In this document: piece after piece, positions 1 through 60,654 of the stretch
How the letters are laid out: each line of letters opens with the position of its first letter
Position numbering within the stretch: the first letter of the stretch is position 1
IMG/VR virus record: IMGVR_UViG_3300031999_000020
Location: 1 to 60,654 of that record
From: a virus
Lineage: Duplodnaviria > Caudoviricetes
Reading direction: 5' to 3' (one strand)
DNA: 60,654 bases
Notes under the pieces: generated by a model
Database searches by the model: none
What the model was told of the DNA's origin: nothing
Seen by the model: the letters and a program-made list of their open reading frames with translations, nothing else
Translations under genes and position numbers: made by a program

Positions 1-41
1 GAACGAAGTATCCATTAAAGAATTTAATTCCGAGGCCGAAG
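1..41. repeat. Terminal direct repeat, left copy (circular-assembly overlap)
   Basis: gaacgaagtatccattaaagaatttaattccgaggccgaag at 1-41 is identical to 60614-60654, and an ORF reads through the join. Confidence 0.95.
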
Positions 42-196
42 CCAATGATTTTTGCTGTTATCTGGAATCAATGGCCGATAGCTACAAAGAAAAACAAGTA
101 AAAGATTAGCCCACTTCGAACACCTTCCGAGGTGTTCGCTAGTAGGCTAAGCATTCTGCTTAGACTGCTCGTAACTTTAACTTTGGTGAGAGTTAT

Positions 197-478
197 ATGC
201 ACAAGGTTATTATCATAGGTCTACTCTGCTCCGGATGCGGAGCAATCATCACACCGAACCCAATGCAGAAAGGACACATTGCCGTAATCGCTGATGCTGA
301 GGGCATGCGCGCCTTTGGCGACACAATAACGGGCCTAGTAGCCGAGGGCAAAACCCCCGGTGAAATGAAAAGCAGTTACTTCCAGCACCGTGACTTGCGC
401 GAAGTTGAAGAAACCAAGCGCGCCGCACAACCAGGAATTCTCAGTAACCTATTTAAATCCGAGGAGGGCGTAAAATGA
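197..478 (+). CDS. Hypothetical early protein, possible lipoprotein
   Basis: 93 aa; hydrophobic N-terminus ending in CSGC (lipobox-like); ggtgagag upstream. Confidence 0.6.
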   Translation: MHKVIIIGLLCSGCGAIITPNPMQKGHIAVIADAEGMRAFGDTITGLVAEGKTPGEMKSSYFQHRDLREVEETKRAAQPGILSNLFKSEEGVK

Positions 479-570
479 AAGAAGCCGGATTCATTACATA
501 CGTACTCTATGGAACGTCGTTTGTAGGTCTACTATACCTTATATCCCAGGTAAGGGGCTTGATCTGGTAA
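475..570 (+). CDS. Small single-TM membrane peptide (31 aa; below ORF-track cut-off)
   Basis: MKEAGFITYVLYGTSFVGLLYLISQVRGLIW; strong SD gaggagg; ATGA overlap with the upstream stop. Confidence 0.65.
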   Translation: MKEAGFITYVLYGTSFVGLLYLISQVRGLIW

Positions 571-576
571 AATATC

Positions 577-605
577 ATGACAGGTCTTTAATTATGCGAT
601 AGACT
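577..605 (+). promoter_or_regulatory. Sigma70-like promoter
   Basis: atgaca-N17-tagact directly upstream of a long hairpin. Confidence 0.45.
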
Positions 606-611
606 GGTCTT

Positions 612-670
612 GCGGGACAAGCCGCTTATATGCTTCACACTGAACATTAAGCGCCTTGTCCCGCTTTTTA
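612..670 (+). terminator. Long hairpin plus U-tract (terminator/attenuator or small RNA)
   Basis: gcgggacaag...cttgtcccgc outer stem with inner pairing cgctta/taagcg, followed by ttttta. Confidence 0.6.
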
Positions 671-683
671 TTGAGAGGCCTAT

Positions 684-1196
684 ATGCGAACCACAATTAA
701 CAACATCTGTGCTGGAAGCATCCTAATCGCTCTGCTCTGCCTGCCACCGAACATGGCTCGAATACACTATAACCTATGGGATCCCAAGCTACCCAATCGC
801 AATCCCAAGCCGACCCTATCTGAAATAATTCAAACACGAGCCGCTGAACATAATTTAAATCCGAGGCTAATCCACCGTGTAATCTCCGTCGAATCCTCCG
901 GAAACCCGTCCGCCCTCTTGTTCTACCCCCGCCTGCACAAAGCGGGCCGCTCGAAACTGCTCGCCTCCAGCATCGGATTAATGCAAGTGCTCGGGCTCAC
1001 CGCGCTTGAGTCCTGCCGTGTACAGCCTGCTGCCCTATTTAATTCCAAGGTCAACGTCACCTGCGGCATCAAAATACTGGCCGACTGCATAAAACAAGCC
1101 GGCTCAATTAACCGCGGTCTTGTTTGTTATAATGGGGGGCCTGGATGCCTCAAGCATCGCTGCCCAGAGGCAGAACAGTATGCTTCGCGAGTTTGA
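684..1196 (+). CDS. Soluble lytic transglycosylase (SLT) domain protein with N-terminal hydrophobic segment
   Basis: Motifs ISVESSGNPSA (catalytic Glu), IGLMQV and YNGG. Confidence 0.85.
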   Translation: MRTTINNICAGSILIALLCLPPNMARIHYNLWDPKLPNRNPKPTLSEIIQTRAAEHNLNPRLIHRVISVESSGNPSALLFYPRLHKAGRSKLLASSIGLMQVLGLTALESCRVQPAALFNSKVNVTCGIKILADCIKQAGSINRGLVCYNGGPGCLKHRCPEAEQYASRV

Positions 1197-1373
1197 CGGC
1201 ATACGCAATCGCATCCGTTTTCGTGTCAAAATGTTTAGCATACCAGGGAAGAAACCCGTAACTACTGGTATGCTCCTTATTTTCTTCATCATATTCCACT
1301 TTTCGCACATGAATCTCAACGATATATAGCGTTTTCATATAGTTATACCTTTAATAGATGAGTAAAATACTCC

Positions 1374-1632
1374 GGTGACACCAAGGTGACCCCAAGGTGA
1401 CACCACTTTTTTCGCCGATTCGGCTGTAACCTCAGAGAGTTAGTCGATGTCGGGTGACACCAGTGACACCATTCCCCTACTTCAGGCACCTTTTATCATA
1501 TTCTCTTGTCCTCCAGAAGTGGGGAAATGGTGTCACTGGTGTCACCTTTGTGCTGGAAGCCGCATTTTTGGCTGAAAATTTGGGTGACACCACCCCTAAA
1601 AATGGTGTCACCGTGGTGTCACTGGTGTCACC
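1374..1632. repeat. Iteron-like field of GGTGACACC/GGTGTCACC 9-mers; putative replication origin
   Basis: 11 exact or single-mismatch copies in both orientations, including a long inverted repeat at 1453-1483/1516-1546; non-coding, immediately downstream of the primase-helicase. Confidence 0.7.
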
Positions 1633-1674
1633 TTTTCGGCTTCTTGTGCGCTTATATTGCAACTGAGTTCGTCC

Positions 1675-4383
1675 CTATTTTTCTGCAAACATGCTAATTT
1701 TGCTGAAATCACTGGGATCGTAGATCTGTAACTCATTACAAAGACTTGGATACTCTTGCACACAATCCACTAAATAATCATAGTTTTTTAGGATCTCTTC
1801 TCGATCCAGCTGAACTCCAGACCACCCGCGCACCTGCACAGTACTCTTACCAGGGGTCTTTCTGCGGGTGTATCGTACACTCCTCCAACTACTCATTTCA
1901 GCTTTAATATCTCGCTCTAATGTTCCGGCAGGTCGGTTAATACCTCTGTCGGAGCACGCCAGCTTTATCAAATCGCTCTGAGCCATGCTGGATACAAAAC
2001 CATCATTATCCAGTAGCTGAAATTTACGCAGTGTGCTTCCGAGTAAATCCATTTCATTTTCTACCGCCTCACGGCCGATCTCTAAAGCTCTTGAACCTTC
2101 AAGCTCAAATGGCTTAGCCAAACTATACGCCGCTTGCCAGGCCAGCGCAGCTGCGGTGGCAAGCCAATTCATCTCTCCAGACTCAAAAACCATTCGGCAT
2201 GGCGGAAGTTCTGTTGGCTTGTCTCTGAAACTATGCTCACATCCAAGCGTTATCATTCTACCGCGGATAGCGCCGCCCGTATCTTGGTAAACCGGCGCCA
2301 CATTACTCTGCAGGGTCAACTTCGCTGTTGGAATCGCGTCGAATGGATGTCCCCATTTACGCTCAATTTGCACCGGTTCGCCGCCGGTGTGTTTCTTTAT
2401 CCGGTCAAATCGGCCGGCATGGTCAACTACTGTGCCTTCCGCTTCGTCCACAAAAGCGGCCAGCTTCCAGTACATCTCTGCTTCCTGAAAGCGGCCGGCT
2501 CCGGCGCCGCTGCCGCCGAATGCTCCATAATTCTGATGCGACACATGGTGCATCCCCAGCAGTCCGCCGAGAATTGAGCATAACGATCCTTTGCCGCTTC
2601 CTGTCGGCCCCCATAGAAACATGAACTTTTGCCTGTCGAACGCTGTTGTCATGCAATATCCAAACCAGCGAAGCAGCAGTTCTTTGGTGGCCGTATCGCC
2701 TGGAAACCAATCCTCCAGGAAACGCCAGAATACAGGGCATTTTGCGCGTACCAAATCGGTAATACCTGCCCCATTTATATGCCCACCCCACTGCGGCTCA
2801 AAACGCGCGTCGATAGCATGGCTATAGCGCTTAGGCGCAAGTGAATCTGAAATCCATGCGCCCGATTTCAGATTCAGCACGCCGTTCTGGGCTGCTATTA
2901 TATCGCTGGCCTGTAATTCAACGGATCCGCTGGTTAAAAACACACCCCACATAGCTTCTGCGGCTGAGCCGAGCGCTGAATATCTCGGTGGTATCCTTAC
3001 TCGCTTTTTATATTTTCCGGAATCCACCGCGCGCATAACGATACTGGAGCATACCCTGGTAAACACACTACGCAACTGTTCCTTTGTAAGCTCTCTAGAC
3101 CTCCAAACAGAAGTCCCCCAGACGTTCTTACCCTGCACGAAAATAGCTGGCGGCGCTGTGTTAACACCTAGACTTGGGGCGCCCATGCGCCCAACCTCGG
3201 TCCACTGCTCTTTGAACCACTCGTTTATTCCGCCATAGTTTCCACTATTCAACGATTGCACAATCTTGATAATAGTTTCTTTCGGATCTCCGCTCCAAAC
3301 CAAATCCACAAGCGCGGTACTAGCATCAAGTATGTCCATAGGAATATTCGCCGATTTGCGCGCAGCCTTTTTTCGTTTTTTAATCTGAGCTGGCTTATCG
3401 CTTTCCGGCAGGAGTACACTTAACTCTTTTTGCTTCTTCTCCCTGTTCGGCGCCGCGTGATTCCAGGCACTGCGGGCAGCACTAATAACCTCACTTTCCG
3501 GCAGCGGCGCGCTGTAGCGCTGATTGATTTCAAGCCCGCGCGCTAGTGCTTCCTCATCGGAAGCAAGCAATCCAGAATAAACCTCATTGTTTAAGCATTC
3601 GTACAAATCACAGTTTCGACTGCCCTCAGCTAAGGCAGCACCGCCGTTACCACCGGCACCAAAAACCGCCGCCGAACCCCCAAGACCAGCGCCCAGCAGC
3701 CTCTCTTGCCTTATCCTAGCCTCTTCCCTTCGTCGCTGTGCCCCGCGCTCAGCTGCATCCAGTATCCAGGGCCACTCAGCCCTAATGCCGGCGTCTGTGC
3801 GCATCCTTGGAGCTTCCAGCCTTACAATCTCCGGCATAAACACCGTTCCATCTTTTAGTCTACGTCCACAGCCTGGCACCCTTATCGTATGGGCCAGCTG
3901 GTTCATATTGAGATCCCCCTGTAGCTGCTCAGCAAGGCCCATCTGGTATAGTTTCCAGGCTTCAAGTTTAATCATTGGAGCTATCCGCCAGTATAAATGA
4001 TACTTTCCTGGGCTTGACTGAACCACCATGTCCGGCTTATACTTATCCGCCGTCTCTCTGATTTCCTCTGCGGAAACCACCCTATCCAAATCAACGCAAA
4101 GACAGCGTACCCCGCGGATATTCTCGGTGCGCCGTTTATCCAAATCCGTGACGTTTAGGCATGCGTGAAGCGACCAGCCGTCCGGCGCCGAAGCGGGGGC
4201 CGCCGCTAAACGCTGCGGAAGTGCGCTGACCGTACAGCTGAAACATCCAAAGCCCGGCACCGGCCTGGCTTCGCCTTCATTTTTAAGCCACCAGGTCCAG
4301 ATTTCCTCAGCTGACGCGCCCGGACCGGCCGAAGCAGATAGGCACTTGCAGTATTCGCTGACGGTGTTAAAATCAAGTTGCAT
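1675..4383 (-). CDS. Primase-helicase: RepB/AEP-type primase, PriCT-like domain, D5/P4-type SF3 helicase
   Basis: CVDLD, QSSPGKYHLYW and RVPG primase motifs; EGSRN; Walker A GPTGSGKGS; FVDE; KKHTGGEPVQIERK; LQSN. Confidence 0.9.
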   Translation of the reverse strand: MQLDFNTVSEYCKCLSASAGPGASAEEIWTWWLKNEGEARPVPGFGCFSCTVSALPQRLAAAPASAPDGWSLHACLNVTDLDKRRTENIRGVRCLCVDLDRVVSAEEIRETADKYKPDMVVQSSPGKYHLYWRIAPMIKLEAWKLYQMGLAEQLQGDLNMNQLAHTIRVPGCGRRLKDGTVFMPEIVRLEAPRMRTDAGIRAEWPWILDAAERGAQRRREEARIRQERLLGAGLGGSAAVFGAGGNGGAALAEGSRNCDLYECLNNEVYSGLLASDEEALARGLEINQRYSAPLPESEVISAARSAWNHAAPNREKKQKELSVLLPESDKPAQIKKRKKAARKSANIPMDILDASTALVDLVWSGDPKETIIKIVQSLNSGNYGGINEWFKEQWTEVGRMGAPSLGVNTAPPAIFVQGKNVWGTSVWRSRELTKEQLRSVFTRVCSSIVMRAVDSGKYKKRVRIPPRYSALGSAAEAMWGVFLTSGSVELQASDIIAAQNGVLNLKSGAWISDSLAPKRYSHAIDARFEPQWGGHINGAGITDLVRAKCPVFWRFLEDWFPGDTATKELLLRWFGYCMTTAFDRQKFMFLWGPTGSGKGSLCSILGGLLGMHHVSHQNYGAFGGSGAGAGRFQEAEMYWKLAAFVDEAEGTVVDHAGRFDRIKKHTGGEPVQIERKWGHPFDAIPTAKLTLQSNVAPVYQDTGGAIRGRMITLGCEHSFRDKPTELPPCRMVFESGEMNWLATAAALAWQAAYSLAKPFELEGSRALEIGREAVENEMDLLGSTLRKFQLLDNDGFVSSMAQSDLIKLACSDRGINRPAGTLERDIKAEMSSWRSVRYTRRKTPGKSTVQVRGWSGVQLDREEILKNYDYLVDCVQEYPSLCNELQIYDPSDFSKISMFAEK

Positions 4384-4550
4384 GGTTAATCTCCATTGTG
4401 ATTAAAGTGGTGTAGCGCATGTATGCGGGTGCCGTGCACGAGACAACACGATAACGCCCAATTACATGCGCTTCTTTTCTGTTGCTTTGTGAATTATTCA
4501 TCGTTGTGAGGATCAAACCGACATCGACGAACCTGCAGGATACCTCATCT

Positions 4551-5504
4551 TTGAGGTGCAGCATAGAGGTAATCATCGCGGTTCTTGTTATTTTTTTGTT
4601 CGTGACCGCCATCGCGGCAATCGCATTCTTTGCATCCGGATGTGGAGAAGAATCCAAAACACCACCCGTTGTATTAGACGAGCTTAGTGCCCCCGCCGGT
4701 AGACATGTTGGTATGGGTTACTACGGAATGATGCACCCTGATTGGCCGTGCGCGAAATCGTTGCAGATCATGAAACATCAAAAGCGGCCATCCGTATCGG
4801 TTGTATGGAACATATTCGGCCGCGACCTGCGGTGTATTAAACAATTCATCGCGGACCCGCGGCATAAAGTTGTAGAAATCCAGTTAGTAAATGCCTGCTG
4901 TCAACGAAATGGTAACTGTCAAAGTTATGACCTATTACAAGGTATCTCAGTTAGTCAGGAGCATAACTTAATTAGTTCTAACAATAACAAGTTTAGAAAG
5001 GCATTACTGACACATATTAAGCCGATAATACAGCTTATACTCGATTCAGCTAATACCAACACACGGTTCATAATCAGTCCTGAACTTGAATCTAATCTAC
5101 CCTGCAGTGACGGCGAAACACTGATTAACTGGCTTAAACCGGCCTTTCTGCCCACTACACAGTTTGCCTGGTCAGCCATCCGAGGTTGTCGTCCGCCGAG
5201 TGCTGATTTTAGAGCATACCATGGTTATATACCTTACGCGCTGCAAGTGCCGTGTACCGCAAATCTTGACGGAAACGACATTGCGCTTCCGGTGGCCGGC
5301 CGACATACATCCACGTTGTTTCCACATATTGAATATAATCAACTAGATAATTATATTAACAACACGGCTAACTGCGCACTGAGTCATCTGTGGACTTATG
5401 AGATGAACGGCGGGCTATACAACTACTCAAACCCCGACCGACGCGCGCGGACTAACTGGCCGTCAGATGCGGTATTCGATGTGCTGCAGCCGTGCTTGAA
5501 ATAG
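4551..5504 (+). CDS. Hypothetical membrane-anchored protein or lipoprotein (start uncertain; TTG at 4551 chosen)
   Basis: Long ORF; hydrophobic stretch ending in FASGC (lipobox-like); function not recognised. Confidence 0.6.
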   Translation: MRCSIEVIIAVLVIFLFVTAIAAIAFFASGCGEESKTPPVVLDELSAPAGRHVGMGYYGMMHPDWPCAKSLQIMKHQKRPSVSVVWNIFGRDLRCIKQFIADPRHKVVEIQLVNACCQRNGNCQSYDLLQGISVSQEHNLISSNNNKFRKALLTHIKPIIQLILDSANTNTRFIISPELESNLPCSDGETLINWLKPAFLPTTQFAWSAIRGCRPPSADFRAYHGYIPYALQVPCTANLDGNDIALPVAGRHTSTLFPHIEYNQLDNYINNTANCALSHLWTYEMNGGLYNYSNPDRRARTNWPSDAVFDVLQPCLK

Positions 5505-5538
5505 TACTAAATAATATCAAATAACATCAAAATACGTA

Positions 5539-5569
5539 TTGACTCATTTTGCATATAGATGCATATAAT
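5539..5569 (+). promoter_or_regulatory. Sigma70-like promoter, possibly driving a leaderless mRNA
   Basis: TTGACT-N19-TATAAT (long spacer); the -10 box ends 5 nt before the ATG at 5575. Confidence 0.5.
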
Positions 5570-5574
5570 GCAGG

Positions 5575-5748
5575 ATGAAATACACACTAATCATATTAAT
5601 CATTCTCGCCTCTACACTACTGTTTGCACCTAAAGCTTATTGCTGGAACTGTGTTCCGCGCAAATGTTACAATGACTTCGCATGCGGACTCTCATGCTGG
5701 TGTTACATCGGCGACTACGAACTCACGGGGGTCTGCGTTGCAGAGTAG
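5575..5748 (+). CDS. Secreted 6-Cys knottin-like peptide (57 aa; not in ORF track)
   Basis: MKYTLIILIILASTLLFAPKAYC-WNCVPRKCYNDFACGLSCWCYIGDYELTGVCVAE: signal peptide followed by C-x4-C-x5-C-x3-C-x-C-x10-C. Confidence 0.7.
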   Translation: MKYTLIILIILASTLLFAPKAYCWNCVPRKCYNDFACGLSCWCYIGDYELTGVCVAE

Positions 5749-5767
5749 CGGCGATCTGCCCACACTC

Positions 5768-7075
5768 ATGCCGTTTCAGAAGACGGCCGTTGCGCGCATT
5801 ATGCATATGCTGCAGTCAAATCCAGCACGCGCCTGCTATAACGCGTGTGAGCAGGGGCTCGGAAAATCTATCATGAGTATCGCCGTCGCAAACGAACTCC
5901 GCGCGCAAAGCATCCTCGTTGTAGGTCCATCGGTAATGCGGATGACGTGGGAAGACGAAGTATATAAGTGGTCGCAGCTGACTTCCACATGCTTCGTGCA
6001 GCTCACTGCACAACGTATTGAACAAGTAAACTTAACAGCGGGCGGATGGGTAATCACGTCATATGCCCTGGCGTCTGAACTCAAAGTACTCAACGCGCTG
6101 TGCAGCCGGCAATGGGACTTGCTGATACTCGACGAAGCGCATGCGTGCAAGAACAAGCGATCTCGCCGCACACGCGCATGCTTAATCGACCTTTGGAAGC
6201 ATTCTACCTACCGGTTGCTGCTCTCCGGTACGCCATGCACGACCTCAATCATTGACCTCTATACCGCAGCCCGGAAGTGCGCGCCGGAACATTTTAAAGA
6301 CTTCGATGCTTTCGCCGACCGCTATACATATAAACGTATTACTCCGTGGGGCTGTAAATACTTTGGACTCAAGAACGGCGAAGAACTCAAAGCAAAAATA
6401 CGGAAGCACTTCTTTATCAGGTACACTAAAGCTGAAGTTCTGCCGGAGCTTCCGCCTAAGACTTTTCAGCAGATAACACTTCCAGCATCCTTGGCGGTTA
6501 TACCCAAGACCAAAGACGAAGCCCAGAAGCTCGAAGACGACATAACCGCAATATCTATGGTAATTGCACTTGGTGAAACACCACACATCCCAAAAACTTT
6601 AGCCGAACATAGGAGACTTCAAGGTGAAAGAAAGATTCCGGCTGTGGTGGAATTCTGTGAGAACCTCCTTGAGCAAGAAATTCCGATTGTTGTGTTTGGC
6701 TGGCATAGAAAGTTTATTGCCGATTTGTGTGAAAGCCTCCAAAAGTACTCACCAGCAATTATTACAGGCGATGTCCCGCCTAAGCAACGTCATGAGGCCG
6801 TCGCACGATTCCAAGACGGACAAACTCTACTTTTCTTGGCTAACCTTGCTGCGGGTGGTGTTGGCATTACTCTTACACGCGCAAGCATATGTGTTCTGGG
6901 AGAATTGGACTGGGCACCTTCTACGGTGGCACAGTCGACTGACCGACTCCACAGAATAGGGACTAAGAATCCGGTCACAATATACTACTTCGTAGTCAAA
7001 GATTCTCTTGACGAAGTAATTGCAAATGTTGTAATTGGTAGAGCGAAAACAATTAGTAAAGTTGTGGATAACTAA
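5768..7075 (+). CDS. SNF2-family helicase/translocase (start at 5738 TTG or 5768 ATG)
   Basis: EQGLGKS, LILDEAH, LLSGTP, GVGITLT and QSTDRLHRIG motifs. Confidence 0.92.
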   Translation: MPFQKTAVARIMHMLQSNPARACYNACEQGLGKSIMSIAVANELRAQSILVVGPSVMRMTWEDEVYKWSQLTSTCFVQLTAQRIEQVNLTAGGWVITSYALASELKVLNALCSRQWDLLILDEAHACKNKRSRRTRACLIDLWKHSTYRLLLSGTPCTTSIIDLYTAARKCAPEHFKDFDAFADRYTYKRITPWGCKYFGLKNGEELKAKIRKHFFIRYTKAEVLPELPPKTFQQITLPASLAVIPKTKDEAQKLEDDITAISMVIALGETPHIPKTLAEHRRLQGERKIPAVVEFCENLLEQEIPIVVFGWHRKFIADLCESLQKYSPAIITGDVPPKQRHEAVARFQDGQTLLFLANLAAGGVGITLTRASICVLGELDWAPSTVAQSTDRLHRIGTKNPVTIYYFVVKDSLDEVIANVVIGRAKTISKVVDN

Positions 7076-7317
7076 TGGAACGAAATCTTGCAAAAGAAAT
7101 GTACCAAGCACACCTGCAAATTATGGCTGATCCCGCATATGTTAACGTGCGAAAGCATGACTGGCTATCCGGCTTTGAATCGGCGATGACAGTCGTTAGA
7201 GCATTTGCTGATAGTTGCTCACAAGAAGCTGAGTATGAAACAGGCGAATCTGCATATTGGAATGTTATGGCGTTTTGCCGATGGAATGATATTGTTAACA
7301 AAGTTGTGGATAACTAA
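7058..7317 (+). repeat. 18-bp direct repeat aaagttgtggataactaa (7058-7075 and 7300-7317), each containing a DnaA-box match
   Basis: Identical 18-mers end two consecutive genes (both end KVVDN*); tgtggataa is the reverse complement of TTATCCACA. Confidence 0.85.
7075..7317 (+). CDS. Hypothetical protein
   Basis: 80 aa ORF with TAATG coupling to the helicase stop. Confidence 0.65.
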   Translation: MERNLAKEMYQAHLQIMADPAYVNVRKHDWLSGFESAMTVVRAFADSCSQEAEYETGESAYWNVMAFCRWNDIVNKVVDN

Positions 7318-7330
7318 CAAGGAACATACT

Positions 7331-7645
7331 ATGAAAGAAAAAGACATTCAAGAAACCGACTCAGGGCTATATCTTATGGATGGCGACATAGACCCGGATA
7401 TATACCCAACTCCGGACGCACCGGACGCATTTGTGAACAAACCTGCGTGTGCTATTCGACCTGAGTTCAAATCTAACGCGCCAACGACTGACCAGATTGA
7501 TCGAATCAACACATTGCGGGCAGCGTATTCAAACTTAAGAGATATACTCGGATACTCCTGCAAGTCCGGAGTATATACGTCACTCGCATGCACAGCGCTT
7601 GAAGAGTCTTGTATGTGGGCCACGAAGGGTATTACTTTAGACTAG
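7331..7645 (+). CDS. Acb2/Tad1-like helical-hairpin protein (putative immune-signal sponge)
   Basis: C-terminal PTTDQIDRINTLR...SLACTALEESCMWATKGI resembles the recalled SLAxTxLEExxMWAxxxI family pattern; SD aaggaa. Confidence 0.6.
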   Translation: MKEKDIQETDSGLYLMDGDIDPDIYPTPDAPDAFVNKPACAIRPEFKSNAPTTDQIDRINTLRAAYSNLRDILGYSCKSGVYTSLACTALEESCMWATKGITLD

Positions 7646-7679
7646 TTTTAAGTTCTTTTAAAGAAAGGAGAACACACAC

Positions 7680-8096
7680 ATGAAAAAAGACACACTCTCG
7701 CTGCGCGAAGCGGCGAAACTGATGCAGTTCGCTCCGGCAACTGTGAAGCGTATGATAAAGAAGGGTACACTTAAAGCAACCTCAACCGGCGCCGGCAGAA
7801 AGCGCAGGTATATGATTGCGGCCAAAGACATAGGGTTGAAACCTAACAAGCCGTGCAAAGCAGTCAAACCGGTTAAAATTGTTAAAACGTACATTAAACA
7901 AGGACTGGACACTGCGGCTGCAGCCTGCCTCAAAGAAGCCGGCGAGTCGGTGCTGGCACAAACCCGGACGCCGGTTGGAACGAAGCTTCAGCACTTTATC
8001 TCAGAGCCTTTCGCGCCCGGACAGTATTCGTCTGCTGAGCAGATGCTGCGTCAGGCTTTCTGCGGCTGGGTAATTGAAAAAGTGCTCTCGGCCTGA
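7680..8096 (+). CDS. Excisionase/MerR-type HTH DNA-binding protein
   Basis: LSLREAAKLMQFAPATVKRMIKKGTLKA; SD aggag. Confidence 0.8.
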   Translation: MKKDTLSLREAAKLMQFAPATVKRMIKKGTLKATSTGAGRKRRYMIAAKDIGLKPNKPCKAVKPVKIVKTYIKQGLDTAAAACLKEAGESVLAQTRTPVGTKLQHFISEPFAPGQYSSAEQMLRQAFCGWVIEKVLSA

Positions 8097-8146
8097 AAAA
8101 ACATCTTGACACTTGCTATCAATATGATACAAATACTAAGGACAAC

Positions 8147-9388
8147 ATGACGCACACCCTGCAGGACCACTCAAACCGCGAACACTCCGAATTTGGTGGA
8201 TCGGCTGCTGACCGCGCAATCGCCTGTCCCGGTTCAGTGGCACTCGGACGCCAAGTTCCAAAGGTTCTTGCAGGGCCGGACGCAGAAAGAGGCACAGCTT
8301 GTCACGAAGTGCTGGCTGAGCTTCTCTCTGCGTTCCTTTTATTTAAAGAAGACGGCACAGCGTTCGACGAACCCGCGATTCTCAGCAAACTTGCGGCTGA
8401 TCCGCGGGTCGGCGCTGATAAACTCACCGAATGCGAAGACGCCGTAACCAGCGCTGTCGAAGAAATCTGGGTCAAAGTGCTCGGCCAGTCAATTACAGGT
8501 AAGGCATATTTTATTGAGGAGTTGTTTCCGTACAACGAAGGGCTTGATATGTACGGCACGCTGGACTTCGGCGCTGTATATATCGACGACCGCGGACGCC
8601 GCGTGCTGGCCGTTGTGGATTTCAAGACCGGCCGCATTCCGGTATCGCCTAAGAAAAATGGCCAGCTCGCATTCTATGCTGCCAGTGTTCGGAAATATCT
8701 CAAGGCGAACGGCAAAGACATCGACCTGATACTTGCTGTTATTATTCAACCAAACGACTTTAGCTCTGCGGCCACGTATAAAGAAGCTACCATCACAGCC
8801 AAGCAGCTAGACGCCTGGGACAAGCGTATCATGGATGCTGCGCACCAGATATATGTCAAAAAGAAACCAAAGTTCAAGACCGGCGATCATTGCATGTGGT
8901 GCTCAGCAAAGCATCTCTGTAAGAAGTTTCAGGCTGATCTCTCAAAGAAGGCATCCCTGCAGCTGGTGGACGTAGCGGCGGACCTGCCGGCGGTTGAAGT
9001 GCTGACCGAAGCGCAGCGGCTTGGACTCGCTATGAATCGCGGAAAAATTGAAGCGTTCCTAAAAGCTGTTTATGTGAGTGTTTTGAATGATGCGGTGCGC
9101 GGAACTAAGTTTGATGGCGTAAAGGTTGTACTTGGAAATTCTCGGCGTAAATGGAAGGACGAACATGAAATTATATCTCTGGGGCTTATGGGCTTAGGTT
9201 TGGGCCTCAATGAAATTTATAGCTCAAAGCTTAGAGGAATCACCGAAATCGAGAAGAAGCTAGGCAAAGGTTCCTGTGATCCCTTTACTGAGAAACCGCC
9301 GGGCCGGCCGATGCTGGTGGCTGCGGACGATGTGCGGCCGGCGGTGACTGGCGGGCAGGAACTGCTGGATTTTGATTTAGAGGAATAA
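8147..9388 (+). CDS. DUF2800-like Cas4/PD-(D/E)XK exonuclease
   Basis: HSEFGGS..CPGS, AERGTACHE, GTLD, VVDFKTG, QLAFYA and GDHCMWC. Confidence 0.85.
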   Translation: MTHTLQDHSNREHSEFGGSAADRAIACPGSVALGRQVPKVLAGPDAERGTACHEVLAELLSAFLLFKEDGTAFDEPAILSKLAADPRVGADKLTECEDAVTSAVEEIWVKVLGQSITGKAYFIEELFPYNEGLDMYGTLDFGAVYIDDRGRRVLAVVDFKTGRIPVSPKKNGQLAFYAASVRKYLKANGKDIDLILAVIIQPNDFSSAATYKEATITAKQLDAWDKRIMDAAHQIYVKKKPKFKTGDHCMWCSAKHLCKKFQADLSKKASLQLVDVAADLPAVEVLTEAQRLGLAMNRGKIEAFLKAVYVSVLNDAVRGTKFDGVKVVLGNSRRKWKDEHEIISLGLMGLGLGLNEIYSSKLRGITEIEKKLGKGSCDPFTEKPPGRPMLVAADDVRPAVTGGQELLDFDLEE

Positions 9389-9420
9389 ATACTTCTAAAA
9401 CTAAGACTAAGACTAAATAA

Positions 9421-10347
9421 ATGAAAAAGGAAACAATAAAAATGGACTATTCAAAGATCAAGCAAGATAAGACTAAATACAAAAACATCTGGGGCGATTC
9501 AATCGGAACTCCGACCGGCTTTGTGGTCTGGCCATACCTGGCTACGCCTAAAGCCGGGACAGACCCGAACACCGGAGAGCCAACTAAGCCGAAGTACGAG
9601 ATAACGCTGATGCTGCCGAAGAAGAATAAGGATACCAAGAAGTTCTTGGATATACTTACTCCTTACGTAACCGCGCAGCTGGCGTTACTCAAAAAAAATA
9701 CGGGCAAGCAGGTTTCGTTTGACTGTATCTTCAAAGATGGTGATGACGAAAAACACCTGAAGTACGGCAAGTTCTATGCCGGCAACTGGCTGATTATGGC
9801 AAGGCATCCTGAACAACCGTGTGTTGTCAGCACTAAGCGCGAAGGTGAAGGGTGGCAGGAAATCGAACCCGCATTCGTGCAGGGCGGTATGCGCTGCCGG
9901 TTGGTAATCAGCCCGATGGTTACCTCACAGGGCGCGCTTAGCTGGCGCCTGACCTGGGTGCAGTTCGTTGAAGACACCGGCGAGCGTTTCGGCGGCGGAT
10001 TCGATAAGAAAGCCATGGGCGGATTGCTGTCCGGCGATGACTTTGATGCATCTGATGGTGAAGTCAGCGCAGCTGACGCGGTTGAAGACACCGAGGACGC
10101 TGAAGAGGACGAAGTGGTCGATGCCGATGCTGAAGAAACAGCGTTGGATAACGACGTTGATGAAGACGCTGCGGATGACTCGGAAGAAGAGGAAGAGGAA
10201 GAGGAGGAAGAGGAGGAGGAAGACGGCGACGACGAGCCGTTTGAACAGAAACCTCCGCCGTTGAAGAAACGCGGCCGTCCGGCGGGCGCGGTTAAGATGA
10301 ATACTCCACTTAGACGCGGTAAAGGCGCACTGATTGATCGGTTGTAA
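9421..10347 (+). CDS. DUF2815 / T7 gp2.5-like ssDNA-binding protein with long acidic tail
   Basis: WPYLATP..PKYEITLMLPK, KDGD and VQFVEDTGERFGG; follows the DUF2800-like gene; D/E-rich tail. Confidence 0.85.
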   Translation: MKKETIKMDYSKIKQDKTKYKNIWGDSIGTPTGFVVWPYLATPKAGTDPNTGEPTKPKYEITLMLPKKNKDTKKFLDILTPYVTAQLALLKKNTGKQVSFDCIFKDGDDEKHLKYGKFYAGNWLIMARHPEQPCVVSTKREGEGWQEIEPAFVQGGMRCRLVISPMVTSQGALSWRLTWVQFVEDTGERFGGGFDKKAMGGLLSGDDFDASDGEVSAADAVEDTEDAEEDEVVDADAEETALDNDVDEDAADDSEEEEEEEEEEEEEDGDDEPFEQKPPPLKKRGRPAGAVKMNTPLRRGKGALIDRL

Positions 10348-10356
10348 CGCACGTGT

Positions 10357-10390
10357 GTTCGGCGCTGCTACATCAGCGCCGAACCTTTTT
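10357..10390 (+). terminator. Intrinsic terminator
   Basis: gttcggcgctg/cagcgccgaac stem followed by cttttt after the SSB stop. Confidence 0.7.
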
Positions 10391-10491
10391 CGAGTTCTAT
10401 ATGCCGTTAGGTCTTGATGATAATGTTGCTGGTATTTTTGAGAGTATCAAGCGGCACTCGGCTGAACCTAAAGCGTTAAAAAGGATGCCTT

Positions 10492-10959
10492 ATGAATCCA
10501 CCGAATTACGGAATCGTCTTAAAGAAAAAACTATCAAGGTCGGGACAGCCGACTGCCCCTTCATTTATGGACCTGCGTACCCGAGGTGTCAGTATAATCG
10601 TAAAACTGGATGAGAATTCAGAGTATCCGGACAAGCTAGAGTGGAAGCAGTTCGGCCGTGAAGTAACCTATCAGTCTATTTCGCAATTCACTAATGCGTC
10701 GCACGAAGCGCAGTCCAAGCATATTGCGAAGTTGATTGATAAACTTATTACTGAAGGCAAGTGGGTGCATGTCCACTGCCGGCTCGGCCGCGACCGGGCA
10801 GGACTTGTTGTCGGAATGTATCGGATTATCTACACAGGCGCCTCGTATAATCAAGTTAAGAAGGACTTCAAGAAGTACGGCGCGCCTTGGGAGAGTTACC
10901 AGGAAATGCTTAAGCGAGCGGCGGTGGCGTATGGACCTAAAAAATCAAGGAAAAGATGA
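10492..10959 (+). CDS. Protein-tyrosine / dual-specificity phosphatase
   Basis: P-loop VHVHCRLGRDRAG (CX5R) and N-terminal SRSGQP. Confidence 0.88.
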   Translation: MNPPNYGIVLKKKLSRSGQPTAPSFMDLRTRGVSIIVKLDENSEYPDKLEWKQFGREVTYQSISQFTNASHEAQSKHIAKLIDKLITEGKWVHVHCRLGRDRAGLVVGMYRIIYTGASYNQVKKDFKKYGAPWESYQEMLKRAAVAYGPKKSRKR

Positions 10960-11399
10960 TTAGAAAACTTGTCATAATTGGATACTCCCTTCTTGCGCTG
11001 TACTTTACCAGCTGGTCGATTCTTTGGGCAGCTGACGAGATTGACCGGAGGATTGCAGCCTACATGGCTCCAACGCCGGAGCCGGCTCCGCAGCGAGACG
11101 TAATTCGTTCTGCCAGCATGTGGACGCTTGAAGCTGGAGGCGACAGATCCCAAGGGGTATCTGGAGGCGCGAATATCACGATGTCAACGGCAACTAGGGG
11201 CGCGAGCATCACGATGTACGGATCGGACTATTTTGATAAGCCGGGGGATATCGAATTTCAAACCGAGCCGTTTAAGACGTTTATGGTACTGAAGCCAGAT
11301 GGCGTACTGGAGTTCAAGGTGCCGGTCGACGAGGCAGCACGCGAGTTTGCGAAGGTGGTTAAACAGGAGTGGCCTGAATATTGTGGGTGTAAGAAATGA
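10956..11399 (+). CDS. Hypothetical protein with N-terminal TM/signal
   Basis: ATGA overlap; hydrophobic N-terminus. Confidence 0.65.
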   Translation: MIRKLVIIGYSLLALYFTSWSILWAADEIDRRIAAYMAPTPEPAPQRDVIRSASMWTLEAGGDRSQGVSGGANITMSTATRGASITMYGSDYFDKPGDIEFQTEPFKTFMVLKPDGVLEFKVPVDEAAREFAKVVKQEWPEYCGCKK

Positions 11400-11584
11400 C
11401 CCAACTAGACCCAGCTGAGGAAAATCACCACGAATGCGATCCGGCTGATTTAGCCGATAGCGAGAGCAAATTCAGCGCCCGCCTTCGAGCACTCGTGCTG
11501 CAAGAAAGGCATAAGGAGCTGCGACTTTCAGATTGCGATTTGGAAAAGTTGGAATCTGACGGGCATGTAAAGGAGAAGTTCTAG
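11396..11584 (+). CDS. Hypothetical protein
   Basis: 62 aa; ATGA overlap. Confidence 0.55.
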   Translation: MTQLDPAEENHHECDPADLADSESKFSARLRALVLQERHKELRLSDCDLEKLESDGHVKEKF

Positions 11585-11586
11585 CT

Positions 11587-11841
11587 ATGTGTTACGAGGA
11601 AATACGAAACAGGCAAGTACGGACACGAAAGCCGACCCATTGCTGCTGGTGCGCAGAATCAATAGAGAAAGGCGACTTGGCGCAGTATCGAGTTTACAAT
11701 AATGAAAGTGGCGTTAGAATTGAGGGTCTAGAGGTTGATGTGGTCACCCACTGGATGGCTCTCCCCCCGCCGCCAACAGAGGGGGTGAATACCTGGATAA
11801 CGGAGGCGTTTTTGGAGAAGCTGAAGAAGGAAGGGGTGTAG
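11587..11841 (+). CDS. Mosaic protein: Zn-ribbon-like N-terminus plus DUF551-type C-terminal motif
   Basis: RTRKPTHCCWCAESIEKG and VTHWMALPPPP; SD aggag. Confidence 0.65.
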   Translation: MCYEEIRNRQVRTRKPTHCCWCAESIEKGDLAQYRVYNNESGVRIEGLEVDVVTHWMALPPPPTEGVNTWITEAFLEKLKKEGV

Positions 11842-12003
11842 GGTAGGGGAATAAACAGGAAACTTTTGAAAAAAAGCGGCGAATAAACATATTACGCGGC
11901 ACTTCCACGATGTGGCCCGTGTTACGAGCAGGCAGAAGGGGTAGCAGGACTCTTGTCGCATTAACTGTAAGGGAAGGATCTTTAGAAACAACGGAAGGCT
12001 AAA

Positions 12004-12981
12004 GTGGCGATGACAACAAAAGCGAAGATCGATTCTTCAACGTACGAAGAAAGGCAGACAACTCTATTCCAAATTGAGCCGGTGGCGTTAGTTGTAAATC
12101 GGTCAAAAAGCCCAAGGCGAGCTGCTCAGCCTGTTGCCGAAATTCCGCAGGAAATTGGGCGGTATGATCTGAATAGGATCTATCAGGCGGAGTGCGTCGA
12201 GGCCATGAAGAAACTACCGGAGGCAAGTGTTGATGTAGCTATTGCCGACCCACCCTACAATGCGAGTAAGGGTAATAATTGGCAGTGGGATAATTCAGTG
12301 GTTCTTCCAGGCATGGGAGGGAATTGGTCTAAGGTCATGGCAGATTGGGATGATATGCCACTCGTAGACTATTTCACATTTTGCTTGGCATGGTTGTCGG
12401 AATTAAAACGAGTCGTTCGTCCAACCGGATCCTTGTGGATACACGGAACTTACCACAACATCGGTATTATCAATTTTGCTCTACAGATGTTGAAGATTGA
12501 GATAATCAATGAAGTAGCTTGGTACAAGCGAAACAGCTTCCCAAACCTGTCCGGTCGTCGCCTGACAGCGAGTCACGAAACTATCTTGTGGGCGCACACT
12601 GGTGGCGAGAAGAAGAGGAAATACTATTTTGATTATGAGGCTTCAAAGGCGATGGAATGCCCTGAGGACTTACTAAAGGAAGGTGGAAAGCAATTGCGCA
12701 CCGTGTGGGATATTCCGAATAATAAGAAGCGCGAAGAACTGGCTTTTGGTAAACACCCAACACAGAAGCCTGTTCGTCTTTTGAAACGTATGCTTGAAAT
12801 TTCTGCTCGCCCCGGAGATGTTTTGTTAGTCCCATTTGCTGGCTCTGGTGCGGATTGTGTCGCGGCTAAAGAGCTAGGAATAAACTTTCTCGGATTTGAA
12901 ATAGATGAGTCTTTCGTGTCTATTGCGAATAAGCGCGTTGGTCACAAAGAGGTAAGTATTCCGTTAGAGGCTGTTGGATGA
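12004..12981 (+). CDS. Beta-class N6-adenine/N4-cytosine DNA methyltransferase
   Basis: DPPYN (motif IV) precedes HPTQKP and PFAGSG (motif I). Confidence 0.92.
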   Translation: MAMTTKAKIDSSTYEERQTTLFQIEPVALVVNRSKSPRRAAQPVAEIPQEIGRYDLNRIYQAECVEAMKKLPEASVDVAIADPPYNASKGNNWQWDNSVVLPGMGGNWSKVMADWDDMPLVDYFTFCLAWLSELKRVVRPTGSLWIHGTYHNIGIINFALQMLKIEIINEVAWYKRNSFPNLSGRRLTASHETILWAHTGGEKKRKYYFDYEASKAMECPEDLLKEGGKQLRTVWDIPNNKKREELAFGKHPTQKPVRLLKRMLEISARPGDVLLVPFAGSGADCVAAKELGINFLGFEIDESFVSIANKRVGHKEVSIPLEAVG

Positions 12982-13553
12982 CAAATGCTCTTAGCTTTGC
13001 CTTTATGGAAGATTCCGACGAACGTTGCCCGCGTTGTGTCGTGCATCCTATTCCTTCACTAATCAAATGGACAGGAAGCAAACGTTCCCAAGCTCTGGCA
13101 ATTGTGAAGTTAATGCCGCCTTATAAGCATTACATTGAACCTTTTTTGGGTGGCGGTGCATTGCTGTATGCGGCAGCTGTGCCTGGTTCTATAGCTGGTG
13201 ATATTTACCAGCCGCTTATCGAGCTTTGGAAGTTGATTCAACACTCCCCGGCTGTGGTTATAGAGAATTATCAAAAACAATGGAGTGCGTTGGGCGATGA
13301 ATTAGACAGCCTGGATCCAAAAAACCTTCCTTTAGGAGAAGTGACTAAATTGCAGCGCATTGAAAAACTAGAGTGGTTGTTGAGAACATTGCACGTAATT
13401 GCGAATAGGATGCAATTGCCACAACCGAACGGGGCGTTTTGTAACCCTCGGTCACCAAAAGAATGGGGAAAGTATATGGATGACTTGATTGACAACAGCG
13501 GCCTGTTAAGCCGAAACCCCCCGCCGCCAACGGATAAGGGTGAGGGGGGTTGA
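12978..13553 (+). pseudogene. Truncated Dam/D12-class adenine methyltransferase fused in frame to an unrelated small ORF
   Basis: LIKWTGSK, YIEPFLGGGA and GDI are present but there is no catalytic DPPY; an internal SD aggagaa plus in-frame GTG at 13341 starts unrelated sequence. Confidence 0.8.
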
Positions 13554-13562
13554 GATACTTAT

Positions 13563-13657
13563 GCCGCCCGCTGTACGTGAGGCCAACGGCAACCCAGTGC
13601 GCCGCATGAGCAACTTCTGGTGCAGTCTCATGGGCAGTACGGCGGGCGGCTTCTTTT
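13563..13657 (+). other. Structured intergenic element: 14-bp stem enclosing about 60 nt, followed by a U-rich tract
   Basis: gccgcccgctgtac (13563-13576) pairs with gtacggcgggcggc (13637-13650), then ttctttt; inner catgag/ctcatg. Confidence 0.55.
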
Positions 13658-13674
13658 ACGATTGAGAGGGGAAC

Positions 13675-13887
13675 ATGGATTGCGATATATGCGGAAGAAA
13701 AGTGGATTGGCATGACTTGAATCAGGCGCAGCAAAAGGGCGACTCACGGGTAATTTGCGCTGAGTGTGAGGCCGCGTTCGTAGAGGACGCAGAGCGTGAG
13801 TCGAACTACTGGCAGTGTGAGCGAAAGAGCCGCATCGCCCGCGCCGCGCTGGACAAGACGGACGGGAAGGGTGGGGAGAATGAGTAA
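13675..13887 (+). CDS. Small CxxC...CxxC zinc-finger protein
   Basis: CDIC...CAEC; SD gagggg. Confidence 0.65.
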   Translation: MDCDICGRKVDWHDLNQAQQKGDSRVICAECEAAFVEDAERESNYWQCERKSRIARAALDKTDGKGGENE

Positions 13888-14659
13888 ACTATCTCTAGTC
13901 TTCTGCGTCTTCTTAGCCTGCAATTCGTCTCCACAGCCGGCCTATCCTGATACTACAATACGACTCAAAATATACAATGTAATCGGTACTGATTCACTCA
14001 CTGAAGCAGAGGTATATCAAGCTGTAGACTGGGCCGAGTCTAAGGTATCTGCGGCCGGATACCATATCCAAGTCATTGCCTACAAGGAGCTGAGCAGCGG
14101 CAATGTCGATAGTAGGTTACTATATGACTTACAATATCAGGACGCACGGGTGGTGTTTGCTCAAACGTACTTGAGCGTAACTAGGGATCGTGAGCCCTGG
14201 ATTGCGCATTACTTCATATGGCCGCCGATTCAGCATGACGGTTTAAAGCTCTTTGGCGGCATGAGCAATGGTGTATGTTCACTAAGCAGTGGAGCCCTAG
14301 CCACGGGGCAAGGCGGCGCTTGGAGCAGCCACACCCCGCCGCGGCCGCGGATTGACGCGTCTGGTATGATTATCGCGCATGAGGTAATTCTCGGGCATGG
14401 CGCCGGCGGTATGAATCATCACAGCATTGAAGACGGATATTTGCCTAACATTATGGACCAGGCTGCCGGCCGGTTTGTGGATAGTAATCCTGAACTGTCA
14501 TACCTGCCGGAGAGTATCGCCGAAGCAGACAGCTGCTTAGGTCGTGTGCGAAGTAATTGGATTCGACGCTGCAAATCTGTTAGACAAAAGCGGCACTGTA
14601 TGAGACGATTTGATAAGAAGTTCATGCGGAGTAGTTCAACTTTACCGGTGTTTGAATAA
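13880..14659 (+). CDS. Lipoprotein, metzincin-like zinc metallopeptidase
   Basis: Signal with FLAC lipobox; AHEVILGHGAGGMNH followed by an NIM Met-turn. Confidence 0.65.
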   Translation: MSKLSLVFCVFLACNSSPQPAYPDTTIRLKIYNVIGTDSLTEAEVYQAVDWAESKVSAAGYHIQVIAYKELSSGNVDSRLLYDLQYQDARVVFAQTYLSVTRDREPWIAHYFIWPPIQHDGLKLFGGMSNGVCSLSSGALATGQGGAWSSHTPPRPRIDASGMIIAHEVILGHGAGGMNHHSIEDGYLPNIMDQAAGRFVDSNPELSYLPESIAEADSCLGRVRSNWIRRCKSVRQKRHCMRRFDKKFMRSSSTLPVFE

Positions 14660-14660
14660 A

Positions 14661-14933
14661 ATGAGTTCAAGAGTACGCGGTATAAACACAGATAATTTGT
14701 ATTCGCCGTTAGATTCGCCAGCCAAAATTCGAAATTGGTTCGAGAGCAACGATTGGGACTGGTTTTACTTTGCTGATTCTACTGTTAGTCCGGAAGCCGC
14801 AGCACGTAGGAGTATACCATTCTCACTGGAATGTAATGAGAGTTATGCCAGTGGAGCTATAACACCACCTGGTAAAGAAAGTCCCCGCCTAACCCTAATG
14901 AAAACCGCTTGGGCAGGAAAACCACTACCATGA
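14661..14933 (+). CDS. Hypothetical protein
   Basis: ORF fills the gap and is coupled to both neighbours. Confidence 0.5.
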   Translation: MSSRVRGINTDNLYSPLDSPAKIRNWFESNDWDWFYFADSTVSPEAAARRSIPFSLECNESYASGAITPPGKESPRLTLMKTAWAGKPLP

Positions 14934-15493
14934 CCATACTTTTTACTCATAATACGCCCTCCGCATATCCGGACAACTTTCACGTCATTAACGATGTGAT
15001 GCGTGCTAACCGACTGTTTAGAACTAACCGCGGATGCGAAGTCGGTGTTCGAAATGGGTTTTTTAGTCGGCATCTGATGGAACACAATCAGTGGTTATCC
15101 ATGTGGTGTGTTGATCCATATACCCCGTATCAGGATGTAATTGACTATCAAGACGAAGAATCTCAAGCCGCGGCACGCGCGAACGCCTTTCTTACGCTTG
15201 AGTGTTTTGGTGCACGCACGCATTGGATGTACACAGATTCGGTTGACGCTGCTAGACAAATCCCTAGAAACTGGTTTGATTTCGTTTTTATTGATGCCAA
15301 TCACGAATATAAATATGTGAAGCAAGACATCGAGGTCTGGGCACCATGTATCAGGCACGGCGGACTGCTTTGCGGCCATGATTGGACGATGGCGGGTGTG
15401 AACAAGGCCGTCAAAGAATTCGCCGGAAAAGAAGCATACGAAATAAAATCGGTGCTTGGAACTGCAGACGTATGGTTAATCGAATCGAGATGA
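14930..15493 (+). CDS. Class I SAM-dependent methyltransferase (Methyltransf_24-like)
   Basis: GCEVGVRNG, CVDPY, FDFVFIDANHEY and GGLLCGHDW. Confidence 0.88.
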   Translation: MTILFTHNTPSAYPDNFHVINDVMRANRLFRTNRGCEVGVRNGFFSRHLMEHNQWLSMWCVDPYTPYQDVIDYQDEESQAAARANAFLTLECFGARTHWMYTDSVDAARQIPRNWFDFVFIDANHEYKYVKQDIEVWAPCIRHGGLLCGHDWTMAGVNKAVKEFAGKEAYEIKSVLGTADVWLIESR

Positions 15494-15963
15494 TCCCCAG
15501 TATGTTTATACACGGAGGAAAGGGCACACCAGAGTATGGTGTAGGGAAAGATATGAAACGGCGTTGTTACGCAAAGAATAGACGGCATTATCGTTGGTAC
15601 GGCGCAAAAGGTATTAGGGTATGTGCGCGCTGGTTACATGATTTTTCGGCTTTTTTGGATGATATGGGCGCTAGGCCGGCAGATTGCACAGATATAGATC
15701 GTATAGATTCTAGTGGTAATTATTGTCCAGAGAACTGTCGATGGGTCGATAAAATAACGCAAGCTCAGAATAGATCAAATAATAGACTGATTACGCATAA
15801 AGGACAAACGCGCACGATGTCCGCCTGGAGAATATTACTTGGTATGTCCCAGGGAGCGCTACATAACAGATTAGACCGTTCGTGCATGTCTATTGACGAA
15901 GCGTTTACTAAACCAGTTCGTATATCTAAAGGAATTTATAAACAATTAAATATAATTGCATGA
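15490..15963 (+). CDS. HNH-type homing endonuclease-like protein
   Basis: MKRRCY..YGAKGIRVCARW..DMGARP..IDRIDSSGNYCPENCRW..QAQNR. Confidence 0.85.
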   Translation: MIPSMFIHGGKGTPEYGVGKDMKRRCYAKNRRHYRWYGAKGIRVCARWLHDFSAFLDDMGARPADCTDIDRIDSSGNYCPENCRWVDKITQAQNRSNNRLITHKGQTRTMSAWRILLGMSQGALHNRLDRSCMSIDEAFTKPVRISKGIYKQLNIIA

Positions 15964-15966
15964 TAT

Positions 15967-16722
15967 ATGTATAATATGAAGCTAGGTCGATTACCCTCTC
16001 TTATAGATAAGCGCACACTAATACTTTCGAAGTATTTACCGAAAAAAATACCTACCAGTCCTAGAACTGTTCGATGGGATTTAGCCTGTAATGGGGTATT
16101 CAGTCTAGGAAAAAATGATGTACTTGGGACCTGCGTTACAGTATCCGCGGCTAATCAGGTCAATGTTGCTAAGTCTAATGAATCATCTGATCTTATACCG
16201 GTGCCAGATGCGGAGATCGTCGAGCAAGCGCGTGTATTGGGTGGGCTAGACGGTATGACTATTTTGGAGATGCTAAAATTTTGGCGAAACAACCCTATGT
16301 TTGGATCACGTTTAGAGGCATTTGTGCAGATTACATCCGACAAAGATGACCCTGATCTATTAAAATTTATTATTAACGTGTTCGGCGGGGCTATCATCGG
16401 AGTATGGATGCCTCGTGCATGGCAGACTCATCCTACATTCTGGGACACTTTGAATGTGAGTCGTAACTGGTTTAATTACCGTCCGGGCTCTTGGGGCGGA
16501 CACGCTGTCGTCGTTTGTGGTTATGAGCCGAGTAATAAACATGGTACCATTTATAAAGCAATCTCCTGGGCTAAGACTATAGACATTACACAGGATGCAA
16601 TAAATCAATATGTTGATGAAATCTGGACCAACATTCTCCCTGAATGGTACGCGGCCGATCAGAAAACACCCAGCGGATTTGACTACGCCGGACTGCAATC
16701 AGATATAAATTTACTGAAATAA
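15967..16722 (+). CDS. Papain-like (C1-type) cysteine peptidase
   Basis: NDVLGTCV (catalytic Cys), GGHAVVVCGY (His) and ISW. Confidence 0.75.
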   Translation: MYNMKLGRLPSLIDKRTLILSKYLPKKIPTSPRTVRWDLACNGVFSLGKNDVLGTCVTVSAANQVNVAKSNESSDLIPVPDAEIVEQARVLGGLDGMTILEMLKFWRNNPMFGSRLEAFVQITSDKDDPDLLKFIINVFGGAIIGVWMPRAWQTHPTFWDTLNVSRNWFNYRPGSWGGHAVVVCGYEPSNKHGTIYKAISWAKTIDITQDAINQYVDEIWTNILPEWYAADQKTPSGFDYAGLQSDINLLK

Positions 16723-16724
16723 CC

Positions 16725-18575
16725 ATGAGCCGAAAGTTTGACATAAAATTTGGTACTGAAACCTTCAAAGCCTGGTACGTGGATAAGACCGCAACTGCAA
16801 GACTTGCACTGCAGGCGCTGAAGCCGGACGTGCTGCTCGGTTTGGATTGCGAGACTATGGCGCTCCCGAAGTATCATCACGTATCACAGGCGGCGCTGTC
16901 TCCGCATCTGTCCAGCATACGACTAATTCAAATCTTTGATGGTGAACTATCTATCATCATTGATTTGTTGAAATGCAAAGGAGAACTGCTTGAATCAGAA
17001 ATCAAACATTTGCTCGAAACCAGACGATTCATCGCCCATAACGCGGTGTTTGATTTGGCCTTTCTTAAACGGCAATTTCAGCCAAGAAGCATTGATTGTG
17101 GATGTACCTTCATCGCTTTTAAACTCTTGGCGCATGCAGCCCGTCCCACCGATGACGGACTTCGAGCTGGGCTTGATGCAGTTACCAAAGGTCTTTGTGG
17201 GGTCGAAGTACTGAAATCGAACCAAGCGTCTGACTGGAGTGTGCCGAAACTCACGTTTGAGCAGATAGAATATTCAGCGTTAGACCCGGTATGTGTACTT
17301 AAAATCGCAGAGAAGATGGCACCGGCGCTGGAGAAGTATAAGTTATACGATTTCTATAACTTACTCAAAGCAGCGCAGCACCCGATTGTTGAGATGCATC
17401 TAAACGGAATTGGATTTAATTCAAAAGAACATATAGAACTTGTATCCGGCTGGAGGGAGAAACTGTATGCAGCAAAGAAAATCCTCTTGCAACAAACAGG
17501 ACTCGACGACATCACTGGCCCAAAAGTTGCCAAATGGCTGGAGACAAACCTTGAAAAACGAATCCTCGACGATTGGCCGCGCACCGATAACGGTGCCCTC
17601 AAGACAGACGCCATTACGTTCTCTGACTTCGGGGCTGTATCTCCAGCGGTTAAACCATTCGGCGCTTTCCAGAAGTACAAGGTTCTGACTTCAGACTTCG
17701 GAGGAAAATTGTTGCAACAACTGAACGAGGAAACCGGCCGGCTGCACCCGCAGTATCATATCTGCGGCACGCGTACCGGCCGGCTGTCTTGCAGCAAACC
17801 AAACCTGCAGCAGTCACCGAGAGACAAAGACTTTCGCTCCCAGTTCATTCCGTCTGAAGGCATGGTCTTTGTCGGCGCGGATTACTCTGCAATAGAGATG
17901 CGTGTAGCCGCTGAAGTATCTAGAGATCCGGCTATGTTGAAAGCCTTTAAAGATGGCCTTGATTTACATATGATGTTGGGTTCAGAAATAGCTGGCATAG
18001 ATATAGAAACACTACCTAAAGAAAAATGTGATCGCTACAGACAGATGGGTAAGGTGGGTAACTTTGCTTGTATTTATGGGGCTGGTGCTAAAACACTTGC
18101 TTCGCAAGCGCGAAAAGCAATGGACGACACTTCAATTACTGAAACCCAGACAGGAGAGATAAGAGATGCACACCGTAGACGTTGGGCCGGATATCGCGCC
18201 TGGCATGTTAAACTATATGAAAAGTGTATGGAAACACTTCGAGTGCGTACCGTCTGCGGGAAACTTCGGCGTCTTGCGCCTGAATACTGTTACGGTGCGG
18301 CGCCGAACACGATAGTGCAAGGATCGGCAGCCGGTTGTATGCTGGCGGCAATGGTCGATTTATATAATGAAATACAGAACCATCAATATCCGTACCGAAT
18401 TATCGCCACAATTCACGACGAATTAATAATCGAAGTGCCGGAATCAATGGCCGACGGCGCTAAACATTTGCTGACGCGTTGTATGGTACGCGGATTCAGG
18501 AAGGTATTTCCTGACGGTATTATTAAGAATATCGTCGAAGCTGAGATAGGCAGAAATTGGCAGGAGTTAAAATGA
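16725..18575 (+). CDS. polA: Family A DNA polymerase with 3'-5' exonuclease domain
   Basis: LDCET, HNAVFD, YSALD, TGRLSCSKPNLQQ, ADYSAIEMR, KVGNFACIYG and IHDE. Confidence 0.96.
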   Translation: MSRKFDIKFGTETFKAWYVDKTATARLALQALKPDVLLGLDCETMALPKYHHVSQAALSPHLSSIRLIQIFDGELSIIIDLLKCKGELLESEIKHLLETRRFIAHNAVFDLAFLKRQFQPRSIDCGCTFIAFKLLAHAARPTDDGLRAGLDAVTKGLCGVEVLKSNQASDWSVPKLTFEQIEYSALDPVCVLKIAEKMAPALEKYKLYDFYNLLKAAQHPIVEMHLNGIGFNSKEHIELVSGWREKLYAAKKILLQQTGLDDITGPKVAKWLETNLEKRILDDWPRTDNGALKTDAITFSDFGAVSPAVKPFGAFQKYKVLTSDFGGKLLQQLNEETGRLHPQYHICGTRTGRLSCSKPNLQQSPRDKDFRSQFIPSEGMVFVGADYSAIEMRVAAEVSRDPAMLKAFKDGLDLHMMLGSEIAGIDIETLPKEKCDRYRQMGKVGNFACIYGAGAKTLASQARKAMDDTSITETQTGEIRDAHRRRWAGYRAWHVKLYEKCMETLRVRTVCGKLRRLAPEYCYGAAPNTIVQGSAAGCMLAAMVDLYNEIQNHQYPYRIIATIHDELIIEVPESMADGAKHLLTRCMVRGFRKVFPDGIIKNIVEAEIGRNWQELK

Positions 18576-18853
18576 GCATAAGTCAGATATCAACAGCCCG
18601 CGCGAAGCGCCAAGCCCGCGCCATGCGTTCAGCGCGCAAAGAAATTCAATCACGAAAGATTCCGGCCGTGAATGCCATGCGCGCCGTAGGCATCAAGCAA
18701 GAGCCCGGCAGCGTACTCCTTCAGCTATTCAGTGACATTGAACAGAAAAATTTGCTGGCCATTGTTAAACTCAATACCACTGGTATTAAGGACCTAAACG
18801 ATAATCTCTGTGCGGCCGCCGGACTGGAAAAGGGGCTTATTTGGGCACCATAG
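18572..18853 (+). CDS. Hypothetical protein
   Basis: SD aggag; ATGA overlap. Confidence 0.65.
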   Translation: MSISQISTARAKRQARAMRSARKEIQSRKIPAVNAMRAVGIKQEPGSVLLQLFSDIEQKNLLAIVKLNTTGIKDLNDNLCAAAGLEKGLIWAP

Positions 18854-18854
18854 T

Positions 18855-19607
18855 ATGAAATATTTCTCAATCTGCACAATATTCAAACATGAGGAACCGT
18901 ACATCGCGGATTGGGTCAAGTACCATCTTGGCATCGGCGCCGAACATATCTGGATGTACAATAACGATTCTCCAGATAAGTCGGCAGATATCGCGCGCGA
19001 TGTCGGTAAACATCAAGTCACAGTGCATCGCTGTCCTGGGCACCCGGTACAGCACATCGCGTATCAGCTTTGTTTACAGACATACCGGTTGAATACACGA
19101 TGGTTACTCTTCCTTGATATCGATGAGTATCTTATATCTTTTACTCCAATTCATGAGGTTTTAAAAGCCTATGAACAACATCCTGCTCTATGTCCTCATT
19201 GGATATTGTTTGGTAGCAACGGTCATCTTAACTATTGTCCTGATCCTGTTCCTTTGCGGTTCACACGTTCTCAATCTGATGTAAATCCTCATGTAAAGAG
19301 CATAGTAAATACTACACGAACATTTAACTGGATAACTGCGCACCGGTTCGTACATGATGCGCGTCCAGTAGACGAGAATCATAACCCTATCGAGATGCTG
19401 GACTCTACACCGGCCGGCGGCACCGCAGATGTGCTCTACGTTGCGCATTACTTTACTAAGTCGAAAGAAGAGTTCACTGAGCGGCGTTCGAGGCCACGTC
19501 CGGATACTGGGGATTACAGGTATAATCTAGAAGAAGCATTCGCAACACATGACAGAAATGATCGGGATAATTTTGATGTCCGAAATATTTGGAAGGAGCT
19601 AAAATGA
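18855..19607 (+). CDS. Glycosyltransferase (GT92 / GT2-like)
   Basis: ICTIFKHEEPYIADWVKYH, YNNDSPD, FLDIDEY, KSIV and HYFTKS. Confidence 0.85.
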   Translation: MKYFSICTIFKHEEPYIADWVKYHLGIGAEHIWMYNNDSPDKSADIARDVGKHQVTVHRCPGHPVQHIAYQLCLQTYRLNTRWLLFLDIDEYLISFTPIHEVLKAYEQHPALCPHWILFGSNGHLNYCPDPVPLRFTRSQSDVNPHVKSIVNTTRTFNWITAHRFVHDARPVDENHNPIEMLDSTPAGGTADVLYVAHYFTKSKEEFTERRSRPRPDTGDYRYNLEEAFATHDRNDRDNFDVRNIWKELK

Positions 19608-19972
19608 GTTGGTTTTTCACAACAGTAGGCAATGACGCTGACGACCCCGCGACTGCGCATGATACATATATTCCTGAAGTTAATTACTGCGGTGTGGTGT
19701 TGTTGTTTATGGGAGGCCGTGTGCGCGCGCCATTAGTGATTAAGGACTGTCCGTTCAACTACTGCGGCTTTAAGCATGATATCTGCTGGGACTTAGTTAC
19801 TGATAACGATTATGAGGACTGCAATCAACAGTTCAAATCAGACTGTGACAAGGTATCGTCCGACATGGGCAGCATTGGACTTCATCGTTACGGTGATGCT
19901 CTGTACCAGATTGTCTGTGCTTGGACAGCTATGCGGATTAACCTCGCTCGGTTCTATCTGAATTGGAAGTAA
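19604..19972 (+). CDS. Phospholipase A2-like protein
   Basis: NYCG...CGFKHDICW...DCNQQFKSDC resembles the PLA2 CxxHDxCY...D pattern. Confidence 0.5.
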   Translation: MSWFFTTVGNDADDPATAHDTYIPEVNYCGVVLLFMGGRVRAPLVIKDCPFNYCGFKHDICWDLVTDNDYEDCNQQFKSDCDKVSSDMGSIGLHRYGDALYQIVCAWTAMRINLARFYLNWK

Positions 19973-19973
19973 C

Positions 19974-20693
19974 ATGAGTGATCTCGTAACCCTGCTTACA
20001 CCTACTGGTGGCAGACCTGACGCTTGGAAGCTCTGCGAGCGCTATATGCATCGCCAGACTTACAAAGGCCCGCTGGAGTGGATTGTTGTAGATGATATGC
20101 TGCCAATGCAGACGTGTACGCTTGGACAACAACAAGTATGTGGACCTAAACCCTGGCGTGCAGGGATTAATACACAGCGTCCTAACTGCGATTTACTGAT
20201 ACAACTGGCTAAAGGCGAATATATCTTCTGGATCGAAGACGATGATTGGTACACACCAAACTATATTGAGACAATGCTTTATCTATTACAGCGTTACGAC
20301 GCTGTGGGCGAAGCGAACAACCGATATTTCGCGCTGACGGACAGGAGTTATATTGAGTTCAACAACACGCGCCATGCATCACTTTGCTCTACCGCGTTTA
20401 GACGGAAGTTTATCCCTGTTATGGAAGAAGTAATCAACTCAGGCGCCAACCCATTCTTTGATACAGGTTTCTGGTCAAGACTTGTGACTGGGCATGAGAA
20501 CGCTATGATGATTCTGAATACCCGACTAAACATCGGTATGAAACAGCTTCCCGGCCGTACTGGCATCGGAGCTGGGCATCATAACACTAAAGCTCAGGGT
20601 TTCACACGCGACCCTATGTTTGAAATGCTTCGTAACTGGGTCGGCGCTGACGCTGATGACTATATTAAAATTGCCACAGGACAACATATATGA
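19974..20693 (+). CDS. Glycosyltransferase family 2 (GT-A fold)
   Basis: VTLLTPTGGR, EWIVVDD and FWIEDDDWY. Confidence 0.85.
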   Translation: MSDLVTLLTPTGGRPDAWKLCERYMHRQTYKGPLEWIVVDDMLPMQTCTLGQQQVCGPKPWRAGINTQRPNCDLLIQLAKGEYIFWIEDDDWYTPNYIETMLYLLQRYDAVGEANNRYFALTDRSYIEFNNTRHASLCSTAFRRKFIPVMEEVINSGANPFFDTGFWSRLVTGHENAMMILNTRLNIGMKQLPGRTGIGAGHHNTKAQGFTRDPMFEMLRNWVGADADDYIKIATGQHI

Positions 20694-21043
20694 GTTCATT
20701 TATACGCCTGTATGAAGAGGCCGTTAAACATGATTCTAGCAAGTTGCCCTGGGATCTGCTGCCGTACGACGCTATTGAAGACATCGTTAAAGTATTGCAG
20801 TACGGCGCTAAAAAGTATTCAGCGCATAACTGGTCCGCGGGTTTCGTTTGGAGCCGTTTATTTTCGGCATTAATTAGGCACGCTGTTGCTTTCTGGCGCG
20901 GAGAAGACATAGACCCCGAATCAGGATTGCCGCATCTTGCGCATCTTGGTTGCTGCGTGTTGTTCTTGATTGCGCATCAGAAGCGCGGACTAGGCACAGA
21001 TGACCGTGTTAGTTATGTAAAGGAGCATACAAGTGGGACGTAG
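20690..21043 (+). CDS. DUF5664 / dATP-dGTP diphosphohydrolase-domain protein
   Basis: KHDSSKLPWDLLP..VLQYGAKKYSAHNW..GEDIDPESGLPHLAH. Confidence 0.88.
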   Translation: MSSFIRLYEEAVKHDSSKLPWDLLPYDAIEDIVKVLQYGAKKYSAHNWSAGFVWSRLFSALIRHAVAFWRGEDIDPESGLPHLAHLGCCVLFLIAHQKRGLGTDDRVSYVKEHTSGT

Positions 21044-21374
21044 ACTAGTAAAACCAATTCTTCGCGCGCAGGCGATGGTACTTAGAAAGTTGTGGATTAA
21101 GCACGGCGGCCCCTGTATGGTTTCGCGTATGTGCGGTGTCGGAATTCAGGAGCCGAGCAACTGGCGCACACGCGGCCGGGTGCCGCTCAAACTTTGCAGA
21201 CGTGTGGCCGAAGCTCTTGGAGAGTCCATCTGGGCATTAAACTACGCAGATATGGCGCTTCTGGTCCCGAAGGAGAAGCGTCCTTCGTGGATTTCTGTAG
21301 TCGATGCTTGCGGATTTGATAAACAAACTCGCAATGAGATTATTTTTTTAGAGGCACCCTATGAGCGTGACTAA
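21033..21374 (+). CDS. Cro-like HTH protein
   Basis: HGGPCMVSRMCGVGIQEPSNWRTRGRVP resembles the Cro/YdaS pattern. Confidence 0.55.
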   Translation: MGRRLVKPILRAQAMVLRKLWIKHGGPCMVSRMCGVGIQEPSNWRTRGRVPLKLCRRVAEALGESIWALNYADMALLVPKEKRPSWISVVDACGFDKQTRNEIIFLEAPYERD

Positions 21375-21443
21375 AAATAGTTCTAGATAAATTGTTGTTT
21401 TAGGTGTATACTATAAAATGTCATTTGCAACTGCGGAGTGTTT

Positions 21444-21650
21444 ATGAAGATTGAAAATACTGATAAAGAGGTTAGTTCGATTACGATTCCGACGTGTAAA
21501 TCGGAGAATCCGAACATGATTGAAACCGTAGGCATGCCGGTAAATGCGCCTGCCACGGCTATACAGCCGCAAGGTGTTCCGGCGCCGAAGGCTGGTCCGG
21601 CCGTTACTGACATCAAGGAGACTAAGCCGCCAGTCGCCTTACCCGCCTAA
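21444..21650 (+). CDS. Hypothetical Pro-rich protein
   Basis: SD ggag; 68 aa. Confidence 0.55.
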   Translation: MKIENTDKEVSSITIPTCKSENPNMIETVGMPVNAPATAIQPQGVPAPKAGPAVTDIKETKPPVALPA

Positions 21651-21667
21651 TTACATACGGAGTATCT

Positions 21668-22030
21668 ATGACAGTTGTACAAGTTGCTACTTCATCGTTT
21701 GGACTTAAACGTCAATTAGCTGCAGCGTTGTTGGTTATAATTGTGTTGCTTGGCACTGTGCCTGGAATGCAGGACTGGTCGCAGGCATTGATTCCGCTAG
21801 CGGCGCTGCTGGGCGCTGCCGGGATTACACACGCAAGTCTAGCGGGCACCGTAGCTGGTACGCCGCTTGCGGGACTCGCGGCACTGCTTGCGGTACTGTT
21901 ATTCGCCGCTAAGTGGTATCCACCGATGCAGCCCTATGTGCCGCTGTTAGAGGCACTGGCGGCGTTGTTTGGTTCAGCTGGACTTTCGCTTGCATTACCG
22001 ACCGTTATTAAAGCACGTTTGGGGGAATGA
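21668..22030 (+). CDS. Multi-TM membrane protein with internal duplication (holin candidate)
   Basis: About 4 hydrophobic segments; repeated LAALLGAAG / LAALFGSAG halves. Confidence 0.6.
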   Translation: MTVVQVATSSFGLKRQLAAALLVIIVLLGTVPGMQDWSQALIPLAALLGAAGITHASLAGTVAGTPLAGLAALLAVLLFAAKWYPPMQPYVPLLEALAALFGSAGLSLALPTVIKARLGE

Positions 22031-22033
22031 TAT

Positions 22034-22342
22034 ATGACACTCGCATTGGACCTTACGCAGCTAGTTCTGCGTGATGAAGCGGAGCAGTATGTAAGCCCTG
22101 AGACAACTCTGCTTTGGGCTATGTTCGACCGCGCATTACGGGATTTAGACCTAACGATGCCGGGTAGTGCGCCTAACGCTCGTGGCGCATTAACTTGGCT
22201 CCGTGATACAAACAATGACGACTTCAACCGATTGTCATTTGGTTGTGTTATTGAACACTGCCATCCAAGTGCGCGGTTACTCAAACTGACTGCCGAGAAA
22301 ATTCGCGAAATTGAACAAGCTGTAAAACAATTAGATGACTGA
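22034..22342 (+). CDS. Hypothetical protein
   Basis: LLWAMFDRALRDL..ALTWL..SF..V pattern seen in small phage proteins. Confidence 0.65.
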   Translation: MTLALDLTQLVLRDEAEQYVSPETTLLWAMFDRALRDLDLTMPGSAPNARGALTWLRDTNNDDFNRLSFGCVIEHCHPSARLLKLTAEKIREIEQAVKQLDD

Positions 22343-22868
22343 AAGCACATACTATATCGGTATCGATCCCGGAAAGACCGGCGCCTGGGCGGTGCTGGAT
22401 GATGCAAGCGAGCTGTGCTCTTGGGGTATGCTGGTTGATAAAATTAAGTTCTTTGATGCGCTGCGTGACCTGCGGCATATGTCAGTGCCAATGCTTGCTT
22501 GCATTGAATGCTCCAATGCGCGCCCTGGACAAGCTACAAAAGCCACCAAAGCACAAGGCTTTAATGAAGGCCGCGTACAGGGCTGGATCGAGGCGGCCAA
22601 CATTCCGTTTGAGTCGGTGTCCAGTAATCGATGGCAGAAGGTGGCGCTAGATAAAGCACCGCCGCATAAGTTAAAATCAGCAGATGAATCGCCTAAAGAA
22701 ACCAGTAAGCGTACAGCGGCTAATCGAGCGGCGCTAAAACTTGCAACCGTTGAGTTTGTAAGCCGCCGATGGCCTGTAACCGCGAAAGACCTGGCGCTAG
22801 TAAAGAATCAAGGCATAGCTGATGCCGTGTGTATTGCTCTCTATTGTCTACAGCGGAACAAAAATTAA
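22335..22868 (+). CDS. RuvC-like Holliday junction resolvase
   Basis: IGIDPGKTGAWA, CIE, WQK and ADAVCIA. Confidence 0.85.
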   Translation: MTESTYYIGIDPGKTGAWAVLDDASELCSWGMLVDKIKFFDALRDLRHMSVPMLACIECSNARPGQATKATKAQGFNEGRVQGWIEAANIPFESVSSNRWQKVALDKAPPHKLKSADESPKETSKRTAANRAALKLATVEFVSRRWPVTAKDLALVKNQGIADAVCIALYCLQRNKN

Positions 22869-22899
22869 TCCCAAACTGGTGTTGCTACCCACTCTACCG

Positions 22900-23289
22900 C
22901 TACGCTGCCCAGTCCTGAAACACCGGATCTGTTTCTGGTCCAGGTGGAACATATGTCGCCAGCCACGCAGTGAATATTGGATCAGTTTCGATATGTATGG
23001 GTGGAGGCTGACAAGATGTCTCTAACCAGGATGTGAACCGCGGTTCGCCAAACATGCTTTTGTTGGATATCAATGCATTTGTAGCACGACATGACAGTTT
23101 AAGCAGTGTCTTTCGAAACAGCTGCTCACTGTTGCAAATCTTATCCAATTCTTCTTTGCTTGGAACAGCATCAGTGCTGCGCAGAAAATCAGCCAGTTGA
23201 TAATACAGCGTCAGCATTGACCGGCGGAACTCATGCGGGTCTTGGTACAGTGTTGGGTCCGTGCTGCATGGTTCCGGCGCCTTGGTCAC
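22900..23289 (-). CDS. Hypothetical late protein with two FRxxxLxL motifs
   Basis: Last gene of the virion operon; ATGA overlap. Confidence 0.65.
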   Translation of the reverse strand: MTKAPEPCSTDPTLYQDPHEFRRSMLTLYYQLADFLRSTDAVPSKEELDKICNSEQLFRKTLLKLSCRATNALISNKSMFGEPRFTSWLETSCQPPPIHIETDPIFTAWLATYVPPGPETDPVFQDWAA

Positions 23290-26200
23290 TCAGTAGCCCC
23301 CCGAAGAGACAGCTCACGTGCGGCCTGTGCTTCAGACTTGGCTTTGGCTGTCTGTTGTTTACGCAGTGCTTGCGCAGCGGCTTTCCACCCGGACGAGGGC
23401 ACATTGACAGGTTCACCGCGCAGAATATCGAGTCCGAGCGTTAACAGCCCGTTTTTTTCTTGCTTCATTTCTTCGCGCGTAGTCTGGTCTACTTCAAAGT
23501 GCAGCATCTGATTTAAGTAGGAAAGATTCGTATTTATTTTTTCAAGCTTCTTCCGGGTTTGCGCTTCTTCTGCCGTCTCGCCTGCGCTGTTCTCGCGGGC
23601 GTCAAACAGGCCATTAAAGAATAATCTAGAGCTGTTGTCCATAACATTATTTTTAGTTCCCGTGCGCGCCGAGAGCAGAAACCCCCAAATACTCCTGTTC
23701 TGGTCTATGTTTTCAGATGCCAGCAACTTATCACCCAGCTGCCAGTACCGCTGCGCTGCGGGGAGCATAGCGCGGAAAACATGATCCCAGCGTATCGGAG
23801 ATCCGCCAAACATATGGGCCGCTTTCTTAGCAAACGATGTTGTGTACTCAGTTGCCTGTTCTTCCAGTTTCCTATAATTGATGTTCGGAGGTACGATATA
23901 TCTATCAAATGTACGATCCCAGTTCTCAAGTTGCGCAGCCGTCTCTTTTAGTACTGGACCAGCCAAATCAAGGACAGACCTCACAGGAGATAGTTGTTGG
24001 CCGAAATATGCCGCGGCTGTGTCTTTTATCTCAGGGCGAAGATTCGGATCTTTCGACATCCCGTTTCCAATAGCCTGTCCTAGCCCCCAGCCGAAACCAG
24101 TCCATTCATCAAGCGCTATAGCAAAAGGTTTAATCGTATTTCCAAACTTACCCGCAAACCAGGCTTGCTTGACCTTAGCATCAATCGGGGTTTCTTTGTA
24201 CCACTGCTCCTCACTGTGTGCGATTGCGTGATAAATACCCAGCGCGAGCCCGCTGGCGACCAAAGTCGCCATCTTCTTTGGATTGCGTTTAATATCTGAC
24301 GGTATACGCTCAAGGCCCGCGATACCAGCAGTAAAGAACGGAACTCCCATATTAACTACGCGCGTCCAGGAACCTTGCCGGCCGAAGTTTGTAGTACCGC
24401 GCTGAAACGCCGCAGCTACTTCCACCGCTTCCAGGGGACTAAGCGGGTCGTTTGGGCCTTTCTTCATGTCTTCCATTACCATGCGCGCAACCGCCGTGCG
24501 TGTAGAGAGTTCTGAAGCCGACCCCAAAGCTTCAATCGCGTTTAATGTGTGTTCCCAGGTTCGAAGTACGGTTCCGGTATATTTGCCTTCAGCTTCGACG
24601 CCGAGATGACGCTGAGTGCCTAAGTTAGTGGCATGTTCAAGACCCATGCCAACAAAACGCGCAAAGTAACTATCATCCTTAGTGCGCCCTGCGTAGAACT
24701 GCGCTTGATCTATCAGACCGGCGCCCATGTGATGTCCGAGTCGCAGTAAATCTTCAGCGCCGATTCCTTGCGTATCCAGCCAACGGTACGCTGTCGGCCC
24801 GTCACGCATAAGATTCTTCATCTGAAATGGAAGAGAAAGAGACGTGGCAAACGTGCGTACCGCCGCAGCCGGCGTCTTAACAAAGATTTTAAATAGTGGA
24901 TGATAAGTAAACGCTGGAAGCTCGTCCTTAACGGCCTTCTGAAACGCCCGGCTGGTTTCAAAAAACCTTAGCTTTCCATCTTTATCCATGACCGAGAAAT
25001 ACGAAAATCCTTGCTTTCCTTCTTTTGCTGCGATCCAGGGATCAAGGAAGTTTACCATCGCCTCCGAAATGCGCCCGCGATGTTCCGTGTATTCGGCGCC
25101 GAGGTCGGCTTTTATCTTCGCCTGCAGCAACTTACCTGCCTCTACTGCGCGCGTACCTGTAAGCTCATGCACTATATGCCCAACTGCAGCAAGCGGTGCC
25201 ATATCCATGCGAGCCACAGTATTAGAGAGCACGGCGCGCTGGCCTGCGTGTTTGTACATGCCGATAATCGAGGGACCCCAGGTAAGTCTAGGGTCAATTG
25301 CCGGCATGGAACTACCCTGTAGCGCTCTGTATGATTTGATTTTAGAATATTCCTCGCCCATCATCGGAACCCACATACCGTCTTCCGGTCGAGCGGAGAA
25401 CTGTATTACTTCAGATAGTCTTGGATCTATTTTATGCGCATTTTCTAACGCCTCTAAGTTCCCTGCGCGCTGGTGAGCAACAGCCGCGCGGCTATCTGGA
25501 CTCATGCTTGCGATATTATTATTCTGGTGCGCCACCCAGGTATCGTAGTTATGTACCGCTTGTCTAATATTGTTATCGGACATCCCCTCACGTACAATTG
25601 ACAGCGCGTCCTCAATGTTCCAGCCGCGCATCGCAAGTCCTTTAGCCGCATAACCGGCTAACGCGCGCCTGGCCATAAGCACGCCGATAAGCGGAGTTTC
25701 CTTCTTTTTACCCACGCTCTTTATGACCTGATGCAGATTGAGCATTCCGCGAAGCGATTCGTCGTAATGCCCATCTGCGTAAACGGGCCGCCCTGTGACT
25801 TCATTTAATCCAAACGCGGCCCATCGCTGATTCGTTTCCATCTGATCCAAGAGCTTAGGGGGGATGTCTTTTGGTTCAAGAAGCCCATACGCAACTGCAG
25901 CGTCGATGTATTCCTGCGTACCTTTATCGTGGCGCCCAAGTTCTTGATATCGCTGCCAGAACCGCTCTGCAACCCAGGGAAGATTAGCCTTTTCGGCAGC
26001 TTTACTAAGCTTTGACTGGGGCTTTCGCGCAGCTTGCATATCACGGAAGTTACTTGAACTTTGGTCATAGTACTTGAACATTTCTTTATGCAAAGCTTCA
26101 AGTCTGGTCCACGCTTCAGGGCGCTCCTGTCTAAACTTACCATCAAACCAGTTGTCCACCTCTTTCCTGGTAGGCTGCTCGGTAAGCCTATGCTCCATCC

Positions 26201-29200
26201 ACATCGCAAAGCCTTCTCGCAGCTGCGATTCCGGATTCACAACTTCGCGGCCGTAGTCTAACTCATAGTGGTTGGCGAGTGCAGCCTTAACTTTGTTTGG
26301 AATATCGCTATAGTCGGAGCCGGTCTTATATTTGGAAACAAACACCGAGTCGAACACATGTCCGGCCAGTTCGTGCGCCAATGATTTGACATCTTCGTAT
26401 TTACCGACTTTCCCTAGCGATGCCATCCGATCCAAAAAACCGACAAAGCCGCGCGGCATACTGCCGCCGAAATGAACCCGTACGTCGCGGTCAAGCCATT
26501 TAGAAAACTTCAGAATATGCTCGGTTAACGTCTTAGGTGATAGCTTCTCTGTGCCGATGCCGGAGTGCTGCGGCTTGTTTGTATTCCAAAGTTCCTCGGG
26601 ACGGTCCTGCGGCGGACTCTTTACCAGCCGTGATCGGTCAGCAGAGGAGAGCGTTTCAGGGCGCCCTTCCAAAGAGGCGGAGTATTCGGCGTTGGTCATG
26701 TCTGCGGGTTTAGCATCAAGCGCCGATTCGACTACCGGGCTCCCTGCGGCTACGGTCTTTTTTACCTTCCCTTTCTTCCCAGTAGCTTTCACTGGCTCCG
26801 CAAACCCCTGCGGTGGCTCAGGCACACTCATTACTTTGTCTGCCCACTCAGACACCATAGTGAGCTTCTCGTCAAACGATTTCTTTCTAAGTCCAGGGAA
26901 CTCCTTATTGATGGCCTCTTCGATAAACTTAGATCGCGGTTTTTCCTGTGAGGCCGCCCCCGGCTCAAGCTTGGCTTTCGGCGCTTCAGGTTTGAGCTTG
27001 CCTGAAATAATGTCTTTAAACATCTGCGCTTTCGACCGTGCCGCGCCGAGCATATCCAATTTCTGACTATCTGCCAGTCCTTTGTGCGCAGGAAACTGCT
27101 TATTGAACTCTGCAATCGTCGCGTACTCACCGTCGGTACGATTCGAATGTACAGCGTCGAAGAAAGACTCATAGGACGCCTGACTTACAAGTCCGTCTTT
27201 AGAGAGCACGTACCATCGTTTATTGTATGGTACGATATGTCGCCCTTCAACTACGACGCCTTTGTCGTAGTCCACACCGGCCGGGGTGCCCTTTAAGCCT
27301 GCAGCGTCGAGGGACAGCCGGTTTGCGTGTTCCTGCCGAACACGATTCGCATCTTTGTCGGTATTGGATTCCGCTTGATTCCTGGCCTCAACTCCAAGTT
27401 TCTCTTTCTTATCGAGCTGGAAGATTAAATTATCTTCAGCAACTCTCCGGGTGCGCATAATAACGCCGGTTGGATGTTCCTCGGCGCCGCCGACCATACG
27501 ATTATAAACAATATTATCGCGCCAGCCCTTATATTTGGCGAGTTCATCGGTCTTTCCGGCAAACGTGCGCCAGTCTCTATAATATGCAGGCTTTGATGGG
27601 TCGGCGGCCTGCCCATCTAAGGTGCCTGCGTAAGTATCAAGCGCGTCCTGCGCTTCTACCCAGTCACTACGCGATGTTTCATAAGCCTTTTGCGGTGAAA
27701 TCTCATGCCAGGTTTTTTCGTATACTTGTTGTTTCTCGCGCGCAATACCCTTTAACCTGTCATATTCCCTAAGCTGCACAGCAAAAGCTTTACCGGCGTC
27801 ACTCGTCCATTTATCCGGATGCCCGGTAACTAGTTCGTTGTACCGAGTAACTATCGCATCGTCGTTTGCTTCAGTCGGTAAGTTGCGGAGTACCTTCTCA
27901 ACAGATGCAATATGCCCATCCACCGCCTCGACTGTATCGCCATCCCGCATTTCCCAGATATGCGGTTGTGTAATTCTAACTGACTTCTTATCAGCGCCGG
28001 GAGTTACTTCCATTCCGGCGTTTACAATAAGCTCGTCCATCGGAAGCATCATCGCTTCTCTAATGGAAAACGTCTCAGCGCCTGTTTCCTGTATCCGATT
28101 AAACTTGGCACCAAGCGCCGTCATTTCTTTATCACTTAGCGGCTTCTCGATAGTAATATCTACATAAGACGTGTCATCAACAGTTGGAATCCGCTGCGTT
28201 CCGGTTGTCTGTCCAGTTTGGCGCGCATTATCATCAAAGTTTTTGATGTTCTGCGCCATCCGTGCGGCCATAGTCTTGGCGTTTTCCACAGTAGTGAACT
28301 TAGAAAACGCGCCGCCGACCGCGCCTGCGATATAGGCGCTGAGCAGTTTGTCCTTTGTGACCACAGAGTGTCCTAGCACATGGCTTGCGGCTGTGCTCTG
28401 CCACCACTGCTGTCCGACCATGATCGGGCCTTCAACGCCCAATGACATCTTGGCCACCCACTTAGCAATTGATGCTGTCTGCTGTCGGCGTCCCAAGCCC
28501 GCAAAAATCGGAGGCGCTGCGAACTTTGAACTCATTACCGCAGCCGAAGCGATAGAGGAAACAAACGCACCGGGAGCCGAATCTAAACCGCCCTTCCATT
28601 GCTGCTCGACGGTGCCGTCTTCATCCGCAACTTCGTGCACACCCATATTCATGCCGATAACAGTGCCGGTCCCCCATTGTGCGGCTAATTCAGCGCCTGC
28701 GCCGAGCCCTTTGACCACGCGTCCGGCAGCGCCCATAACACCGAACATGCCGATGACGTTTCCTATTTGCTCCTCAACCATGTCCAACGTAGGGTGCTTT
28801 GGAACAGGTTTGCCATTCTCGTCTTCAACAACGCGGCCATTATAGTAAAGCAGCGCCTCTTCGCGGTCGCGGTCGATAAAGAAATTAGGCCAGGTTTTAG
28901 CGAATTCTTCCGCAACTGCAGCATACGCCATATTCTTTTGCTTTACGTCTGGGCTCACCCACGCGGCCGGCTCGTACCGCAACGCACCTGTAAGCGGTGA
29001 TATGGCCGTTTCTGTAATCGTACCCGCCAGGCGCCCGACATCCGCTCCGATGTACCGAAGCCACTGTGTGACTGGGCCTCTAGTGCGGTTATTAAAGCCT
29101 TCTAATTCATATGCTTTTGCTTTCTTAAAATACTCGTCCAGCCGGTCGCCGAGCAAAGAGGGGGTTATACCTAACTGAGTCATCTGCTGACGTACATCGG

Positions 29201-30290
29201 ATTCCCAGGTGTCTAGTGTTGCCACCGGGTCAACAGTATCCGCCGGTATTACGGGCAGCTCGCTTATAGAATTCACAATGTCTGCAATTGGTGGGAGCTT
29301 GTCCGGGTCTGTCGCGTTCCATGTGCTTGTAGCCAATTGCTTAACTATAGGCGTAACTTCAGAACTCCAACCGCCTGCGTGATATAATTTGTTCCAAGTA
29401 CTAATCTGATCTGTCGGCTCCATCGCAAGGAATTCGGGTGTACTGACTAATTCACGCGCCTTTTGTTTGAATTCATCTACAGACCCTGGCCCGGAAAACG
29501 GCGCAATTTGTGGGAAATCAGGAATAGCGCGCGGAGCTTGCGCAGGTAACTCTAATCTACTATCAGGCTCATCTGGAATCGCAGGCTGCGCGGCCGGGTC
29601 TTCCTGCGCTACGTTGGCGTACTTAGCGCCCGGAGCAAGTTCATCAGCGTACGCTTTATTCGCTGAGAAAAAGTCAAACTCGCCGCCGAGCACTCCGTCT
29701 TCAGCGCTTCCGTCTGCTGCGTCTGCCATCTCTGTTGGTGCCGACCGGGAACCTCCGGCTGTGGGTTCAGCGGCGGTGAAGTCCGTAAGCGCGTCTTTAC
29801 GCTCGGCAGACAGCCCACGGCGTGCAGGTCCGATAAACTTTCCTTCTGTGTCCGCTTGATCTCCATAATCACCCATTGCATTTGGATTTTTTTTTTCTCT
29901 AGCTAAAACGCTTGGAACATAATCGTAAGTTTCTTTCGGAAATCCCTTTAAAGATGAAATGCCAGCGAAGCTTTTATCGGCTGTTTGTTCAAGCCATTTA
30001 TCAACATTGCCTGAGCCGTAATTGTATGCCGCCAGCGCTAGTTCCCTATCGCCATGATACTGCACGTTTAAATCAGAAAGTAATACGCGCGCGGCATTTC
30101 GCGCATCAGCCTCGTCTCGAATATTTGCATCTTTAGGGATTTTGCCTTGACGCTTTAAGCTGTTAAACGTGCTCGGCATGAACTGATAAGGACCCTCTGC
30201 ACCTGCGGAACTTACAGCGTTTACATCGCCGCCGCTCTCCTGTTCGCGCACAGCATCAAGCAAATCATCAGTTACCGCGTCTTCGTACAT
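23286..30290 (-). CDS. Large internal virion/ejection protein: N-terminal lytic transglycosylase, central zincin-like motif, LPD38-like C-terminus
   Basis: QESGG..AGAEGPYQFMP..ALAAYNYG..ETYDYV; AHELAGH..EGFA; TNFGRQG..VPFF..; 2334 aa. Confidence 0.85.
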   Translation of the reverse strand: MYEDAVTDDLLDAVREQESGGDVNAVSSAGAEGPYQFMPSTFNSLKRQGKIPKDANIRDEADARNAARVLLSDLNVQYHGDRELALAAYNYGSGNVDKWLEQTADKSFAGISSLKGFPKETYDYVPSVLAREKKNPNAMGDYGDQADTEGKFIGPARRGLSAERKDALTDFTAAEPTAGGSRSAPTEMADAADGSAEDGVLGGEFDFFSANKAYADELAPGAKYANVAQEDPAAQPAIPDEPDSRLELPAQAPRAIPDFPQIAPFSGPGSVDEFKQKARELVSTPEFLAMEPTDQISTWNKLYHAGGWSSEVTPIVKQLATSTWNATDPDKLPPIADIVNSISELPVIPADTVDPVATLDTWESDVRQQMTQLGITPSLLGDRLDEYFKKAKAYELEGFNNRTRGPVTQWLRYIGADVGRLAGTITETAISPLTGALRYEPAAWVSPDVKQKNMAYAAVAEEFAKTWPNFFIDRDREEALLYYNGRVVEDENGKPVPKHPTLDMVEEQIGNVIGMFGVMGAAGRVVKGLGAGAELAAQWGTGTVIGMNMGVHEVADEDGTVEQQWKGGLDSAPGAFVSSIASAAVMSSKFAAPPIFAGLGRRQQTASIAKWVAKMSLGVEGPIMVGQQWWQSTAASHVLGHSVVTKDKLLSAYIAGAVGGAFSKFTTVENAKTMAARMAQNIKNFDDNARQTGQTTGTQRIPTVDDTSYVDITIEKPLSDKEMTALGAKFNRIQETGAETFSIREAMMLPMDELIVNAGMEVTPGADKKSVRITQPHIWEMRDGDTVEAVDGHIASVEKVLRNLPTEANDDAIVTRYNELVTGHPDKWTSDAGKAFAVQLREYDRLKGIAREKQQVYEKTWHEISPQKAYETSRSDWVEAQDALDTYAGTLDGQAADPSKPAYYRDWRTFAGKTDELAKYKGWRDNIVYNRMVGGAEEHPTGVIMRTRRVAEDNLIFQLDKKEKLGVEARNQAESNTDKDANRVRQEHANRLSLDAAGLKGTPAGVDYDKGVVVEGRHIVPYNKRWYVLSKDGLVSQASYESFFDAVHSNRTDGEYATIAEFNKQFPAHKGLADSQKLDMLGAARSKAQMFKDIISGKLKPEAPKAKLEPGAASQEKPRSKFIEEAINKEFPGLRKKSFDEKLTMVSEWADKVMSVPEPPQGFAEPVKATGKKGKVKKTVAAGSPVVESALDAKPADMTNAEYSASLEGRPETLSSADRSRLVKSPPQDRPEELWNTNKPQHSGIGTEKLSPKTLTEHILKFSKWLDRDVRVHFGGSMPRGFVGFLDRMASLGKVGKYEDVKSLAHELAGHVFDSVFVSKYKTGSDYSDIPNKVKAALANHYELDYGREVVNPESQLREGFAMWMEHRLTEQPTRKEVDNWFDGKFRQERPEAWTRLEALHKEMFKYYDQSSSNFRDMQAARKPQSKLSKAAEKANLPWVAERFWQRYQELGRHDKGTQEYIDAAVAYGLLEPKDIPPKLLDQMETNQRWAAFGLNEVTGRPVYADGHYDESLRGMLNLHQVIKSVGKKKETPLIGVLMARRALAGYAAKGLAMRGWNIEDALSIVREGMSDNNIRQAVHNYDTWVAHQNNNIASMSPDSRAAVAHQRAGNLEALENAHKIDPRLSEVIQFSARPEDGMWVPMMGEEYSKIKSYRALQGSSMPAIDPRLTWGPSIIGMYKHAGQRAVLSNTVARMDMAPLAAVGHIVHELTGTRAVEAGKLLQAKIKADLGAEYTEHRGRISEAMVNFLDPWIAAKEGKQGFSYFSVMDKDGKLRFFETSRAFQKAVKDELPAFTYHPLFKIFVKTPAAAVRTFATSLSLPFQMKNLMRDGPTAYRWLDTQGIGAEDLLRLGHHMGAGLIDQAQFYAGRTKDDSYFARFVGMGLEHATNLGTQRHLGVEAEGKYTGTVLRTWEHTLNAIEALGSASELSTRTAVARMVMEDMKKGPNDPLSPLEAVEVAAAFQRGTTNFGRQGSWTRVVNMGVPFFTAGIAGLERIPSDIKRNPKKMATLVASGLALGIYHAIAHSEEQWYKETPIDAKVKQAWFAGKFGNTIKPFAIALDEWTGFGWGLGQAIGNGMSKDPNLRPEIKDTAAAYFGQQLSPVRSVLDLAGPVLKETAAQLENWDRTFDRYIVPPNINYRKLEEQATEYTTSFAKKAAHMFGGSPIRWDHVFRAMLPAAQRYWQLGDKLLASENIDQNRSIWGFLLSARTGTKNNVMDNSSRLFFNGLFDARENSAGETAEEAQTRKKLEKINTNLSYLNQMLHFEVDQTTREEMKQEKNGLLTLGLDILRGEPVNVPSSGWKAAAQALRKQQTAKAKSEAQAARELSLRGATE

Positions 30291-31927
30291 TACTCACCTA
30301 TCTCGCCCAAAAGCGTATCGCCGAGGTCAGACCGATTACGCACTGCCTGCGCTTTAGCTGTCTGGCGCGCATACCAGGCGCTAGTAATTCCACGTAGATC
30401 ATTTATGATAACACGTCTTTGTTCCCGCAGATACAGTTCAAATGGGGTCTTAACCGGCGCCAGTGTTCGTTCCGGATTTGCCCAGTTGAGAAACGAATCC
30501 GCCACAGAGCCCGGTAAAGGCAATATCCATGGCTGCAAACTGTCGTTATATGCTGTAACCCGAGCAGCAGTATACGCACTCCGCACGACCGGACTCTTAA
30601 ATCTATCTACCGCTATCCCGTTGACCAGTGTATCAAAATGCGCGATAGGCATCCGGCTAAAGACATCTTGTGTGCGTAATTCAGGTTTAGCCAAATAATC
30701 GTTAACATAACCCTGTAACTCAGCGAGTGGTCTTTTCAAGTACTGCGTCGTCTGAGGGCTCAGCCGTAACTGCGTCTGGACCGCCTCTTCAAACGTCGCG
30801 GGAGGACGCTGCGTCTGTCCGGTAGATGGCTGTGCAGCCCCGGCACGGCCGCCTTGCGGTCCAGCATTTGTCGGGTTTCGAAGTTCTTGTATCTTCTGCT
30901 GGTAAACAGAGCCGCTCAGTGCAAGTTGCGCTTCTTGCAACTTCTGAATATCTTTCTTGTCTGCTTCGTTGACCGTTGCGATCAGTCTTTCTCGTCCAGT
31001 CTTAGGATCAATATATGCATATTCCGTAAGCGGATCAGTCGATGATGGCACATACCGCGGATTTGGTACTTTATTGCCCACTTCGTCGGTCTGATAAAAG
31101 CTGTCAGTCCCCACCTTCCACTGCTTAGCATGATTCATAACTAAACTAGGAACGTCTTCTTTAGTTAATTTAAATTTACTTAAATTTAGCGCTCGAAGCC
31201 CATCATTTGTAGTCTCGGCTGTATCCACTAACTGCTTATAGGCCGGACCATTCTTTTTGATATTGTTTGCATGCGCTGCGCTTAAACTCTCTATCTGCAG
31301 CTCTGTTCCCACACGCTGACGTGTAGCTGGGTCTATATCTTGCCTCTGTAGAATACTACCCAGAAGTTGCGCGCGTGCGCCTGGACGCTGGCTGAACAAG
31401 TCATTAAAATCTGTACCAAACGCTGCGTTTACAAGTTCGTCTGCGGTCGTGTCCTTACTGCGTGTAAGCGTCTTATAATCATTTGCTTGTTTGAACGTGT
31501 CTGCTTGATACTGAGCCTGCTCCCGTGTGGCTTTTAACTGTTCAAGTTTAGTATCAGCAATCGTCTGTTCGTTAGTTTTCGCATACTTGAGATTAATATC
31601 TGTAATATCATTCTGCGCCTGAGCAGTATCTACGCGTGTCTGTGCGAGTTGATTCGCGCGCTCAATACTCTCCGGTGACGCCGCATTCTGCGCTATCGCG
31701 GCCTGAGCCTGTGCTCCCTGAATCTTAGCCTTATTAAGTTCAATCTGCTGAAAGCCGGAATAAATATCCAGTCCAGTTTGAATACCTTTTATACCGCCCT
31801 GAATGAGTGCAGTTGTAGTAGATGGCAGCGCATTACCGGCGTTTATTCCAGCGTTTGCTGCCTGTGGATAGAGGTTAATATCAACCGGCGCCTGCGGGTA
31901 TGGGGTAAAGATATCATAGCCGGCCAT
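30290..31927 (-). CDS. Putative ejection / internal virion protein
   Basis: Q/A-rich helical N-terminus; directly upstream of the SLT giant protein. Confidence 0.6.
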   Translation of the reverse strand: MAGYDIFTPYPQAPVDINLYPQAANAGINAGNALPSTTTALIQGGIKGIQTGLDIYSGFQQIELNKAKIQGAQAQAAIAQNAASPESIERANQLAQTRVDTAQAQNDITDINLKYAKTNEQTIADTKLEQLKATREQAQYQADTFKQANDYKTLTRSKDTTADELVNAAFGTDFNDLFSQRPGARAQLLGSILQRQDIDPATRQRVGTELQIESLSAAHANNIKKNGPAYKQLVDTAETTNDGLRALNLSKFKLTKEDVPSLVMNHAKQWKVGTDSFYQTDEVGNKVPNPRYVPSSTDPLTEYAYIDPKTGRERLIATVNEADKKDIQKLQEAQLALSGSVYQQKIQELRNPTNAGPQGGRAGAAQPSTGQTQRPPATFEEAVQTQLRLSPQTTQYLKRPLAELQGYVNDYLAKPELRTQDVFSRMPIAHFDTLVNGIAVDRFKSPVVRSAYTAARVTAYNDSLQPWILPLPGSVADSFLNWANPERTLAPVKTPFELYLREQRRVIINDLRGITSAWYARQTAKAQAVRNRSDLGDTLLGEIGE

Positions 31928-32302
31928 TTAACGTACCGCCTTGCCGAATTTCATTCGATTACGCGCTTTAACTTGGTTCTTCGTCGATGTCGTAGGTGCT
32001 ACCTTTGCCGCCCGTTTCTCGGCCGCAATTTTAAGTCCCTTATCCTTAGCCGATATGAGCGTTTGCGCCAGTTTAAAAGAATCGGGATCAAACACTAAAT
32101 CGGCCGCATGCTGCATTCCACGAAGGTCCGCTTCATTAAACCGCTTTTCAGAAAACCCCTGATTAATCAACTGATACGCATCTGCTTTGGACTTAATCCC
32201 TTTAGACGCGAACAGTTTCCGCATGCTGGTCATGCCGATTTTGAACTTCGCGGGGTCTAACATATCCGGCGAAGTACCCGACATCATATTTGTCTTAGCC
32301 AT
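31928..32302 (-). CDS. Hypothetical basic protein (virion module)
   Basis: Tightly packed operon ORF. Confidence 0.6.
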   Translation of the reverse strand: MAKTNMMSGTSPDMLDPAKFKIGMTSMRKLFASKGIKSKADAYQLINQGFSEKRFNEADLRGMQHAADLVFDPDSFKLAQTLISAKDKGLKIAAEKRAAKVAPTTSTKNQVKARNRMKFGKAVR

Positions 32303-32303
32303 A

Positions 32304-32681
32304 TTATGCTGACTTCCCAGGCATCAAATGTCCAAATAACTTATAAAGCGGATTTATCTGGCGATCCGCGTGTTCTAATTTATCCACAGTTCCCGGCCAA
32401 TGTTTCTCTGCAAACCCACGAAACATACCAACCAGACCACCGGTAAAGTAATCACCAACCCCCTGCGCACCGGCAAGCGCCACCTGTTGCGCCTGCTCCT
32501 CGCCGCTCTTAGTGGGATCAGGACTGCGCACAGAATTAATGAATTGCGGAATGTCCTGCGCTGCCGACGCCCAACTGCCACCCCCGCCAGCGCCGACGCT
32601 TGCTTGGTCGATTCCTGCGTCTGTACCGCCGCCGATCATGCGCCCAAGCGCTATCTGAATAAACTGATTTAGAAAATCCAT
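32304..32681 (-). CDS. Hypothetical Gly-rich protein (putative internal virion protein)
   Basis: Operon position; G/A-rich composition. Confidence 0.6.
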   Translation of the reverse strand: MDFLNQFIQIALGRMIGGGTDAGIDQASVGAGGGGSWASAAQDIPQFINSVRSPDPTKSGEEQAQQVALAGAQGVGDYFTGGLVGMFRGFAEKHWPGTVDKLEHADRQINPLYKLFGHLMPGKSA

Positions 32682-32686
32682 GCCTA

Positions 32687-35314
32687 TTATCCTACATTCT
32701 TAAACATGGACGAAATTGACAAGGCGGCCTGCTCCTCTGGGCTCATGTTGTATACACCAGCCAACACAGACGAACCACCAACAATAGCCTTACCTGCGGG
32801 TGCCGGTTTCCAGCTCTTATACACGGCTTTGGCGCTAAGTGAGCTACCGCCGCTGCCGGCCGCAGTTCCGACCAGTCCGCCGATATCAGAAGCAATAGCG
32901 GTTGCTACATGGTCTTTCGGTACTGCCAGGATACCCTTGTCGTCAGATGATACGGTAGTGTATCCAGACGGAACACGTGTACCAGCCCTGGCTTTAATGG
33001 CGCCTACACCGAGCGAAGGAACACCCCGCCAACCAGCGGATCCGAGCTTCTCGCGCGTAATGCCGGGTACTGCAGCCCCTTTGGTGCCGTGACCCAGCAT
33101 ACCGAGTGACTTAGCGGTGTCTGCTACTTCCAGCAGATTACCCGCACGGCCGGTCTTTACCGCATGCACGTCATTGACAGTCTCCCAGGCGTCTGCCATC
33201 GCATACGCGTTATACCCGGATTTGACCAGAATCATTGCCTGGCTGACCGTCATTGGTTTGTATGGCGTACCTTCAGTGGCCGGCACCACTTTAGTATCAA
33301 AGCCCTTCTTGTCTGAAAACTTGAAATTCTGAATACCAAGATTAGAGAGCGCTAAGCTTTTCTGAGACGCGCTCATCCGGTCCCAAGCCTGATATAGTTG
33401 ATGTGACGCGTAAGCGGCTTCTTTGTTACTGGCAGCTGAACCAATACCAAGTCCACCTAACGTAGCGCCGACAAAACCGCCGCCGTCCTGCGCTGCGGAC
33501 AGCGTGTCCAGCCGGGACTGCATACGCTCAGAGCCTGCCACTGTACCGATTTGTCCAAGTGCGGCCTCATCTTCGGGTGTCATAACACCTAGTGGGGCCA
33601 GCGCCTGTGCCGCGCCAGCTACAACCGCCGCTCCGGCTCCGGCATTAGATGACTGCATAAGCGCAGTACTACCAAACATCTGGTCGCCTGCGAGATTCAT
33701 GCCGATAGCCTGTTGCCCAGGCACCGAGGCATAAGACACACCGGCGCTATTTAGTACTGAACCCGCCGAGAGTAGCGCGCGGCTGACTGTGGCCTGCTGC
33801 GCGCCAGTGGGATCTAATCTAATCCCGGTATCCGCACTAAATGTGCTCATGTTTGCAGCAATCGTCTCTGTAGGGGCTGCGGACATTGAGCCATCCGACA
33901 TCGGAGCCAACGCTGTATATCCAGACGGAACTGAAGCCGCGTCTTCAAACTGCGCTGCGCGCGGAACCGCAGCTGGTGTTGAAATATCCGCGGCTTGTGC
34001 CGACTGTGCGCCATCACTGGTTGAGGATACGGGAGCTGACCGGAAAAACCCACCTATAAATTGTTCGACAGCGGAAGCACCACCACCACCGCCGCCGCCG
34101 CCAAGAATACCGTCGAGTATTCCAGATCCGGCGACTCCTGAAACTATTCCAGTGATTCCCTGCATAATACTGGAACCAGTATTCGCGCCTTGAGCCTGCC
34201 CCATGTAATCAGAATATATCTGCTGTGCAGCCTGCTGTTGCTGCACTCCAAGCGCGGCCTGATTATTAGACGTTGTAGCGCCGGCGACAGCTCCGGCCTG
34301 GGCCACCTGATAACCAAACTTAGCTAACGAGAACTGATTAGCGACCCCAGCATTAAACTGGGAGTTCTGCAACTCGTTACTGGCATTGAACTCACCAACC
34401 TGAATCTTGTTGGCAGTGTTGAACTGTCTGTTCTGCTGTATCTGTGACGACCGATATTGTCGCTGTTGAATCTGTGCAGACATCGCAGTCTGCGCGGGAA
34501 TCATACCAAGTTGATTAGCCTCCGAATAAGCAGCCGCGGCCAACCGGCCGGCGCCGACTTCAGGCATAACACGTATTTGTGTACCAGCATCTGAGTACTC
34601 GGTTGGCGCCAACTCCAAAGCTGCGGTGGATTGCAAATTAGATCCGAGTAACTGCTCACCCATCATGCCGACCTGCATACGCTGCTCAGCAGACATGAGG
34701 TCAGATGCCTTCCGTGACACAGAGCTGCCCGCACCAAACCCACCTGCGGACGACATATCAGCCGAGGCAGACCTGCTGTTTAGCGACATCGCCGCGTCCA
34801 TCATCGAGTCAGGAAGTCTACCGGAAGCATATGTCTGTGCGCGACCAAACTGATCTTTGAGCGCCGCGCGCGCGCCAGGCATGGTTGAATCCACCTGCTG
34901 CGTGCGCATGTACTGGTTAAACAGATTATCAATCGCAGTTTCATTGCGTTTGAGCGCGGCTGCAGCCGGTGCAAAATGCTGCAAACCCTGGAGTTCCGTA
35001 TCAAGTTCAGCCAGTCCGATCTTCTGACCGAACTGAAAGTTCTTCGCCATCTCGCTACGCGCAAAATTGCCATACTTCTTAGCGAACTTTATCGGATTAA
35101 GATGCTTGTAGGGCGCAATATTAGACTTATACCACTTAGCCGGATCATACGTAGCGAACTCCGCACCGGGAAACATCCCGCTCAAGTCTTCCGGCGCGAC
35201 GGCTCCCTCGGATGCATCACCAGGTGGTGTAATAGTACCTGCAACTACCGATGGCCCCGGACCTTGTTCATTTCCAACCCCGCCGTAAGGTGCACCACCA
35301 GATGAACCGCCCAT
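32687..35314 (-). CDS. Putative ejection / pilot protein
   Basis: MGGSSGG start; QFN repeats (QQNRQFN, GEFNA, SQFNA); A/G/Q-rich. Confidence 0.65.
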   Translation of the reverse strand: MGGSSGGAPYGGVGNEQGPGPSVVAGTITPPGDASEGAVAPEDLSGMFPGAEFATYDPAKWYKSNIAPYKHLNPIKFAKKYGNFARSEMAKNFQFGQKIGLAELDTELQGLQHFAPAAAALKRNETAIDNLFNQYMRTQQVDSTMPGARAALKDQFGRAQTYASGRLPDSMMDAAMSLNSRSASADMSSAGGFGAGSSVSRKASDLMSAEQRMQVGMMGEQLLGSNLQSTAALELAPTEYSDAGTQIRVMPEVGAGRLAAAAYSEANQLGMIPAQTAMSAQIQQRQYRSSQIQQNRQFNTANKIQVGEFNASNELQNSQFNAGVANQFSLAKFGYQVAQAGAVAGATTSNNQAALGVQQQQAAQQIYSDYMGQAQGANTGSSIMQGITGIVSGVAGSGILDGILGGGGGGGGASAVEQFIGGFFRSAPVSSTSDGAQSAQAADISTPAAVPRAAQFEDAASVPSGYTALAPMSDGSMSAAPTETIAANMSTFSADTGIRLDPTGAQQATVSRALLSAGSVLNSAGVSYASVPGQQAIGMNLAGDQMFGSTALMQSSNAGAGAAVVAGAAQALAPLGVMTPEDEAALGQIGTVAGSERMQSRLDTLSAAQDGGGFVGATLGGLGIGSAASNKEAAYASHQLYQAWDRMSASQKSLALSNLGIQNFKFSDKKGFDTKVVPATEGTPYKPMTVSQAMILVKSGYNAYAMADAWETVNDVHAVKTGRAGNLLEVADTAKSLGMLGHGTKGAAVPGITREKLGSAGWRGVPSLGVGAIKARAGTRVPSGYTTVSSDDKGILAVPKDHVATAIASDIGGLVGTAAGSGGSSLSAKAVYKSWKPAPAGKAIVGGSSVLAGVYNMSPEEQAALSISSMFKNVG

Positions 35315-36297
35315 TAGTACCCCACAATGTTTTTAATCGCACACCCCGACATCATAGGAAAAACCTCCATCGGTTGTGATGTGGCCGGTTTCTTGTATGT
35401 CGTCTCTTGCATTATAATCTTACCTAGCAGCGCGTCTTTTGCTTGGCTGGTAGCCACATCCCCGATAACATCCGCGTGAACCCGCTGCCCGGCAAGTCGT
35501 ATAGCGAGCAGATTATCAAAGGGTATAAATTCATTATTAGCGTACCGGTCTTTAATACGGATACGACCAAGCACGGATACCTTGACGGTTCGTCCGGCAT
35601 ACGGTCCTGTAAGTCTGTATCGGCGATACGACGGGTTTTCTTCATATGGTGTGTAATCCGCTAAAAAGACCGTACGTTGTGTGGTAGGATTATATGATAG
35701 CAACTGTACATAACCGTTCGTTCTGGATTTCTGAACACCGGTTATCTTACTAAATGTCGCCTGCGTGTATCTGAATTCTCCACGTTTAAGTTTAAGAACT
35801 TCGCCATAAACTTGAACGCCCGCGTGATTTGTCACAATCTCACGCCCGGTCATATCTAGACCTTGTACCACCACCTGAGCACCCGTGTCTTCACACGCTG
35901 TAGCAATAACCGCAGGTCTTCCGCCTTCAGACGGTATATCGTATACGGTGGGATACATATTTGGTTCTTCAGAAAGTGCTTCGTTCGCCTCACAACACCC
36001 AGTCCCCGATAAAGTTTCTCCGGGATAGAATTGAAACCAGCGATCCCAGACCTCACCGACTACATTATCTACCTTAACCTTAAGTGGAACATCCAATTCG
36101 TAGGGCAGCGTAATGCATCCTTGATAGGCATTGAAACAATATGTTCGTTGATTGCCGTATGCCCCGGAAATGAGCATGAACTGAAGAACTTCGCGCGCAA
36201 AGAGGTCTACTTCTTCGCTGTTCTCAGAATAACACTTGCCGCCGCGCCCGGCGTATTGCGCCAAAATCTTCTTGACATCAGCATACGTGACCGACAA
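35314..36297 (-). CDS. Putative head-tail adaptor / tail tubular protein A
   Basis: Size, position and GCITLP..YRRY pattern; assigned from context. Confidence 0.5.
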   Translation of the reverse strand: MSVTYADVKKILAQYAGRGGKCYSENSEEVDLFAREVLQFMLISGAYGNQRTYCFNAYQGCITLPYELDVPLKVKVDNVVGEVWDRWFQFYPGETLSGTGCCEANEALSEEPNMYPTVYDIPSEGGRPAVIATACEDTGAQVVVQGLDMTGREIVTNHAGVQVYGEVLKLKRGEFRYTQATFSKITGVQKSRTNGYVQLLSYNPTTQRTVFLADYTPYEENPSYRRYRLTGPYAGRTVKVSVLGRIRIKDRYANNEFIPFDNLLAIRLAGQRVHADVIGDVATSQAKDALLGKIIMQETTYKKPATSQPMEVFPMMSGCAIKNIVGY

Positions 36298-36311
36298 AGT
36301 GCACCCCCCAT

Positions 36312-36509
36312 TTAAACAGGCGGCTTCAAGAGCGGCGTCTGTATCTGACTAATACTGCCAGACACAGGCGCCACTGCTTTACGTACCGACGATATAGGAC
36401 GACGCTGTTGCGCCGCCCGACGCGCAGTTTCACGTGACGTTTGTTGCTGCGCTAGTTGATCGGCGGTACGTGTCGGACGCTGGTACTTTCGTCCACATCC
36501 TGCACACAT
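36312..36509 (-). CDS. Small protein with N-terminal CxxC
   Basis: MCAGCGRKY..; SD aggat. Confidence 0.6.
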   Translation of the reverse strand: MCAGCGRKYQRPTRTADQLAQQQTSRETARRAAQQRRPISSVRKAVAPVSGSISQIQTPLLKPPV

Positions 36510-36518
36510 ATATCCTAC

Positions 36519-36773
36519 CTACCGCATCCAGTCATGACTGTTCGTAATATTACAATCGCAGCAAGCACCCTTGCAGAAATTATCCGGCATAGGTACGGGA
36601 CCAAAATGCGGATTAACATTCTGCGGAACTTGTGACCGCGGGAAGCTAAGTACCTTCCCACTCGGCGACCAGAACCCGTAGAACGGAAGCAACGTAAGCG
36701 CGTTGCCGCCTACATTACCCTCGCGCGTAGTAATGGGACCGACCCAGGACAGAGGTAGTAAAGAGATAGCCAT
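36519..36773 (-). CDS. Small Cys-tailed protein, tandem paralog copy 1
   Basis: SD aaggagg; near-identical to 36869-37135 up to FCKGACCDC. Confidence 0.85.
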   Translation of the reverse strand: MAISLLPLSWVGPITTREGNVGGNALTLLPFYGFWSPSGKVLSFPRSQVPQNVNPHFGPVPMPDNFCKGACCDCNITNSHDWMR

Positions 36774-36804
36774 ACGGCCTCCTTCTTAAAGTTCAAGTAA
36801 CAGG

Positions 36805-36862
<58 letters not shown>

Positions 36863-36868
36863 GTACAC

Positions 36869-37135
36869 CTAACTCGGAGGATGATCGGGACGCTGCGCCC
36901 AAAGAGAATCATGACAGTCGCAGCAAGCACCCTTGCAGAAATTATCCGGCATAGGTACGGGACCAAAATGCGGGTTAACATTCTGCGGAACCTGCGAGCG
37001 CGGAAAGGAATATACCTTACCGCTCGGTGACCAGAACCCGTAGAACGGAAGCAACATAAGCGCATTACCGCCTACATTACCTTCTCTGGTTGTAATTGGC
37101 CCCACCCACGACAGAGGTAGTAAAGAGATAGCCAT
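36869..37135 (-). CDS. Small Cys-tailed protein, tandem paralog copy 2
   Basis: Same leader and SD as copy 1; differences mostly synonymous; different C-terminal tail. Confidence 0.85.
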   Translation of the reverse strand: MAISLLPLSWVGPITTREGNVGGNALMLLPFYGFWSPSGKVYSFPRSQVPQNVNPHFGPVPMPDNFCKGACCDCHDSLWAQRPDHPPS

Positions 37136-37176
37136 ACGGCCTCCTTCTTAAAGTTCAAGTAACAGGACAAAAAAAC

Positions 37177-37392
37177 CTAATTACCGCGTCTGCTGTACCA
37201 AGGATCAGACGTGCTGATTACCGGTGCTTTAGGACCGGCAGTCTGCGCGGCCTTAACCTCGGGCTGAATACCGTCACCAAATGTCAACGGCGGCAGCATG
37301 ACGGGATTCTGGAACAAATTCCCGCCCTTGAGTCCGGCAAGTACACGCGATCTATTTGCTTCTTCGTTCAGGGGAGCGAATTCGTTAGCCAT
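37177..37392 (-). CDS. Hypothetical protein
   Basis: SD aaggaa; follows an AT-rich intergenic gap. Confidence 0.65.
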   Translation of the reverse strand: MANEFAPLNEEANRSRVLAGLKGGNLFQNPVMLPPLTFGDGIQPEVKAAQTAGPKAPVISTSDPWYSRRGN

Positions 37393-37475
37393 ATGATTCC
37401 TTACGTATATAATTAAACACTAAACCTAATATATCATTACATAAATCAATAAAACCTGAAAGACCTAAATCATGC

Positions 37476-37925
37476 TCACCACCCGGTAAACGTGGCGTGA
37501 TACACCGAATACCAAGTCGGCGTCGTTCCACCAATAGTCCAAATCTTCTGTAAATTTGCCAGCATCAACGCGGTTATCCGCGGATCATCCGAGGCTAACG
37601 TATAACCGTCCGGAACACTTCGAGAATCGCCTATAATCAAGAAAAGTTGGTCCGGCAGCGGATAAATCTGACGCCAGGCGCCGGTCACAAAAAGGAACAA
37701 GCCAACAAAATTTCCGGAACTATCGGTCTTGACCCACAGATGGTCTTGCTCAGAATCACTCGGATACGTATTTCCAACTGTAACATTGGTTACATCCGTC
37801 GGGATCTCAACCGACAGAAGATCTGGCAGCCGGCGTAAAAAGTCCTGCCAATTAGTAAAGCACTGTCTATCTGGAAGCTGCTGCAGCTTGATAGCACCTT
37901 GAATAACATCAACATCAGTTGTCAT
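37476..37925 (-). CDS. Putative tail component
   Basis: VTVGNTYPSDSEQDHLWVKTD motif; follows the tail tubular B candidate. Confidence 0.55.
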   Translation of the reverse strand: MTTDVDVIQGAIKLQQLPDRQCFTNWQDFLRRLPDLLSVEIPTDVTNVTVGNTYPSDSEQDHLWVKTDSSGNFVGLFLFVTGAWRQIYPLPDQLFLIIGDSRSVPDGYTLASDDPRITALMLANLQKIWTIGGTTPTWYSVYHATFTGW

Positions 37926-37933
37926 TTTGAATC

Positions 37934-39793
37934 CTACGTTTGCATCTCAGTACAGCCGCCAAAATCATCTACTGCCCAATCATCATCGCACGCGCAATTA
38001 CATATAGCCACCTTTGGGTACTCCTCACATTGAGTAAGCGTATCCGGCTCTACCTCCGGTGTGGCTTTAATTCTGAGTTCATGCAGTTCCCAATAAATAC
38101 CCCAGAGAGTAATCATCAGTTGAATTTTCTTAAACACTCTAAACAGATCATGAGTAATCGGACTTCCGGCCTGATCATTTTCCGGATCTCCAATTGAAAA
38201 ATCTCTAATATGCTGTGGCCCGAATCCATTAATGAAACAACCATCCGGCATATCACAAGTCCGCCAAGGCGCCAGATGTGTGCGCTCACCGAGCGGCAAA
38301 AAACATGCGCTATGCGACGGTTTGTAATCTACCTTTATCTTAAAGTCGCCCTTGAACGTATCAAAATTAAAATCAACAGAGTGAAGCCCCTTGTTAAGAA
38401 AAGGATCCTTCAAATCATATTCTCGCGTGTATACGCGACTGCGTACCGGACGAATCATATCATCCGCAGTATCATAATTGATATCAGGATTAATCTCATA
38501 AAGTTTATTTACTGCGCCATCTTTAGACATGATAAATGCGCGTTCATTAACAGTACACATATCCATTGGATTAACACCCGTCCAAAGCCCAGTCCAAACA
38601 GGCTTGCTCGGAACACCGAATGACGACAATGCATCAAGTTCTAATATGACCATACCTCCATGAGCGTAATCTTTAATTGGCTTAAACGTATCGAAGTCTA
38701 CTGCAGATACTCGATATGGATTTACACTGAAGAATATCTTGTTTCGAAAATATCCAACAAAGCCAAACTTTATTAAGTCTCTGTCCCAGTATTTGAACCA
38801 CTGCTCTGTTTCTCTGGAGATAGGAACCCTGGCCCAGCGTTTCTGCTCATCGCGGCTCATAGATAATGAACGCACGAAGCCATCGTCCGCCATAAAAAAT
38901 GCATCTGAATTGACATTCGCATATGCGCGCGGACCAACAACACCGGCGTTATAACAAACAACCGAACCGAAAGGCCCAGCCTGCCACGCAGACCGCGGAT
39001 TCTGCGTTCCAAAGGTATACACCGCATTTCTGGTAGCACAGATAAGCGGTCCTATTCCGGTAGAGGTGTCAGTAAGCTGCAGAAATCCCATAAACGTAAT
39101 AGGTTCATTGACAGCATTAACGGGAAGATTGAATATCTGACCATAATACGCGCTGCCAGGAGTGAGTACTTCCTTGAACGTCACCGGAGCGTCCGGCGCC
39201 GCAACGCTGCCAAGAGGATCACCGCCGGTAAAATCAGAACCAGCATTTACAACAAATAATCGACTTTGATTATATGTACCGTTAGTCGATACCGGAATTT
39301 CCATCTTAGCAGGATCTGCGCGGTATGCATGAAAACCGTCCAATATTACCGGAAAAGCTGGAAAATCATACAGCACTAAAAAGCGTCCGGCCAGTGTCCA
39401 GTTTACACGCGAACGACGTGTATTGAGTGTAGACCCGCCATCAATTAAAATAGGTGTCAATGTGAAATTATCAATATTAATAGAGAATATTCTGCCAGAC
39501 ACCACCACAATCAAATACTGCCGGCTCATCACAGTAAATGGAATAAGCGCTTGAAACTTACCGGCCTCAAACACATTCTGATAACTGCGCGGACGTTTAT
39601 AGGGATCACTCAAGTAATCAGTAGGAAACTTAATGGCTATTCGTTCAAACCCCCAACGCGGCTGAATCGACGCACGGCGCACCGATACATTTATGCCGGA
39701 CGCATAACAGTTCTGCGCAATTCTATCCGGAATGACAGAACCATCCTGCCCTCCGGAGAAATCATCAGAACCATCTGCTAAAAGTTGAACCAC
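37934..39793 (-). CDS. Putative tail tubular protein B / DNA stabilisation (nozzle) protein
   Basis: N-terminal DFSGGQD..IAQN..GINV..RRASIQPRWG; beta-propeller-like composition; 619 aa. Confidence 0.65.
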   Translation of the reverse strand: MVQLLADGSDDFSGGQDGSVIPDRIAQNCYASGINVSVRRASIQPRWGFERIAIKFPTDYLSDPYKRPRSYQNVFEAGKFQALIPFTVMSRQYLIVVVSGRIFSINIDNFTLTPILIDGGSTLNTRRSRVNWTLAGRFLVLYDFPAFPVILDGFHAYRADPAKMEIPVSTNGTYNQSRLFVVNAGSDFTGGDPLGSVAAPDAPVTFKEVLTPGSAYYGQIFNLPVNAVNEPITFMGFLQLTDTSTGIGPLICATRNAVYTFGTQNPRSAWQAGPFGSVVCYNAGVVGPRAYANVNSDAFFMADDGFVRSLSMSRDEQKRWARVPISRETEQWFKYWDRDLIKFGFVGYFRNKIFFSVNPYRVSAVDFDTFKPIKDYAHGGMVILELDALSSFGVPSKPVWTGLWTGVNPMDMCTVNERAFIMSKDGAVNKLYEINPDINYDTADDMIRPVRSRVYTREYDLKDPFLNKGLHSVDFNFDTFKGDFKIKVDYKPSHSACFLPLGERTHLAPWRTCDMPDGCFINGFGPQHIRDFSIGDPENDQAGSPITHDLFRVFKKIQLMITLWGIYWELHELRIKATPEVEPDTLTQCEEYPKVAICNCACDDDWAVDDFGGCTEMQT

Positions 39794-41577
39794 TATGCCT
39801 CTTTAATAGCAAGCGCCATAATGTGCATTAACGTATTTGCCGCAGTAATACTTAAAGCGCGTGTAGCAACACCCAGCGCACCAGGAGTACTGCAACTATG
39901 CGATCCAGGAGTATAATTTACATATGTAAACTCAAGATGCGCATCAAATCTAAAATTTGTATTAGGCGGGATAGCAACAACTTCACTGTGGTGCCATTGC
40001 TGGTAGAACCGATGATTATAAGGATCACACGGCGTGCCCGGCCCAACACCCATAGTATGATCTTGATGTAAAGTTCTCATTGATGCCTGCACGGGCGGTG
40101 CCGGTGCCGCAGGATGCGCAGCTGTCGATTGCCCAGTAAAAGGTTCAAGCAGTGTTCTTGCCCATGAGAACTCAGTAGTGTTTATCTGCCCTTCAACTAT
40201 ATAATCAACAGTTAAAAACATCCGCATGGTGTCGCAGGTATCATTTTCAATTTCAAGTGTTTTGGTTGCTGACGCCCACGCAGGATCTGCCGGAGCGAGT
40301 GTCGTCGTCTGATCCGCATCCCACGAAAAGTCTAACTGACCTTTCTGCGCAGCAGACCAGTCTTGCGCGCAGATATCTATACGATCCGCTATTTCTTGAT
40401 CTAAATCATATCTGAGTTGGTCACAGCATGGCGCATGACAAACAGCAATTCCAACGTCAATGCAGGTGATATTAAGCGTCTGTGCTTCAATAGAATGAAT
40501 TGTAATATGCGTTCCGTCTGCAATATGTGTGATTACCCACAAAACAGCATCTGTATATGGGTCTTCAATGACAATAACATCGCCTTCAGCAAAAATTGAA
40601 CTGTCATCAACAACCAGCGTATATGTGCGAGTACCCGCAATAAGCGTAAGGCAAGCAGTCAAAATTGTACAAGTAACCTGCGGAAGATCGTAAGTCTGCG
40701 GCTCAAATAAATTCTCAGCTACATCCACACAAGTAGGAATTTGTCCTAACGCTGACGCTTGCAGTGTAGTCACAGCGCCATTGGCGCATATAACTAATGC
40801 GCCCGGAGTGGTCGGTGTTTCCGCACAAGCATCTGTAGAATACGCCGCTATTGGAGTAATACAGCGGCCCTGAGCATCAAGAGCATGAATAATCTGAAAC
40901 GGTACAACACCCGCACCGCCGATATTTTTAATAGTAATCGAATTAGCAGTCACAATAGCGGTCAACAGATATACACCATGCCCGACCTGTACGTTCTGAT
41001 TGAGCAATAAGCCCGCAGTGCTGGAAACAGAAATTGTAATAGATCCATTCAGTGCCGGAGTAGCATAATCCGCAGTTAACCAGACACCTTCACCACAGTT
41101 ATCATAAGGATCGGCCGGCGGGTCTACTACATTAAATGGAGTGCATGCGGGAATCCTGGTTCCAGGCGCTGCATTGTCCGGTTGACAATCATTGTACAGT
41201 GTCGCTGTTTCATTTACACAATCAAACGCTGTGACTTGCAAGTATCCAAAAGTCGTGTTCCAAAGAAAACTTCCAACTTGCAGCTTCTGAAGTCCTGGAA
41301 ATGTGACGGTTATTGACTGTCCGCAGGCCGGCATGTTAAAAGCAGTTCCAGCCGTAACAACCGCAGTGTATGACAAATTGGAACATACTTTAATATGACT
41401 TTCTTGACAGCCAGGAACTTCATTATAATAAGGAGCCAAAGACAAACCACAGTTACAGGGATTACATCCGCAGGTGCAGCCGGACGCCGTGCAAGGAACC
41501 GGTGTGCAAGTATCCGAACCGCACGGAACCACTCCGCTTATTTCAGTATTTACATTGTCGTCATTGTTACAAACCAT
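39793..41577 (-). CDS. Cys-rich fibre/appendage protein
   Basis: Cys-dense N-terminus; beta-rich ITISVSSTAGL / LVVDDSSIF modules; N-terminal domain paralogous to 41587-42153. Confidence 0.6.
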   Translation of the reverse strand: MVCNNDDNVNTEISGVVPCGSDTCTPVPCTASGCTCGCNPCNCGLSLAPYYNEVPGCQESHIKVCSNLSYTAVVTAGTAFNMPACGQSITVTFPGLQKLQVGSFLWNTTFGYLQVTAFDCVNETATLYNDCQPDNAAPGTRIPACTPFNVVDPPADPYDNCGEGVWLTADYATPALNGSITISVSSTAGLLLNQNVQVGHGVYLLTAIVTANSITIKNIGGAGVVPFQIIHALDAQGRCITPIAAYSTDACAETPTTPGALVICANGAVTTLQASALGQIPTCVDVAENLFEPQTYDLPQVTCTILTACLTLIAGTRTYTLVVDDSSIFAEGDVIVIEDPYTDAVLWVITHIADGTHITIHSIEAQTLNITCIDVGIAVCHAPCCDQLRYDLDQEIADRIDICAQDWSAAQKGQLDFSWDADQTTTLAPADPAWASATKTLEIENDTCDTMRMFLTVDYIVEGQINTTEFSWARTLLEPFTGQSTAAHPAAPAPPVQASMRTLHQDHTMGVGPGTPCDPYNHRFYQQWHHSEVVAIPPNTNFRFDAHLEFTYVNYTPGSHSCSTPGALGVATRALSITAANTLMHIMALAIKEA

Positions 41578-41586
41578 ATCTTGCCT

Positions 41587-42153
41587 CTATGGTACAATGG
41601 CTACTGAATGCCATTTCAGCGTTATCACATTTCCAACTATCGTATCAATATCTAAAGAGAAAGGATCACCGGCCGGAATAGGGCACGGTCCAGCAGGGAA
41701 TACAAAAATATACCCGGTATCAGTACACTGAATACAAGCATTCCACGGCGGCGCTGTAGGCGTAAATAGTGTGCATCTTGGAATCAGAGTGCCCGGCGCT
41801 GCATTTGGAGCCAGACAATCATTTATAACTTTGGTTTCACCAGAAAGACTATTGAAAGCAGTCACACGAAGATATCCATAATCTTCGTTCCAAAGGTATG
41901 ACCCAATCTGCAAAACAGTTAATCCATAAAACGAAACAACCGTTTCGACACCACACGCCGGCATAATAAAATCAGTTCCAGATGATAACGCGGCCACCAG
42001 AATCTGCTGAACATAAGGCTGACTATGGCACTCCTGAACAGCGCCAGCTTGATTGTAATACGGCGTTGGCGTGTTAGGGCTACAGGTGTCCCCACAAACC
42101 GAACAAGCTTCACCGCAGGAAGCCGTACTGTTTCCAGAACAGGTACATGCCAT
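41587..42153 (-). CDS. Cys-rich virion protein (short paralog of the 39793-41577 N-terminus)
   Basis: 13 Cys in 188 aa; shared PYYN..MPACG..LQxGSxLWN..GYLxVTAF..NDC..NAAPGT. Confidence 0.65.
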   Translation of the reverse strand: MACTCSGNSTASCGEACSVCGDTCSPNTPTPYYNQAGAVQECHSQPYVQQILVAALSSGTDFIMPACGVETVVSFYGLTVLQIGSYLWNEDYGYLRVTAFNSLSGETKVINDCLAPNAAPGTLIPRCTLFTPTAPPWNACIQCTDTGYIFVFPAGPCPIPAGDPFSLDIDTIVGNVITLKWHSVAIVP

Positions 42154-42434
42154 TAGCGTATCCTCAGTAACTCGGGCAACAAATACCTGCCCACTAGGTC
42201 CAATACCATAATAATTCCACCAATTATCAGACCCACTTTCCAGGCAAGCGCATCAATCCTAAATCCAAGTTCTTGAATCTTCATTAGCAGCTCCGCCTTT
42301 TCCTTTCCGATAAGCATAAGTGCCGCAGCAGCCTGCTCCTGAAGGGACTGGATTCTAATCTCAACGATCTCCAGCCGCCGGTCATAAGCCGTATGCCTCC
42401 GGTTACACTCATCGGATAGTATCGGGTCATTCAT
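42153..42434 (-). CDS. Coiled-coil protein with C-terminal TM helix (holin/XhlA-like candidate)
   Basis: WKVGLIIGGIIMVLDLVG TM segment. Confidence 0.55.
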   Translation of the reverse strand: MNDPILSDECNRRHTAYDRRLEIVEIRIQSLQEQAAAALMLIGKEKAELLMKIQELGFRIDALAWKVGLIIGGIIMVLDLVGRYLLPELLRIR

Positions 42435-42703
42435 TTTACCTCTTCCGGGGCCTGAGTCGGAACAGGAGTGGCTTTCTCCACAGCAATCGCTCTCTTGCAG
42501 ATAACGACAATCCCCTTTTGCACCTGGGATACGAGGTCCGCCTGAGCAGCAGAGACGTTTATCGTGCCGAAGGCTTGCAGGATTTGCTCGCAGTCCTTAG
42601 CGGTGTCGGGCTTTTGCTGCTGTAGCGGCGCATAGTCAGGGCTAACCGGCTCAGCCAAAGCCAAGGTCGGGACAAGTAGGGTCAAGAGTATACATTTCTT
42701 CAT
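42431..42703 (-). CDS. Small exported protein (possible fibre chaperone)
   Basis: Signal peptide MKKCILLTLLVPTLALA; two Cys in the mature part. Confidence 0.65.
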   Translation of the reverse strand: MKKCILLTLLVPTLALAEPVSPDYAPLQQQKPDTAKDCEQILQAFGTINVSAAQADLVSQVQKGIVVICKRAIAVEKATPVPTQAPEEVK

Positions 42704-42715
42704 AGTGTGGTTCCT

Positions 42716-44008
42716 TTAGGTGGTTGTACAAACGCAAACATCAGCGGTGTTATCAGAGCAGGATACGATGTTGTATCCCAAAGCCGCAGTGTTCTGCCCA
42801 AAGACACATCCCTTGTTCGCCCCACAAGTTGTGGTGCAGGCAGTATCGGCTCCAGTAGCCACACGCCAACCAATGTCAGTGGCAGTGGTGCGGATGGTGC
42901 CCGCAGCAAGCACGGCTTTGTCGTTACTGATGCGAAGCGCCTCTGCCGGTGTTGCGGAACCGTCGGGAGAGACTTTAAATACAAAACGGCCAGGCATATC
43001 ACCAGCGCCAGGAACGCCGTCAACATTAACCTCCAATATCGCAGCATCTTTAAAATCTACCCCATCAGCACCCGTAAAATATATCTTACCTAGGGCGTCT
43101 GCATTAGCCACAATAGTGTCTGCGGTACCGTCCGATGCCCGAGATTTTAAAAAGGCAATCACAGGTGACGCTGCTGAATTGGCACCGCCAGCAAAGACGG
43201 TATTATAATGACTACCTGGACTTGTATGAAACGTGTAGTTTTCGGCGGTTCCTACACTAGTCGTAACATCAGCAGGCATGGCTGCCAGCCCGTGTATGAT
43301 GCTAGTAGTCGTTTTCGCCATCACGATATTCCCGCCGGTGGTGGCGTCTTGGGTGAGGTTGCCGGAGTTGTCGGATATCAGCCAGCGGGAAAGCCCCCTA
43401 TTCTGAAAGGTGATATTGCCATTGGCAGTTGTCTGTAAATAAATAGACCCTCTAGCAGTGGTTCCAGCGGTAATGTAAATTTGCCCCTCTGCGCTACCAA
43501 CCTCGTTACCCTTCATGGTAATGCAAGCGCCTTCTGTTGGGTCGCAAGACGATCCGGCTGTTAGCGCTAGCGTCCCATCATCCGCATCCACACCCCGCAC
43601 CCCGCGAATCGTGGCGACGGAGGAGGCGGTGGACGTATAACCAAAAACCAAATCGGAGGTCGTAGACGCCCCCATCCTGGGCATGTTCCAACCAATGTAG
43701 CCGCCAGGATTGAAAATGATACCACGAGACGATGCTACGTCCCCACTTTCAAGCGTTAACGTACCCGCGTACCCTCCAGCGTTTTCGTTGCCACCGCCAA
43801 GGATGGAAGCTCCGCGAGTGTTCGTCAAACATGCACCGCCACCACTAATGCAAAAAGCATTATTATCCGCCCCATCAATCGTATTGGCCGTAATCGAAAA
43901 CGGAGCGGGGGCGTCGAAGTACTGGTTGTAGTGGAAGTAGCGATGGGAGAAGTCCTGTGCACTAAGCAGCGTCGGGATGAGAAGCAAGATGAGAAATAGC
44001 TTTTTCAT
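42716..44008 (-). CDS. Fibre-like beta-repeat protein with signal peptide
   Basis: True start MKKLFLILLLIPTLLSA-QD (SD gaggat); KSR..GT..IVANADALGKIYFTG..DMPGRFVF..PAEALRI fibre module; Cys-rich C-terminal tip. Confidence 0.75.
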   Translation of the reverse strand: MKKLFLILLLIPTLLSAQDFSHRYFHYNQYFDAPAPFSITANTIDGADNNAFCISGGGACLTNTRGASILGGGNENAGGYAGTLTLESGDVASSRGIIFNPGGYIGWNMPRMGASTTSDLVFGYTSTASSVATIRGVRGVDADDGTLALTAGSSCDPTEGACITMKGNEVGSAEGQIYITAGTTARGSIYLQTTANGNITFQNRGLSRWLISDNSGNLTQDATTGGNIVMAKTTTSIIHGLAAMPADVTTSVGTAENYTFHTSPGSHYNTVFAGGANSAASPVIAFLKSRASDGTADTIVANADALGKIYFTGADGVDFKDAAILEVNVDGVPGAGDMPGRFVFKVSPDGSATPAEALRISNDKAVLAAGTIRTTATDIGWRVATGADTACTTTCGANKGCVFGQNTAALGYNIVSCSDNTADVCVCTTT

Positions 44009-44016
44009 AGTATCCT

Positions 44017-45216
44017 CTATGGTAAAACTGATACACGCTTCCACGGGTCGGCAGATGCGGACATTACGCTCGCGAGATACGCCTCCACTACCGCTTGATT
44101 GGCGGGGGAGAGGGCGGTATTGAAGGCGAGGAGTTCGAGAATGGAGCCGTTGAAATCGTTAGTCGCATAACCTAAAAATAACGTGCCACTCAGATCGCCA
44201 GTATTGCCAGAGGCCACGGAGGGAGCCGCAGCCACGCCATCTATGGAGAGGTCTATATTTCCGCCCGAATGAATCGCCTTTACTACCGAAAGCGTATTCA
44301 CAGTAAACGCTTTGACAATGGTATCCGCCCCGGTATCAAAGTTTTTATAAGTCAGATCGGCGGTACTACCATACAGTTGCATATACCCGCCAGTGTCCCT
44401 GAAGATGTTTTGAGTACCGGCGGCTGCGTTGGCTCTGAGAACTAGATATGTAGTTTTTGCATTGTTCGCATAAATATCTGCCAGGGTCGCCGTGGATGTC
44501 ATCGCAACATCCACCCCATCGAACCGCACCACCGGCAGGCAATGATTCCCCGCCGTGTTGCAAGACCCTCTGTACTCTGGATACGTGGTGGTCGCCTGAT
44601 AGGTGCTGTCGGCAAGGGAGGATGCAACGCTCCACTGCGTTACTTCCACCTGACCAAATCCCGCAGCGTTTGTATCCTGCAAACCAAAAGTAACATTCCC
44701 ACCAGCAGCCTTACCAAGTACCGTTACGGTATAGTCTGCTAGAGCAGCCGTTACTGTAATCGCTGTAGTGTTGCCGGTAGCAGAGCCCGTATGCATTAAA
44801 GTTAGCGCCGTGTTCCCCGTTACGGCTCTTGCCTTAATGGTAAATCGGTAGGATTGGCCTGCCAGGGTGGAGATTGCCCGAGCGATAGATCCATTCTGCG
44901 CTGTAAACGTACCCAGAAGGGCGCTGTTTGCCGTTACGTTTGTTTTCGTCCACGCTGCATTGGAAAGGTCGTCGCTATAGGTAAACCGATTCTCCCTATT
45001 ATCCCCCCTGCTGACCAACGGCTGATTGCCAGCAGTCGCCTGGGTAAACCCCGCAGCCACGCTGCCCTGATTCGCCCATGCGGATACGCCCTTTAGCGCT
45101 GTGACGGTAAGGCCCTTGTAGCTCTTTAGCCAAAGGGTAGGCGCTAACGCTTTTACGGCAGCTTCGTCAGCAAATGCCGTTGAGACAAGTAGGAGTAGGG
45201 ATAGTAAATATCTCAT
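44017..45216 (-). CDS. LamG/concanavalin-like lectin-fold protein with signal peptide
   Basis: MRYLLSLLLLVSTAFA-DE; LWL..VSAWANQG..TQATAGNQP..VVRFDGVD..FNGSILELLAFNTALS..VEAYLA. Confidence 0.75.
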   Translation of the reverse strand: MRYLLSLLLLVSTAFADEAAVKALAPTLWLKSYKGLTVTALKGVSAWANQGSVAAGFTQATAGNQPLVSRGDNRENRFTYSDDLSNAAWTKTNVTANSALLGTFTAQNGSIARAISTLAGQSYRFTIKARAVTGNTALTLMHTGSATGNTTAITVTAALADYTVTVLGKAAGGNVTFGLQDTNAAGFGQVEVTQWSVASSLADSTYQATTTYPEYRGSCNTAGNHCLPVVRFDGVDVAMTSTATLADIYANNAKTTYLVLRANAAAGTQNIFRDTGGYMQLYGSTADLTYKNFDTGADTIVKAFTVNTLSVVKAIHSGGNIDLSIDGVAAAPSVASGNTGDLSGTLFLGYATNDFNGSILELLAFNTALSPANQAVVEAYLASVMSASADPWKRVSVLP

Positions 45217-45217
45217 G

Positions 45218-45676
45218 TTACTTGAAGCTCGAAATGTTAAACGCTCCCGAAGCAGGGGCCGCCGTACCGTCTTTTACCCAGACATGCACGGTGGTAATCA
45301 GGCCAAACTGAGCCAAGTTTAGTGCCAGAGTATCCCCGCCCTTCATGGAGTAGTGGTCCGTCACCCCTCCGTCTAAACTAATCACCACATCGCCGTTTGT
45401 CTGGTTATCAAAGAGCACCATCTTGGTGCCATCCGGCAGGTCCAGCACATCAGCGTAGGCTGCTCCGATACCGGCAGGGAGTGTTACGTCCATAGTGGCA
45501 AAGGTGGCGGCGGTGGTGGGGACATTTGCTACGATATTAACCGTCGTGTTTCCACTCGCATCGCACAGAACAGGAATCTTAGTCCCAGTAGGCGTCTTAC
45601 ATTGTATATTTGACGCCGAGTTCTGCGCATATGCAGTGCTTGAGATAAGGAAAAGAATCAGTAATAGCTTTTTCAT
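45218..45676 (-). CDS. Exported beta-sandwich protein (paralog of 45682-46107)
   Basis: Signal MKKLLLILFLISSTAYA-QN; IGAAYA..DLPD.T..V.FDNQT. Confidence 0.75.
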   Translation of the reverse strand: MKKLLLILFLISSTAYAQNSASNIQCKTPTGTKIPVLCDASGNTTVNIVANVPTTAATFATMDVTLPAGIGAAYADVLDLPDGTKMVLFDNQTNGDVVISLDGGVTDHYSMKGGDTLALNLAQFGLITTVHVWVKDGTAAPASGAFNISSFK

Positions 45677-45681
45677 TGTTC

Positions 45682-46107
45682 TTACCCCATCGCATAAATT
45701 AAAAAGTTACCAGCCGTAGCTGCTACAGTCCCGCGTTTTATATGAATAATCGCAGTCGATACTCTACCAATAGCAAAGAAGTTTATCGCAAGCTGCTGCC
45801 CTGACTGAAGCCAATAAGTATCATGCACCCCCGCGTCCATACTGACTTTTATATCAGCGTCGGTTTGGTTATCAAACATGACCTCTCGGGTGTCATCTGG
45901 AAGATCAGTACCAAGAGCATAGGCTGCACCTATAGCCGCAAAGCCGGTGGCGCTCATTTCAGTAAATCCAGCATTTGTGTCCGGAGTAGGCGGATTTACT
46001 ATATAGTCGGTTATTCGACAGAGCAGATAAAGCATGGCTTTCCGCCATGACATTGAATCTCTATAATGCAGATCCGGACAGATACAAGGGTCGCACTTAT
46101 CGGGCAT
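45682..46107 (-). CDS. Beta-sandwich protein with Cys-rich N-terminus and no signal peptide
   Basis: MPDKCDPCICPD..; SD aggagaagg; C-domain paralogous to 45218-45676. Confidence 0.75.
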   Translation of the reverse strand: MPDKCDPCICPDLHYRDSMSWRKAMLYLLCRITDYIVNPPTPDTNAGFTEMSATGFAAIGAAYALGTDLPDDTREVMFDNQTDADIKVSMDAGVHDTYWLQSGQQLAINFFAIGRVSTAIIHIKRGTVAATAGNFLIYAMG

Positions 46108-46129
46108 GACCTTCTCCTTTAACTAAACA

Positions 46130-47224
46130 CTAATCACAAATTGCCACTTTCACAGCAGCGCTGTTAATCTTCATATTTGCATATTTTCCAGTAGCAATTG
46201 TACAAGCACCTGCTCCAGTTGTTCCAAAGTCTGACCAGGGAATTCCGGCCACAGTTTTAAGAATAACGTTTCCACCTTCGGACGCATCTATCGTAATATT
46301 ACCTGCGTCCGCAGAAATGATACGTATCGCACCGCCAGCTCCCGGACCACCATAGTCCGCGCCATCCAGTGCAATTCGTCCACCACGCGACACTGCAATA
46401 CCGCCGCCACCACTAATAATCATTCGTCCACTATCAGTTCCCGGACTAGAAGAATTCATAATGTAACCGATCCAGCCGCCAGAGCCCAATTCTCCGTAAT
46501 ACAATTCAGAAGTGCCAGCCACAGACGGAGACATAAACCACTTCTGCTCTCCATTAACATTAAAATCTATGTACCCAGTAGCTCCATCTGAATCAAGTAC
46601 AATATCACCAGAACCGGCGGTATTTAGTGTCAAATCTCCGTTATCCGCAGTAGAAATAAGAACATCACCACCCAAACCAGCACCACCTCTGTCAGCGCCA
46701 TACAAATCAATAAAAGCTCCGCGAGATCCGCCTACCGCTCCGCCACCAGATATTGTAAATCGATCATCATCGTTACCGATAGATGTGGCCGCCAATATTT
46801 TAGCATGCCAATTTCCAGTTCCACTCTTTCCATAATACAATTCTGAGTTAGAAGCAGCCGAAGGCGCCATAAACCATTTCTGCTCGTTTCCAGTTCTGAA
46901 ATCAATATATCCACCGGCACCATGCGCATTAAATAGAATATCACCATCATCAGCAGTTATAATTTGAACATCACCGCCCGCGCCAGCACCGCCGCGATCC
47001 GCACCAAATACCGAAACAGAACCTCCACGAGAACTGCTAGTTCCAGTTCCACCGCCGCCGGATATATTCATTCGACCGCTATCCGTTCCGTTTGGTGTGT
47101 TAGCGTTAATAGTAAACGCAGACGCGGTATACTTATAATCACCAGCAAAATAGCGACTGGTATTCTGCGCGAACGCAGATTGCGCAAAAATTAACAAACT
47201 AATCAGAATAACAATCTTTTTCAT
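46130..47224 (-). CDS. Gly-rich fibre-like repeat protein with signal peptide (paralog of 42716-44008)
   Basis: Start MKKIVILISLLIFAQSAFA-QN (SD agagga); about three internal repeats of roughly 100 aa (ISGGG..SRG..GADRGG..EQKWFM..SELYYG). Confidence 0.75.
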   Translation of the reverse strand: MKKIVILISLLIFAQSAFAQNTSRYFAGDYKYTASAFTINANTPNGTDSGRMNISGGGGTGTSSSRGGSVSVFGADRGGAGAGGDVQIITADDGDILFNAHGAGGYIDFRTGNEQKWFMAPSAASNSELYYGKSGTGNWHAKILAATSIGNDDDRFTISGGGAVGGSRGAFIDLYGADRGGAGLGGDVLISTADNGDLTLNTAGSGDIVLDSDGATGYIDFNVNGEQKWFMSPSVAGTSELYYGELGSGGWIGYIMNSSSPGTDSGRMIISGGGGIAVSRGGRIALDGADYGGPGAGGAIRIISADAGNITIDASEGGNVILKTVAGIPWSDFGTTGAGACTIATGKYANMKINSAAVKVAICD

Positions 47225-47232
47225 AATTCCTC

Positions 47233-47532
47233 TTATGGAGAAGTACAGCGCCAAGCCATATACTCTGCCAAGCAGTTATTACAGAAGACTCCCGTTATAT
47301 TACAACTTTCAAGAGGGACGTTAGGATCTAAGAGCAATGCTTCGTCGTAAGTGAACGTATATGAATACTTCGTTTGGCCACAAAACGAATTACCACAATC
47401 CATATTAATGAGTGTTGCTTCAAGAAAAGGAATTGCATCAGCCATCACAGAAGGATCCATGCACAAGATCACATCAACCGGCGGACATCCACACCCTAGT
47501 TTATTAAGTGATGTGTATACTACTGATTTCAT
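47233..47532 (-). CDS. Cys-rich small protein (paralog of the 47529-48956 N-terminus)
   Basis: KLGCGC..ILC..YDEALLLDP..ITGVFCNNC. Confidence 0.7.
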   Translation of the reverse strand: MKSVVYTSLNKLGCGCPPVDVILCMDPSVMADAIPFLEATLINMDCGNSFCGQTKYSYTFTYDEALLLDPNVPLESCNITGVFCNNCLAEYMAWRCTSP

Positions 47533-48956
47533 GCCCACTCCAGCGTTACTACAGTTCCAACGACACCTTTAATTTTTAAAGATGTTCCAGGAGCGCCGGC
47601 AGCAGCTGGAAGTTTATACTCAAGATTGGCGGCCTGTACTTGAGCTTCAAAAGAAGAATAATTAGTGCCGGTGTAAGTAACCGACACATTAGGTTCAAAA
47701 AACTTTACTTTACGAGCAACACCGGTAATGTTGCCTATCCACAGATCCACATTGCCAAAATAAGCTATACCAGAAAATGCGGACAGATCCGTATAAGTAT
47801 AGTTTGGCGTAGCCTCATCAATCGTATCAGCCGCCTGGTATCCTACACTTTTTGTTCCAAGTTGTAATCCAACCCCACCAAGGATCGCCGAAGCGTCGGT
47901 GTCCTCTAATAAATTCCATTGTCCGGCAAGAATAGTATTGCCTTTCAGATCTTCGTCACCTGCATTAGTTATTCTGTTTCTGGAACCCGCACCAATAAAT
48001 GCACGCCACGAACCAACAATATAATTATTCTTACCGGCAACAATACATGCGGCATCTGCGGCTTGAAGCGGTGCTGATACATCACCAATCACGTTTAATA
48101 CACCAGCTACGACACACGAAGACTCTGTGTAGTTCACAGTATTTTCTGCACCAGCTATAATCGAACAATGATTAGCCTCTGTAATATAATTATTTCTGCC
48201 AAATATAATACCATTACCAGCGCCCAGCCTATACTGAGCAGACATCTCAATAATATTAAGTGCCCCACCTCCAATAAAGCTGACATCACTTAATGTAATA
48301 CTATGCCTCTCTCCTCCGCCAATAACCGATGCCACACACGTATCAATAGTATTTGTATAACCACCAGCGATTACACTATTATATGCATAATTAACGGGAT
48401 CATCACTATAAGTTGACAAAATAGAATTAATAGCGCTGCTAGAACCACCACTTAAAACTGCACCCCCAGACACACCGGCACCAACAACATTTCCTGAATA
48501 TCCATCAATTAGAATAGGACAATCAGCATCAGGAACGGTTCGCCTAGCGCGCTGATTATTTACCCTGACATCAAACGGAACATCATCAGTTGTTCCACAA
48601 AATTCAACATCAATCGTATTACCGCCATTTCCGGCTAACAACCACGACGGACTATGTGTTAGAATAGAATTAATCAGATATTCTAAATAAGCAGTCTGAC
48701 AACCTTTACAAAAGATCCCAGTGATATCAAATGAATTTAAAACATAAGTAGGATCTGTCAGCAGCGTTTCGTCGTATTCTAGATAATAATTGTACGAATC
48801 ACAGCCATTACAATCAGCTGTAGTTATGATATTGGTAAGCGTGGCTGGAAGAAAATCGCTGCCGTCTGCCAAAAGATTATCAGTCAAGCAGAGAATAATA
48901 TCACTGTCGCAGGAACATGTGAGCTTTGTGCTCGACCGGTAAATGAAGCTTCTCAT
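47529..48956 (-). CDS. Fibre/spike protein: Cys-rich N-terminal domain plus beta-helix (S-x-I-x-G-G-x-x-N repeats)
   Basis: WLLAGN..FCGTTDDVP..RVNN; SVIAGGYTN / SVIGGG / SFIGGG repeats. Confidence 0.75.
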   Translation of the reverse strand: MRSFIYRSSTKLTCSCDSDIILCLTDNLLADGSDFLPATLTNIITTADCNGCDSYNYYLEYDETLLTDPTYVLNSFDITGIFCKGCQTAYLEYLINSILTHSPSWLLAGNGGNTIDVEFCGTTDDVPFDVRVNNQRARRTVPDADCPILIDGYSGNVVGAGVSGGAVLSGGSSSAINSILSTYSDDPVNYAYNSVIAGGYTNTIDTCVASVIGGGERHSITLSDVSFIGGGALNIIEMSAQYRLGAGNGIIFGRNNYITEANHCSIIAGAENTVNYTESSCVVAGVLNVIGDVSAPLQAADAACIVAGKNNYIVGSWRAFIGAGSRNRITNAGDEDLKGNTILAGQWNLLEDTDASAILGGVGLQLGTKSVGYQAADTIDEATPNYTYTDLSAFSGIAYFGNVDLWIGNITGVARKVKFFEPNVSVTYTGTNYSSFEAQVQAANLEYKLPAAAGAPGTSLKIKGVVGTVVTLEWA

Positions 48957-48974
48957 AGGGCTGCCATATAGTCG

Positions 48975-49002
48975 AAAAAGAGGGGGGTCCGAGACCCCCC
49001 TC
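48975..49002 (-). terminator. Intrinsic terminator after the capsid gene
   Basis: Minus strand gaggggggtc-tcg-gacccccctc-ttttt. Confidence 0.85.
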
Positions 49003-49015
49003 AACCTAATTCACA

Positions 49016-50860
49016 CTAAGACACACACTGAGTAATCGTCGGAGCACCACCGCACGCGGGACAGGTTGAATCTGTCGCCGGAGGTACGCAGACCCCGATA
49101 ATACCCTTAACCAAGCAAATAGACGACTCATCCAAGTCTATGATATACGTATTATGGAGTATATCAACCGCATGAATCTCCAAGGTTTCACTGGTTCCGT
49201 CGCCGTAGTAGACAACGACATCATCACCAGCGCCGGCCTTAATGTTATTCTTCAGGATCACCATTATGTCATCAGGTAACATTCCAGCCTGCGTGTAACT
49301 CAGCACGTCCGAATAACAACCGCGAGTCTCATCGCAGTAGATCGAGACGAACTGGTCACACAACGTCGGAGATATGCTCATAGTTACTTCCAAATGCAGA
49401 CCATCGGCCGAGATCGCCACGATGACCGCAGTGACGTAACCACCCTGCAACAGACCCAACTGGATTGTAGCCCCAACACCCACCGCGCTCGGAACCGCAA
49501 GCGTGATGAAGTACTGTCCAGGCACCGCCGGGTTCGGAATCGCCGGACCAAGAATCAGCGGACACGGGCAGCCGGTACTCGGAATTAAGTTGCCACACTC
49601 TTCCGCAGCCGGAGGACACTCAGGTTGGACATTGAACTTCACCGCAGTAGCCGCATACGGACGCTCAACCAGGACGCCGAACAGACCCTCAGAGAACTGA
49701 GGACAGACGCCCAGACTAGCCGAGGTCAGGTAGTAACCAGACCTGCGCAGTGGATCATCAACCGTTTGCGGATTAATCCACTGGAAAGCGTCGAACCAAG
49801 CGTACTCCGGACCAAACGATGAGCCTTCGCCCAAAGTCTGCGCAGTTGGCATGTAGAAAATCTTGGCCGGGTATTTCCCGAAGAACAAGACCTCTTCGTA
49901 CCGAGAGATTGCCGGATTGAGATAATCCGGATTAACACTCGTATACTCGCCAACCAACGCCGGCACCTGATTCACATATGGCATCACACGACTCAGATTA
50001 CCAGCCGCATCACGCGAAAACCTGCGCGGGAATAGGATGGTAGTCGGAATGAACATATTCCGAATAGTCGAAGTGAAGTTGTACTTCTCAACCAAGTCGT
50101 TCGCCGCGCCGCTGAACCGCACGTCAAAGCGTAACGTCGGATCATCACGGTACATGTGACTAATTAGCTGCTGAGAACACATCATTGCAAACAGCGGCGC
50201 GCTATTCTGAACCGCGTACGGTACGCAAGTCGGCAAATAACGCATCTGCTCGTACATCTGCTCACACATGTCCACACTCAGCCGACCAAGAACGACTCCA
50301 CCGGTATTCGGATAAGCGTACGGCATGCCGATATTGGGCTTGAGTCCGCCACTGTCCTGAACATACTTCTTGGACAAATTGGAGATGATGTTGTGCGCGA
50401 TGTTGACTTCCTTCATGAACGCAATCTGACGATACAGATTCTGTATGATCATGGAAAAGACCTGATCATACATGTAGGTCGTCTGAATCGCTTTCACGCA
50501 GAAGGACGGCGATCTGAACTGTCTTTCACCAAGTTCAACTTCTTTCTCATCGAACCCGTTTCCAGACAGTGTGGTAATATTGTAACCACAGTCGCCAACA
50601 CACGGCACACATCCAGTTGTGTTAGGAAGTTTCTTCCACTGAGACAAGTCCTCTTCAATCGCGGGCATCCCGCCTCTGAAGAAAAGCTGTTTCATTGTGG
50701 TGCCCTGCCCCAAAGGCCACTCTTCCATCTGAAGAGTATCGGCCAAGAAGGACGGATGCACCTGAGTTAAATCATAGATAGTTTTGGAAATCATGGGCGC
50801 GCCCGAAAGGAACGCCTGATTGACTTCCACTTCATTCATGAAGCAAGTTTGAGAAGTCAT
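49016..50860 (-). CDS. Major capsid protein with Cys-rich C-terminal extension
   Basis: Follows portal and scaffold; has its own promoter, SD gaggtg and downstream terminator. The fold itself was not verified. Confidence 0.75.
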   Translation of the reverse strand: MTSQTCFMNEVEVNQAFLSGAPMISKTIYDLTQVHPSFLADTLQMEEWPLGQGTTMKQLFFRGGMPAIEEDLSQWKKLPNTTGCVPCVGDCGYNITTLSGNGFDEKEVELGERQFRSPSFCVKAIQTTYMYDQVFSMIIQNLYRQIAFMKEVNIAHNIISNLSKKYVQDSGGLKPNIGMPYAYPNTGGVVLGRLSVDMCEQMYEQMRYLPTCVPYAVQNSAPLFAMMCSQQLISHMYRDDPTLRFDVRFSGAANDLVEKYNFTSTIRNMFIPTTILFPRRFSRDAAGNLSRVMPYVNQVPALVGEYTSVNPDYLNPAISRYEEVLFFGKYPAKIFYMPTAQTLGEGSSFGPEYAWFDAFQWINPQTVDDPLRRSGYYLTSASLGVCPQFSEGLFGVLVERPYAATAVKFNVQPECPPAAEECGNLIPSTGCPCPLILGPAIPNPAVPGQYFITLAVPSAVGVGATIQLGLLQGGYVTAVIVAISADGLHLEVTMSISPTLCDQFVSIYCDETRGCYSDVLSYTQAGMLPDDIMVILKNNIKAGAGDDVVVYYGDGTSETLEIHAVDILHNTYIIDLDESSICLVKGIIGVCVPPATDSTCPACGGAPTITQCVS

Positions 50861-50873
50861 AAAGATACACCTC

Positions 50874-51022
50874 AAGTGTTAGTCGAAAAAACAAAACTCA
50901 AAATTAGCCTAGTGGCTAATTTACTCTTATTTTTCCGAATCCAACACTTACGGTGTCAGCGGCGATAAGATTCGAACCTTATCGGATCTGGACTGCAGTA
51001 ACGCGCGCAGTGCTCGTACTGC
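50874..51022 (-). ncRNA. Structured 5' leader of the capsid gene (candidate cis-regulatory RNA)
   Basis: Three stem-loops, one with a GGTTCGAATC T-loop-like apex, and a long stem ending at the SD. Confidence 0.5.
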
Positions 51023-51023
51023 T

Positions 51024-51051
51024 ATTGTAGCGTAATTCACGGCAGATGCAA
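51024..51051 (-). promoter_or_regulatory. Sigma70-like promoter for the capsid gene
   Basis: TTGCAT-N16-TACAAT on the minus strand. Confidence 0.6.
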
Positions 51052-51055
51052 GTAC

Positions 51056-52447
51056 TTATTTTTTAAGTGCCACCGCCGCATGCTCACGGCTCATTCGCGC
51101 AGCCTGCTCCGGGGTCATCCGCTCGGCCGGCGCGTTGGCCGATGTGCCGTTCATTCCACTGGTACTGCCCACCGCCGGCCGGTTGAACTTACGGCCCGCC
51201 ATCGCGTCCGCGGCCAACGTCTGCGCGTGCTTCATCGCCGAATCTCTGATGGTCGCCTGTACGCCAGTGGCGTGCGCAAGCTGGCACATGTTGGCCAATG
51301 CGAACGCCAATTCATCGGGCAGCGTACGCAAACCATTATCAAACAGATGTTTTACAATCTTACCGTATTCCATCCCAGCTTTCGTCAAAACAGGTTTGAC
51401 ATACGTATTATTATGGGCGTCATCACCCGGCTGAAATATGAGTTCTGGTAGTAATCCCGAATCCTTATGCGCCTCAAGCGACGATACCCAACCTTTGCGC
51501 GATGCCTGATGCACCGCACTCAGTCGTTCTTTTTGCTGGGTTTCTTCCGCGGCTTGAGCGTCTTTGATGAGTTTTTCAAGCGCTGTCTTCGGCGCCTGCT
51601 CAGCCGCTTCCGCTTCAGTCCGCAGAGTTTGAACCTGGCGTACAATATCGCGAGCATCCTGAGCCCCCAATGGATCAAAGTGTTCAGACAACCACCGATT
51701 CAAGTCTGCCTGCGTCTCCTGCGCAGACATCTCCTGTAAGCTCTCAGGTGGCAGGTCATACTCAGTTAAGAGTGCTTGCAACTTACCCTGAAGCGTTGTA
51801 AGTGGTTTAATATACTCGTCTTGGTATAATCTGCTGGTACGCAGCGCATGCAAATGCTCCAGCGGCTCAAGTTGCGCGATACGTGCTTCCTTCTCCTGCA
51901 AGACCTCCGACACCGCAACACCTGTCTGGTAGTCCTCAAGCTGTTTCTTGAGTTTGGCTGACTCAGACTTCGTGGTCTGCAGTTCAGCCTTGACCTCTTT
52001 GACAATAGTTCTAAGTGCTTTAAAATTCTCAACCTTCGGATCTGTCTCAACTTCGCCCTCTACTTTAGCAGCATCATCAGATGGTTGTGTAGTTTCGTCA
52101 TCTTTTTTGTCCTCCGGCATATCCAGTGCTGGAACAAACTCGCTCAAGTCTTCCGGTGACGCATCTGGGGCCGGGACTGCCGGCGCTGGTGCTGTTGCCG
52201 GGATTGCCGGTGCCGATGCAGGCAATGGATTAGGAAGAACCTTGGGCGCCTCAAATCCGCCATCTGGCATAACCATGCGCCGGCTAGCCTCCGCAACAGG
52301 GTTCACAAGCGCTTTAATTTGGTCTAGGGTAGGACCACCTGGATCATGTCTACCCAACACCGCCTGGTTGATTACCGGTGGTGTGGATACGCTTGGCGTA
52401 GAGCTTTGAATAGATGATGTCTGGATCTGTCCCGGCAATGATGGCAT
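51056..52447 (-). CDS. Putative capsid scaffolding protein
   Basis: P/A-rich disordered N-terminus, ENFKALR coiled coil; lies between portal and capsid. Confidence 0.7.
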   Translation of the reverse strand: MPSLPGQIQTSSIQSSTPSVSTPPVINQAVLGRHDPGGPTLDQIKALVNPVAEASRRMVMPDGGFEAPKVLPNPLPASAPAIPATAPAPAVPAPDASPEDLSEFVPALDMPEDKKDDETTQPSDDAAKVEGEVETDPKVENFKALRTIVKEVKAELQTTKSESAKLKKQLEDYQTGVAVSEVLQEKEARIAQLEPLEHLHALRTSRLYQDEYIKPLTTLQGKLQALLTEYDLPPESLQEMSAQETQADLNRWLSEHFDPLGAQDARDIVRQVQTLRTEAEAAEQAPKTALEKLIKDAQAAEETQQKERLSAVHQASRKGWVSSLEAHKDSGLLPELIFQPGDDAHNNTYVKPVLTKAGMEYGKIVKHLFDNGLRTLPDELAFALANMCQLAHATGVQATIRDSAMKHAQTLAADAMAGRKFNRPAVGSTSGMNGTSANAPAERMTPEQAARMSREHAAVALKK

Positions 52448-52808
52448 CGAGTTCCTCCTTGGTTAAATCCCCGGACTCCATCACGGCCGCGCTTGCGCCG
52501 TAACTGAGTGCGGGTATGTCACTTGACTGGTTGGTTCTGAGATAGCGGTCAATGAAATATAACAAATCATCCAGGCAGTTATTGTAACCAATGGACTTCT
52601 GAGCTTCAAACGCCTGCGCAGCTAGGCAGTTATCAGACGTGGCTGGGACTGTTTCCGGACGCGCCAACTCACGCAGCGCCCGCAACACTCCAGACGCTTT
52701 CAGCGCCGATAGCGCAAACGGAAGATACTTCAAGAAATCAGGACTATCCTGCAGTTCTTTAAGTGTCGAATCAAATCCAGTTTTAAACACGTTTCCTCTG
52801 CTTGTCAT
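52350..52808 (-). CDS. Hypothetical head-assembly protein
   Basis: Directly after the portal; GYNNCLDDL pattern. Confidence 0.6.
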   Translation of the reverse strand: MTSRGNVFKTGFDSTLKELQDSPDFLKYLPFALSALKASGVLRALRELARPETVPATSDNCLAAQAFEAQKSIGYNNCLDDLLYFIDRYLRTNQSSDIPALSYGASAAVMESGDLTKEELDAIIAGTDPDIIYSKLYAKRIHTTGNQPGGVG

Positions 52809-55297
52809 ACTAATGTCCCTCCAGCTGTGGGTAAAGAAGTGGGAGGAGGAATCGCCGGCGCCGGGGTTGTTTCGACATCAATCGGCGAAGGCGTGCTTCC
52901 GGCCATTTCATCTAACTGAGCACTTGCACTCTGCTCAGCCTGATGTTTGAGTTGAACTTCAAGCCGCTTGTTCTCCGCGTCCCGCTCAACTTTGGTCCGC
53001 ATTATATCCGCGCGCGTACGATTTGCCTCTTCGCCGCGCTTGACCTGACTCTGAACCTTCTCGTCCGCGCGCCTGGAGTCGCCCTGCGCCGTAAAGTCTT
53101 TGCGCTGGTCATCGCTCATAGTCGTCTGCGTAGCCTCCTGATCCTGCTTCTGCTCCTGAAGTTTCGCCTGCAGCTGCTTCGTGGCGTTAGCACGATTTAA
53201 CTGCGTGAGTTTGACAACCTGGCCAATGCCGGACTTGAGTTTATCTAGGGTACCCTTATTGAATGGGTTGCGTCCGGCCGCTTCAGCATGCTCCTGAATA
53301 TGCGGAGTCATCACAGCGAGTACCTTATCCGCATCAATCGGCTGCAACTGCTGCTGAGTGAGCTTCTTCAAGATGTCGCTGGCCAGTGTAAGGTGCGTAG
53401 TAATGTGCGCGATATGGTCATCACCCAGCCCCATAACGGGAGACTGCCCAAGCTGCGACACCGCATTCTCGACACCAGCCACGCTGGACCCGCCGTTCTG
53501 AGCTTGATACTGCGCCTTAGATGGCAAGAACGCGCGCACATGGTGTTTACCCACAGTGGCAAGTATCCACTGACGCTGCCACTCGTAAACACCATCACTG
53601 CCGAGCGCACCGATGATGCCCTGCATGGCTTCGAGCGACATAATGCGGGCTAAGGTAGATCCGTCACCGGCAACACGCGAAGCTGACACCTCGATATGCC
53701 GGGCCACATTGTTCTCGGAATCCCACTCAAATATCTCCGCGGGCATGCCGTCCTGAATACAGCGGTCTTTCCACTTCTTCGCATCCGCATATGCCGGCCA
53801 GGTCATATGCTTACCAGCCAAAGCCTTGAGCCAGATGTTTATCACGTTCTGGTACACACGGTCCTGCGAAGTATAGAAATGATTTACCACATTACGCAGC
53901 ACGCCGAATTCGCTGAACGCCTGCATACGCGCCTGCGAAGCGCTGACACTGCCCTTGTCTGCATCCGGAGAGGCGGGGTCGTCTCCGCCGTTCATCAAGT
54001 TGCGCTGTGTCATGTTCTCAAAGTACTGCGCAAGGCCGACCAGTTGATTGACATTTTCTCCAATCTGACTCTCGACAACTTCCGCAGAACCAATGTGCGT
54101 GATACCGCCGGGGTATAACCTAATCGGAGCCGCATCAGCACCAATCACAGGACTTGACCGTAGTAGTACTGTTGCGGCCAGCCGGCCGGCATCCACCAGC
54201 GAGCAATGCATCTGATTAATCGCCTGAGAGAGCGCATACATCTTATGTCCTAACCCACGGTTCGAATGAATCGTGAACTCGCCAGGACTGGCCGTAAAGA
54301 TAATCAGCGCCTGCTCGAAAGACTCGTACACCCGGTCAGCAAAGAATAAACAATCCTTCTGTCCGATCATCTGATGGAACATATAATGCGAAATCTTTCC
54401 ATCATACTCTTTATAGAATAGAGAGATGAGTCTAATGTTGTCGGTATACGCAGACTCCCACATCAAATCACCAGACTCTAACTTATGCTGCATGTCCATT
54501 TCGGTGAACGGCAGACCTTGTGCTTTGTAATAACTGTTGGCCTGCCGTAAGAGTAGATGCTTTAGTTCATCAACATTCCACGGAGAACCAGTCGGCTTGG
54601 ACCCGCTCTTGGTATCCTTCATCGCGCGTTCATATGCCTGAAACAACCACTGCACATCGAAGAACGACTCAATGCAGCAGAACGACAGCCGGTCCATATC
54701 GGTAAGTGTCTGGTCAGCCACATAGAACTTTGATAACTCGATGGTCCGATAATGCCAGTCCTCCGGGTCATGCCAGAACATGGGCGACACCCCGAGTTCC
54801 ATGAGCTGCATCGCCATCGTATTCTGCACCACGTTGAACGACGGCCACGCGCGCACAATCTTGTCCGCATGCTCAGTGAGAATATCCTGATACTCCTCCA
54901 GCTGCGGAGCCATGTTCTTCTCGCCGGGGTACTTGATAACAAACTTCATCAAGTACTCCGTCTCATACAGCAGGTTCCACAGGGCTTCAGCGCCCTTGTC
55001 GAGTTTGGCTCTGGCGTTTAAATCGTTGAAGTTGGCCACATACCCGAGTCCGTGCTTCTGCAGCTCGGCCGGATCGAACGGCGGATTACCGGACATCAGC
55101 CCGCGTATTGAGGCATAGAGGTGAATGCGCTTGATATGTTCAGCGCGCAGTTTGAAAAACACACTGCGGGCGCCGGTGAGTGTCTTGATAATATTATCAG
55201 GCGCATCTAGTTTGCCGGTTTCGTCTTCAGTAATCTGCCCGCGCATAAAGTCTTGCGCAGGGAATACACCGGCCGCACTTTCAAAATCATTAGCCAT
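52805..55297 (-). CDS. Portal protein
   Basis: 830 aa, first large gene of the head operon; GNPPF, HSNRGLG, DDHIAHITTH and a Q/K-rich helical C-terminus (P22-like barrel). Confidence 0.75.
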   Translation of the reverse strand: MANDFESAAGVFPAQDFMRGQITEDETGKLDAPDNIIKTLTGARSVFFKLRAEHIKRIHLYASIRGLMSGNPPFDPAELQKHGLGYVANFNDLNARAKLDKGAEALWNLLYETEYLMKFVIKYPGEKNMAPQLEEYQDILTEHADKIVRAWPSFNVVQNTMAMQLMELGVSPMFWHDPEDWHYRTIELSKFYVADQTLTDMDRLSFCCIESFFDVQWLFQAYERAMKDTKSGSKPTGSPWNVDELKHLLLRQANSYYKAQGLPFTEMDMQHKLESGDLMWESAYTDNIRLISLFYKEYDGKISHYMFHQMIGQKDCLFFADRVYESFEQALIIFTASPGEFTIHSNRGLGHKMYALSQAINQMHCSLVDAGRLAATVLLRSSPVIGADAAPIRLYPGGITHIGSAEVVESQIGENVNQLVGLAQYFENMTQRNLMNGGDDPASPDADKGSVSASQARMQAFSEFGVLRNVVNHFYTSQDRVYQNVINIWLKALAGKHMTWPAYADAKKWKDRCIQDGMPAEIFEWDSENNVARHIEVSASRVAGDGSTLARIMSLEAMQGIIGALGSDGVYEWQRQWILATVGKHHVRAFLPSKAQYQAQNGGSSVAGVENAVSQLGQSPVMGLGDDHIAHITTHLTLASDILKKLTQQQLQPIDADKVLAVMTPHIQEHAEAAGRNPFNKGTLDKLKSGIGQVVKLTQLNRANATKQLQAKLQEQKQDQEATQTTMSDDQRKDFTAQGDSRRADEKVQSQVKRGEEANRTRADIMRTKVERDAENKRLEVQLKHQAEQSASAQLDEMAGSTPSPIDVETTPAPAIPPPTSLPTAGGTLV

Positions 55298-55300
55298 GCC

Positions 55301-55924
55301 TTATCTCCAGGTTCTATTGTAAATAACTGCCTGAATTGTAGGTATACTAACATTCAGGTCCGAACCTTTAAGTTTACAAAACTCAATACTACTTAAACTT
55401 GTAGTCTTAAACTCTTTGCGCAAATGATCAGCTAGTTCTACACTTAAACAGGTTGATCGTCTATTACGTACACTATCCTTTGCTGTTACAAATCTGCAAT
55501 TTTGCGGAGAATATCCCTGATCATTATCAATACGATCAATGTATAAATCCTCGTGCCAACCAGCAACCGTAACTGCCCATACTAAGAAAACAGTACGCCC
55601 GTCTGCACCATTCCATTCTTCACAAACAGTAATACCACGTCCACCGTAATTACTATATGCCTTATCACGAATATTATAACATCTGTGCAGCATATGATCG
55701 TACATTACACTTAGTATTTTTCTTTTACGTCTAGACTTTTTATCAGATAGGCCCTGTCCATAGTCTTTGATACTAAAGTTTCGATTGCATAATATCTTGC
55801 GAGCACCAAAAATATCTCTACAGACATATTCTTGGTGAAGACCGCGCCATCCAACAAACTGTTCAACAGTCCACAACCCATATACACGACCAGTAAAATC
55901 TATATAACGTCTATGCTGTTTCAC
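55301..55924 (-). CDS. HNH-type homing endonuclease-like protein
   Basis: DFTGRVYGLWTV; MLHRCY..YGGRGITVCEEW..IDRIDNDQGYSPQNCRF. Confidence 0.85.
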   Translation of the reverse strand: MKQHRRYIDFTGRVYGLWTVEQFVGWRGLHQEYVCRDIFGARKILCNRNFSIKDYGQGLSDKKSRRKRKILSVMYDHMLHRCYNIRDKAYSNYGGRGITVCEEWNGADGRTVFLVWAVTVAGWHEDLYIDRIDNDQGYSPQNCRFVTAKDSVRNRRSTCLSVELADHLRKEFKTTSLSSIEFCKLKGSDLNVSIPTIQAVIYNRTWR

Positions 55925-56505
55925 TTAACTTCCTCAAGCTGCCAGCAACTAACCGTCTTCATCTCCGCTATCTGGTCCGGTGTAAGTCTCATGTCTCCTG
56001 TATAAAATACTTTAGCGCGCAGCACACACTGGCATACTGAACAATGACCGAGCATATCATGACAGTAACTGCGTTTATCACCAATGCACGCGAGCGCGAT
56101 GTCGTCACTCCATTTTATAAAACAGGTTCTATCTGGAAAAATGTTTTTCGGACAAGTCGCGCACTGTGCTGCTCGTATGTCTGCCTGTTCTTGGGATGCA
56201 GTATGGTCATTTGGAAACAACATCCATTCAAGCAGACTGACCCCGCCTTTAATTGTTGCTAAAAAGCCACGCTTTAATTCATATGGCTCGCATGCCCCAC
56301 AGTTTTCAGGAAGTCCGCAGAGATATTGATCCAGTACCATATCCAAGTGTTCAATAGCTGGCAATTGGTTTAAAACGCGGTAAGAGATTATAGCTCTAAG
56401 CAAATCCGTCTTGTTACCCGCCACATACTGATAACTGGAATCTGGATCTACAAAGCGATAAACAAGAGAACCTGTAAAAGGTTTAAAACGCAGGAATACA
56501 GCCAT
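55921..56505 (-). CDS. Cys-rich hypothetical protein
   Basis: RAAQCATCPKN..CSVCQCVLRAKV..SCW. Confidence 0.7.
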   Translation of the reverse strand: MAVFLRFKPFTGSLVYRFVDPDSSYQYVAGNKTDLLRAIISYRVLNQLPAIEHLDMVLDQYLCGLPENCGACEPYELKRGFLATIKGGVSLLEWMLFPNDHTASQEQADIRAAQCATCPKNIFPDRTCFIKWSDDIALACIGDKRSYCHDMLGHCSVCQCVLRAKVFYTGDMRLTPDQIAEMKTVSCWQLEEVK

Positions 56506-56579
56506 ATTTAGACTTGTCTCAATATGAACCTCAATGTAGCATACACCTAAGAAAACTTAAACGATAGAGGTAAAATTCA

Positions 56580-58523
56580 TTGGCTGCACTGCAGGGATGG
56601 CTCCGCAAGCTACTGGAAGCAGAAGACTGGGAGCCGCGACAACTTGGTGATGGCTCCTGGGTCATCGACGTGTACGGCATGGAACTGCCGGCCATCCACC
56701 CCGCCGCAGTGCATCTCAAGGTCTACAAGGAAACCAAGAACCCGGAACTCAAATTCATCCATATGAAGAAGGCCCACGACTTCATATGGCCCAAGGAGGT
56801 AGCGTCCTGGCATCGGTGGACAGAGAGACGCTTCCGCGCACACTGTGACGGCTGGTCGGTCATTCCCTGGGCAGGGCCGGCTTCATCAGCAAAGAGTTAC
56901 GACGCCGCAAAGATTGCGTTGCTGTTCTGGATGGCCAACGCCCACGGCCGCACATCCATCGTGATGAGCACGACGCTGGAATCACTGAATAGTCGTATCT
57001 ATGGGTATTGCTTAGACCTATTGTCTTCGATGGAAATCGAGTTCCCCGCCAGGGCCTACAACGGCTCCCCGCCGCGCATCGGCTACCTGTACGACGATGG
57101 GCACTCAGATTTCAAACATTGTATTAAAGCTCTTGCGGCAAAGAGGGGGGATACCTCGGCGACAATACAAAACTTGATTGGGCGCCATCCGAAAGAGGGA
57201 CTCCTGGTAATCTTGGACGAAGGCCCCGATCTGCCGGTGGCACTGCTCGAAGCCATCCCCAACTGGGAGCAGACACCGTTGTTCCAGCTGCTCTGCATGG
57301 GCAATTCATCGTCCCGCTTCGACCTGCACGGCTCGCTGGCCACACCCGAGGCTGGTTGGGAAAACATCGACCCAATGAAACAGTTTGAGTGGCCATGTGT
57401 TCGAAATAACTCGATTTGTCTATACTTCAACCCATATGACTCCCCAGCAATCTCGGAGCCAGACCCCGGCCGCAAGGCGCTGCTTAGCCGCTTCCTGCCG
57501 ACCGACGACAAGATTGAGGCATCCAAGCAGGCTTGGGGTGAGGACTCGGAGCAGTTTTGGCGTATGGGCCTCGGCATTTGGAAGTCGGACAAGACAGAAA
57601 ACGTAGTACTATCAAAAGCCTTCATCGAAGAATACAAAGTACAGGGGGGTGTGGAGTGGGCGCCTAATCAGGACTTGGCCCTGGTCGGCGGATTAGATAT
57701 CGCATTTAGCGTAGGCGGCGACCAATGCATCCTGCGTTTAGCTGTCCTGGGCTGGGATACGTACGGCAACTGGGTAATGGACTTCCGCGGCAAGGAGTTG
57801 ATGTTTAAAATCGAAATCCGGCCGTCAGTCGCCCAGTCAGCCGAACAACAGATATCAGAACAGGTACTTGAAATACTCGGACACTTCGGTATCAGACTGT
57901 CCGCAGTCGCACTGGACGCCAACGGGCAGGGTAGGGCGGTGGGTGAGGTCATCCGTCTTAACGCGGTGACAAACACGAAATGGAACCGCCTGGTATCCGC
58001 CGGGGAGCACATGATTAAGATTTATGCTGTCCGCCGCGGCAACGCCAACGTCTCGGCGTTTGATGTAACCATTAAGAATAGTTACGAACTCTGGAATGAC
58101 CTGAGAACATATATTCAAAATAATCAGATTAGAGGTTTAGACGAAGTAACAGTCATGCAGCTAACGACAAGGAAGGTGTCAGTGCAGAACGGCATCATGC
58201 GCCTGGAAGAGAAGACCGACTACCGCAACCGCATGAAACACGTGGTTCCAGCGCTTGCGCACTCCCCAGATGAGGCTGACGCAGCATCACTGTGCCTACA
58301 GGCTGCCATACTGAAATACGGCTTCCAGGTGGGCGCTAAGCGCTCGTGGAAGATAGAGGGCCTGGGGCAGTTGGAGAGTCAAAAGCTGCAGGCTGCGATT
58401 TACACCGGTCAGTTTCAGAAGATTACCGAGCGCCCGCGAGTTGCGGCAATGGAAATAGCCGCGGGGTACGGCGGCGACATCTATTCGCTCGGCAGCAACG
58501 GAATGTTTAAGTCCGGCTACTAA
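56580..58523 (+). CDS. terL: Terminase large subunit
   Basis: Walker A variant GPASSAKS, VILDE, MGN; nuclease GLDIAFSVGGD and SPDEADA. Confidence 0.85.
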   Translation: MAALQGWLRKLLEAEDWEPRQLGDGSWVIDVYGMELPAIHPAAVHLKVYKETKNPELKFIHMKKAHDFIWPKEVASWHRWTERRFRAHCDGWSVIPWAGPASSAKSYDAAKIALLFWMANAHGRTSIVMSTTLESLNSRIYGYCLDLLSSMEIEFPARAYNGSPPRIGYLYDDGHSDFKHCIKALAAKRGDTSATIQNLIGRHPKEGLLVILDEGPDLPVALLEAIPNWEQTPLFQLLCMGNSSSRFDLHGSLATPEAGWENIDPMKQFEWPCVRNNSICLYFNPYDSPAISEPDPGRKALLSRFLPTDDKIEASKQAWGEDSEQFWRMGLGIWKSDKTENVVLSKAFIEEYKVQGGVEWAPNQDLALVGGLDIAFSVGGDQCILRLAVLGWDTYGNWVMDFRGKELMFKIEIRPSVAQSAEQQISEQVLEILGHFGIRLSAVALDANGQGRAVGEVIRLNAVTNTKWNRLVSAGEHMIKIYAVRRGNANVSAFDVTIKNSYELWNDLRTYIQNNQIRGLDEVTVMQLTTRKVSVQNGIMRLEEKTDYRNRMKHVVPALAHSPDEADAASLCLQAAILKYGFQVGAKRSWKIEGLGQLESQKLQAAIYTGQFQKITERPRVAAMEIAAGYGGDIYSLGSNGMFKSGY

Positions 58524-58803
58524 TCGTTCGTGCGACTGCAGCGCGCATGGACTTTAGGATTTCACGCGTGTATCCATCCGGATGCACCAGTATAACGCCA
58601 TCGTCGAACTCAAGAGCATATAGTTTACGCGATTGACGAAATATGTCAAGAAGTTTCTTTTGCGGGATTTTGAGGGCGTTGGCGATAGAGGATAGAGGGA
58701 TATATTTCCGCAGCTTGTGTGGTCTGAGCCGATATCTTATGTGAACAGCCCGTTCAACCGATGGAATAGACTTTTGGCTTAGTTGGGGTACTCTCAGTAT
58801 CAT
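58507..58803 (-). CDS. Hypothetical winged-helix-like protein
   Basis: IPLSSIANALKIPQKKLLDIF. Confidence 0.5.
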   Translation of the reverse strand: MILRVPQLSQKSIPSVERAVHIRYRLRPHKLRKYIPLSSIANALKIPQKKLLDIFRQSRKLYALEFDDGVILVHPDGYTREILKSMRAAVARTISSRT

Positions 58804-59092
58804 TTTCGAGATTCAGGAATTTACGTCTTAAGTTGAGTAGACCGCGTGTAGCATTAATGAGTGTGTTTACACTGTGCGTGTTGTGGTTTGTCTTTCGGAG
58901 TTGGTCGTACAGCAGACATGCATCAGCGTGAATTATCTCGGCTGCGGCTTCGAGTTCAGTTGCTTGTGGCGTGTCGTGGGTTATTTTAATTGGAGCAAAG
59001 GGGACCTTAGATAATTCGGAGGCGATATCGGGATGCATGGGGTCCGGTGGGAGGCAGGAAGGGGGGAGGATGGGGAGGGATTTGCGCGGCAT
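58754..59092 (-). CDS. Hypothetical protein
   Basis: 112 aa ORF between the terminase and the HNH gene. Confidence 0.5.
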   Translation of the reverse strand: MPRKSLPILPPSCLPPDPMHPDIASELSKVPFAPIKITHDTPQATELEAAAEIIHADACLLYDQLRKTNHNTHSVNTLINATRGLLNLRRKFLNLENDTESTPTKPKVYSIG

Positions 59093-59139
59093 ACTAGAAG
59101 TATATCATAAAAGGTGGAGGAGGTGAAGTAGTTGATAAA

Positions 59140-59622
59140 TTAATCTATATGCCTCCAAGTCCGTCCTGTACGGGCCTTCCAGATCGTTGCGCGGCATACG
59201 CCTAGTGTTCTAGCCCAAGTATTATTACTTGAGTTATCGTCCGCGCGAATAGCGCGTATATCACTATATGTTAGTTTAAGTCTTGGACCAGATGAATACT
59301 TATTGAACGGCTTATTTGCATTCTCGCGCCGCGTTTCGTACTTTAAATTAGATAGATGATTATTCAGCTTATCGCCATCCTGATGCGAAACGTCATGTCC
59401 AGGAGGCCGCGAACCGATCCAAGTTAAAGCGACCATAGCATGCAGGTCGTATCCTTTAGGCTTAGCGCCTGGGTATGTGAATACAAGACCTCGATAACCA
59501 CACTGTTTAATTGGAGTCTTACGAATACGGCGATTCTGACGACGGCGTACACGCCCATGGGTACTCACAGCGTACCGGCTATCAAGAGGAAAAGGTCGCC
59601 AGCGCTCACGTGTATCTTCCAT
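59140..59622 (-). CDS. NUMOD4-HNH homing endonuclease
   Basis: ERWRPF..YAVSTHGRVR; HAMVALTWIG; VSHQDGDKLNNHLSNLKYETRREN. Confidence 0.9.
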   Translation of the reverse strand: MEDTRERWRPFPLDSRYAVSTHGRVRRRQNRRIRKTPIKQCGYRGLVFTYPGAKPKGYDLHAMVALTWIGSRPPGHDVSHQDGDKLNNHLSNLKYETRRENANKPFNKYSSGPRLKLTYSDIRAIRADDNSSNNTWARTLGVCRATIWKARTGRTWRHID

Positions 59623-59628
59623 GTCTCT

Positions 59629-59657
59629 TTTATACGCTACAGCTATAAGGGAGTCAA
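59629..59657 (-). promoter_or_regulatory. Sigma70-like promoter (near-leaderless HNH transcript)
   Basis: TTGACT-N17-TATAAA, with the ATG 6 nt downstream. Confidence 0.6.
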
Positions 59658-60130
59658 GAGTTTATTGTAAGATGAATACTAATTAACTCACGGAGATGGG
59701 TTAAATAGTTGATTATATTAGATAATCAGCGACGGGGGGCTTCGATTCCAAACGCGCTCGTGCGCGTATTCTGAAATAAGAAAGTATTCATTTTTACCCA
59801 CACACACGCATTGACCGATAACATCGGTTATAGGTCAATTTGCTCATTATAACATGTTGATAACACAATATAATTTTCAGCAATGATCTTATCAATAACT
59901 TAGCGCAATTGACATCAAGGCCTTACGGCAACTACTGCCCCTGCTTATGACATGATATTGTGTGCAGTGCTTTCAGCTACTTGCGCAGATTTGACTTTGC
60001 AATCCCGCGTAATCGTTCATTTAATAGTTGAGTTTGTCGCTTTACAATTAACTCAACGCGATTTAAAACAACACTTTAAAAGATTTAATGCAGTGTATTC
60101 GAGTACTTGCAGATAATTAACTTTTTTTGA

Positions 60131-60159
60131 TTGAAGTCTCTGCCGCCGTCGTCGATAAT
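60131..60159 (+). promoter_or_regulatory. Putative early promoter
   Basis: TTGAAG-N17-GATAAT at the end of an AT-rich non-coding region of about 0.55 kb. Confidence 0.5.
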
Positions 60160-60215
60160 GCATTCAGAGGCGGCAATGATTAACCGCCCAAACATTTATA
60201 GCTTGGAGATACACT

Positions 60216-60428
60216 ATGACTACTAAAGAATCCCGTGACAATCACATCCTGAACATCATCCGCACCCTTACAGCTGGACAATCATCTTTGTCCTTGGAGT
60301 TCTTGGTTGAGACAGCGCTCACCGCTCCGTCGGCGCGCATCCGCCAGCACGCGCACGCACTTGCGGTCGGCAAGCGCCGCTTGCTTGACCGACAGGCACA
60401 AGGTCTTGCCATTGCGCTTCAGCAGTAA
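60216..60428 (+). CDS. Hypothetical early protein
   Basis: SD ggag; leader ttggagatacactATGACTA. Confidence 0.7.
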   Translation: MTTKESRDNHILNIIRTLTAGQSSLSLEFLVETALTAPSARIRQHAHALAVGKRRLLDRQAQGLAIALQQ

Positions 60429-60485
60429 CCCAACTGAGTGGATTATAACTAATCCACTCATTCGGTTTACTATTGGAGATATACT

Positions 60486-60654
60486 ATGACTATAACAAAA
60501 AGCCTTAAAGACGACGTAGCCCTATTCAATGGACTAATCATGAAAACTTATAAGATATGGCTCACAATTGAATGTGAAAACGACAGTCCTGAAGAAGAAG
60601 AGTATGAGAACATGAACGAAGTATCCATTAAAGAATTTAATTCCGAGGCCGAAG
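60486..60654 (+). CDS. Acidic hypothetical early protein spanning the circular join (continues to stop at 107-109)
   Basis: MTITKSLKDD...EEEEYENMNEVSIKEFNSEAEANDFCCYLESMADSYKEKQVKD*; leader ttggagatatactATGACTA. Confidence 0.75.
   Translation, partial: MTITKSLKDDVALFNGLIMKTYKIWLTIECENDSPEEEEYENMNEVSIKEFNSEAE
60614..60654. repeat. Terminal direct repeat, right copy
   Basis: Identical to 1-41. Confidence 0.95.

Follow-up and report, generated by a model that had tools for sequence, protein, structure and literature searches.

In the complete 60,654-bp genome of an uncultured tailed phage (the window, analysed over its whole length), the late genes g1, g2, g3, g4 and g6, located within 42431-47224 on the minus strand, each encode a protein whose N-terminus is a canonical Sec/signal-peptidase-I leader. 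Given these bacterial secretion signals and their paired cysteines, the five proteins probably fold outside the cytoplasm; to our knowledge, all tailed phages studied so far assemble in the cytoplasm. The best explanation is that the five genes form a fast-recombining accessory cassette within the fibre module of a tailed phage whose capsid is of N4/T7 type.

Leaders and cysteines of the five proteins

The cassette, with the leaderless g5 in its midst, spans the following genes:

g1: 42431..42703, minus strand; 90 aa, 17-residue leader, mature N-terminus EPV.., 2 Cys in the mature part
g2: 42716..44008, minus strand; 430 aa, 17-residue leader, Gln at +1, tail-fibre homologue
g3: 44017..45216, minus strand; 399 aa, 16-residue leader, mature N-terminus DEA..
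g4: 45218..45676, minus strand; 152 aa, 17-residue leader, Gln at +1, Cys-pair linker followed by a jelly-roll
g5: 45682..46107, minus strand; 141 aa, leaderless g4 paralogue with an N-terminal Cys cluster (CxxCxC...C)
g6: 46130..47224, minus strand; 364 aa, 19-residue leader, Gln at +1, g2 paralogue

An earlier note on this DNA had quoted five N-termini as Sec-type signal peptides of late genes; all were present at the named starts, and n-h-c anatomy with a predicted cleavage site was found in each. The n-regions contain one or two Lys/Arg and the h-regions 11-14 uncharged residues, and in all c-regions a small residue occupies -1 and A or L occupies -3; rule-based prediction places cleavage after residue 16-19, with Gln at +1 in three of the five (g2, g4 and g6). 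Neither an RR motif nor a Cys at +1 was found in the five leaders, the latter meaning that there is no lipobox, and the mature parts contain no second membrane-span-like stretch (top 19-residue Kyte-Doolittle mean, 1.32). The starts (42703, 44008, 45216, 45676 and 47224 for g1, g2, g3, g4 and g6, minus strand) agree with gene packing, since those of g2 and g6 lie 6-9 nt downstream of the preceding gene's stop and an AGGA/AGAGG motif stands 3-8 nt before those of g1, g2 and g6. Ten of the 69 ORFs in the window satisfied a crude leader rule, five of them in this run of six neighbouring genes and five among the ~63 elsewhere; at ~8% per gene, the chance of five leaders among six adjacent genes is ~2e-5 per position and ~1e-3 genome-wide. 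The five leaders are selected and not due to chance.

Leaders are retained in homologues while their sequence drifts, as the earlier note had proposed to check. By rule-based counting, leader-like members make up 29/48 of the g2 family, 15/78 of the g4 family (78 representatives), 2/4 of the g6 family and 3/7 of the g3 family, and this type of leader cassette is therefore not unique, with dozens of leader-bearing members across the g2 and g4 families. Among leader-like members, Gln occupies +1 in 16/29 (g2 family) and 9/15 (g4 family) versus 2.8% Gln overall, a ~20-fold enrichment. Cysteines follow the leaders: leader-like members of the g2 family contain 1.94 Cys per 100 aa and an even number in 25/29, versus 0.60 per 100 aa and an even number in 10/16 for leaderless members (about threefold in density; Mann-Whitney p 8e-7). 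In the window, the mature parts of g1, g2, g3, g4 and g6 contain 2, 10, 2, 2 and 2 Cys, all even.

Signals bearing on the host disagree. Gln at +1 points to Bacteroidota or another Q-rule lineage (rule described in PMC5837995), in conflict with the frequency of Shine-Dalgarno-like motifs (27 of 48 genes of the phage versus a 5.8% background) and with the Bacteroidota O-glycosylation sequon, for which no enrichment was found.

Fibre, lectin-like and jelly-roll mature parts

The description of the mature parts as fibres held for g2, which matches the PHROG tail-fibre families 18345 (E 6e-20) and 9942 (E 1.9e-18) and whose model resembles the T5 L-shaped tail fibre 4uw7 (E 1.7e-5), with 113 matches among viral models at E<=1e-3. 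It also resembles the C-terminal domains of the Bdellovibrio fibres Bd1334 (E 2.8e-4) and Bd2439 (E 4.7e-4). Residues 258-383 hold a ~100-aa module with 29-48% identity to fibres in 28 cyanophage records (tblastn, 50,697 phage records), so that g2 has a shaft fold and a module in common with the T5 pb1 C-terminal domain (4uw7/4uw8) and cyanophage fibres. Conventional tail fibres, however, are leaderless, bind the particle through their N-terminus and in many cases end in an S74 chaperone, whereas g2 ends in a cluster of six of its ten cysteines. The g6 protein, 30% identical to g2, consists of three ~100-aa Gly-rich fibre repeats with a C-terminal Cys pair (341/363). Four different leaders precede the same mature start in g6, P0010, P0011 and the 578-aa protein of the related locus L004; the mature N-terminal stretch is near-identical across the first three and more diverged in the last (31% identity overall). 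This conserved mature N-terminus, Q-x-x-S-x-R-Y-F..., is common to g2, g6 and many homologues, and the distal parts of g2 and g6 vary, which by sequence would correspond to the usual layout of exchangeable receptor-binding proteins. Leaderless homologues of the g2 family are ordinary tail fibres, for example a 481-aa fibre that follows a lambda-J-like gene in L005. A scan of 185,579 species genomes that started from two short motifs in the conserved N-terminal part of the mature protein confirmed no g2-family relative.

The g3 protein, which the earlier note had called LamG-like, has no Pfam match of its own; the name stands indirectly, through Laminin_G_3 matches in 3 of 8 scanned family members (best E 1.2e-11). 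It comprises a variable middle domain, the C-terminal domain of this Laminin_G_3-containing family and a single Cys pair (219/226) confined to the three members that bear the g3-type leader. Across g3, P0002 and P0003, the leader is near-unchanged and the middle domain is swapped.

The small beta-sandwich recognised earlier corresponds to g4, modelled as an eight-stranded viral jelly-roll (residues 55-152; mean pLDDT 85.9, and 96-99 across residues 60-152) behind a linker with a Cys pair (26/38). Its structure neighbours (Z 6.5-9.1) are viral spike, turret and cement proteins, Ena pilins, YomS and XepA. The leaderless g5 is 46% identical to g4 over 96 aa (E 1e-25), and in the family tree the Cys-type members cluster together, as do the leader-type members.

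Gene neighbourhood and relatives

The cassette lies close downstream of the capsid gene, and the following features surround it:

Major capsid protein: 49016..50875, minus strand; HK97-like core at ~residues 23-410, Cys-rich C-terminal extension
Terminator-like hairpin: 48980..49002, minus strand; 10-bp stem with 8 G-C pairs and a T-run, separating the cassette from the capsid gene
475-aa fibre-like protein: 47529..48956, minus strand; leaderless, with a Cys-rich N-terminal domain as in the 99-aa protein
99-aa Cys-rich protein: 47233..47532, minus strand; by alignment, a stand-alone copy of the leaderless fibres' N-terminal domain
XhlA-like protein: 42153..42434, minus strand; 93-aa coiled coil with a C-terminal membrane span
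Two leaderless proteins, 188 and 594 aa: 39793..42153, minus strand; common N-terminal domain with a second type of Cys cluster

Of the placement between capsid and tail genes given in the earlier note, the upstream half was upheld, the 619-aa protein being of HK97 type by language-model features and structure neighbours (Phage_capsid_3/4), but the downstream genes called tail genes have no family match. The other fibres of the phage have no leader; their N-terminal domains carry Cys clusters, and attachment to the particle presumably takes place in the cytoplasm. The 99-aa gene always stands immediately upstream of a g6-type gene, an adjacency repeated in L002 and L004. The 188- and 594-aa proteins are 46% identical over 113 aa (E 1e-28) and have homologues in L004, L009 and L011.

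The g1 gene overlaps by 4 nt the XhlA-like gene that it immediately precedes; its small predicted-exported product matched nothing in Pfam or PHROG, and the 93-aa coiled-coil protein weakly matched the XhlA/'hemolysin' family phrog_1193 (E 0.02). L004 encodes an 87-aa leader-bearing counterpart of g1 at the same position (a weak match, 32% identity over 38 aa, E 1e-4), next to a protein with the architecture of the coiled-coil protein but without significant pairwise similarity. Elsewhere in the genome, 41 kb from the cassette, the likely lysin, an SLT protein at 684-1196, begins with a SAR-like hydrophobic segment, from which the phage may also use Sec for lysis. SAR-type lysins are usually accompanied by small membrane holes, and periplasmic proteins would then meet virions only once the cell has burst.

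In L004, whose capsid protein is 49% identical, leader-bearing g6-, g2- and g1-type genes are present in the same order. No leader-bearing gene was found within 10 kb after the capsid gene in L009 and L011 (capsid 38-39% identical), nor after it in L007 and L008, where the loci end at 4.4 and 5.3 kb, which indicates that the cassette is dispensable for this capsid lineage. Compared with the sister strain L003, DNA is 94% identical up to window position 48672 and then ~71% identical or unalignable; the breakpoint falls inside the 475-aa fibre-like gene, right at the cassette, which is mosaic between strains as judged from these alignments.

Probable export and possible sites of action

Conserved leaders, co-variation with cysteine pairs and fibre-, lectin- and beta-sandwich-like mature parts make export followed by periplasmic disulfide folding the best reading, and we infer it with considerable confidence. 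The host Sec translocon would export the five products late in infection, signal peptidase I would cut after residue 16-19, exposing Gln (likely as pyroglutamate) on three of them, and the mature products, fibres in the case of g2 and g6, lectin-like for g3 and a jelly-roll for g4, would reach their fold and become disulfide-bonded in the periplasm. It is improbable that the hydrophobic N-termini instead belong to cytoplasmic virion fibres and are hidden inside the particle or cut off by a phage protease. Cytoplasmic assembly of tailed-phage parts is established, the export of this phage's proteins is deduced from sequence, and some capsid proteins with predicted 'signal peptides' are probably prohead-protease substrates (PMC10367356); yet the leaders have full n-h-c anatomy with A-x-A, their features are kept as their sequence drifts, the ~20-fold Gln enrichment and the strong co-variation with Cys density and even Cys counts would go unexplained, and the clearly cytoplasmic fibres of the phage use another N-terminal format.

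For the role after export, the earlier interpretation offered a choice between virions and the host surface. One possibility, which we regard as rather unlikely, is that the proteins never join the particle but remain periplasmic or envelope-bound, or are released at lysis, and bind glycans of the host envelope or the receptor used by the phage itself. They might then mask receptors on the infected cell or debris, exclude superinfecting phages or, if they reached the surface, make cells sticky. The leader-bearing g4 beside the Cys-cluster g5, together with P0087, in which the N-terminal domain of the 99-aa protein is fused to a g4-like jelly-roll, would fit one binding domain with alternative addresses, and the cassette is missing from L009 and L011. 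T1/phi80 Cor and lambda Lom are small exported proteins that act on the host envelope and are encoded beside receptor-binding genes, and the leader-bearing lom, cor and llp genes adjoin tail-fibre genes. T5 Llp is described as another small exported protein with an envelope action (PMC9586334). Llp and Cor are lipoproteins, however, and Lom is an outer-membrane barrel, none of them tail-fibre-homologous, whereas the window proteins are fibre homologues without a lipobox. In the mosaic adhesive trimer (MAT) fibres of Bdellovibrio bacteriovorus, a signal peptide and conserved N-domain precede a phage-like trimeric shaft and an exchangeable TNF-like, lectin or beta-sandwich tip, and these fibres sit on the cell surface (PMC10769870). 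The order of leader, N-domain and fibre is alike, and model matches link g2 to Bd1334 and Bd2439 and g4 to the tip of Bd2133 (Z 6.2-6.3), but MAT genes are chromosomal genes of a predatory bacterium that displays the fibres on its own surface, unlike genes in a phage late operon. Uncharacterised Porphyromonas gingivalis phage proteins whose predicted signal-peptidase-I site exposes Gln (PMC10367356; rule defined in PMC5837995) have been suggested as possible modifiers of the outer membrane; they belong to temperate phages and are not reported as tail-fibre homologues in the accessible part of PMC10367356. Exclusion would be costly at ~1,400 codons over five genes, and inspection of Pfam matches and leaders revealed neither a lipobox nor a T9SS C-terminal domain nor an autotransporter barrel that could take the proteins past the periplasm. 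The shared N-terminus, variable tips and strain mosaicism suit receptor-binding proteins equally, and leader proteins of phage phi18:3 were recovered in virion preparations.

It seems still less probable that g1 and g4, if not more of the five, assist lysis in the manner of PBSX XepA, which acts on membrane or wall. XepA reportedly has no classical leader. This beta-sandwich protein, encoded in the late operon between the tail-fibre genes and xhlA, is exported during phage development and absent from mature particles (PMC6834076); in the window, the leader proteins likewise adjoin an XhlA-like membrane protein, which recurs beside a g1-type gene in L004, the g4 jelly-roll aligns to YomS of SPbeta (Z 6.8) and to the XepA C-terminal domain (Z 6.5), and the XepA cluster is among the language-model neighbours (0.77). 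Such Z values are common for unrelated jelly-rolls, however, 0.77 is under the tool's lead threshold, no XepA Pfam match or other sequence-family match was found, and XepA is a pentameric dumbbell from a Gram-positive host. The likely lysin is also far away, and g2, g3 and g6 would be left unexplained.

Virion association has one precedent. Cellulophaga phage phi18:3 (KC821620), reportedly from Holmfeldt et al. 2013, encodes three consecutive proteins (gp085, gp086 and gp087; 547-785 aa) with Sec-type leaders and Gln at +1, annotated in the GenBank record as structural from MS/MS proteomics. This is the only verified cultured-phage case of leader-bearing proteins recovered with virions and favours virion association here, although the label could reflect co-purification. 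The three proteins differ from those of the window in having 0, 1 and 3 Cys, in lying apart from the main structural module and in having a known host, Cellulophaga baltica, and tblastn of g2 and g4 against the 50,697 phage records detected no similarity to them. No description of leader-bearing tail-fibre homologues in tailed phages was found in the literature searched, for which the earlier label of an undescribed system is fair.

We favour docking on virions as the last step, and hold the complete scheme tentatively, at somewhat below even likelihood. Against it stand the cytoplasmic assembly of tailed phages, the late mixing expected with a SAR-type lysin, the several leaderless fibre-like proteins that the phage already encodes, the lack of leader genes in L009 and L011, and the example of XepA as an exported protein outside the particle; docking onto the Cys-rich neighbours, which the earlier note had proposed to model, gained no support. 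The shared N-terminus with variable distal parts of g2 and g6 and the drop in DNA identity from 94% to ~71% at the cassette speak for it. As no onward secretion signal was found, the leader proteins should exit the cell only at lysis, where they would dock on released virions via the conserved mature N-terminus and may serve as extra, exchangeable receptor-binding fibres.

Predicted signal peptides and putative binding modules in the late cassette

The earlier note had quoted five N-termini from a minus-strand block of late genes (42431-47224), and all five were found in the sequence at the starts it named (42703, 44008, 45216, 45676 and 47224; here g1, g2, g3, g4 and g6). These starts agree with the packing of the operon, and an AGGA/AGAGG motif lies just upstream of three of the five. 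Leaders (N-terminal Sec-type signal peptides) were judged by rule, the rule being a positively charged n-region, a hydrophobic h-region of ~7-15 residues and, at positions -3 and -1, amino acids that are small and uncharged. In each of the five, one or two K/R are present, 11-14 consecutive residues are uncharged, position -3 is A or L and position -1 is A; the n-regions read MKK or MRY, and the predicted cut falls after residue 16-19, leaving E, Q, D, Q and Q at +1 (g1, g2, g3, g4 and g6, respectively). All five are, as sequences, predicted Sec substrates of signal peptidase I (type I). A lipobox Cys, a twin arginine (RR/Tat) and a further membrane-span-like stretch were absent from all five proteins, in which we also found neither a Type IX secretion C-terminal sorting domain (Por_Secre_tail or other CTD family, Pfam E<=0.1) nor a barrel for onward export. 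Because lipobox, T9SS domain and barrel were not found, exit from the cell would occur only at lysis. Of the 69 window ORFs, 10 were flagged by a crude leader rule, and five of those 10 lie within this six-gene block, a clustering with a chance of ~1e-3 by our own arithmetic. The 3' half of g1 also gave an 88-nt tRNA-Cys call (42442-42529, minus strand, ARAGORN), which is probably false; Rfam gave none at its gathering threshold and no RNA family across the whole window.

The g2 protein has the features of a tail-fibre shaft in both sequence and fold (T5 pb1-like). Its residues 113-409 match tail-fibre PHROG 18345 and 9942 (E 6e-20 and 1.9e-18), and its model (pLDDT 71, >90 at residues ~290-370) resembles the T5 L-shaped tail fibre (4uw7, Foldseek E 1.7e-5) and Bdellovibrio fibres; the viral models that it matches at E<=1e-3 number 113 and are mostly of cyanophage fibres. 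By tblastn, 28 cyanophage records matched residues 258-383 only, none spanning 80% of the protein. At the N-terminus, where tail fibres attach to the virion through a particle-binding domain, g2 has the leader followed by a conserved ~40-residue segment; g6 is a paralogue (30% identity) that shares this mature segment and contains three Gly-rich repeats. PHROG and Pfam matches of g6 were sub-threshold only, and a PDB sequence search with the g2/g6 profile gave no match. Laminin_G_3 (PF13385) was detected in three of eight aligned members of the g3 family (best E 1.2e-11); g3 itself did not match it at E<=0.1 or, in the family scan, at E<=0.01, and had no match in PHROG, Pfam or PDB by sequence. 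In two distant members of this family, an N-terminal extension of ~100 residues stands in place of the leader. The g4 protein is a jelly-roll with viral spike, turret and cement proteins, Ena pilins, YomS and XepA as structural neighbours, at Z 6.5-9.1, a range flagged as generic for the comparison tool; it had no PDB match by Foldseek at E<=1e-3 and none in PHROG or Pfam. The Ena pilin matches are reminiscent of disulfide-linked N-terminal connectors. The remaining protein, g1, is small and belongs to no PHROG or Pfam family.

Selection on leaders and alternative N-termini

Counted by one fixed rule, leader-like N-termini occurred in 29/48 members of the g2 family, 15/78 g4-family representatives, 2/4 of the g6 family and 3/7 of the g3 family; this rule missed at least two obvious leaders (in homologues P0021, with a mis-called start, and P0039, with a Lys in the window of the rule) and mis-set a few cleavage sites. 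Gln occupied +1 in 16/29 (g2 family) and 9/15 (g4 family) of the leader-like homologues, against 2.8% Gln overall. Four different leaders, each small-x-small before Gln, precede a conserved mature start in g6, its homologues P0010 and P0011 and the 578-aa protein of locus L004, and this start is nearly identical in the closest three. In g3 and its homologues P0002 and P0003, leader and flanks are retained and the middle domain is replaced. Cysteines follow the leaders: leader-like members of the g2 family have 1.94 Cys per 100 residues and an even number in 25/29, and leaderless members have 0.60 per 100 and an even number in 10/16 (p 8e-7). In the window, mature Cys counts are 2, 10, 2, 2 and 2 (g1, g2, g3, g4 and g6), closely paired, and the g3 pair is confined to the three family members with a g3-type leader. 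Drift with retention, the large families and the co-occurring cysteines together indicate, at the level of sequence, that the leaders are under selection; the pattern of leaders and cysteines is the one expected for proteins that would fold in an oxidising compartment.

The gene adjoining g4, g5, encodes a paralogue that shares the jelly-roll (46% identity, E 1e-25) and has a CxxCxC...C N-terminus instead of a leader. The 58 aligned members of the g4 family divide into 17 of leader type, 15 of Cys type and 26 others, and the types cluster on a tree that, being weakly resolved (98 columns, 2/55 branches well supported), speaks to clustering only and not to the order of events. In P0087, another homologue, the jelly-roll is fused to a third N-terminal module, a 100-residue Cys-rich domain that also occurs in the window, once by itself (47233-47532) and once at the head of the 475-aa fibre. 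Collagen repeats and a region weakly resembling pectate lyase occur in proteins of relatives that open with Cys-type N-termini. We infer that Cys-cluster N-termini would be a cytoplasmic, virion-mounting format, to which the leader would be the alternative address. A complex prediction that paired residues 20-140 of g6 with the neighbouring 99-aa Cys-rich protein scored 0.00 in two runs without controls, and carries no weight either way.

At least five leaderless fibre-module proteins (39793-42153, 45682-46107 and 47233-48956) open with Cys clusters, in three formats: CxxCxC...C, the 100-residue domain with ~8 conserved Cys positions, and a run rich in CxC that precedes a conserved beta domain. 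Cys-rich tails end the capsid protein (49016-49600) and the 619-aa protein at 37934-39793. Such clusters and tails could serve to mount fibres on the particle by means of metal or disulfides. Three Cys-cluster-headed proteins with long collagen triple-helix repeats were also seen at 8624-13186 of L011, a distant capsid relative; the repeats were assigned by Pfam for 8624-10441 and 10438-11916, and by eye, from the N-terminus only, for 11918-13186.

Lineage, mosaicism and host

The virus record is complete (60,654 bp) and has direct terminal repeats. Its plus strand encodes a replication set (SNF2 helicase, DUF2800 nuclease, Enc34-type ssDNA-binding protein, family-A DNA polymerase and methylase); the gene for a D5-type primase is on the minus strand, as is the late operon, which runs from ~56.5 kb down to 23.3 kb. 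The first domain of a 2,334-aa protein is an SLT lytic transglycosylase, and the capsid protein has a Cys-rich C-terminal extension. A promoter and terminator scan of the window gave counts close to shuffle expectation, except for a strong hairpin after the capsid gene:

49016-50875, minus strand: 619-aa capsid protein, HK97-type by language-model and structure neighbours (Phage_capsid_3/4, N4 gp56-like)
48980-49002, minus strand: strong terminator-like hairpin, directly 3' of the capsid gene

By implication of this hairpin, the TTG start listed for the 475-aa gene (49004) would be wrong and the gene would start at the ATG at 48956. PHROG and Pfam gave no family for most structural proteins, including the capsid, portal and tail-region proteins, a PDB sequence search with the terminase-like protein gave no match, and no DNA similarity to cultured phages was found. 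The phage is a member of a poorly known tailed-phage lineage. Elsewhere in the window, a 93-aa protein with a lipoprotein-like N-terminus (197-478) lies just upstream of a 170-aa SLT lytic transglycosylase with a hydrophobic, SAR-endolysin-like N-terminal segment (684-1196); the two are probably a lysis cassette, far from the XhlA-like gene that adjoins g1. Two family-2 glycosyltransferases in the early/middle region (18810-19607 and 19974-20693, plus strand) might act on glycans of the host surface or on phage DNA.

Relatives were obtained only through alignments A5 and A10 and one metagenome scan, A1 being too divergent; single-protein scans of viral contigs with the capsid protein and g3 gave no close relatives. 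Up to window position 48672, capsid gene included, the DNA of a sister strain (L002, L003) is 94% identical; beyond it the DNA is ~71% identical or unalignable, yet a g6-type leader gene is still present in that strain. Just downstream of its capsid gene lies an identical copy of 47 bp of the scaffold-like gene (L002 1250-1296 and L003 2510-2556; window 52037-52083), which may be a recombination scar at the cassette edge. L004, with a capsid protein 49% identical, keeps the gene order: Cys-type fibre, small Cys-type protein, leader-bearing g6-type, two g5-type, leader-bearing g2-type (998 aa), leader-bearing g1-type, XhlA-like and Cys-type. No leader-bearing gene was found 3' of the capsid gene in L007, L008, L009 or L011 (capsids 38-47% identical) over a span of 10 kb in L009 and L011 and up to the ends of the loci at 4.4 and 5.3 kb in L007 and L008; L010 is a truncated copy of L009. 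The comparison of L002/L003, L004 and L009/L011 thus indicates that a sub-lineage conserves the cassette, that the cassette is mosaic and that the capsid lineage can dispense with it.

Signals bearing on the host diverge. Bacteroidota rarely use Shine-Dalgarno motifs, and Shine-Dalgarno-like motifs were found upstream of 27 of the 48 genes against a 5.8% background, which counts against a typical Bacteroidota host. Gln stands at +1 in three of the five window proteins, the feature of the Q-rule; mean Gln at +1 is 71% in Bacteroidetes, 77% in Ignavibacterium and <20% in most other groups (PMC5837995). Read from these N-termini, Gln at +1 points to a host that may lie in Bacteroidota or another high-Q lineage. 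The Bacteroidota O-glycosylation sequon D[ST][AILVMT] is not enriched in the five proteins (6 seen, ~7 expected). One leaderless 545-aa protein (30290-31927, minus strand), among 21 tested, has 6 sequons for 1.7 expected (P 0.005), probably by chance. Species genomes gave no relative of the phage glycosyltransferase or of the g2 family; the g2 scan started from two short motifs taken from the conserved region at the mature N-terminus.

Probable export and possible fates of the leader proteins

Export of the predicted leader proteins and their disulfide folding in the periplasm are well supported by the sequences, and it is improbable that they are not exported. In the mechanism that we propose, host Sec would export fibre, lectin and jelly-roll modules, which would fold oxidatively in the periplasm and attach to finished particles only once lysis opens the envelope; leader-type and Cys-cluster-type N-termini would be alternative address labels on the same binding domains. 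Docking of the leader proteins on virions is quite possible, on the strength of a common mature N-terminus with variable tips, the late fibre-module position, strain mosaicism, and Cellulophaga phage phi18:3, in which the leader-bearing proteins gp085-087, with Gln at +1, carry a structural annotation based on MS/MS. No leaders were found in the annotated structural proteins at 38-73 kb of Cellulophaga phage phi46:3. Against docking stand the virion's own leaderless fibres and the absence of the cassette from more distant relatives; to our knowledge, tailed-phage assembly is also cytoplasmic as a rule. The broader proposal, of a two-compartment assembly in which part of the host-recognition apparatus of some tailed phages would be made outside the cytoplasm, is put forward only tentatively.

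That the exported proteins instead stay off the virion and bind envelope or debris is rather unlikely, for all that the g4/g5 paralogue logic favours it. Precedents for such a role are the Bdellovibrio MAT fibres (PMC10769870), the Q-rule leader proteins encoded by P. gingivalis phages (PMC10367356) and XepA, an exported protein that is absent from particles (PMC6834076). The MAT fibres have a signal peptide followed by a conserved ~130-aa N-domain, and the window proteins are analogous to them in layout. An XepA-like lysis role for g1 and g4 is very unlikely. Proteins of the XepA/YomS kind form a pentameric C2-like sandwich; the likeness of g4 to the YomS/XepA fold (Z 6.5-6.8) is inside the generic jelly-roll range, and no XepA-family Pfam match was found among the five proteins. 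Phage proteins that use host Sec are known; in full-text literature (most subscription journals and supplements outside), we found no paper on leader-bearing tail-fibre homologues of tailed phages.

Textbooks place the whole of tailed-phage assembly in the cytoplasm. In this phage, export signals that look functional, with matching cysteine chemistry, are found throughout a cassette of receptor-binding-type proteins, and the same design was found again in dozens of uncultured relatives. If these proteins do join virions, phage assembly would gain an unrecognised extracytoplasmic branch, host range would depend on the Sec and disulfide machinery of the host, and receptor-binding proteins would escape any host-range predictor that disregards leader-bearing genes. 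If the proteins stay off virions, the envelope would be manipulated by exported copies of the phages' own binding modules, which would be receptor masking or adhesion of a new kind.

Follow-up and report, generated by a model that had tools for sequence, protein, structure and literature searches.

Two adjacent genes with a common C-terminal domain

The window, by which we mean the whole stretch of DNA analyzed here (60,654 bp), is an entire virus record with direct terminal repeats and is rated 100% complete. Its left half carries, on the plus strand, genes for a primase, a helicase, an exonuclease, an annealing protein, methyltransferases and a DNA polymerase. Large structural proteins are encoded on the minus strand, in a block that runs from ~55.3 to 23.3 kb; among them is a 2,334-aa protein that contains an SLT domain (E 9.6e-20) as well as LPD38 and also matches internal virion protein PHROGs. 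Two ORFs suggest that the host of the phage is diderm: 197-478, which is lipoprotein-like, and 684-1196, which encodes an SLT endolysin whose N-terminus is hydrophobic.

Two small genes are of interest here. They lie inside a block of fiber-like genes that is bounded by two 619-aa proteins (49016-50875 and 37934-39793). Gene B (45682..46107, minus strand) encodes 141 aa and gene A (45218..45676, minus strand) encodes 152 aa. On the minus strand B comes first, A follows after a gap of 5 nt, and 1 nt after the stop codon of A the downstream gene begins. BLASTP aligns residues 53-148 of A with residues 42-137 of B without a gap (44/96 identities or 46%, E 1e-25). Judged by this alignment, the similarity is far above the chance level. 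The first-pass annotation had proposed that both proteins share a domain with the motif IGAAYA..DLPD.T..V.FDNQT..., and they do; the two genes are paralogs. We call the shared domain the knob. The 60.7-kb genome contains exactly two copies of it, those in A and B, and there is no hidden third copy in two other small proteins of the block (41587-42153 and 37476-37925), for which hhalign with the knob profile gave a probability of 0.1.

The N-terminus of A reads as a Sec (type I) signal peptide, as the first-pass annotation had also concluded. Residues 1-17 (45626..45676, minus strand), as read from the sequence, are MKKLLLILFLISSTAYA followed by Q, with the predicted cut before Q18. They have a positive n-region (MKK), a hydrophobic core of 10-12 residues (LLLILFLISS) and an A-x-A ahead of the predicted cut (TAYA before Q), which is the canonical n/h/c layout. 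Signal peptides were called by eye and with a hydropathy heuristic, in which the best 10-residue stretch scores 2.92 in A. Residues 26-38 (45563..45601, minus strand) are a putative disulfide loop between Cys26 and Cys38, the sole Cys pair of the mature protein, and this pair recurs with similar spacing in signal-type relatives. The knob follows at residues ~56-152 (45221..45511, minus strand), where A aligns with B. Fourteen of the 15 closest relatives of A have a signal-peptide-type N-terminus as well (a word-indexed search with A returned 15 proteins, of which 14 carry a signal peptide and one a Cys motif; the same search with B returned 3 proteins).

B begins with MPDKCDPCICPDLHYRDSMSWRKAMLYLLCRI and is without a hydrophobic signal. 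Its most hydrophobic 10-residue stretch scores 1.56 (2.92 in A), and on this ground we do not assign B a signal peptide. A longer upstream start is impossible because the ORF start is the first start codon after a stop. Residues 1-33 (46009..46107, minus strand) form a putative Cys-motif address module (C5, P7, C8, C10 ... A24, L28, L29, C30) that is invariant in relatives. A short, probably helical stalk connects it to the knob at residues ~45-141 (45685..45975, minus strand), which aligns to A. The Cys-rich start without a signal, which the first-pass annotation described as a "Cys anchor," is real, but a lipid anchor it is not: Cys5 is preceded only by MPDK, and there is no hydrophobic stretch, signal peptide or lipobox that would make B a lipoprotein.

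An unnamed domain family

The knob belongs to a family that is widespread in phages. A profile made from 17 sequences and searched against 1.84 billion representatives matches 455 of them at E<=1e-3. If the cutoff is tightened to E<=1e-10 or E<=1e-30, 69 and 20 of these remain, respectively. Among the 150 matches listed, nearly all have an alignment that extends to the C-terminal end of the protein, and the proteins range from 52 to 593 aa in length. In the ESM Atlas, A and B lie near unnamed, mostly viral clusters of proteins of about 100-160 aa (score 0.92-0.93), and the only matches of the Atlas model for B residues 45-141 are three clusters of unnamed viral proteins (~110 aa, TM 0.58-0.73).

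None of this leads to a named family. Neither A nor B matches any family in Pfam or PHROGs at E<=0.01. Among 30 or 124 scanned members no consistent family emerged, and no PHROG was matched by more than one of the 124. Below threshold, Pfam gives beta-sandwich hints for these 124 members: Glyco_hydro_30C in 15/124 (best E 0.0011), Qn_am_d_aIII in 6 and Enas in 6. Two further leads come from the Atlas. PRD1_P5_spike_N is carried by 32% of the members of one cluster, at a score of 0.87 that is below the trusted level, and XepA (PF27453) scores 0.78, which is in a range that is often chance. The single match in a sequence-profile search of the PDB (E 0.48) is a ribosomal protein, which we take to be a chance match.

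A tblastn search with A, B and two relatives (P0063 and P0061) found no match in 50,697 GenBank phage records, and blastn of the A-B gene pair found no match either. Species-genome contigs scanned with one pattern (DNQT[ND]GDV) gave 25 pattern matches, 0 of them confirmed, which is weak evidence that cellular genomes lack the family; viral contigs scanned with protein A alone gave 9, again with 0 confirmed. As part of the reading that we set out below, we regard A and B as members of one undescribed, ~100-residue, beta-rich, C-terminal knob family that caps fibers in uncultivated tailed phages. Within the libraries and the literature that we searched, the family, the Cys-motif module and the exported fiber paralogs all appear to be undescribed.

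Interchangeable N-termini

What varies between members of the family is what precedes the knob. Our own heuristic, applied to members of <=260 aa only, divides 124 of them into 42 with no N-terminal extension, 36 with a signal peptide, 17 with the Cys motif and 29 with something else. The Cys motif (CxxCxC...LLC) is strongly conserved. All 12 aligned Cys-type relatives share the start of B, and C5, P7, C8, C10, A24, L28, L29 and C30 are invariant in 12/12. The motif is not tied to the knob, as one protein (P0018) carries it on a C-terminus that is unrelated to the knob. Conversely, the knob can follow a different module: in P0036 it stands behind the other fiber adaptor of this phage.

The Cys motif also heads long repeat fibers. 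In P0090 (593 aa), P0142 (550 aa), P0126 (403 aa) and P0103 (275 aa), repeat shaft units lie between the Cys motif and the knob. These long members surfaced via the profile search; a search for longer proteins sharing the first 40 residues of B found none, which is weak evidence. The knob of these proteins occupies the C-terminal position behind an anchor and a repeat shaft, which is where the knob of a fiber is expected. We apply the label "fiber knob" to a domain that has no named relative on the basis of this position, the fusions and one structural model, and the label should be read as provisional.

The shaft repeats are found with either type of N-terminus. The unit ahead of the knob in the signal-type protein P0011 is homologous to the four shaft repeats of the Cys-type protein P0142 (E 2e-13, 2e-11, 7e-10 and 3e-7). 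Given that the two share both shaft repeats and knob, the same anchor-shaft-knob architecture appears to come both with an address of the virion type and with an export signal. The two residues of a Cys pair in P0011 stand opposite Ser and Thr in the repeat of P0142, which lacks an export signal. By this alignment, the exported version of the shaft repeat has acquired a Cys pair.

We asked how often the N-termini have changed with a tree built by IQ-TREE (quick search, LG+G4) from 97 columns for 124 domains; with so few columns, 65 of its 121 forks are open. The clade to which A belongs has 21 rows, of which 19 are signal-type, and starred sets of 5 and of 6 rows within it are entirely signal-type. 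The clade to which B belongs has 9 rows, of which 7 are Cys-type, and its sister is P0034 (SH-aLRT 97). On the tree, the N-terminal class must have changed 34 times or more. The minimum possible is 3, the mean for shuffled classes is 65.2, and 0/200 shuffles were as low. On this tree, A and B are old paralogs in separate subfamilies, each of which has mostly been inherited with its own address, and addresses have been swapped many times across the knob family.

The pair in related phages

The adjacent pair is not conserved. We compared about eight genomic contexts, and the arrangement in which a signal-type gene comes right after one of the Cys type recurs in only one of them, a close relative of the phage studied here (L006). 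Another relative (L001; record G001, 49 kb, 80% complete) has two tandem copies of the knob, both Cys-type, and no signal-type or other copy. Two records rated 100% complete carry a single copy without any N-terminal address beside fiber-like genes. Such address-less forms of ~100 aa stand directly before fiber-like genes in L002, in L010, which repeats the arrangement of L002, and in L003. Finally, three short metagenome contigs (L007, L008 and L009) have a signal-type copy with no Cys-type copy adjoining it. A search for further loci with a narrower alignment recovered only those already known. Judged by these contexts, the A-B pair is not a conserved unit, and its history is one of ordinary module shuffling and not that of a matched two-part device. 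The proposal of the first-pass annotation that one domain is made in two versions therefore survives in part. By their sequence features B would be non-exported and A Sec-exported, but they are not a matched pair.

L006 is also informative about how the pair changes. The two phages are ~97% identical, and blastn between them divides the region into three stretches. Identity is 95% from 46260 to 46037, a stretch in which the upstream gene ends and B runs through roughly its first 23 codons. From 46036 to 45602, which spans the remainder of B and the signal peptide and linker of A, there is no detectable DNA similarity. From 45601 to 43856 identity is 97.8%; this stretch starts at the codon for Cys26 of A, covers the knob of A and the whole 399-aa gene downstream, and runs into the next gene. 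Similarity in that next gene, which encodes a fiber-like protein of 430 aa, is patchy. At the protein level B is 53% and A 85% identical to its counterpart in L006. In fibers, host-range cassettes usually reveal themselves by a break just past a conserved N-terminal module. By this comparison the knob of B is a cassette that has been replaced between near-identical phages. As a possible source of variability in the knob we also considered a diversity-generating retroelement: PHROG scans show no reverse transcriptase, and there is no template-like repeat in 42000-49100.

Predicted export of A and its neighbors

A is not the only protein of the fiber block with a signal peptide. Canonical signal peptides occur on four proteins of the block, A and three of its neighbors, all with n-, h- and c-regions and small residues at -3 and -1. 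The upstream neighbor (46130..47224, minus strand, 364 aa, ATG start, MKKIVIL...) combines a signal peptide with Gly-rich repeats and has a sub-threshold match to End_tail_spike (E 9e-5, 23.1 bits vs a cutoff of 25). The downstream neighbor (44017..45216, minus strand, 399 aa) starts with the signal peptide MRYLLSLLLLVSTAFA, and its homologues come after the signal-type knob gene in L006 and L007. The fourth (42716..44008, minus strand, 430 aa) is tail-fiber-like in its C-terminal part, matching PHROG tail fiber families 18345 (E 8.5e-22) and 9942 (E 2.1e-18), and its central part is mosaic in comparison with L006.

Four other proteins of the block begin with Cys-rich modules. The block also encodes a Cys-rich, adaptor-only protein of 101 aa (47233..47538, minus strand), a paralog of the N-terminus of a 491-aa fiber (47529-49004; 41% identity, E 2e-20) and the same adaptor that heads the knob protein P0036. 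Its ORF overlaps the start of a signal-peptide fiber, an arrangement found in the window and again in L001. A further pair of paralogs consists of a 188-aa protein (41587-42153) and the N-terminal part of a 594-aa protein (46%, E 1e-28).

Several observations bear on whether the signal peptides are used. First, A-x-A followed by Q, E or D recurs across the signal-type members of the family. Second, the number of Cys residues in the mature protein is even in 34/36 signal-type members (0 in 12, 2 in 18, 4 in 4 and 3 in 2), and it is even in all four exported-type proteins of this phage (10, 2, 2 and 2). Third, in 5/5 contexts (the window, L006, L007, L008 and L009) a further gene with a signal peptide is found no more than two genes away from the signal-type knob gene. 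From the signal features, the even Cys counts and the Cys pair of P0011 we infer that A is exported and cleaved. The combination of a signal peptide with a C-terminal beta domain of ~100 aa made us consider a type IX secretion sorting domain as well. We rejected this reading: such a domain is always combined with an N-terminal signal peptide, whereas the knob has no such match in Pfam, 42/124 members have no N-terminal extension, and 17 carry the presumably cytoplasmic Cys motif.

Predicted oligomer of B

Three copies of B were modeled together. The model reaches ipSAE values of 0.75, 0.67 and 0.60 (median 0.67), whereas the best of 3 controls reaches 0.00. The partner pLDDT is at least 86 and contacts agree between runs to at least 94%. 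The same ipSAE mark is reached by 20/30 proteins solved as one-chain pairs and by 1/23 solved as single chains, counts that hold roughly here as they were made with two copies and other alignments, while B was modeled with its own alignment and a chosen number of three copies. The interface involves residues 7-53, which comprise the Cys motif and the stretch that follows, and the knob. In the knob, alternating residues of 74-81, 103-111 and 134-141 face residues 90-119 of the neighboring copy. The model supports a trimer of B that is bundled at its N-terminal end and has its knobs arranged cyclically.

What the two genes might do

The interpretation that we favor, and to which we give slightly better than an even chance, is that B is a minimal trimeric virion fiber with an exchangeable knob and A is an exported knob. 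The destination of a knob would be set by its interchangeable N-terminal address module. In B, the invariant Cys motif of ~30 residues together with the helical stretch would serve as a trimeric stalk or anchor, and the knob would be an exchangeable cassette for specificity. We infer that B attaches to the virion.

Modular phage fibers and receptor-binding proteins, such as T7 gp17, the receptor-binding proteins of lactococcal phages and the P5 spike of PRD1, are anchored to the virion by a conserved N-terminus and end in a C-terminal head that can be exchanged. B resembles them in the order of anchor, optional shaft and C-terminal knob, in its modeled trimer, in the recombination break right after the N-terminal module and in the presence of several paralogous fiber genes in one block. 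It differs from them in that the knob family has no sequence link to any named fiber family apart from the PRD1_P5_spike_N hint. The Cys-motif anchor is, as far as we have searched, undescribed, and many members of the knob family have a Sec signal in place of an anchor.

In A, the same knob would follow a Sec signal peptide that can be cleaved off and a loop closed by a disulfide. The three neighboring fiber-block proteins with signal peptides would be made from the same late gene string, and all four would go to the periplasm of a diderm host. If A is sent to the periplasm, then it cannot be built into particles in the cytoplasm. It would instead be a free, disulfide-stabilized, ligand-binding knob in the envelope, accompanied by other exported fiber-like proteins. 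There it may occupy or mask an envelope ligand, such that progeny or superinfecting phages are not captured. This role of A as a free, masking knob is a tentative suggestion that we think has distinctly less than an even chance of being correct. One argument against masking is that a knob confined to the periplasm would reach the outer face of a receptor only with a further step.

XepA of the Bacillus subtilis element PBSX is an exported protein encoded between the tail-fiber and lysis genes. A shares with XepA its small size, its beta-rich character, an export signal and a gene position at the end of the structural genes. There is no sequence match between the two, the Atlas lead aside, and the type of host differs. 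The XepA oligomer is reported to differ, too.

Phage T5 offers a parallel in gene arrangement. There the gene for the receptor-binding protein pb5 adjoins that for Llp, an exported lipoprotein reported to block the receptor FhuA (PMC9586334). In both phages a virion receptor-binding gene would lie beside a gene for an exported protein proposed to keep progeny and superinfecting phages off the receptor, and the likeness is one of gene arrangement alone. Llp is a lipoprotein unrelated to pb5, whereas A is a paralog of the virion knob with a type I signal and no lipobox.

Alternatively, the knob proteins could be accessory proteins. They could be chaperones of fiber modules or decorate the head or tail, in which case the N-terminus of A would be an uncleaved membrane tether. 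Small ORFs adjoining fiber genes are often chaperones. The address-less forms of ~100 aa directly before fiber-like genes would fit this idea, and no named family or fold contradicts it. Nevertheless, we consider it improbable. The domain ends repeat-shaft proteins of up to 593 aa, which is the position of a tip and not that of a separate chaperone. The recurrent A-x-A before Q, E or D and the even numbers of mature Cys point to cleavage and export and thus away from a tether, and the replacement of the B cassette fits a specificity element.

A second possibility is assembly in two compartments. A and its three exported neighbors would fold and form their disulfides in the periplasm and dock on particle adaptors after lysis. 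Four exported proteins are encoded in the late fiber block, tightly packed with structural genes; one of them (42716..44008) matches tail-fiber families, and shaft repeats and knob are common to exported and virion-type proteins. There is even a candidate dock, the 101-aa protein whose adaptor-only ORF overlaps the start of a signal-peptide fiber in the window and in L001. A, however, has no recognizable adaptor-binding piece, and dilution after lysis would make docking inefficient. We know of no precedent for virion assembly from exported fiber modules in two compartments. Full-text searches of the literature brought up no paper on fiber paralogs with signal peptides or on docking after lysis, which does not prove their absence. 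We therefore rate two-compartment assembly as slightly less probable even than an accessory role. We hold similarly low expectations for the general claim that some tailed phages build fiber parts in the periplasm and join them after lysis, or that soluble copies of the knob neutralize receptors around the burst.

Least credible, indeed highly unlikely, is the proposal of the first-pass annotation that A and B are socket and plug, made to hetero-oligomerize when cytoplasm and periplasm mix at lysis: the genes are adjacent, their domains are 46% identical and the pair is found again in L006, but relatives carry one version only (two Cys-type copies in L001, single address-less copies in the two complete records, signal-type copies alone in L007-L009), which is what the annotation itself had named as speaking against it, A and B belong to separate subfamilies, the knob of B was replaced while that of A was kept, which is unexpected for co-adapted partners, and B alone models as a homotrimer.

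On the interpretation that we favor, with B on the virion and A exported, the locus defines an unnamed, widespread family of phage domains and a conserved Cys-motif address module. The same fiber parts, shaft repeat and knob, would occur in a virion form and in a Sec-exported form. Exported paralogs of virion tips within a late structural block would lie outside the standard picture of tailed-phage assembly. If either receptor masking or joining after lysis is true, then labeling the whole block as "structural" would misannotate a sizeable part of its genes. The exported-type proteins account for four genes of the fiber block and about 1,345 of its roughly 2,700 residues.

Mosaicism within the fibre block

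The minus-strand run of fibre-like genes that we call the fibre block contains a second mosaic cassette. In blastn comparisons with the close relative L006, the gene for the 430-aa fibre-like protein with a signal peptide has had its central part replaced (42864-43856, minus strand), and 75-87% identity is left in short patches only.

Another signal-peptide fibre-like gene of the block (46130-47254, minus strand) has its start overlapped by about 20 nt by an adaptor-only ORF (47233-47538, minus strand). The same overlap is found between 7678-8094 and 8076-9812 of L001, a relative carrying two Cys-type knob genes, and the proteins of the two pairs share distant similarity only. The overlap looks like a maintained arrangement rather than a recent break.

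The 5' ends of three signal-peptide genes have in common stretches of 23-36 nt with 74-75% DNA identity (43976-44011 with 45644-45679, and 44000-44022 with 47216-47238), which span the ribosome-site region and the first codons of the signal peptide. This similarity may mark a common recombination joint, or it may merely follow from similar peptides.

Cysteine content

A tRNA-Cys (GCA) gene lies within the fibre block (42442-42529, minus strand); it is the phage's sole tRNA gene. Cysteine content is unusually high in the fibre and adaptor proteins surrounding it (5.1%, 6.9% and 8.9%); in the 619-aa protein at 49016-50875 it is 3.6%. Three large structural-block proteins on the minus strand (23286-30290, 30290-31927 and 32687-35314; 3,754 aa summed), the SLT/LPD38 protein among them, contain no cysteine at all, compared with up to 8.9% in nearby fibre proteins. 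Upstream of the structural block, a 194-aa protein (55921-56505, minus strand) contains 12 cysteines (6.2%) and had no family match in Pfam and PHROG scans.

Other observations

Among the three ESM Atlas clusters feature-nearest to the Cys-motif knob protein (45682-46107, minus strand), one carries the label 81% Archaea (Methanobacteriota), which we regard as a lead only; this cluster, of 158 aa and with 102 members, has a score of 0.92.

The window holds three HNH endonuclease genes (15382-15963, plus strand; 55301-55924 and 59140-59622, minus strand). One is flanked by methyltransferase fragments (12004-15493), and one adjoins an 830-aa protein (52805-55297).
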